From Eledone cirrhosa (taxonomy: Eukaryota): DNA of 42,668 nt. Made by a program: the position numbers and the translations under genes. A model generated the notes under the pieces. It saw only the letters and a list, made by a program, of their open reading frames with translations. It did not search any database and was not told the DNA's origin. The stretch is from contig CAXHJY010000208.1 of assembly GCA_964016885.1 (NCBI GenBank), positions 1-42,668 of the forward strand, in the 5' to 3' direction. Shown piece by piece: positions 1-42,668 of this stretch; position 1 is the first letter of the stretch, and each line of letters starts with the position of its first letter.

Positions 1-17
1 AAAGAACACACACATAT

Positions 18-3000
18 ATATGGCTACATGTACACACATATATGGCTACATATACATACACACACATATATATGGCTACAAGTACACACATATAGGCTAC
101 ATATACATACACACCATATATATATATGGCTACATGTACACACATATAGGCTACATATACATACACACACATATATATATGGCTACATGTACACACATAT
201 ATAGACTACATATACATACACACACATATATATATGGCTACATGTACACACATATAGGCTACATGTACATACACACACACATATATATGGCTACATGTAC
301 ACACATATAGGCTACATATACATACACACACGTATATATATGGCTACATGTACACACATATATAGACTACATATACATACACACACACATATATATGGCT
401 ACATGTACACACATATATGGCTACATATACATACACACACATATATATATGGCTACAAGTACACACATATAGGCTACATATACATACACACCATATATAT
501 ATATGGCTACATGTACACACATATAGGCTACATATACATACACACACATATATATATGGCTACATGTACACATATAAGCTACATATACATACACACCATA
601 TATATATATGGCTACATGTACACACATATAGGCTACATATACATACACACATATATATATGGCTACATGTACACATATATAGACTACATATACATACACA
701 CACATATATATATGGCTACATGTACACACATATAGGCTACATGTACATACACACACACATATATATGGCTACATGTACACACACATATAGGCTACATATA
801 CATACACATATATATGGCTACATGTACACACCTATAGGCTACATATACATACACACACACACATATATGGCTACATGTACACACATATAGGCTACATATA
901 CACACACACACATATATATGGCTACATGTACACACATATAGGCTACATATACATACACACACACATATATATGGCTACATGTACACACATATATAGACTA
1001 CATATACATACACACACATATACATATGGCTACATGTAAACACATATAGGCTACATATACATACACACATATATATGGCTACATGTACACACATATAGGC
1101 TACATATACATACACACATATATATATATAGCTACATGTACACACATATAGGCTACATATACATACACACACACATATATGGCTACATGTAAACACATAT
1201 AGGCTACATATACATACACACACACATATATATGGCTACATATACACACATATAGGCTACATATACATACACACACACATATATATGGCTACATGAAACA
1301 CACACATATAGGCTACATATACATACACACATATATATATATAGCTACATGTACACACATATAGGCTACATATACATACACACACACATATATATGGCTA
1401 CATGTACACACATGTAGGCTACATATACATACACACACATATATATGACTACATGTACACACATATAGGCTACATGTACATACACACACATAGGCTACTT
1501 ATACATACACACACATATATATGGCTACATGTACACACATGTAGGCTACATATACATACACACACACATATATATGGCTACATATACACACATATAGGCT
1601 ACATATACATACACACACACATATATATGGCTACATGAAACACACACATATAGGCTACATATACATACACATATATATATATAGCTACATGTACACATAT
1701 AGGCTACATATACATACACACACACATATATATATGGCTACATGTACACACATGTAGGCTACATATACATACACACACATATATATGACTACATGTACAC
1801 ACATATAGGCTACATGTACATACACACACATAGGCTACTTATACATACACACACATATATATGGCTACATGTACACACATGTAGGCTACATATACATACA
1901 CACACATATATATATATGGCTACATGTACACATATAGGCTACATATACATACACACACATATATATGGCTACATGTACACACATATAGGCTACATATACA
2001 TACACACATATATATGGCTACATGTACACACATATAGGCTACATATACATACACACACACATATATATGGCTACATGTACACACATATAGGCTACATATA
2101 CATACACACACATATATGGCTACATGTACACACACACATATATGGCTACATGTACACACATATAGGCTACATATACATACACACATATATATGGCTACAT
2201 GTACACACATATAGGCTACATATACATACACACACACATATATATGGCTACATGTGCACACATATAGGCTACATATACACACACATATATATATGGCTAC
2301 ATGTACACACATATAGGCTACATATACATACACACACATATATATGGCTACATGTACACACATATAGGTTACATATACATACACACACATATATATGGCT
2401 ACATGTACACACATATAGGCTACATATACATACACACACATATATATGGCTACATGTACACACACATAAAGGCTACATATACATACACACACACATATAT
2501 ATATATGGCTACATGTAGACACATATAGACTACATATCCATACACACACATATATATGGCTACATGTACACACACATAAAGGCTACATGTACATACACAC
2601 ACACATATATATGGCTACATGTACACACATATAGGCTACATATACATACACACACACATATATGGCTACATGTACACACACACACACATATATAGCTACA
2701 TGTACACACATATAGGCTACATATACATACACATATATATGGCTACATGTACACACATATAAGCTACATGTACATACACACACATATATGGCTACATGTA
2801 CACACATATAGGCTACATATACATACACACACATATATATGGCTACATGTACACATATAAGCTACATATACATACACATATATATGGCTACATGTACATA
2901 CATACACACATATATATAGCTACATGTACACACATATAGGCTACATATACATACACACACACATATATGGCTACATGTACACACATATACATATATATAG

Positions 3001-3019
3001 AAATGGCTACATATACATG

Positions 3020-3075
<56 letters not shown>

Positions 3076-3080
3076 TACAT

Positions 3081-3113
<33 letters not shown>

Positions 3114-3210
3114 TACATACATACATACATACACATATATATATATATGTATGGCTACATTTACCTACACATACACATGCATACATACATACACATATAT
3201 ATATGGCTAC

Positions 3211-3243
<33 letters not shown>

Positions 3244-3300
3244 CATACACTCATACATACGTACACATACATACATACACATATTCATGGCTACATTTAC
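18..3300. repeat. Compound minisatellite built on GGCTACAT(G/A)TACA(CA)n(TA)n units
   Basis: GGCTACAT recurs every ~20-30 bp with variable CA/TA spacers and degenerates into (TACA)n after ~3000. Confidence 0.95.
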
Positions 3301-3399
3301 ATACACACACACATACAAACATACACACATACATATACATACATACATACATACATGTATACACTCATAGATATACAGACATACACAGATACATACATA

Positions 3400-3999
3400 C
3401 ATGGTGGCTGCCAACTCGTTTTCGAGTACGGCCACTACTTTATATCCATGTAGGAGAACCCCTACCGATGCGTTGAACAAGTGTGACTTTTTAGTCCAGC
3501 CAGCGACTTGAAAACTCTGGTACAAACACTACACTTGTGACAATTATTGACACATAGTGCTGGGCCCATGGTCCCATGTGACGACAAGTGCAGAGAGATA
3601 CAAAGCAATGCATGTGCCGTGAAGCTTTTATAGTGAGCAAAGGCACTGCACAAAGCCAGTCCCACTCTCTTAACCAAGATGATATTTACCAAAAAGAAGA
3701 ACAAGTCAACATCATTGGATACCATCAGGGTTGCAGGTGTTATATCAGAGTTTTCCTTCTAGAATTCTGCCTTGACAAAGGCTAAGGAGTCATCTCTCCT
3801 GGTGATTTTGGATTGCCATTGACTCTTAAGAGCTCCTTTGCCCTTTGACAGGTTTTGTTTTTAGTCCTGCAGGATGTCCAAAGTCACCCTCCTCACCAAG
3901 AAACCTTGGTGGGGTTGCCAGTTTAGTCGCCAACGACCCGACCATGAGACAGGTTGTACTGGGATACATGTTACCAGTAGCACCAGCTGGTGACCTGAC
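3400..3999 (-). mobile_element. Non-autonomous, internally deleted RTE-like retroelement, copy 1
   Basis: Near-identical copy at 37751-38272. Minus strand encodes a C2H2-like remnant CSVCTRVFKSLAGLKSH typical of RTE-type C-termini and ends in a (TATG)n tail. No RT present. Confidence 0.65.
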
Positions 4000-4250
4000 A
4001 TACATACATACATATACATACATACATACATACACACGTATACATATACGCACAAATATACATACATATATGCACGCATACATACATGCATACGTACATA
4101 CATACATATATATATATGTATATACATACATATATATATATATACATGCATATATATATATATACATGCATATATATATATATATATACATGCATATATA
4201 TATATATATATACATGCATATATATATATATACATGCATATATATATACA

Positions 4251-4289
<39 letters not shown>

Positions 4290-4291
4290 GC

Positions 4292-4324
<33 letters not shown>

Positions 4325-4384
4325 AAATATTTAAAAAATAATGAATAAAACAATGAAACAGTTCCTTATATTAAACAAAAAAAG

Positions 4385-4538
4385 TTCATTATTTAACGAT
4401 CGTTTCTGGGATATATATGTGTTAGAATTGGCATGTATATTTAACAGATCTATGTACAAAATTATACAAAATTATACAAACTATCAAAATTAAATATACA
4501 TACCAACTCATATATATGCCGTCTTCAGAAATAATGAA
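4385..4538 (-). ncRNA. Mirror copy of the long-stem-II hammerhead in the inverted arm
   Basis: Reverse complement of 5629-5782. Confidence 0.75.
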
Positions 4539-4962
4539 ATATATTTATTGATAATAACAACAATTCAAAATTACAGGTCTGTTTGGGAACAGAGTTCAAA
4601 TTGACCAATGGAAACACAAAAAGTTTATACAGTTAGGTGTGTGTATATATGTAAGTAACTTCGTTCACAGATATGCATAAAAATATATGTTCACATGCAT
4701 ACGCATGCCGAAAAGATGTATGTAAATACAAAAATTCAGGGCTAATGTCTCTGTATGTTTATAATCTACAGATAAAATACATATACGCATATAAACATAT
4801 AAATATAAAAATAAATATATACACATTCATATACTCACACATATACATACATTCACACACACACGCGCATATACGCATGTGTTTATGTATATGTGTATGT
4901 ATATGTATGTATATATATATATATATATATATGTATATCGATGTATATTTTATATTTTACTT

Positions 4963-5010
<48 letters not shown>

Positions 5011-5628
5011 TTAATATTTTTCTTTTTTCTTTTTCTTTTTCTTTTTCTTTTTCTTTTTCTTTTTCTTTCTAAATTTATAGATACATTTATAAATAGGCAG
5101 TTTGCTGACACCAGTAAATACTGACTCTTCCCCCCCCCCCCCACCTACTTTCTGTATCTGGATCTAAATATGTGTGGCAGTGTTTATGTGCGCGCATTAA
5201 TGTCCATATGCTTATGATAATAGTATATACACATATATGTGTGTGTGAGTGTGTGTGTGTATGTATGTTCGTGGTTGTGTGTATGTTTATGCGTATATGC
5301 GCGTGTGTGTGTGAATGTATGTATATGTGTGAGTATATGAATGTGTATATATTTATTTTTATATTTATATGTTTATATGCGTATATATATTTTATCTGTA
5401 GATTATAAACATACAGAGACATTAGCCCTGAATTTTTGTATTTACATACATCTTTTCGGCATGCGTATGCATGTGAACATATATTTTTATGCATATCTGT
5501 GAACGAAGTTACTTACATATATACACACACCTAACTGTATAAACTTTTTGTGTTTCCATTGGTCAATTTGAACTCTGTTCCCAAACAGACCTGTAATTTT
5601 GAATTGTTGTTATTATCAATAAATATAT

Positions 5629-5782
5629 TTCATTATTTCTGAAGACGGCATATATATGAGTTGGTATGTATATTTAATTTTGATAGTTTGTATAATTTTG
5701 TATAATTTTGTACATAGATCTGTTAAATATACATGCCAATTCTAACACATATATATCCCAGAAACGATCGTTAAATAATGAA
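5629..5782 (+). ncRNA. Type I hammerhead ribozyme with ~115-nt stem II
   Basis: Stem I TTCATTATTT/AAATAATGAA; core CTGAAGA 5639-5645; long hairpin 5646-5760; GAAA 5761-5764; palindromic stem III CGATCG; GUU cleavage triplet ending 5772. Confidence 0.8.
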
Positions 5783-6061
5783 CTTTTTTTGTTTAATATA
5801 AGGAACTGTTTCATTGTTTTATTCATTATTTTTTTAATATTTTATCTTGACTCTGTATTCCGTTTATCTTTCACCGAAAGTGATTTTTCATTGCATCTCT
5901 TCTTTCCATGATATCCGGATTACATTGAGTTCTTCATACGGATTGGACACTACCGTAAACTCTTGGTAGATTTATCTACATATATATATATATATGTATA
6001 ATTCACTGGACTAATTGCTGACCTTGTGCCTAACGTAGAAACAATTATTACTATTATTATT

Positions 6062-6326
6062 GGTGGTGGAGAATTGGCAGAATCGATAGAGCGTCGGACA
6101 ATATACTTAGCTGCAGAGAGTTATGGCTCTTTACGTTTGGAGTTCAAGTTCCGCCGAGGTTAACTTTGCCTTTCATCCTTACGGGGGTCGATAAAATAAA
6201 GTACCAGTAATACACTGGACTAATTGCTGACCTTGTGCCAAAAGTCATCCTTACGGGGTCGATAAAATAAAGTACCAGTAATACACTGGGTAATTGCTGG
6301 CCTTGTGCCAAAAGTAGAAACAATTT
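6062..6326 (+). mobile_element. tRNA-derived SINE (cephalopod-type) with duplicated 3' end; additional 3' fragment at 6003-6050
   Basis: A-box-like TGGCAGAATCG, B-box-like GAGTTCAAGTTCC, body TTTGCCTTTCATCCTTACGGGG-TCGATAAAATAAAGTACCAGT shared with several other copies in the window. Confidence 0.85.
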
Positions 6327-6499
6327 TAAGGTTGTGCAATGTTTTCTCACTAGGAGTCTCTGGTGTGATCGCCATAACATCTCTTCACTTTTCATCTCTT
6401 TCATAACATTCTTATATTCTTGTTCTTTCTTTATTATATTCACATATTCACATATTCTTTCAGGTATCGCCATGGTCGTTTTTATATATATATGTGTGT

Positions 6500-6557
<58 letters not shown>

Positions 6558-6582
6558 GTATATACACACACACACACACATG

Positions 6583-6656
<74 letters not shown>

Positions 6657-6714
6657 ATATATAATATATATAATATATATACGTATATACACACACACAC
6701 ACATATATATATAT

Positions 6715-6793
<79 letters not shown>

Positions 6794-7099
6794 GATTGTT
6801 TATTTTTTAAATGTGTTGCTGTTATCTCAATTTGGCAATCCCAGAGCAATTTAATTTGAAAGCGTTTTGTAAACAAATACACACACAACACACACAACAC
6901 ACAACACACACAACACACCACACAACACACACAACACACACACACAAACACACACACAGACATACACACCACACACACACAAACACACACACAGACATAC
7001 ACACCACACATACACACACATAAAGTATAGATAGTAAACAGAAACAACAAAGCAATGAAGAAGGTGTATTTGTTTAATGTTTGATATAGCAGGAAAAGA

Positions 7100-7136
7100 G
7101 TTTTTACGTTTCGGTTACTAGTCCTTCATCAGAAGA
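7100..7136 (-). ncRNA. Minimal hammerhead motif of a PLE-type terminal repeat remnant
   Basis: Minus strand CTT-CTGATGA-AGGACTAGTAACC-GAAA-CGTA. Flanks are homologous to 37520-37615. Confidence 0.6.
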
Positions 7137-7258
7137 TAGAATAAGAAATAAGGGATAAAATTTTAAAAATAGAGAGTGAGAAGAGTAAAGATGGGGAAAA
7201 ACCTTTTTGAGAAAAGCACCTGAGTATTCATAGCCATTTTAGGGAAATACCACACAGA

Positions 7259-7326
<68 letters not shown>

Positions 7327-7689
7327 CATATATATATATAGATAGATAGATATATATATATATATACATATATACATGTACAGAGAGACAGAGAGACAGA
7401 CAGACAGACAGACAGGCAATTACTCTGATGATGTTATTCTAAATTAATTAAGAAATTGCAGTACACATTTTTAGCTAGAGCCTCTAACGGAAACTAGCGG
7501 AAACTGCTGAAACCGAACGAGACTTAACCAACACTAGCGGAAACTGCTGAAACAGAACGAGACTTAACGGAAACTAGCGAAGAATACAGGTAAACAGACT
7601 GTTATATAAAATAAACAGAATAAAGATGTTGTTTACCAGTTAAGAGAACTCTGTACCAGACCCACCCAACAACACCAACATATATATAT

Positions 7690-7772
7690 ATATGCATATA
7701 TGTATATATATATGTATTTATGTGTATATATATATATGTATTTATGTATATATATATAAATATATATGTATT

Positions 7773-7803
<31 letters not shown>

Positions 7804-10495
7804 TTATGTATATATATATATGTATTTATGTATATATATATATATGTATTTATGTATATATATATATGTATTTATGTATATATATATATATATGTATTTA
7901 TGTATATATATATATGTATTTATGTGTATATATATATATGTATTTATGTATATATATATATGTATTTATGTATATATATATATATGTATTTATGTATATA
8001 TATATGTATTTATGTATATATATATGTATTTATGTATATATATATATATATATGTATTTATGTGTATATATATATATGTATTTATGTATATATATATATA
8101 TGTATTTATGTATATATATATATATATATGTATTTATGTATATATATATGTATTTATGTATATATATATGTATTTATGTATATATATATATATATATATG
8201 TATTTATGTATATATATATATGTATTTATGTATGTATATATATATATGTATTTATGTATATATATATATATATATGTATTTATGTATATATATATATGTA
8301 TTTATGTATATATATATATATATATGTATTTATGTATATATATATATGTATATATATATATGTATTTATGTATATATATATATGTATTTATGTATATATA
8401 TGTATATGTATTTATGTGTATATATATATGTATTTATGTATATATATATATGTATTTATGTATATATATATATGTATTTATGTGTATATATATATATGTA
8501 TTTATGTATATATATATATGTATTTATGTATATATATATATATATGTATTTATGTATATATATATATGTATTTATGTGTATATATATATATGTATTTATG
8601 TATATATATATATGTATTTATGTATATATATATATATGTATTTATGTATATATATATGTATTTATGTATATATATATGTATTTATGTATATATATATATA
8701 TATGTATTTATGTGTATATATATATATGTATTTATGTATATATATATATGTATTTATGTATATATATATATATATATGTATTTATGTATATATATATGTA
8801 TTTATGTATATATATATGTATTTATGTATATATATATATATATATATGTATTTATGTATATATATATATGTATTTATGTATGTATATATATATATGTATT
8901 TATGTATATATATATATATATATGTATTTATGTATATATATATATGTATTTATGTATATATATATATATATATATGTATTTATGTATATATATATATGTA
9001 TATATATATATGTATTTATGTATATATATATGTATTTATGTATATATATGTATATGTATTTATGTGTATATATATATGTATTTATGTATATATATATATG
9101 TATTTATGTATATATATATATGTATTTATGTGTATATATATATGTATTTATGTATATATATATATGTGTTTATGTGTATATATATATGTATTTATGTATA
9201 TATATATATGTATTTATGTATATATATATATGTATTTATGTGTATATATATATATATGTATTTATGTATATATATATATGTATTTATGTGTATATATGTA
9301 TGGATGCATGTATATATATATATATGTATTTATGTATATGTATATATATGTATTTATGTATATATATATATGTATTTATGTATATATATATATATATATG
9401 TATTTATGTATATATATAGAAATGTATTTATGTGTATATATATATGTATTTATGTATATATATATGTATTTATGTATATATATATATATGTATTTATGTG
9501 TATATATATATGTATTTATGTATATATATATATGTATTTATGTATATATATATATGTATTTATGTATATATATATATATGTATTTATGTGTATATATATA
9601 TGTATTTATGTGTATATATATATGTATTTATGTATATATATGTGTTTATGTATATATATATATGTATTTATGTATATATATATGTATTTATGTATATATA
9701 TATATATGTATTTATGTATATATATATATATGTATTTATGTGTATATATATATGTATTTATGTATATATATATATGTATTTATGTGTATATATATATATG
9801 TATTTATGTATATATATATATGTATTTATGTATATATATATATGTATTTATGTGTATATATGTATGGATGTATGTATATATATATATATGTATTTATGTA
9901 TATATATATGTATATATATATATATATGTATATATATGTATTTATGTATATATATATATGTATTTATGTATATATATAGAAATGTATTTATGTGTATATA
10001 TATATGTATTTATGAATATATATATGTATTTATGTATATATATATATATGTATTTATGTGTATATATATATGTATTTATGTATATATATATATATGTATT
10101 TATGTATATATATATATGTATTTATGTATATATATATGTATGTATGTGTATATATATATGTATTTATGTATATATATATATGTATTTATGTATATATATG
10201 TGTTTATGTATATATATATATGTATTTATGTATATATATATATATGTATTTATGTATATATATGTGTTTATGTATATATATATATGTATTTATGTATATA
10301 TATATATATATATATGTATTTATGTATATATATATATATGTATTTATGTATATATATATATGTATCTATGTGTATATATATATTTATTTATTATATATAT
10401 ATATATGTATTTATGTATATATATATATATGTATTTATGTATATATATATATGTATTTATGTATATATATATATGTATTTACGTATATATATGTA
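7690..10495 (+). repeat. Satellite of (TA)nTGTATTTATG units
   Basis: ~2.8 kb of ~18-24-bp units. Confidence 0.95.
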
Positions 10496-10498
10496 TGA

Positions 10499-10760
10499 CA
10501 CACACACTCATATTTAAGTATATATATATATATGTATATATACCATTTAAAAGAAGTCTGCACCAGACCCACCCAACATTTATATACATCATTAATGGTA
10601 TCCCTGTAAATATACATATTTATAGGGATACCATTAATGATGTATATAAACCTATGTTGGTGTTGTTGGTGTTGTTGGTGTTGTTGGGTGGGTCTGGTGC
10701 AGACTTCTTTTAAATGGTATATATACATATACATACATATACTTAAATATGAGTGTGTGT
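10499..10760. repeat. Nested palindrome at the centre of the satellite strand switch
   Basis: Inner hairpin 10579-10650 (2-nt loop, one mismatch); outer arms ~10499-10578 and ~10682-10760. Confidence 0.9.
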
Positions 10761-10764
10761 ATCT

Positions 10765-11437
10765 ATACATATATACATAAATACATATATATATATATAT
10801 ACATAAATACATATATATATATATATACATAAATACATATATATATATACATAAATACATATATATATATACATAAATACATATATATATATATATATAC
10901 ATAAATATATATATATACACATATATACATAAATACATATATATATAAATACATAAATACATACATATATATATTCATAAATATATATATATACACATAT
11001 ATACATAAATACATATATATATATATATACATAAATACATATATATATATACATAAATACATATATATATATATACATAAATACATATATATACATAAAT
11101 ACATATATATATATATACATAAATACATATATATATATACATAAATACATATATATATATATACATAAATACATATATATATATACATAAATACATATAT
11201 ATATATACGTAAATACATATATATATATATATACATAAATACATATATATATATATACATAAATACATATATATATATACATAAATACATATATATATAT
11301 ATATACATAAATACATATATATATATATACATAAATACATATATATATATATACATAAATACATATATATATATACATAAATACATATATATATATACAT
11401 AAATACATATATATATATATATACATAAATATATATG

Positions 11438-11469
<32 letters not shown>

Positions 11470-11768
11470 CATAAATACATATATATATACATAAATACAT
11501 ATATATATATATATATATACATAAATACATATATATATACATAAATACATATATATATAAATACATATATATATATACATACATATATATATATACATAC
11601 ATAAATACATATATATAAACACACATAAATACATATATATATATACATAAATACATATATATATATATACATAAATACATATATATATACATAAATACAT
11701 ATATATAAATATATATATACATAAATACATATATATATACATAAATACATATATATATATATACATAA

Positions 11769-11805
<37 letters not shown>

Positions 11806-11965
11806 ATACATATATATATACATAAATACATATATATATATATACATAAATACATATATATATATATATATATATATACATAAATACATATATATATACA
11901 TAAATACATATATACATAAATACATATATATATACATAAATACATATATATATACATACATACAT
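10765..11965 (-). repeat. Same satellite in reverse orientation, CATAAATACA(TA)n
   Basis: Reverse complement of the 7690-10495 unit. Confidence 0.95.
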
Positions 11966-11968
11966 ATA

Positions 11969-12061
11969 CAGGGTGTCTAAAAATGTGTACATACATCAGT
12001 AGCATTCTAATAAGTATTGCCAGTACAGGTAATGAAAGGGTGTATACATTTTTAGGACACC

Positions 12062-12064
<3 letters not shown>
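11969..12064. mobile_element. Tc1/mariner-type MITE (~96 bp)
   Basis: TIRs CAGGGTGTCTAAAAATGTGTAC / GTATACATTTTTAGGACACCCTG, preceded by TA and lying in a TA-rich tract. Confidence 0.7.
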
Positions 12065-12153
<89 letters not shown>

Positions 12154-12376
12154 ATGTGTATGTGTATGTGTGTGCGTGTGTGTGTGTGTGTGTATGCACA
12201 CGCACCTCTAATTTTGTTTTTAAATACATACTTCGTTATTTGTTCTCCTAACCTAAAATACAGACCTGTTTGGAAGTTAGCCCAAACATATATTATATTT
12301 ATATTATTCGTATAATGTATATATTTGGTTGTTTGTGTGTGTTTATACATATGTATGTATAAACACACACAAACGC

Positions 12377-12408
<32 letters not shown>

Positions 12409-12497
12409 CTATTCTTATCTAATTCTCGCCTATAAACGCACACACACACAGACACACTTATACATTTATATGTATGTATATATATATATATATATAC

Positions 12498-12535
<38 letters not shown>

Positions 12536-12583
12536 GTATATATATATAAATATATATATATATATAAATATATATATAAATAT

Positions 12584-12644
<61 letters not shown>

Positions 12645-12868
12645 CTTATCACAGCTATCTATTCCCACCTAATTCTCACCTATATTATTTCCATTTTCTC
12701 TTGAATTCTTTAACTGCTGCCATCTTTCGTTCTTACGTAATGTCTTACACCCTTTCCCTGGCAATTATATATGTGGGGGGGTGGGGGGTGCAGAGAGAGA
12801 GATCCATGTATGCAGACCTATATATATATATATATATGCATATATACTCGTATATGCACACACAAGCA

Positions 12869-12900
<32 letters not shown>

Positions 12901-12904
<4 letters not shown>

Positions 12905-13014
12905 AACGAGTAGGACCCCGACGGATGAGCTCAAGCCGTTTCGACGGCTAATTCTGGAGTATTGAGTACTTTGGTGCGTTATGGTCCATCTGGTTCCTTA
13001 CCACATTTCCTTCG

Positions 13015-13016
<2 letters not shown>
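12901..13016 (+). mobile_element. Collapsed copy of the hairpin element at 14809-15002 (left arm joined directly to tail)
   Basis: Matches 14810-14862, then jumps to 14944-15002; flanked by (TA)n. Confidence 0.75.
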
Positions 13017-13083
<67 letters not shown>

Positions 13084-13158
13084 ATTATGAAAATAATTAT
13101 GAAAAATTTCTATAATACGAAGAGGGTGTTTAAATCCAACACGCTCCAGTATTTTAAT

Positions 13159-13199
<41 letters not shown>

Positions 13200-13200
<1 letters not shown>

Positions 13201-13330
13201 TATTTAATATACAGATGGCTTCTATATTCGAAGGAATTCATCAGGAAAGCCCTTTCTATATTAACTATTGTATATACTCTGCTATGTATTGAGTACCTTC
13301 CTGTGGTTACCCCCGATTGAACCCGGGATA
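13200..13330 (+). mobile_element. Diverged, collapsed relative of the hairpin element at 15026-15226
   Basis: 13254-13330 is a diverged reverse complement of 15030-15105. Minus-strand CCTGATGAATTCCTTCGAAT remnant at 13226-13245. Confidence 0.65.
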
Positions 13331-13349
13331 CACACAAACATATATGTGT

Positions 13350-13596
13350 GTGTTAAGTATTTCCGTAAAAAATGTAAAGGAAAGAAGAGTGCTCTATGTA
13401 TAGTACAGAGCTATTTAGTTATATAATAAACAACACAATTTAATTATTCCATTACCAAAGGTTTCAGGAAACTCGACGATACTTACGGAGGCAATGTCCT
13501 ACCCTTTCATTAGATGAAATAGATAACTAACGTAAGGATCATCTGGTTACTTGAAACCTTTCGTAATGGAATAATTATATTGTGTTGTTTATTATG
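13350..13596 (-). mobile_element. Older hairpin-plus-tail element (arms ~13424-13487 and ~13531-13595; tail 13350-13423)
   Basis: Diverged inverted repeat; hammerhead fold on the minus strand; TAGAGCAC in the tail. Confidence 0.65.
13446..13520 (-). ncRNA. Type I hammerhead with mutated core (CUAAUGA), probably inactive
   Basis: Stem I ATTTCAT/ATGGAAT, CTAATGA, ~40-nt stem II region closed by AGG/CCT, GAAA, stem III CC-TTT-GG, GUA site. Confidence 0.6.
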
Positions 13597-13629
13597 TAAT
13601 ATTTATATATATATATATATATATATACA

Positions 13630-13664
<35 letters not shown>

Positions 13665-13667
<3 letters not shown>

Positions 13668-14555
13668 GGAGAATAGAAATGGCTGTGTATTTGCTATTTA
13701 AGGTAACTTAAAATGCAGTGGGAATAAGAAGAAAGCAAGAAAGAAGGAGGGGGTCCTCATCAGTTGTCTACTGTGGGTTTCGGATATTTCTACGCTTTAA
13801 AGACAAGATATCTCACCCCAGGGCGTCAATAACTGGATAAGTTATTGGGAAAACAGAGGAGGGAGGGAAGGAAAGCAAAAGGGAAGAAAAGAGAAAACAG
13901 TAACAAAACAGCGAAAAAACAACAAACCGAGCAATGTGCGAGGAATGTGCGGGCAATGTGCGAGCAACTTCAGTTAAAGTAATCCAAGACCACTCGATAA
14001 GAGAACTTAAGTTCAAGACTGAGTGGTCGAGAGGAACAAGACACACGTCTGATCGCCGCAGTTGTAAGTGAGAAAAGAACTGCTAAAGGGTCAGCCGAGG
14101 GGCTGAAAGAGAGAGGAAGAGAGTGGGGTAAGAGTAGATAGGGAGAAAGGGAGTGGAAGAAAGAGGGATGAGAGTAGAAAGTAGCGAAATAGGTAGGTAG
14201 AAGGGGAGAGAGAAGAATGGTCACAGCGAAAGCATGATGAAATATATGGAGAGTAGGAATGGTTGTGTAGTTGCTATTTAAGGTAACTTAAAATGCAGTG
14301 GGAATAAGAAGAAAGCTGGTTGCCCCACGGCCTCGGCGGACATAACGGAGAAGGCGTTCCCCCGGAGGATGGTAAGGGAGGTGCGCTGGAAGAACCATTC
14401 GATCTCGCGAGGCTCACACATGCGGCTAGCCAGCTCAGTGTCTAAGGTGGTAAGTAGGGAGGTAGCCCTAGGGCCAAAGACAGCAGAAGTCTCCACTGCT
14501 ATGGGCTCGACTGCAAATAGGTTAAAGAATGAAGTCTCAATAAGTTTCTCCTACT
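13665..14555 (-). mobile_element. 3' fragment of a CRE-like (restriction-like endonuclease) non-LTR retrotransposon
   Basis: Minus ORF reads PIAVETSAVFGPRA...EIEWFFQRTSLTILRGNA, matching the P.AVET.G..G / QR.S....RGNA C-terminal signature. A ~65-bp direct repeat lies at 13670-13737 and 14250-14316; the element ends at (TA)n. Confidence 0.65.
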
Positions 14556-14808
14556 GATCAATTCTTCCTGCCTAGTTATTCCTGTTTTTCCTAGTACCAT
14601 ACTTAATATTATTATAAATACTCTGTGATCTAATCCTTGGAAATTGTACCATAACCCCTTTACCTGGGTTCTCACCGTACACCTTGCAACGAACACGTCG
14701 AGAAAAATATTTGGTAAGCAATCATCCATATCTGTTTTGTTTGTGAATCTGATCTACACAAACCAAATTTAATGGGACTTATCTTCATGTATATATATAT
14801 ATATATAT

Positions 14809-15002
14809 ATAGGAACGAGTAGGACCCCGACGGCTGAGCTCAAGCCGTTTCGACGGCTAATTCAGTCCAGAATTAGCCGTCGAAACGGCTTGAGCTCAGC
14901 CGTCAGGGTCCTACTCGTTCCTATTACCCACTCTACTACCCTAAGTATTGAGTACTTTGGTGCGTTATGGTCCACCTGGTTCCTTACCACATTTCTTCCG
15001 TT
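14809..15002 (+). mobile_element. Hairpin-plus-tail element carrying the 3' half of a hammerhead
   Basis: Arms 14809-14862 and 14871-14923, 8-nt loop, tail 14924-15002. GAAA-CGGCT-tgagctc-AGCCG-TC forms stem III and a GUC site; CTGANGA is missing (truncated). Confidence 0.75.
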
Positions 15003-15025
15003 ATATATATATATATATATATATA

Positions 15026-15397
<372 letters not shown>

Positions 15398-15432
15398 GTG
15401 CGTGCGTGTGTGCGTGCGTGTGTATGTGTACA

Positions 15433-15463
<31 letters not shown>

Positions 15464-15867
15464 TTATGCATACGTATCTCTCTGTCTCTCAGTGTGTGTG
15501 TGTGTGTATCTCTCGTCTACGATTTCACAGAACTTATGTTCACCGAATTCACAGACTAGATCCCTTCTTCCTCCCGTTAGACCTGTACGGAATTCCTTCC
15601 TTGCTTACATTCCAACCAGGTTTGATTGTCTTTATTCTCTCTCGTTCACGATTTCACCGAACTTATATTCATGGAAATTTGGGACTTGACTCCTTCTTCC
15701 TCACTTTTCGTTGCTTCACCATCTTTGTTTACACTCTCGTGTGCCCTTTATTTACGTGTCCCAACGACTTTTTTTAGCCGTTGCTCGCACCAACCGGAGG
15801 TATATGGTCTTTAAAGCGATGAAATACCAATGATGGTTGGAAGATCACTGATGAAAGACTAACTTTA

Positions 15868-15908
<41 letters not shown>

Positions 15909-16288
15909 TTATTTATTTATATATATATAATGTGTGGGATATACATAATTTATTAACCAGATTGTATTCCATCCTCTCACTGCCACCACCATCACCACCA
16001 CCACATGCCCCATACACCCCACCACAGTCTATACTAATGAGAGGAAGGTATTGGACTGTTGTCAACTCAGGTGATAATTACAGAACAACAGACATAGAAA
16101 ACAATTAATAAGATCATTTAAGACGAGCGGCAAGAGATTTCCTCTCAGATCGATAATCAATAAATATTTACATGAAAGCAACAGTTTCCGCCAGCTGTTC
16201 AATAGAACCAACAGACAAAATGAGCTTCAAATATACGAATATATACACACATACATAGACACATAGACACATACACACACACACAGAG

Positions 16289-16322
<34 letters not shown>

Positions 16323-16734
16323 TGAATGCAAGGCTAAGATTTTGTCTAGACAAATGTGTCCACATCAAACGTGTTTGTAGGAATTATATTGGCGCAATAG
16401 TATAAGAAAGTCTGAGAGAAAAGATGTTATAAGATTGATTTTACCATCCACACACACACACACACACACATAGATTTCTTTCTTTATTAGCCACAAGGGC
16501 GCACAAGAAAAGGGGACAATACAAAGACATGCCGGGGATTTTACATGCAGTCGTGTAAAAAATATAAAAACAAACAATTACAACAATCGAAATCCCCAAT
16601 AGGGGGGAGGCGCCACAAATGGGTTGTTTAATACCCCGTAGATAGAACAACCCTCAACTCCAGGAGCGTGATGTGCAAGTGCTCCTTTCTTCCTTTTGCT
16701 CTCTTCCTCAACCTACAGGCTTATTAGACAGAGA

Positions 16735-16827
<93 letters not shown>

Positions 16828-17209
16828 GCGTTGCCAAAGAAAAATCGGATAGCAACTTAAAGAATTTACATAGGTGGTAAAATTCTGAGCTTTCACTATT
16901 CTATACACCTGTTTCGTGGATTAAAAATAAAATGGCAAAAACCACAAGATGAAACTCTCAATCATCAGTAGAAGAATTTCATCTTACTAAACGGAATATA
17001 CGTATATTTTTAAAACAGGTTTTAAAGGCAGATGGTGAGGAAACGTAATAACATGAGGATACAGACGGACCAACGTGAATGGATACCTATAAATAAATAA
17101 AAAGCGACCCAGGGACAACAACAGCCAATGCACGCTAGCAAACCGCCAATTCGTGACACAGGTATGTACAAACATACGTAATATACCGCATTCAGTGCGA
17201 CAAATACAG

Positions 17210-17402
17210 GGAGAGGTGGATTGGCAGTATCGGTAGAGAGTCGGGCGCCATGCTTTCCAGCATAGTTACGTCCCTTTACAGTCTGAGTTCAAATCCCGTC
17301 GAGATTAACTTTGCCTTTCATCCTTACGGGGTCGATAAAATAAAGTACCAGTAATGTACTGGGGTAATTGCTGGCCTTGTGCCAAAAGTAGAAACAATTA
17401 TT
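17210..17402 (+). mobile_element. tRNA-derived SINE, same family as 6062-6326
   Basis: TGGCAGTATCGG ... GAGTTCAAATCCC ... shared body and 3' end. Confidence 0.85.
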
Positions 17403-17772
17403 ACTGTCAGACATCTTCACAGCCGCATTATAGAACATCTCAACACACCCACATCCTCCTTCAGGAAACACAAACAAATTCAAAATCAATAACAAAGACA
17501 TAACAGTTACCAGTGAAACCACGTGGGCAATATTAAAATCACGTGATACTAATAACTAAAGTTAATCCACAAATCATCAACAGATTAGTACTCAACATGC
17601 AATACTTACCAGAAAAGCGCACACACGTAACGTCTGACATAATACTGTGCACATGTATAATAGCCAACACCACACAGACAATTACAACTAGACACGAAGA
17701 TTTGGCACAAACACATACAGCCCAGACACATAGCTCAATCCAGAGTAGCTAACATCCAAACCGTTACAACTT

Positions 17773-17935
17773 CTACTGCTACTTCTCCTAATTGAGAGAT
17801 CACAGCTCAGATACTATGGTGGGTATGTGGTTAGAATGTCTCAGGAAAGAATTGCTGGAGAGATTCTACGGACGAAACCAACCGACAAGAGACCCAGGGG
17901 TGGACCCCGAGCAAGATGGTTGGATAACATCCATG
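17773..17935 (+). mobile_element. RTE LINE internal fragment flanked by ~50-bp direct repeats
   Basis: Near-identical to parts of 20292-20517; flanking repeats at ~17726-17772 and ~17942-17988. Confidence 0.7.
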
Positions 17936-17988
17936 GCACAAACACATAGCTCAATCCAGAGCAGCTAACATCCAAACCGTTACAACTT

Positions 17989-19512
17989 GACACCACATTT
18001 GCATCGAAGAAACATTTGACATGAAGACATGAACACCACATTTGCATCGAAGAAACATTTGACATGAAGACATGAACACCACATTTGCATCGAAGAAACA
18101 TTTGACATGAAGGAAGACATGAACACCACATTTGCATCGAAGAAACATTTGACATGAAGGAAGACATGAACACCACATTTGCATCGAAGAAACATTTGAC
18201 ATGAAGACATGAACACCACATTTGCATCGAAGAAACTTTTGACATGAAGGAAGACATGAACACCACATTTGCATCGAAGAAACATTTGACATGAAGGAAG
18301 ACATGAACACCACATTTGCATCGAAGAAACATTTGACATGAAGACATGAACACCACATTTGCCTCGAAGAAACATTTGACAGGAAGACATGAACACCACA
18401 TTTGCATCGAAGAAACTTTTGACATGAAGGAAGACATGAACACCACATTTGCATCGAAGAAACATTTGACATGAAGGAAGACATGAACACCACATTTGCA
18501 TCGAAGAAACATTTGACATGAAGACATGAACACCACATTTGCCTCGAAGAAACATTTGACAGGAAGACATGAACACCACATTTGCATCGAAGAAACTTTT
18601 GACATGAAGGAAGACATGAACACCACATTTGCATCGAAGAAACATTTGACATGAAGGAAGACATGAACACCACATTTGCCTCGAAGAAACATTTGACAGG
18701 AAGACATGAACACCACATTTGCATCGAAGAAACATTTGACATGAAGGAAGACATGAACACCACATTTGCATCGAAGAAACATTTGACAGGAAGACATGAA
18801 CACCACATTTGCATCGAAGAAACATTTGACATGAAGGAAGACATGAACACCACATTTGCATCGAAGAAACATTTGACATGAAGGAAGACATGAACACCAC
18901 ATTTGCATCGAAGAAACATTTGACATGAAGGAAGACATGAACACCACATTTGCATCGAAGAAACATTTGACATGAAGACATGAACACCACATTTGCATCG
19001 AAGAAACATTTGACATGAAGACATGAACACCACATTTGCCTCGAAGAAACATTTGACATGAAGACATGAACACCACATTTGCATCGAAGAAACATTTGAC
19101 AGGAAGACATGAACACCACATTTGCATCGAAGAAACATATGACATGAAGACATGAACACCACATTTGCATCGAAGAAACATTTGACATGAAGACATGAAC
19201 ACCACATTTGCATCGAAGAAACATTTGACATTTGACATGAACACCACATTTGCCTCGAAGAAACATTTGACATTTGACATGAACACCACATTTGCCTCGA
19301 AGAAACATTTGACATGAAGGAAGACATGAACACCACATTTGCATCGAAGAAACATTTGACATGAAGGAAGACATGAACACCACATTTGCATCGAAGAAAC
19401 ATTTGACAGGAAGGAAGACATGAACACCACATTTGCATCGAAGAAACATTTGACAGGAAGACATGAACACCACATTTCCATCGAAGAAACATTTGACATG
19501 AAGACATGAACA
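17989..19512. repeat. 39/43-bp minisatellite (ACACCACATTTGCATCGAAGAAACATTTGACATGA[AGGA]AGACATGA)
   Basis: ~37 tandem units with a few recurring variants. Confidence 0.95.
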
Positions 19513-19971
19513 AACGTATATAATATTTGACAGGAGCATGCGCAGACGCACACATGTCAGTCCACAGACGGCGTCATCCTCCTATTACTTCCGACAGCTA
19601 TAAATAGACCACTACTTGCAAACAAGAAAAGTAAGACGACGTGCCTAATAACAACAAAAACACAAACTTCGAACCAGTTTCTTATCATAATCTTTTGATG
19701 AAAGGATCTTAGCCCCGAAATATTAGGAAAGGTAAATAAAATAACAGGTGACATCTGTTTCTTTGAATTGTCGTAGCTTTCAAATAACATACGACTTAAT
19801 GATAATAGGGCTGTTGCTGATAATCCATGCTGATGATAGGGGAGACACAGGTACGTGCGTATGTGGATTTGTATATGTGGATGTGTATATGTGGTTGTTT
19901 ATACGTAAAGTATAAACAAGAACTAATTAACATATGCATGAAAACTGAGAAAGAAAGCATGAAAACTGGGA

Positions 19972-20019
<48 letters not shown>

Positions 20020-20259
20020 AGGAAATTAAGAAAGAAAGAAAGCAGGAAAGAAAGAGTGCGTGTGTGATGTGTGAAAGATAATGTGTTCGTAGGAAGACCA
20101 ATAATTGAAATAACATGACAACCGCATCAGACGAGAAGAGATTTAAAATGGCCTCGGAATTGGTATTGCCGGATTAATGGCGTGAACTGCGCAGGATTCC
20201 TTGAAAGGACAAGATTCCTCCGTAGGGTCTTTTGTGTAATGTTACTCGATAAAATGCGT

Positions 20260-20745
20260 AGCTCGGAGACGAGAGAGTGACTCCAGGAAGAGCTGCTACT
20301 TCTCCTAATTGAGAGATCACAGCTCAGATACTATGGTGGGTATGTGGTTAGAATGTCTCAGGAAAGAATCTCTGAATTGAAAGATCACAGCTCCGATACT
20401 ACAGATATGTCATTAGAATGTCTCAGGAAAGAATTGCTGGAGAGATTCTACGGACGAAACCAACCGACAAGAGACCCAGGGGTAGACCCCGAGCAAGATG
20501 GTTGGATAACATCCATGAGCTTGGCTGGTCTCGCTTGGGGATCTAGCTGGATCAGTTGGAGACGGTTGCTTCTGACAGGACCTGCTGGAGGGAGTGTTTG
20601 AGGACTCTGCCCCCACGACCCTCTCAGGAATAAGTGGGCGAAGAAGAAAAAAAAGAAAAAGAAAAAGAAAAAGAAAAAGAAAAAGAAAAAAGAAAAAAGA
20701 AGAAGAAGAAAATGAAAAAGAAAAAGAAAAAGAAAAAGAAGAATT
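20260..20745 (+). mobile_element. 3' end of an RTE-clade LINE with (GAAAAA)n/(GAA)n tail
   Basis: Translates as IERSQLRYYG..VVRMSQER...KRPRGRPRARWLDNI...DRTCWR, the RTE C-terminal signature; contains an internal ~60-bp duplication. Confidence 0.8.
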
Positions 20746-20974
20746 AAAGGTGAAAGATTTCGAGGAATGTTCGTGTTCCTTAGTCTTTATAAACTTACAA
20801 GCGATGAAATGAAGTTAGTTTGTTTCCAGACTGTTTATTTACTTATAAACATACGTGAAACTGCTGTAGTTTACATTGATGCTACACGTGTTAGTCAAAT
20901 ATGATTGAAGAATTTTGACTTCATTTACAAAGCTATTATTGTGTAGGTGTTAGTTGTTGTTGTTGTACAATCAA

Positions 20975-21125
20975 GGCGCGTGGCTTGGTAGTTAGGGTGT
21001 TCAGTTCACGATCATAAGGTCGGGTTTTCAATTATGGTAAAGGGTAGTGCATTGTGTCCTTGAGCAAGACACTTTATTCCAGATTGCTCCAGTCCATTCA
21101 GCTAGAAATAAATGAGTTGTACTCG
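20975..21125 (+). mobile_element. tRNA-derived SINE of a second family (degenerate)
   Basis: GGCGCGTGGCTTGGTAGTTAGGG head; GTGTCCTTGAGCAAGACACTT core shared with 24012-24292. Confidence 0.65.
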
Positions 21126-21577
21126 TAATTCAAAGCACCAGCCTTCCCACTGACCCCACACACACATACTATGCCACGCTAAATTTCCCAGAGAAATATG
21201 CAGACCTGTCAACTCTCCCCGTCCGACGGGGAGATCACCCAATCACTTTGGGGTGGGTGAGAGATGTCTTCTCTCATGAAAATGGGTATAGCTTTCATTA
21301 TGCAAAATCGCCCCTTTTTGCCTCATTTCTCCTCGTTTTGGAGACACTTATTTGTACATGGTACACCCTGTTTGAGTTTTTAAAGGTTGGCAGGTCTGAA
21401 CATGCTGAGGGTATACATGACTGTGGAATACTCAGCCATTTATTGCACGTTAATTTCTCGAGCAAACTGTTGCGTTGTTCAAACAACTGGAACACTCCTC
21501 GCCAGAGCCGACGGAGGTCCAACACACTACACAAAGTCCTAACAAAATACTACAACCTAATTGTAAGAGTGCAGACG

Positions 21578-23652
21578 ATCGGTATAGAAATGGTGTCAGA
21601 ACAATATAACTTTAAACCTTGTGGCTTCATAATATCGGTATAGAAATGGTGTCAGAACAATATAACTTTAAACCTTGTGGCTTCATAATATCGGTATAGA
21701 AATGGTGTCAGAACAATATAACTTTAAACCTTGTGGCTTCATAATATCGGTATAGAAATGGTGTCAGAACAATATAACTTTAAACCTTGTGGCTTCATAA
21801 TATCGGTATAGAAATGGTGTCAGAACAATATAACTTTAAACCTTGTGGCTTCATAATATCGGTATAGAAATGGTGTCAGAACAATATAACTTTAAACCTA
21901 GTGGCTTCATAATATCGGTATAGAAATGGTGTCAGAACAATATAACTTTAAACCTTGTGGCTTCATAATATCGGTATAGAAATGGTGTCAGAACAATATA
22001 ACTTTAAACCTTGTGGCTTCATAATATCGGTATAGAAATGGTGTCAGAACAATATAACTTTAAACCTTGTGGCTTCATAATATCGGTATAGAAATGGTGT
22101 CAGAACAATATAACTTTAAACCTTGTGGCTTCATAATATCGGTATAGAAATGGTGTCAGAACAATATAACTTTAAACCTTGTGGCTTCATAATATCGGTA
22201 TAGAAATGGTGTCAGAACAATATAACTTTAAACCTTGTGGCTTCATAATATCGGTATAGAAATGGTGTCAGAACAATATAACTTTAAACCTTGTGGCTTC
22301 ATAATATCGGTATAGAAATGGTGTCAGAACAATATAACTTTAAACCTTGTGGCTTCATAATATCGGTATAGAAATGGTGTCAGAACAATATAACTTTAAA
22401 CCTTGTGGCTTCATAATATCGGTATAGAAATGGTGTCAGAACAATATAACTTTAAACCTTGTGGCTTCATAATATCGGTATAGAAATGGTGTCAGAACAA
22501 TATAACTTTAAACCTTGTGGCTTCATAATATCGGTATAGAAATGGTGTCAGAACAATATAACTTTAAACCTTGTGGCTTCATAATATCGGTATAGAAATG
22601 GTGTCAGAACAATATAACTTTAAACCTTGTGGCTTCATAATATCGGTATAGAAATGGTGTCAGAACAATATAACTTTAAACCTTGTGGCTTCATAATATC
22701 GGTATAGAAATGGTGTCAGAACAATATAACTTTAAACCTTGTGGCTTCATAATATCGGTATAGAAATGGTGTCAGAACAATATAACTTTAAACCTTGTGG
22801 CTTCATAATATCGGTATAGAAATGGTGTCAGAACAATATAACTTTAAACCTTGTGGCTTCATAATATCGGTATAGAAATGGTGTCAGAACAATATAACTT
22901 TAAACCTTGTGGCTTCATAATATCGGTATAGAAATGGTGTCAGAACAATATAACTTTAAACCTTGTGGCTTCATAATATCGGTATAGAAATGGTGTCAGA
23001 ACAATATAACTTTAAACCTTGTGGCTTCATAATATCGGTATAGAAATGGTGTCAGAACAATATAACTTTAAACCTTGTGGCTTCATAATATCGGTATAGA
23101 AATGGTGTCAGAACAATATAACTTTAAACCTTGTGGCTTCATAATATCGGTATAGAAATGGTGTCAGAACAATATAACTTTAAACCTTGTGGCTTCATAA
23201 TATCGGTATAGAAATGGTGTCAGAACAATATAACTTTAAACCTTGTGGCTTCATAATATCGGTATAGAAATGGTGTCAGAACAATATAACTTTAAACCTT
23301 GTGGCTTCATAATATCGGTATAGAAATGGTGTCAGAACAATATAACTTTAAACCTTGTGGCTTCATAATATCGGTATAGAAATGGTGTCAGAACAATATA
23401 ACTTTAAACCTTGTGGCTTCATAATATCGGTATAGAAATGGTGTCAGAACAATATAACTTTAAACCTTGTGGCTTCATAATATCGGTATAGAAATGGTGT
23501 CAGAACAATATAACTTTAAACCTTGTGGCTTCATAATATCGGTATAGAAATGGTGTCAGAACAATATAACTTTAAACCTTGTGGCTTCATAATATCGGTA
23601 TAGAAATGGTGTCAGAACAATATAACTTTAAACCTTGTGGCTTCATAATATC
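21578..23652. repeat. Highly homogeneous 56-bp tandem satellite, ~37 copies
   Basis: Unit ATCGGTATAGAAATGGTGTCAGAACAATATAACTTTAAACCTTGTGGCTTCATAAT; I saw only one variant (T>A at 21900). Confidence 0.97.
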
Positions 23653-23888
23653 AACAGAAACCATTTTGTTTTTGTGTTTTTTCTAACTTTTCATTGTTTT
23701 CCTTTTCAATGACGAACTCATGGATTGTGACTTTATATTTGAACACTCGCCAAAAACAGGAAAAGTCTCTTTATTTTATTTCTATAGTTTTTTTTTAGAG
23801 AGAGAAAGAGGAAAATGAGAATTGCTTCTTTGTTTAGTTGATAATTTAAAAGAAAATCCTCTTTTATTAGAATGTATTATATATATAT

Positions 23889-23986
23889 AGGTTAATTTTG
23901 CCTTTCATCCTTACGGGGTCGATAAAATAAAGTACCAGTAATGTACTGGGTAATTGCTGGCCTTGTGCCAAAAGTAGAAACAATTA
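23889..23986 (+). mobile_element. 5'-truncated SINE, same family as 6062-6326
   Basis: Body and 3' end match 17303-17400. Confidence 0.8.
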
Positions 23987-24011
23987 TATATATATATATA
24001 TATATCTAAAA

Positions 24012-24292
24012 AAGTCTAAAGTCTGTCTTAAGCCAGAAGGCTCATTTGGCCGCTGCTTATCCCGTTTTCATGGCGTGAAGTGACTGAGAGTACAAGACTC
24101 CCCCTGGACAGGACGCCAGTCCATCGGAGGGTTAGACCTCCAGCTATTGCTGGTACCCATTTTCAGGTGAGTATACTGGAGCAACGTGAAATGAAGTGTC
24201 TTGCTCAAGAAAACAACACACAACCCAGGAATCGAACCCACGACATTATGATCGTAATTCCAACACCCTTACCACTAGGGCACGTGCCTCCA
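24012..24292 (-). mobile_element. Full-length tRNA-derived SINE (MetaSINE-like central domain)
   Basis: Minus strand: TAGTGGTAAGG A-box, GGTTCGATTCC B-box, CTTGAGCAAGACACTT, AATGGGTACC...GATGGACTGGCGTCCTGTCCAGGGG, short repeat tail. Confidence 0.75.
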
Positions 24293-24293
24293 T

Positions 24294-24325
<32 letters not shown>

Positions 24326-25348
24326 TAAACAAATAATGAATAAACAATTCCTTATATTAAACAAAAAAATTCATTATTTAACGATCGTTTCTAGGGTATA
24401 TATGTGTTATAATTGGTATGCATATTCAACAGATCTATGTACAAAATTATACAAAATTATACAAATTATCAAGATTAAATATACATACCTAACACATATA
24501 TACGCCGTCTTCAGAAATAATGAAGTATATTTATTGATAATAACAACAATTCAAAATATCAGTTCAAAATTGACCAATGAAAATACAAAGGGTTAAAAGC
24601 AGTTCGGTGTGTGTATATACATGTAAAATCCTTACACATATTTTACAAAAATGTGTGTATAATTTGTATACGCATACTAAAAAGATGGATGCAAACACAA
24701 AATTTCAAGGTTAATATCTCTGTAAGCTTAATGCGCTGATAAGATGCGCATTGATACTTATGGAGTCAAGCATATAAATATATTTTTTCATACTCACACA
24801 TATCAGTATAATCACACATACATGCGCGTATATGCATAAATATACACATAACCACGAACATACAAACACACACACTCCCCCACTCACATTTATATATGTG
24901 GATATAAAATCATAAGCACATAGAAATTAAATCACTCACATAAAACACTGGCACACACATTTCAAGATCAAGATACAGAAATTAGGTGGGAGGGGGGGAG
25001 GGGTCAGTATTCAATTGTCTGAGCAGACTGCCTAATATAAATGTATCTATAAATTAAGAAAAATAAAAAAATAAAACAATAAAATATAATAACTATAATA
25101 TAATATATATACACATACAGATATATAAACACACATACATACATGTACGCACACATAGAGATATTTACGCATACACACATACACACATACATATACAGTC
25201 ATACACACACATACACTTACACGAACATACACATACACATATAAAAAGATATATATATACACACACACACACACGCGCAACACATACACACATACACATA
25301 TATATAAAAAAATAGATAATAAAGATATATATCCATATATATATACAT

Positions 25349-25399
<51 letters not shown>

Positions 25400-25490
25400 C
25401 ATATACATATACATACACATACATCTAAATATACATACACATACATACACACATACATGTACATACATGTACATACATATACGCACATCG

Positions 25491-25534
<44 letters not shown>

Positions 25535-25878
25535 TCACATAGACATATAGATACATACACACACAATTTACATACACACGTATATATATATATATATATA
25601 GATGTACCTTCATACATAGAATTAGATATATAATCATACATACATATGCACCTACTTATACTCATATATATAAATACATACGCTTCCATAAATGTGTATA
25701 TACATAAAAAACAATACAACCTCACCAAACTCAGACATACAAATAAAGATAATAATAAAAAATAATAATAAAAAGGCATATGTATATACATACACACACG
25801 CATTAATAGAGATATATATATATATATACACATACATACACATATATATATACATACACACACATATATACACACACA

Positions 25879-25930
<52 letters not shown>

Positions 25931-25936
25931 TAGACT

Positions 25937-25968
<32 letters not shown>

Positions 25969-26425
25969 AACATATATATCCACACACACATACCACCATA
26001 AAAACACATACAAACACCCACATGTATATATATATATACATATATATCCATATACACACACGTACATATATATACATATATATACATACATATATATATA
26101 TACACACACACATAAAAAACAGACATGCACATATATATATATATATATATATTTTATTACTCTTATATATACACATATTATATATACATACACAACCTCA
26201 CTTATACACATATACACATAAGTTATATTATAATAATAAAGAATAATATACATATATATATATACACATATACATATATATATATATATATATATACATA
26301 CATACATACACATACATACATACACATAAATATATACATACATAAATACATACATACTAATAAAGACATATATTCACACATAGACACCTATATATATATA
26401 TATATATATATATCTATATATATAT

Positions 26426-26467
<42 letters not shown>

Positions 26468-27488
26468 ACACACACACACACACACAGACACACATACACA
26501 CTCACATATATATATATATATATGTGTATGTGTGTGTGCGCACATACACATATATACAAACACACATACAAACACACACAAACACATACATATGCATACG
26601 TGCACACACACACACATATATCACATAGATACGAAGATAAACATATAAATAGAGAGACATACATATATATACACAACACACATACACATACATACATACA
26701 CGCATATACATATACATACATATATACACATATATATATTCATATATATACAAGCATACACATACATACACATATATACACATACATACACATATACATA
26801 CAACACATTCACATACACACACATATATAATGCATATATATACATATATATACATACATATGTATGTACAATCATATATACACACACAATCTTACATTCA
26901 TATTTGCATGCTCATATATGTATTTTTATATTTAGATATAAATACCCAAACCTATATAGACACCCACCTACATATATATTCATACATAGACGCTTACAAA
27001 TACAGATGATAATAGTATGGGGGAAAGGGGGGGTTTGGAGAAGGGGATCAAAGTAAATATATGTTTCAAGAAACATATAATATTTTCCGTATCTTAATTC
27101 AATGTATGTTCTTACATATTTTCAGTGCTAGGAAATACGAAATCTATGCATCTCAAAATAAATAAGTATACCATTAATCATATGTTAACTAAACCAAAGA
27201 TAGCCAACATATTGATTTCTAAGGTGTAAATTAGTTAGGTTTATAATATTTGAAGCAGAATTTTGAAGTCAAACAGTAGTAGATTATTAATTACAGTATA
27301 ACTAAATTAAAGTTAATAACGTTATGGTATCAATATTAGGAGATGAATTTAGTAATAGGGAAAAGAAACCCAAATAAAAATAAAATAAAGTATTACATCG
27401 GTAGTAGCATATAAATTATATGTTAACTAAATTAAAAATTATATATTTATTTCAATAGTATACGTTAATTAGTATATGTTAACTCTAG

Positions 27489-28550
27489 ATAGTATATGAA
27501 GCTCTAGATAGAAGTGGCCACAAAAATAGATTAGAGTATATACCTTCTACTAAAAATACTGAAAGCATACAGCATAATATTACCAACAAACACCAAATGA
27601 AAAGTACACACCTAAATGCCACCCACAATATACCCCAAAATACTAAATCTTCTAATATAAAGTATAGTAACCCTCAAAAAACTACTCATCATACAACTAT
27701 AATAAATATTAATAATAAAACTCCTAATAAAAAAGATAAAACACCTAAATCTACAAATATAACTAAAAATAGTTGTGGTGAGATCATTAACATTAATCCT
27801 CCTAGTAAAAATCATGATACAACCTATAAAAATAATAAAAATAATAAACAACATAGAAACCGTAATAGACGAGTTACTTGGTATAATGCTCCTTTTAATT
27901 TACAAGTTAAGGATAATATTGCTAAAAAATTTTTTTATATCCTTGAGAAAAACTTCCCGCCAAACCACAAATACCATCAAATCTTAAATAGGTCTACAGT
28001 TAAATTCTCATACTCTACAACAAATAACATAAAACAAAATATAAGTGCATATAATGCATATAAATGCAAGAAAACCATAAGTATACCACCAGTACATCAA
28101 ATTAACAATAATATCTCCTCAAATACAGAATTAACGAAAGGATGTAACTGTAGAAACAAAACAAACTGCCCATTAAAAGGGAATTGTCTTGTTAACAACA
28201 TAGTCTATAAATGTAATGTTAAAACTAAAGATTCTATTTGCTCATATATAGGAGCTACCTCTAACAATTTTAAGACAAGGTTTAATACCCACAAGCATAG
28301 TTTTAAAAATGCCGCACTGGCTAATACAACATCTCTAGCAGAAAAAATCAATAGTTATAAAAATAAGAATATAAAATATGATTTGACCTGGAGTGTGCTC
28401 AAAAGAGCCACCCCTTATCAAAATAATAGAAAGGAATGTAGATTATGTTCCCAAGAACTATTTGAAATAATGAAGTCTAAGGATATCTTATTAAATAAAC
28501 GACAGGAATTAATTATATCGTGTAATCATAAACTAAAAAAAAACATTTAA
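27489..28550 (+). CDS. C-terminal part of PLE polyprotein: end of RT thumb, N/K/T-rich linker, Cys motif and GIY-YIG endonuclease (5'-truncated)
   Basis: Frame is open upstream of Met 27597 and reads YEALDRSGHKNRLEY. It continues with RRVTWYNAPF, CNC...CPLKGNC, IVYKC...YIGAT..FKTRFNTH, CRLC..E and LLNKRQE. Confidence 0.88.
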   Translation: MVYEALDRSGHKNRLEYIPSTKNTESIQHNITNKHQMKSTHLNATHNIPQNTKSSNIKYSNPQKTTHHTTIININNKTPNKKDKTPKSTNITKNSCGEIININPPSKNHDTTYKNNKNNKQHRNRNRRVTWYNAPFNLQVKDNIAKKFFYILEKNFPPNHKYHQILNRSTVKFSYSTTNNIKQNISAYNAYKCKKTISIPPVHQINNNISSNTELTKGCNCRNKTNCPLKGNCLVNNIVYKCNVKTKDSICSYIGATSNNFKTRFNTHKHSFKNAALANTTSLAEKINSYKNKNIKYDLTWSVLKRATPYQNNRKECRLCSQELFEIMKSKDILLNKRQELIISCNHKLKKNI

Positions 28551-29104
28551 ATATTATAAACCTAATTAATAACATTATTCTAGAAATTAATTTAATTTAA
28601 ATGTTAGTTAACCTATAAATTTAATTTAATTAATATTTTATTACAGATGAGAAAATATTATGTAATCATAAATTGTGAAAAACCTTTAAATATTACTAAT
28701 ATATACTTAGTAATTTAATTTATAGATTAATTTTAATTTATTTAAACCTTTTATTATAATTCTTTTACAGATAAAATATAGCAAAATAATATCATGTTTC
28801 CAATGACGGAGAAATAATTTTTAGTATTATAGACATAATTAATATACATTTTGGAAATATATTTATTATTTGGTTTTAGTTTTAATCAACCTAAAAATTT
28901 TAATTTTAATTTGCTTAAAATTAGTATCCTTATACAGACGAATTGCAGAATGTCATGTAATCATAGAATGGGATGTGTTTTGGATATATACCTAGTTAAT
29001 ATATTCTGTGCAATTTTTTGAAAAAGATATGTATATGTATATGTGTATGTATATGTGTGTGTTATGTATGTGTATCTGTATGTATGTATGTATGTGTATA
29101 TGTG

Positions 29105-29151
<47 letters not shown>

Positions 29152-30459
29152 ATATGTATGTATATGTGTATGTGTATGTATATGTATATGTATGCGTATT
29201 ATTTTGATTTCTATTTGCATATAATTATATTATGCTATTGATGAAATACAATATCTGCTTTATGTATTGTATACCTAGTTAACATATACTAATTAACGTA
29301 TACTATTGAAATAAATATATAATTTTTAATTTAGTTAACATATAATTTATATGCTACTACCGATGTAATACTTTATTTTATTTTTATTTGGGTTTCTTTT
29401 CCCTATTACTAAATTCATCTCCTAATATTGATACCATAACGTTATTAACTTTAATTTAGTTATACTGTAATTAATAATCTACTACTGTTTGACTTCAAAA
29501 TTCTGCTTCAAATATTATAAACCTAACTAATTTACACCTTAGAAATCAATATGTTGGCTATCTTTGGTTTAGTTAACATATGATTAATGGTATACTTATT
29601 TATTTTGAGATGCATAGATTTCGTATTTCCTAGCACTGAAAATATGTAAGAACATACATTGAATTAAGATACGGAAAATATTATATGTTTCTTGAAACAT
29701 ATATTTACTTTGATCCCCTTCTCCAAACCCCCCCTTTCCCCCATACTATTATCATCTGTATTTGTAAGCGTCTATGTATGAATATATATGTAGGTGGGTG
29801 TCTATATAGGTTTGGGTATTTATATCTAAATATAAAAATACATATATGAGCATGCAAATATGAATGTAAGATTGTGTGTGTATATATGATTGTACATACA
29901 TATGTATGTATATATATGTATATATATGCATTATATATGTGTGTGTATGTGAATGTGTTGTATGTATATGTGTATGTATGTGTATATATGTGTATGTATG
30001 TGTATGCTTGTATATATATGAATATATATATGTGTATATATGTATGTATATGTATATGCGTGTATGTATGTATGTGTATGTGTGTTGTGTATATATATGT
30101 ATGTCTCTCTATTTATATGTTTATCTTCGTATCTATGTGATATATGTGTGTGTGTGTGCACGTATGCATATGTATGTGTTTGTGTGTGTTTGTATGTGTG
30201 TTTGTATATATGTGTATGTGCGCACACACACATACACATATATATATATATATATGTGAGTGTGTATGTGTGTCTGTGTGTGTGTGTGTGTGTGTATGTG
30301 TGTATATATATATATATATATATGTATGTATATATATATATAGATATATATATATATATATATATATAGGTGTCTATGTGTGAATATATGTCTTTATTAG
30401 TATGTATGTATTTATGTATGTATATATTTATGTGTATGTATGTATGTGTATGTATGTAT

Positions 30460-30491
<32 letters not shown>

Positions 30492-30792
30492 GTGTATATA
30501 TATATATGTATATTATTCTTTATTATTATAATATAACTTATGTGTATATGTGTATAAGTGAGGTTGTGTATGTATATATAATATGTGTATATATAAGAGT
30601 AATAAAATATATATATATATATATATATATGTGCATGTCTGTTTTTTATGTGTGTGTGTATATATATATATGTATGTATATATATGTATATATATGTACG
30701 TGTGTGTATATGGATATATATGTATATATATATATACATGTGGGTGTTTGTATGTGTTTTTATGGTGGTATGTGTGTGTGGATATATATGTT

Positions 30793-30824
<32 letters not shown>

Positions 30825-30830
30825 AGTCTA

Positions 30831-30882
<52 letters not shown>

Positions 30883-31226
30883 TGTGTGTGTATATATGTG
30901 TGTGTATGTATATATATATGTGTATGTATGTGTATATATATATATATATCTCTATTAATGCGTGTGTGTATGTATATACATATGCCTTTTTATTATTATT
31001 TTTTATTATTATCTTTATTTGTATGTCTGAGTTTGGTGAGGTTGTATTGTTTTTTATGTATATACACATTTATGGAAGCGTATGTATTTATATATATGAG
31101 TATAAGTAGGTGCATATGTATGTATGATTATATATCTAATTCTATGTATGAAGGTACATCTATATATATATATATATATACGTGTGTATGTAAATTGTGT
31201 GTGTATGTATCTATATGTCTATGTGA

Positions 31227-31270
<44 letters not shown>

Positions 31271-31361
31271 CGATGTGCGTATATGTATGTACATGTATGT
31301 ACATGTATGTGTGTATGTATGTGTATGTATATTTAGATGTATGTGTATGTATATGTATATG

Positions 31362-31402
<41 letters not shown>

Positions 31403-32227
31403 ATGTATATATATATGGATATATATCTTTATTATCTATTTTTTTATATATATGTGTATGTGTGTATGTGTTGCGCGTGTGTGTGTGTGTGTATATATAT
31501 ATCTTTTTATATGTGTATGTGTATGTTCGTGTAAGTGTATGTGTGTGTATGACTGTATATGTATGTGTGTATGTGTGTATGCGTAAATATCTCTATGTGT
31601 GCGTACATGTATGTATGTGTGTTTATATATCTGTATGTGTATATATATTATATTATAGTTATTATATTTTATTGTTTTATTTTTTTATTTTTCTTAATTT
31701 ATAGATACATTTATATTAGGCAGTCTGCTCAGACAATTGAATACTGACCCCTCCCCCCCCTCCCACCTAATTTCTGTATCTTGATCTTGAAATGTGTGTG
31801 CCAGTGTTTTATGTGAGTGATTTAATTTCTATGTGCTTATGATTTTATATCCACATATATAAATGTGAGTGGGGGAGTGTGTGTGTTTGTATGTTCGTGG
31901 TTATGTGTATATTTATGCATATACGCGCATGTATGTGTGATTATACTGATATGTGTGAGTATGAAAAAATATATTTATATGCTTGACTCCATAAGTATCA
32001 ATGCGCATCTTATCAGCGCATTAAGCTTACAGAGATATTAACCTTGAAATTTTGTGTTTGCATCCATCTTTTTAGTATGCGTATACAAATTATACACACA
32101 TTTTTGTAAAATATGTGTAAGGATTTTACATGTATATACACACACCGAACTGCTTTTAACCCTTTGTATTTTCATTGGTCAATTTTGAACTGATATTTTG
32201 AATTGTTGTTATTATCAATAAATATAC

Positions 32228-32382
32228 TTCATTATTTCTGAAGACGGCGTATATATGTGTTAGGTATGTATATTTAATCTTGATAATTTGTATAATTTTG
32301 TATAATTTTGTACATAGATCTGTTGAATATGCATACCAATTATAACACATATATACCCTAGAAACGATCGTTAAATAATGAA
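32228..32382 (+). ncRNA. Type I hammerhead with ~115-nt stem II (mirror copy on minus strand at 24370-24524)
   Basis: Stem I TTCATTATTT/AAATAATGAA, CTGAAGA 32238-32244, GAAA 32361-32364, CGATCG, GUU site. Confidence 0.8.
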
Positions 32383-32566
32383 TTTTTTTGTTTAATATAA
32401 GGAATTGTTTATTCATTATTTGTTTAATATTTTATCTTGACTCTGTATACCGTTTGTCTTTCACCGAAAGTGGATTTTCATTGCATCTCTTCTTTCCATG
32501 ATATCCGGAATACATTGAGTTCTTCATACGGATTGGACACTACCGTAAACTCTTGGTAGATTTATC

Positions 32567-32569
<3 letters not shown>

Positions 32570-32614
<45 letters not shown>

Positions 32615-32644
32615 AAACTCATAAACACATACACTTTTATATAC

Positions 32645-32677
<33 letters not shown>

Positions 32678-32795
32678 CATATATATATACATATATATAT
32701 ATACATATATATATACATATATATATATATACATATATATATACAATATATATACATATATACATATATAAATATATACATATATAAATATATAC

Positions 32796-32830
<35 letters not shown>

Positions 32831-32839
32831 CATATATAA

Positions 32840-32872
<33 letters not shown>

Positions 32873-32873
32873 A

Positions 32874-32912
<39 letters not shown>

Positions 32913-32973
32913 TATACATATATATATATATATACATATATAAATATATACATATATATATATATATATATAA

Positions 32974-33004
<31 letters not shown>

Positions 33005-33043
33005 CATATATAAATATATATATATATATATATACATATATAA

Positions 33044-33074
<31 letters not shown>

Positions 33075-33170
33075 CATATATAAATATATACATTTATATA
33101 TATATACATATATAAATATATACATTTATATATATATACATATATAAATATATACATTTATATATGTATA

Positions 33171-33203
<33 letters not shown>

Positions 33204-33204
33204 A

Positions 33205-33237
<33 letters not shown>

Positions 33238-33238
33238 A

Positions 33239-33271
<33 letters not shown>

Positions 33272-33343
33272 ACATTTATATATATATATACATATATATA
33301 TACATATATATACATATATACATATATATATACATATATATAC

Positions 33344-33376
<33 letters not shown>

Positions 33377-33860
33377 CATATATAAATATATACATATATA
33401 TATATATACATATATAAATATATACATATATATATATATACATATATAAATATATACATTTATATATATATATATACATATATACATATATATACATATA
33501 TAAATATATACATTTATATATATATATATACATATATACATATATATACATATATATATATATACATATATATATATACATATATAAATATATACATATA
33601 TATATATATAAATATATACATATATATATATATATACATATATATATACATATATATAAACATATATATATATACATATATATATATACATATATATATA
33701 CATATATATATATATACAAATATATACAATATGTTGGAAAGGTAACACACCTTTCCAACATATTGTATTTTAAAGAGCTCAGGATTTCTTCTCCTTTGAG
33801 CACATTATTTACAGGGAATAGCGAGGGCCTATGCCTCCGTTAATTTATCGTGATACATAC

Positions 33861-33915
<55 letters not shown>

Positions 33916-34028
33916 TATACATATATACATATATATATATACATATATATATATATACATATATATATACATCTATACATATATATATATACATATATAT
34001 ATATATACATATATATATACATCTATAC

Positions 34029-34077
<49 letters not shown>

Positions 34078-34644
34078 CATATATATATACATATATATAT
34101 ACATATATATATATACATATATATATATACATATATATATACATATATATATACATATATATATATACATATATATATATACATATATATACATACATAC
34201 ATATATATATACATATATATATACATATATATATACATATATATATATACATATATATATATATACATATATATATACATATATATATATACATATATAT
34301 ATATACATATATACATATATATATACATATATATATATACATATATACATATATATATATACATATATATATATACATATATATATATACATATATACAT
34401 ATATATATATACATATATATATACACATATATATATACACATATATATATACATACATATATGTATATATATACATACATATATGTATATATATACATAC
34501 ATATATGTATATATATACATACATATATATATACATATATATATATACACATATATATATATACATATATATATACATATATATATATATACATATATAT
34601 ATACATATATATATACATATATATATATATACATATATATATAC

Positions 34645-34681
<37 letters not shown>

Positions 34682-34694
34682 CATATATATATAC

Positions 34695-34756
<62 letters not shown>

Positions 34757-34830
34757 ATATACATTAATATATATATACACATATATATACACATATATAT
34801 ATATATACATATATATACATATATATATAC
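32570..34830. repeat. (TA)n/(TACA)-rich microsatellite tract interrupted by a small hairpin element
   Basis: Low-complexity sequence. Confidence 0.9.
33725..33855 (+). mobile_element. Minimal hairpin-plus-tail element
   Basis: ATACAATATGTTGGAAAGGT / ACCTTTCCAACATATTGTAT hairpin followed by an ~85-bp tail containing TTGAGCAC, in (TA)n. Confidence 0.55.
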
Positions 34831-35019
34831 GGAGGAGGTTATAGTTCACTTGAAGCATTGTGTAATGAGGTATAAACGTTTGAATATGTATAATAAAGCC
34901 AAAACAATGCAGGTATGGACATAGAAAAAAGAATGCAATTGCAAAAGATATTGTTGACAATTCGTCTTTTACCTTAGATTTATTTAAATGCCCTTAATTT
35001 TCGAGATAATATCTCTTCT

Positions 35020-35069
<50 letters not shown>

Positions 35070-35748
35070 AATACATATAAAACACAACTACGTACACTTA
35101 TATAGGTATATATACTGTATATATGCACATATATATGCATGGTGTGTGTGTGTGTGTGTGCGCGCGTGTGCGTGTGCGTGTGTGTGTGTGTGTGTTTCAT
35201 CCATTATTATTTTAAAAGATTTTAAGGAAACATTTAGGTAATCAAATCAACCGATCTTTCCTCGGGTTAAATATATTTCCTCGTTTTATTTACAATCGTT
35301 CGGCTTTACAGCTGTTGTTTAAAGTAAGTCTGAATCAATTCTAAACATCCTATCACAGCCGAGACTCGTATTGCTATCTTCTTTTCCATCTTTTTTTTAA
35401 TTTTTGTTTCATACTTTTATTCGCTTTTGTTATTTTTTTTCTTCTATTTGTTTATGTATTTTTGGCATGTATCTGTATTTGTTGCTTTGTTAGTTTGTTA
35501 AATGAAATAACAGCACGGTATTGTTTGTAATAAGATAATCTTTTTCCTGCTACACCGGCCTCTATCTCATGATGTTTTCCCCCTTCTCTAAAAAAACATG
35601 GTTGCAGTTTGAAGGAATAGTTTAAAGGTACCAGTGTATGAAACTATAATGTCTGCCATGTAAATAAAATATACATGTGGATTTATTGTCCGTCTTTTAT
35701 ACTTTCATCTTATCTATCTTTATGGTTCTCTCTTTCCTCCATCTACTC

Positions 35749-35778
35749 TCCAATGAAGGACCTCGTCCGAAACGTCAA
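35749..35778 (+). ncRNA. Degenerate minimal hammerhead (CCAAUGA core)
   Basis: CCAATGA-A-GGAC-CTC-GTCC-GAAA-CGTC; TAGAGCAC ~25 nt downstream. Confidence 0.45.
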
Positions 35779-36257
35779 AATATCTGATTATGCACTTCTT
35801 AGAGCACCAAAGGACGTCCAGTGTTGAAAATAGCTGTGTGTGATCGCTAACTAAGATGGTATAGTGTGATTTCAGATGGATTTCACTGCTGTTTCTAGCA
35901 TGCCGGACAACCAGTATGAAATGTATGCTATAGCAAAGTAAGAAGGTAAGCTGTGAGAGGGATATAACTGCTATTTGTAGCTAGTCAATTACTGTTGGGC
36001 CACTGCCGCCATGTCGACTGTGTACAAAAGCCTGGTAAGAAGGCAAGTTGGCATTTAAGATGTATTTAGCTATTATATCTAGCGTCTTGACGATTGCAAG
36101 GTAAACTGGTCAGCTGCAGCACTCCGAGGTGCTGCAAGTAAGTACCGCTTCAGAATAGAACTACCACCAACACAACACTAACACACGAGACTGCGCAGAC
36201 GGAACGGAAGTTTAAGGTTGTATTATTGATGGGTGACATGAACAAGGACACGATCTG

Positions 36258-36810
36258 TGAGGGGGGTGGCGGGGGGTGTGGGGGAGTGTGGGGGATATGG
36301 GGGGGGAGTATGTGAGCGAGTGTGTAGGGGAGTGTGTGGGGCAGTATGTGGAGGAGTGTGTGGGGAGTGTGGCGGAGTGTGGCGGAGTGTATGGGGGCGA
36401 GTATGTGGGCGAGTATGTGGGCGAGTATGTGGGGCAGTGTGTGGGGGAGTGTGTGGGGCAGTGTGTGGAGGAGTGTGTGGGGCAGTGTGTGGGGGAGTGT
36501 GTGGGGCAGTATGTGGAGGAGTGTGTGGGGAGTGTGGCGGAGTGTGGCGCAGTGTATGGGGGCGAGTATGTGGGCGAGTATGTGGGGCAGTGTGTGGGGG
36601 AGTGTGTGGGGCAGTATGTGGAGGAGTGTGTGGGGAGTGTGGCGGGGTGTATGTGGGCGAGTATGTGGGGCAGTGTGTGGGGGAGTGTGTGGGGCAGTAT
36701 GTGGAGGAGTGTGTGGGGAGTGTGGCGGAGTGTATGGGGGCGAGTATGTGGGCGAGTATGTGGGGCAGTGTGTGGGGGAGTGTGTGGGGCAGTGTGTGGA
36801 GGAGTGTGAG
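36258..36810. repeat. G-rich ~12-bp-unit minisatellite (GAGTGTGTGGGG variants)
   Basis: Tandem variants GAGTGTGTGGGG / CAGTATGTGGAG / GAGTATGTGGGC. Confidence 0.9.
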
Positions 36811-37532
36811 CATTTGAGAGACATAGACTCGGTTTGGATACTCCTGTCGTCCGTCATTTCCGTTCCCTGGTCACTCCTCCCTACATGTCTGTCCGGGGTG
36901 TCCTTTTACATCACGAATCACAGGCCTCGTGCACCAGGACTGAACAGAGTCTGATTTACCGCCTTGGGTCCTGTCTTCCTCATGGACTCAACTCCTCCCA
37001 TCTCCAATTTCTTTAATACGTTAATTCGTTATCACATACGCGCTTGTACATTCACCCCGAGATTCCTATCGTTCCCTCTTGATCATAAACATATTCTCTT
37101 ACAACTAATACAGACAGACAAAACACGCACACTCCACTTTTCCCTACACTGCTCTGTATAAACACATACACGCCCTTATATTAACATACCTTTGCTCATA
37201 GCTTCGTACTTACATGCACACACGCATTCTTTTACTTACATATGCACACACATATCCTCTTAGCTTCGCACGGTCGTATAATAACACACACAGACACACA
37301 CACGCATACGCACGCGCTCAAGTATAGCGCTTTTTACAAAACGGTTGTTTTCCATTCCAGGTAGACGCGCTCCATCATCCATTTTTCTAAAAAAAAATAT
37401 ATCATACACAAAACGCCAGTACCAACAGTCTTCCAGGAGATGAGAACATGAATGGGCCTGTTATTTTTATCTAAAGACATTTTTTCCAATTCCACCCCGC
37501 CCGTCCCTTCAATCTTTCTAATTCTCATTCTT

Positions 37533-37568
37533 TCTTCTGATGAAGGACTAGCGTCCGAAACGTTAAGA
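37533..37568 (+). ncRNA. Minimal type I hammerhead (dimer-type, palindromic stem III)
   Basis: TCTT-CTGATGA-A-GGAC-TAGC-GTCC-GAAA-CG-TT-AAGA. Confidence 0.72.
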
Positions 37569-37655
37569 CTATCTTCCTGCTATTTCAAGCGTTAACCTAA
37601 TATATTCCTTCCATATACTGTACCGATTGTGTTGTTATTTCTGTTTACCTTTTAC

Positions 37656-37686
<31 letters not shown>

Positions 37687-37750
37687 CATACATACATACA
37701 TACATACATACATACATACATACATACATACATACATACATACATACATA

Positions 37751-38272
37751 CATGGTGGTGGTTGCCAACTCGTTTTCGAGTACGGCCACTACTTTATATC
37801 CATGTAGGAGAACCCCTACCGATGCGCTGAACGAGTGTGACTTTTTAGTCCAGCCAGCGACTTGAAAACTCTGGTACAAACACTACACTTGCGACAATTA
37901 TTGACACATAGTGCTGGGCCCATGGTACCATGTGACGACAAGTGCAGAGAGATCTCCAGATATAAAGCAATGCCTGTGCCGTGAAGCTTTTATAGTGAGC
38001 AAAGGCACTGCACAAAGCCAGTCCCACTCTCTTAACCAAGATGATATTTACCAAAAAGAAGAACAAGTCAACATCATTGGATACCATCAGGGTTGCAGGT
38101 GTTATATCAGAGTTTTCCTTCTCCTAGAATTCTGCCTTGACAAAGGCTAAGGGGTCATCTCTCCCGGTGATTTTGGATGGCCATTGACTCTTAAGAGCTC
38201 CTTTGCCCTTTGACAGGTTTTGTTTTTAGTCCTGCAGGATGTCCAAAGTCACCCTCCTCACCAAGAAACCTT
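37751..38272 (-). mobile_element. Non-autonomous RTE-like element, copy 2 (5'-shorter)
   Basis: Matches 3400-3908 with small indels; long (TATG)n tail at 37657-37752. Confidence 0.65.
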
Positions 38273-38299
38273 GTGTGTGTGTGTGTGTACAATGTCAAT

Positions 38300-38475
38300 A
38301 ATACATGCTTTGCAGCATAGAGTTACGGCCCTTTATGATCCGAGTTCAAATCCCGCCGAGGTTAACTTTACCTTTCATCCTTACGAGGTCGATAAAATAA
38401 AGTACTAGTCACGTACTGAGGTCGATTTAATTGACTTACAAATTGCTGGTCTTGTGCCTAGAAAAGAAACCATTA
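38300..38475 (+). mobile_element. SINE, same family as 6062-6326
   Basis: GAGTTCAAATCCCGCCGAGGTTAACTTT...GTCGATAAAATAAAGTAC. Confidence 0.8.
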
Positions 38476-38565
38476 TATATATGTATGCGCTATTCAACTC
38501 AACATAGCTCCCAAGAAAAATAACCTCAATTTGTTTGAACATATTCCTCCCTGTACCAGTTATAT

Positions 38566-38641
38566 AAGTGACACGTATTGCTCCCTGTACCTGTTATATA
38601 AGTGACACGTATTGCTCCCTGTACCAGTTATATAAGTGACA
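38566..38641. repeat. 34-bp tandem repeat
   Basis: CTCCCTGTACC(A/T)GTTATATAAGTGACACGTATTG repeated ~2.8 times (start approximate). Confidence 0.75.
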
Positions 38642-39049
38642 GCAAATATTGCTGGACTTTCTCTACTGAGTATTAGATGAAGGAGTGGATTGGAGTGGGG
38701 TGGAGTGGGGTGGAGTGGGGTGAAGTGGGGGTGGAGTGGTAAAGGAGTAGGGTGGCGGGTGTGGTGGTGGGCGGGGGGGAAGGGATGGGGGAAGAGATGG
38801 GGGGGGGGGGGGTCCACAGGATATGTGGCAGAGAAGAAATGTATAGAAAAGAATTGGAGAGGAGAGGGTATGGGGTGGGAGAGAGAGAAGGAGAGAGAGA
38901 GGGGGGGGTAAATGTTTCATCAGTGTGGCATTACAATGAGATGTGACAGGGAGAAAGACAATATAAGACAGATTGGGGTGGGTGGTGGTGTGGGTGGTGG
39001 TGTGGGTGGTGGGGTAGGTGGTTTGATGAGAAAGGAAATGGGAAACTAG

Positions 39050-39322
39050 TAATAATAATTGTTTCTACTTTTGGCACAAGGCCAGCAATGATCCCAGTAC
39101 ATTACTGGTACTTTATTTTACCAACCGCGTAAGGATGAAAGGCAAAGTTAACCTCGGCGGGATTTGAACTCAGACCATAAAGGGCTGTAGCTCGATGCTG
39201 CAAAGCAAGGCGTCCGACCCTCTACCGATACTGCCAATCCACCGCCCTTACTAGTAATAATAATTGTTTCTACTTTTGGCACAAGGCCAGCAATTATCCC
39301 AGTGCATTACTGGTACTTTATT
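39050..39322 (-). mobile_element. SINE (39050-39248) plus adjacent 3' fragment (39253-39322)
   Basis: Reverse complement of the 17210-17402 family. Confidence 0.85.
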
Positions 39323-39717
39323 GTATATTTGCCTCAATATAGGTTTTTCCAAAGAATCCCTGTTCTTTAAACTCCCTTCGCCAATGACCTCCACCCATCC
39401 TAATCACCATCTTTGCCAACCACCACAAAACGTATAAATACCACCACACCACAATGGCTGTTGGCTTTCCTGGTGATTTCCTTCCACTTAAACAGTTCTG
39501 CTCCTGTAGAAGCCATTTATATATTTATATATATGTGTGTGTGTGTGTTATATATATATTATATATATATATATGTGTTATATATAAATATGTTATATAT
39601 ATATATATATGTGTTATATATAAATACATTATATATATGTGTTATATATATATATATTATATATATATATGTGTAATATATATAAATATTATATATATAT
39701 ATATTATATACATTTTA

Positions 39718-39765
<48 letters not shown>

Positions 39766-39924
39766 CATATATATATATTATATATATTTTAGTCTTCAAG
39801 TTCATTATTATTACTATATATATTATATATATATATATACATTATTTATATATATTTTATTTATATATATTATATATATATATTATATATATTATATATT
39901 TATATATATATATATATATATATT

Positions 39925-40289
39925 AGAAAGTGAGGTTTTTTTTACAAAATGAAAAATAACCGAGGTGTCCTACACGAGTGGAAGTATAAAGAAAAAGGGA
40001 TGAAATCGAAAATGCAACTGAAGTCTTATTTTTTTTTTAAATATATATATTTATTTGGTTCCTTTACCGGTTTCGCAGTTCTTCTGCTTTTCAAAAGGTG
40101 AGTTGAGATGGAGGGTCTGTGGTTTTTCTCACTCTTAGTACGGCTGTGAGAAAAACCACAGACCCTCCATCTCAACTCACCTTTTGAAAAGCAGAAGAAC
40201 TGCGAAACCGGTAAAGGAACCTATTAAATATATATATTTTTTAAAAAAATAAGACTCCAGTTGCATTTTCGATTTCATCCCTTTTTCTT

Positions 40290-40293
<4 letters not shown>
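39925..40293 (-). mobile_element. Hairpin-plus-tail element: arms 39985-40132 and 40146-40293, tail 39925-39984, variant hammerhead in each arm
   Basis: ~148-bp near-perfect arms with a 13-nt loop. CCTT-TTGAAAA-GCAG-aagaa-CTGC-GAAA-CCGG-TA-AAGG at 40180-40217, mirrored at 40061-40098. Confidence 0.8.
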
Positions 40294-40334
<41 letters not shown>

Positions 40335-40717
40335 AGTATGTATACGTACATACATATATGTATACAGACGTACAGTAGTATGTATATATATATATGCATA
40401 TATGCACACATATATGTACGTATGGATTCACCGAACATTTATTATAATGTATACATATATGTATGTACGTATACATACTTATATTTAAGTAACAGCCGTA
40501 CTAAGAGTGGGAAATGAAATTTCGTTTCATTTTTTCCGTTTATATATATATATATATTATTATATATATATTATATATATATATTATATATATATATATA
40601 TATTATATATATATATATTATATATATATATATATTATATATATATATATTATATATATATATATTATATATATATATATTATATATATATATATATTAT
40701 ATATATATATTATATAT

Positions 40718-42620
40718 GGGTATGACATTAAACTACATCCAGTGGCAAGGCTCCAGTTCGGGAGTTCAGGAAATGTGGGGAATGTGGAGTTACCCCTTAG
40801 TTGTCATAACTCCCAGGTCTGCCCTGGCCCGGGGTGGTAGTACCTGTTAGGGCTCCATTTATGGGTTAAATAAGTACCTTCGAGTGGCGCCGGTAAGGTA
40901 TTGTCAGCCATTGAAAAGAAATATGGAGAGTCGATCTAACAGTACTAGGGTTAGAGCCCCTAATTACACTGTCAAGGAGCAGCCTGGTCGTTATGACTCT
41001 GCTGGCTTAGAGCCACAGAGAGGGCCAGTGGATGATGGATCAGCTGTCTCTGAGACAAATATAAAGAATGCAGTTTTGTCCTGCAGAAGAGCCATCAAAA
41101 TCGGCACTTTGAATGTGAGGACTATTCGAACGCTGGAGAAGAGAGAGGAGTTGGGACATCTGTTCGAGGAGAGTGGTATACAGATACTTGCGATCCAAGA
41201 ACACAGGATTCTACACGATGAGCCCGTGAGGAGTGTGATGATCGGGAGGAAGAGCCAGCTCATCACTACATCGGCAGTGAAGAACACAACAAATGCTGCC
41301 TGCAGTAGGAGGAGTGGGTTTTGTGTTCAGTGCAAAAACCAATCTGTTGGTGAGGGAAATAATGCCTATCTCCCCGCGAGTGTTGAGGGTGACCTTCAAT
41401 GGAAACCCAAGACTGACAGTCATCTCAGCCTATAGTCCAACCGAGGGGGACAGTGATGTGAATGCCGAGGAGTTCCATGAGGAGGTGTGTAGAGCTGTCA
41501 ACACCACTCAGGCACACAATATCCTGCGTGTTTTGGGGGACTTCAATGCACATCTGAGTAAGAAGGGCAGTGAAGATCCTTGCTGGTACTTCCATAACAA
41601 CACCAACCGAAATGGAAGACTACTGAGAGACACCCTGCTGGAGGCGAACTTGATGACGACCAACCTAAGGTTTAGGAAGAATCTGGGGAAGATGTGGACC
41701 TACATCTCAGATATGCACCTGTCCAAGTCCCAGATTGATTTCATTCTGGTGAGGAAAAAGTGGCGGAATAGTGTTCTGAACACGGAACCATACAGCTATT
41801 TCAGTACACTGGGTAGTGACCACCGGCTTGTTATGAGTGAGGTCCGTGTGAGCTTAAGAAAGAGCAAGGCTCAGCCCCGGAGAACAATCTATGACTGGGG
41901 AGCTTTCAAGGAAGATGATAAGCTACAGGAGAGGTTCACAGTGGAAGTGAGAAACAGGTTTAGTGCTCTGTGTGGAGAGTCAGAGGAGAGAGAGATTGGA
42001 TGGACTGAGGAGAGTGTGACGAGGAGGTACGGGCACTTCACCAATGCAGTGGCGAAAGCAAGTGAAACCCTGGTGCCGAGGAAAAAGAACAAAGGGAAGC
42101 ACGTCAGCTCTGCAAACCCAAAAGTGTGTGCAGCCAGAGAACACCTGAAAGCTGCCAGGGACCAATTCTATGCTGATCCTACGGAGGAGAGGATGGAGAC
42201 TGTGGAGGTGATGAGGGAAGAGCTCTGTACCGCTTACACTGAGGTCAGAGAGGAGGCACTGATAGAGAAGATCAGAAGTGTGGAGGGAGCGGTTGACAGA
42301 TCTGGATGTAAGGAGAGCTGGATGATCATCAACGAGATCACAGGGAGGAAGAAAAGGTGTTCGAGTCAGATCCAGGGAACGGGGCCCGAGGATAGGAAGA
42401 GGAAATGGCTAGACCATTTTAGGACCCTACTAGGAGAGCCACCCTCCACAGCCCAGAGCACTGGGGAGATCAGGCGGCTGTTTGAGGAACTGGATGTTGA
42501 GACAGAGCCCTTCACCAGAGAGGAGCTTCAGAGAGCCAAGAAGAAGATCAAGGAGGGCAAGGCTCATGGAGAGGATGGAGTGGCATCAGAGGTGATGAAG
42601 AGGTGTGATTTTGATGATAT
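40718..42620 (+). mobile_element. APE-endonuclease LINE (RTE-like), 5' portion; frameshifted and ending in (TA)n before the RT core
   Basis: IGTLNVRT, LAIQEHR, frameshift near 41300, then GGVGF, AYSPT, LGDFNAHL, NRNG, QIDFILV, SDHRLV, and finally KAHGEDGVASE; putative 5' UTR 40718-40922. Confidence 0.88.
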
Positions 42621-42631
42621 ATTATATATAT

Positions 42632-42668
<37 letters not shown>

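Follow-up and report, generated by a model that had tools for sequence, protein, structure and literature searches.

An 8.2-kb insertion with 3.2-kb inverted arms in Eledone cirrhosa: a 5'-truncated Hydra-type Penelope-like element probably built by twin priming

Results

Structure of insertion A and its sister insertions

Insertion A (24317-32569, 8.2 kb) lies on the Eledone cirrhosa contig CAXHJY010000208.1 (assembly GCA_964016885.1), of which 42,668 nt were analysed (the window); its features are collected in Table 1. The left arm (3,168 bp) aligns to the reverse complement of 29277-32435 (3,159 bp) with 3,154 matches, no substitution and five indels, each of which lies within (TA)n or a run of G. 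This alignment confirmed the near-identical inverted arms of about 3.2 kb reported in the first-pass annotation, and the young age given there to the insertion is supported. The left arm begins immediately 3' of a (TA)n tract, and the right copy continues for 134 bp beyond the arm until it reaches (AT)n. No target duplication separable from the flanking microsatellite (tract 32570-32601) was found.

Table 1. Features of insertion A and sister insertion B (positions counted from the first base of the window)
Feature	Position	Strand	Basis or remarks
Sister insertion B	4322-5979		inverted arm 4322-4878 (-), direct copy to 5979 (+), no ORF left
Parts of insertion B	5629-5782; 5846-5979	+	hammerhead motif; 134-nt tail; alignment to A
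(TA)n target tract, left flank	24294-24316		end of a SINE/LINE-like 3' repeat; sequence
Left arm, inverted 5'-truncated copy of the element 3' region, without tail	24317-27484	-	3,154 matches, 0 substitutions to right arm
Mirror copy of hammerhead	24370-24524	-	in left arm
Junction filler, 11 nt	27485-27495	+	10- and 9-nt repeats; natural continuations of both sides seen as loose contig ends
Remnant of single ORF	27496-28550	+	RT-thumb end, Asn/Lys/Thr-rich linker, CxCX5C, GIY-YIG plus CxxC and CxH; frame lost for the last codons, at A9
Linker, thumb to pre-endonuclease region	27522-27878	+	119 aa, 20% Asn
Endonuclease motifs	28143-28529	+	CxCX5C 28143, VY 28203, YIG 28245, Arg 28278, His 28290
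Endonuclease motifs, C-terminal part	28143-28529	+	CxxC 28437, Glu 28455, Asn 28494, CxH 28521
3' non-coding region	28551-32569	+	4,019 bp
Right arm, direct copy, part of 3' region	29277-32435	+	arm alignment
Type I hammerhead motif	32228-32382	+	stem I 10 bp, core 32238, stem II 116 nt, palindromic stem III
One-sided tail, 134 nt	32436-32569	+	96.3% identical tail, same end points in B
Bulged hairpin	32440-32520	+	4-bp lower stem, 2-nt 3' bulge, variable upper stem, 69 nt inside here
(AT)n target tract, right flank	32570-32601		sequence

The sister insertion B has the same layout, with arms identical at 555 of 557 positions (2 substitutions); its alignment to A covers only the part beginning at about 31667, 31667-32569 being common to the two insertions. 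The identity between them is 75-83% upstream of the hammerhead motif, 93% within it and 96% in the tail. Despite about 20% divergence upstream, B keeps the left end of A, the outer ends of the two left arms being identical, as well as the 134-nt tail, and both ends of both insertions adjoin (TA)n. Five further small insertions of like layout were found in the window. One of these, D' (12903-13016), combines an inverted arm with a partial tail, and the two have no overlap, although D' could have been symmetric at first and have lost its central part afterwards. Insertion C' was dropped as evidence on the origin of the arms, as its left arm aligns to C over just 14 nt.

As the structure of insertion A is read from one assembly and no contig or read across it was seen, a fold-back chimera or a collapsed repeat has to be considered as the source of the inverted arm. 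The lack of substitutions over 3.15 kb would agree with such an artefact, and structures of this kind are known to trouble assemblers (PMC8557442). Nevertheless, the arms differ by five indels, have a unique spacer of 1.8 kb between them and are flanked by unlike sequences, the left arm ends at the same base as that of B, whose own arms differ by 2 substitutions, and the junction carries a templated filler, which together make an artefact very improbable.

Inner junction and 5' truncation

The inverted arm and the direct copy meet at two short repeats, one of 10 nt (copies at 27483 and 27502), previously noticed and confirmed here, and one of 9 nt (27470 and 27490), previously missed, with chance expectations of 7e-5 and 1.5e-3, respectively, within 60 nt. 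The filler was likely templated in two hops, from 27502-27511 in the body and from 27470-27478 at the arm end, as judged from these repeats. The frame is truncated beside the inner end of the left arm (27484), as the first-pass annotation had proposed, but the body of the element begins only at about 27496, since 27485-27495 is filler. The Tyr of the 'YEALD' motif read there straddles the junction, and other copies show Y-N-E at this place (translated by eye).

Contigs from four runs were compared with insertion A. In three of the four (X1, X4 and X5, which carry three organism labels and belong to two studies), contigs with loose ends before 27496/27498, read by eye over about 30 letters each, extend the frame with V-F-D-K-N-A-T-F-Y-N before E-A-L-D-R. 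This reading corresponds to the thumb helix, in register with the full-length homologues, and places the 5' truncation at the RT thumb, as had been suggested. No piece bridging the 27484/27496 junction was present among the contig pieces listed. The comparison proposed earlier for telling a truncation from an RT-less unit thus came out for truncation. A tblastn search with six long homologues found no RT remnant elsewhere in the window. By these sequence comparisons, insertion A is a 5'-truncated Penelope-like element (PLE), neither a DNA transposon nor an RT-less unit, and this copy without RT is probably a dead end.

That insertion A is an RT-less unit, i.e. a non-autonomous element or a giant-TIR DNA transposon expressing a solo 317-aa GIY-YIG nuclease, is hardly credible. 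It does retain the catalytic residues and an ATG at 27597, and stand-alone endonucleases occur beside Terminons (PMC8557442); however, the other copies run into the RT thumb, the unequal ends (134-nt tail) and the hammerhead motif fit a retroelement, and B and the small insertions show a like layout with quite different arm lengths. A DNA transposon with terminal inverted repeats, already disfavoured at first pass, was rejected, as the only ORF is a PLE endonuclease and the ends, which carry the hammerhead motif, differ by the tail. A stand-alone nuclease from Met 27597, which had been held possible, is probably not expressed, because this Met lies inside the low-complexity linker and both copies of the element end point away from the ORF.

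The truncated ORF encodes a GIY-YIG endonuclease

The ORF runs from stop to stop over 353 codons (27489-28550), and the ATG at 27597 opens 317 aa. It had been described as free of stops, and the 353 codons are indeed open, but it is not quite intact: its final codons are out of frame, because the contigs of all four runs include forms one A shorter in the A9 run at 28535-28543 and the next frame after A9 gives the C-terminus of the closest protein relative (P0003, a 161-aa fragment with 60% identity). This shift may be either a real change or a homopolymer error. Among the listed ORF differences in the contigs, 14 of 22 are synonymous and 13 of 22 fall at third positions.

Relatives at E<=0.001 numbered 6,547. 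The ORF shares 39% identity over 228 aa with a 702-aa RT+EN protein. The Y[RK]DD RT motif is present in all 31 returned relatives longer than 600 aa, DK[TS] in 29 of the 31 and an RW[KR]-like motif within the first 60 aa in 21 of the 31, the RT itself being lost in insertion A; in the Hydra clade the RT is marked by RWK and DKT and by the lack of IFD. The homology searches returned one longer and three near-length relatives at 35-40%, none of them from the insertion A family, of which a full-length member did not turn up. The linker (119 aa) exceeds the 21-73 aa found in 61 of 61 homologues having both flanking motifs.

The endonuclease motifs fall on conserved columns of the homologue alignments, and the fold matches I-TevI (Z 8.9, rmsd 2.3, 89 residues), the other top structural matches being also GIY-YIG nucleases (EndoII, Z 7.3; UvrC, Z 6.0). 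Foldseek gave no match at E<=0.001, its best rows being T4 EndoII and I-TevI. Pfam found no family in the ORF, and on 22 long homologues it gave only sub-cutoff matches, to RVT_1 (2) and GIY-YIG (2). The homology to RT+EN proteins together with the fold match bear out the earlier assignment to the Penelope-like elements.

Hydra-type features of the element

The Hydra clade is defined by the motifs CxCX5C, CxxC and CxH (PMC8557442, section 11). In insertion A, the linker motif CxCX5C lies at aa 219-227 and the CxxC-to-CxH motif, present in 149 of 181 returned proteins, at aa 317-347. The GIY-YIG domain is C-terminal and downstream of the RT, as indicated by the I-TevI match and by the upstream thumb end continued in three of four runs. 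No CxxC of a CCHH finger was found between the VY and YIG strands of the endonuclease, where two Cys lie 9 residues apart at non-conserved columns. The terminal region bears a type I hammerhead motif, its stem II enlarged to 116 nt, and the target is the (TA)n of the clade. The sequence motifs make insertion A a Hydra-type element; the first-pass annotation had listed Neptune, Nematis and Poseidon, whereas these motifs point to Hydra, which it did not list. Neptune, Nematis and Penelope-Poseidon were rejected for the absence of the CCHH finger and, for the first two, of their CX2-5CxxC linker; Naiad and Chlamys carry the endonuclease N-terminal to the RT, and here it follows the thumb and ends the ORF.

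The Hydra clade, with Hydra-1_Obim and Penelope-13_HM, shares with insertion A the C-terminal GIY-YIG, the three motifs, the lack of a CxxC-type CCHH finger, a type I hammerhead close to the 3' end whose stem II is flanked by one additional base on either side, and the (TA)n target (Craig et al. 2021, PMC8557442). Insertion A is not identical with Hydra-1_Obim, the endonuclease and 3' sequences differing plainly when compared by eye. The typical total length below 3 kb is exceeded by the direct copy alone (5,074 bp, though without RT), and the 4,019-bp 3' non-coding part by itself compares with 1,080-3,045 bp in total for the listed Hydra families (PMC8557442). Likewise, stem II measures 116 nt versus 10-25 nt in related families, and the tail 134 nt versus the 30-40 bp given for PLEs.

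A long 3' region with a hammerhead motif

The 3' non-coding region, put earlier at about 4 kb and judged unusually long, has this length (4,019 bp). Alternating purine-pyrimidine microsatellite makes up 32% of it and 57% of 29771-31660. For 28551-29015 and for 29277-29761, each of the four runs provides contigs (coverage in 28 to 30 of 30 bins), and the loose ends in this region continue as in the right arm; therefore at least the first 1.2 kb appears, from these contigs, to be common to other copies.

The hammerhead motif (z = -7.2, 0/200 shuffles) has a full core, and 0 of 2,000 shuffles gave a match with a 10-bp stem I; cleavage is predicted after 32372. The closing pair of stem II is G-U in A and G-C in B, which retains the motif with one two-sided and three one-sided pair-keeping changes, one broken pair and one gap. 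It lies 3.7 kb past the stop, compared with 60-534 nt in 32 related families. Rfam gave, for 23500-33200, only microsatellite-driven miRNA matches below the cut-off and no hammerhead among the matches listed (150 of 189), none on 12850-15320, and no match at gathering score in 16 of 78 related loci. An apparent 135-nt stem II at locus L061 was rejected as false pairing, the hammerhead there being short.

The 4-kb region could also be specific to one source copy instead of a UTR common to the family, as a spacer of host DNA captured between the ORF and the terminal repeat, a reading compatible with the origin proposed below for the arms. Unique 0.9-1.5-kb spacers of this kind are present in Pen1_Av of Adineta vaga (PMC3846280), and both the microsatellite-rich middle 1.9 kb (57%) and the alignment of B only from about 31667 would fit; nevertheless, this appears unlikely given the first 1.2 kb or more found in common in four runs and a descriptor scan that found no hammerhead nearer the stop than 32228.

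The tail and a conserved bulged hairpin

The tail sequence repeats the leader in related loci (L041; L003/L004/L006; L014/L015/L022), and in L041 and other clusters the same sequence occurs both before the ORF and behind the hammerhead. Six-frame translation of 32100-32569 gave no ORF start like a Hydra N-terminus. We infer that the tail is the beginning of the element's 5' leader, with its end (32569) and the outer end of the left arm (24317) representing two RT start sites. A 23-nt tail pattern had no match in the metagenome contigs, and the tail as a whole folds weakly (z -1.4 to -2.5).

Within the tail we found, after the fact, a bulged hairpin whose pairs covary; besides the tails, it recurs ahead of the ORF in 32 of 40 related families. 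Among families whose leader is at least 140 nt long, 32 of 40 have its sequence anchors; the reverse strand gave 2 of 40, and shuffled sequences 254 of 8,000. The anchors are absent from 8 of 40 leaders, and one or two of the 32 matches look misregistered (L002, L029). The pairing holds in 79 of 96 cells in the 2-nt-bulge register versus 21-41 of 96 in four other registers; the 79/96 set is the one relied upon, alternative rows having come from a descriptor that imposes pairing. For the first upper pair, 17 of the 32 have U-A and 13 have C-G. The hairpin is not evident by eye in Hydra-1_Obim. In the literature we found no description of it, nor a paper with 'Penelope' and its 8-letter 3' strand, although Repbase, Dfam or subscription papers may describe the hairpin or the family; from 2021 on, only PMC11167929 was found to treat a tail or stem-loop in these elements. 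We predict that the hairpin is bound by the RT-endonuclease protein to set the start sites.

Discussion

The head-to-head layout with a one-sided tail is already known for Penelope-like elements (PMC3846280), and the listing of Penelope-13_HM includes an inverted, 5'-truncated copy at the 5' end of that element (PMC8557442). Taken together, the data make it probable that insertion A is a recent 5'-truncated Hydra-type insertion in (TA)n whose arms arose by twin priming at two fixed RNA start sites. The GIY-YIG endonuclease of the element would cut both DNA strands in (TA)n, and each free end would prime reverse transcription of the element RNA at one of the two internal sites. From one end, copying would begin at the position of 32569 and extend over 5,074 nt, reaching the RT thumb; from the other, it would begin at the position of 32435, 134 nt upstream of the first site, and extend over 3,168 nt. 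Microhomology-driven repair then probably joined the two truncated copies head to head, leaving the 11-nt templated filler, and the tail between the start sites would represent the first part of the 5' leader that belongs to the following unit of a tandem or read-through RNA.

The biochemical model for twin priming comes from another clade, Poseidon: a purified protein of this clade cuts and extends both strands, with synthesis beginning at two internal sites that delimit the tail (PMC11167929). The Poseidon element PAc of Anolis carolinensis (Frangieh et al. 2024, PMC11167929) has, like insertion A, two fixed end points bounding the tail, an AT-rich target and a hammerhead adjoining the end, and its mode of cutting and extending both strands would yield the head-to-head product. 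The start sites of PAc lie inside the ORF start, in an AC-rich stem-loop (PMC11167929), whereas the tail of A seems to be a non-coding leader with a different conserved hairpin. The Penelope elements of Adineta vaga (Arkhipova et al. 2013, PMC3846280) likewise show inverted pLTRs with a one-sided tail, microhomology at 5' junctions, Asn-rich RT-EN insertions (Pen2a) and spacers before the 3' pLTR (Pen1_Av). In comparison, the spacer of A is two to four times longer than that of Pen1_Av, at least partly common to copies and microsatellite-rich, and its inverted arm copies 3.2 kb instead of a pLTR of about 200 bp (PMC3846280).

Twin priming at two start sites has to be weighed against copying of a single cDNA. 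The absence of substitutions between the arms is compatible with a single template, but gene conversion or fold-back copying would account for it as well. In the latter, a first cDNA stalled at the RT thumb would self-anneal and, by template switch or self-priming, copy 3.2 kb of its own strand, the resulting fold-back hairpin being resolved at the position of 32435. The filler borrowing from both junction sides and the tail-less arm lying wholly inside the span of the tail-bearing copy in A and B would suit this scheme, and self-priming has been proposed for inverted Penelope structures (PMC3846280). Fold-back copying nevertheless seems improbable to us: a separate reason is needed for the arm stopping at the same base in A and B, priming at two sites on both strands was shown in vitro for a relative, and D' supports twin priming, because one cDNA copied back on itself cannot yield non-overlapping arms. 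Of the truncation plus template switching proposed at first pass, the truncation stands, whereas a single switch poorly explains the left-arm outer base shared by two sister insertions, which twin priming does explain.

In the 5' inversions of LINE-1, twin priming means that synthesis on the RNA begins from both cut ends, with microhomology serving to join the two products. These inversions are not known to duplicate sequence, unlike insertion A, where 3.2 kb is duplicated because the second priming would lie near the 3' end.

More tentatively, and with somewhat more doubt than confidence, we propose that in Hydra-type elements a clade-wide leader hairpin sets the two RT starts and twin priming from both strands in (TA)n builds the arms, and that the insertion A family enlarged every spacer (the 4-kb 3' region, the 116-nt stem II, the 69-nt hairpin insert and the 119-aa linker) while keeping the cores, and feeds the simple-repeat load of its host.

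The tandem and inverted structures of Penelope-like elements have been named as unexplained (PMC8557442), and the sole in vitro study of how RT start sites are chosen and inverted ends with a one-sided tail are made concerns one Poseidon element (PMC11167929). The hairpin between the inferred start sites in many Hydra-type families offers a precise mutation target for a Poseidon-type assay, its natural variants with large inserts reveal dispensable parts, and the long stem II represents a form of hammerhead that went unreported in the present Rfam scan. Although extreme, the 8.2-kb structure is in itself an ordinary member of its class of products and a warning against misfiling such insertions as TIR transposons. 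If the proposal is true, each jump would copy kilobases of microsatellite DNA into microsatellite targets and so add to the simple-repeat load of the host.

Structure and age of the main insertion

The inverted-arm structure described in the first-pass annotation is present in insertion A, the main insertion of the window. In an arm-to-arm alignment, the left arm and the reverse complement of the right arm share 3,154 matches, with 0 substitutions and 5 indels, all of which sit in a G run or in (TA)n. The right copy extends 134 bp past its arm, and an 11-nt filler, the ORF and 726 bp of 3' sequence separate the two arms. Since (TA)n adjoins both outer ends, a target duplication cannot be distinguished. 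Considering that there are 0 substitutions in 3,154 arm sites (95% upper bound of divergence, 0.001), A is a young insertion, provided that its arms have not been homogenised by gene conversion. The AT/AC microsatellite content of the window is like that of octopus genomes, and sequence runs under several organism labels hold near-identical words.

An assembly artefact could produce such a structure, but this is unlikely because the sister insertion B repeats the layout, and its left arm and tail terminate on the same bases as those of A. The inverted arm of B (557 bp) differs from its partner by 2 substitutions, and the identity of B to A is 75-83% upstream of the hammerhead, 93% within it and 96% in the tail. 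As B shares the tail and its end bases, the 134 bp are part of the element, which has two defined 3' end points. Additionally, inverted arms with a tail on one side only were seen in five more small insertions (C, C', D, D' and E), which belong to three other families and lie in or beside (TA)n. No hammerhead core was found in the arms of D and D'.

Features of the window, with the remaining repeats
Feature	Position	Strand	Description
A, left arm	24317-27484	-	
A, right arm	29277-32435	+	
A, tail	32436-32569	+	one-sided
ORF of A	27489-28550		353 codons, stop to stop
Type I hammerhead motif	32228-32382	+	descriptor scan
Mirror hammerhead motif	24524-24370	-	descriptor scan
B	4322-5979		inverted arm, direct copy, hammerhead motif, 134-nt one-sided tail; in (TA)n; ORF lost
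C	15028-15225		small, head to head; 67-nt tail on left; short canonical Hydra-type hammerhead motif in both arms, cores 15165 (+), 15153 (-)
C'	about 13203-13330		small, head to head; family of C
D	14812-15001		third family; 54-bp arm pair, 77-nt tail
D'	12903-13016		family of D; left arm as in D, last part of tail only; no overlap
E	about 13346-13600		older; arms ~69 bp, several substitutions; left tail with G-C hairpin form
Hammerhead-like cores	37537; 7132	+; -	in 84-bp repeat pair 37519-37602 / 7150-7067, 82% alike
56-bp tandem array	21578-23652		37.1 copies, 99% matches, 0 indels
43/47-bp tandem array	17990-19512		~34 copies, 93% matches; minus strand open in all three frames
Broken LINE-like ORF	40851-42640		one frame change; ends in (TA)n; apurinic-endonuclease-like motifs by eye
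Direct repeat pair	3403-3908 / 37757-38273		517 bp, 96% identical
SINE/LINE-end-like repeats	24030-24292, 23889-23988, 6001-6328, 17215-17403, 38304-38476, 39053-39309, 20974-21109		

A sits in the (TA)n that ends one of the SINE/LINE-end-like repeats, and another comes after B. The 56-bp array is either very young or collapsed.

Identity of the ORF

The ORF of A gave no match in Pfam. It is 39% identical over 228 aa to a 702-aa protein with reverse transcriptase (RT) and endonuclease (EN), and a search for relatives at E<=0.001 matched 6,547 cluster representatives; among the matches listed, all 31 longer than 600 aa carry Y[RK]DD. The predicted model of aa 121-353 (pLDDT 84) matched I-TevI with Z 8.9 and rmsd 2.3 over 89 residues, followed by T4 EndoII (Z 7.3) and UvrC (Z 6.0). 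Foldseek again ranked T4 EndoII and I-TevI at the top for this model, but without significance.

The ORF presents CxCX5C, CxxC and CxH around a conserved Glu and Asn, and the CxxC-type CCHH finger is absent, a combination that marks the Hydra clade (PMC8557442). A shows every defining feature of this clade that motifs, fold and ends can display, and it exceeds the typical length of the clade. The published octopus family Hydra-1_Obim was ruled out as its identity by eye comparison. The RT-EN linker is 119 aa long, where 61 homologues have 21-73 aa, and 20% of it is Asn; Asn-rich inserts at this place have a precedent in Adineta (PMC3846280). The A run at 28535-28543 has one A more than in relatives, which shifts the last codons of the ORF.

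5' truncation and inner junction

RT is absent from this copy. Contigs from 4 of the 17 listed sequence runs with related sequence were aligned to 27000-29015. In three runs (X1, X4 and X5) a contig departs from the window sequence at a point before 27496 or 27498. By eye translation, it continues the frame as V-F-D-K-N-A-T-F-Y-N before E-A-L-D-R and keeps the register of the homologues' thumb helix; Hydra-1_Obim has F-D-A-A-A-P-A-Y-N-E-A-L at the corresponding place. The first-pass proposal of a 5' truncation at the RT thumb is thus upheld and, because the other copies leave the window sequence there, the element body starts at ~27496. The contrary reading, an RT-less unit, is very unlikely, since contigs of other copies extend into the thumb and, among the pieces listed for the four runs over 27000-29015, none bridges the inner junction. 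Contigs of X1 and X4 depart from the left arm after 27482 and then track right-arm sequence. The filler (27485-27495) shares a repeat of 10 nt with the body and one of 9 nt with the end of the arm; a filler repeating both flanks is the pattern of microhomology-primed repair synthesis.

Of 22 listed ORF differences between copies, 14 are synonymous and none touches a conserved Cys or catalytic residue, and for this reason the ORF of the family has evolved under purifying selection. The expression of a stand-alone 317-aa GIY-YIG nuclease from A, earlier held to be possible, is very improbable, as the terminal regions face outward, away from the ORF. The promoter of other PLEs lies in the terminal region; if this holds for A, nothing of the element would drive the ORF, because both terminal regions point outward. 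A read-through RNA of A would fold into a 3.2-kb duplex.

3' region and hammerhead

The hammerhead motif of A has a full core, a 10-bp stem I, a 116-nt stem II and a palindromic stem III, a typical feature of those PLE hammerheads that are proposed to act as dimers (PMC4209133). The predicted fold has z = -7.2, and shuffling the block 2,000 times gave 0 equal matches. In stem II, the changes between B and A keep the pairing on both sides in 1 case and on one side in 3 cases; 1 pair is broken and there is 1 gap.

As a related set we used 78 Hydra-type loci on metagenome contigs, from the best 80 of 343 relatives; at 88% identity these loci fall into 59 clusters. In 32 of the clusters the ORF end is followed within 700 nt by a hammerhead, at a distance of 60-534 nt (median 138), whose stem II measures 10-25 nt; an apparent 135-nt stem II in one locus was a false pairing. 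The remaining 27 clusters comprise 17 with less than 300 nt downstream or without an ORF end, 4 whose core lies at 86-291 nt, and another 6 in which the core is absent from 305-2,970 nt of downstream sequence. The distance in A is 3,688 nt, to be read against a set that short contigs bias against long 3' regions. Published Hydra families measure 1.1-3.0 kb in total (PMC8557442), and the longest spacers noted in the literature consulted are those of Pen1_Av, 0.9-1.5 kb (PMC3846280). The first 1.2 kb of the 3' region, minus a microsatellite (29016-29276), is common to contigs of other copies, the last 0.9 kb is common to B, and the middle is microsatellite-rich.

A conserved leader/tail hairpin

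All six window occurrences of one 7-mer fall within tails; a 7-mer common to three unrelated tails arose in 177 of 20,000 shuffles. What the tails share is a hairpin whose lower stem has 4 bp, with 2 nt bulged out on the 3' side, and whose upper stem is free in sequence. With a strict descriptor it was found in 14 of 40 related leaders (controls: 1/40 reversed, 66/8,000 shuffles, 1/311 ORF windows), and with the sequence anchors alone in 32 of 40 (2/40 reversed, 254/8,000 shuffles), beginning 88-132 nt ahead of the estimated ORF start. In these 32, the outer pair is paired in 30, the first upper pair in 30 (17 U-A, 13 C-G) and the second in 27; the register with the 2-nt bulge pairs 79 of 96 cells, against 21-41 in four other registers. 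Most relatives, like E, have G-C as the outer pair; A, B, C, C' and D have A-U. Four leaders (L004, L006, L036 and L072) hold a second similar hairpin after the first, shortly before the ORF start.

The same hairpin occurs in 12 related loci 37-55 nt past the predicted hammerhead cut, where the tail repeats the leader; one locus, L041, holds both. By eye, Hydra-1_Ajap has it at its 5' start, Hydra-2_Ajap and Hydra-2_Amil have it in their 3' ends, and in Hydra-1_Obim it is not clearly present. It encloses 69 nt in A, against 7-12 in C and D, hence the 134-nt tail of the A family. Rfam gave 0 matches at the gathering score for 16 related loci. No description of the hairpin was found in the open literature, subscription papers, Repbase, Dfam and bioRxiv supplements lying outside the search; the parts consulted of PMC7229834 and bioRxiv 10.64898/2026.07.22.740005 held nothing bearing on it.

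Proposed mechanism and relation to known elements

A Poseidon protein has been shown to cleave both strands of AT-rich DNA and to extend them, with initiation at two internal sites of the RNA, which delimit the tail (PMC11167929). By analogy, the endonuclease would cleave both strands of (TA)n, one DNA end would prime at the 32569 site and copy 5,074 nt, the other would prime at the 32435 site and copy 3,168 nt, and both truncated copies would end up joined in head-to-head orientation by repair. The hairpin, between both start sites, is a natural candidate binding site. The main rival is fold-back copying of a single cDNA, as proposed in PMC3846280; we consider it rather unlikely, since the inverted arm and partial tail of D' share no overlap, an arrangement that supports twin priming, although a later deletion could mimic it.

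Truncated copies in inverted orientation, with the tail on one side only, have already been described (PMC8557442, PMC3846280), and an octopus repeat annotation lists 31 Penelope-like families with recent activity and, in the part consulted, gives no detail of their structure (PMC13282606). Three related contigs (L037, L038 and L060) open with an inverted copy of an ORF-internal stretch (54-132 bp, 98-100%), a hint that elements of other hosts also take this inverted, truncated form. What is new is how large the 3' region, stem II and the tail are, together with the conserved leader/tail hairpin. A works like a canonical EN+ Penelope-like element.
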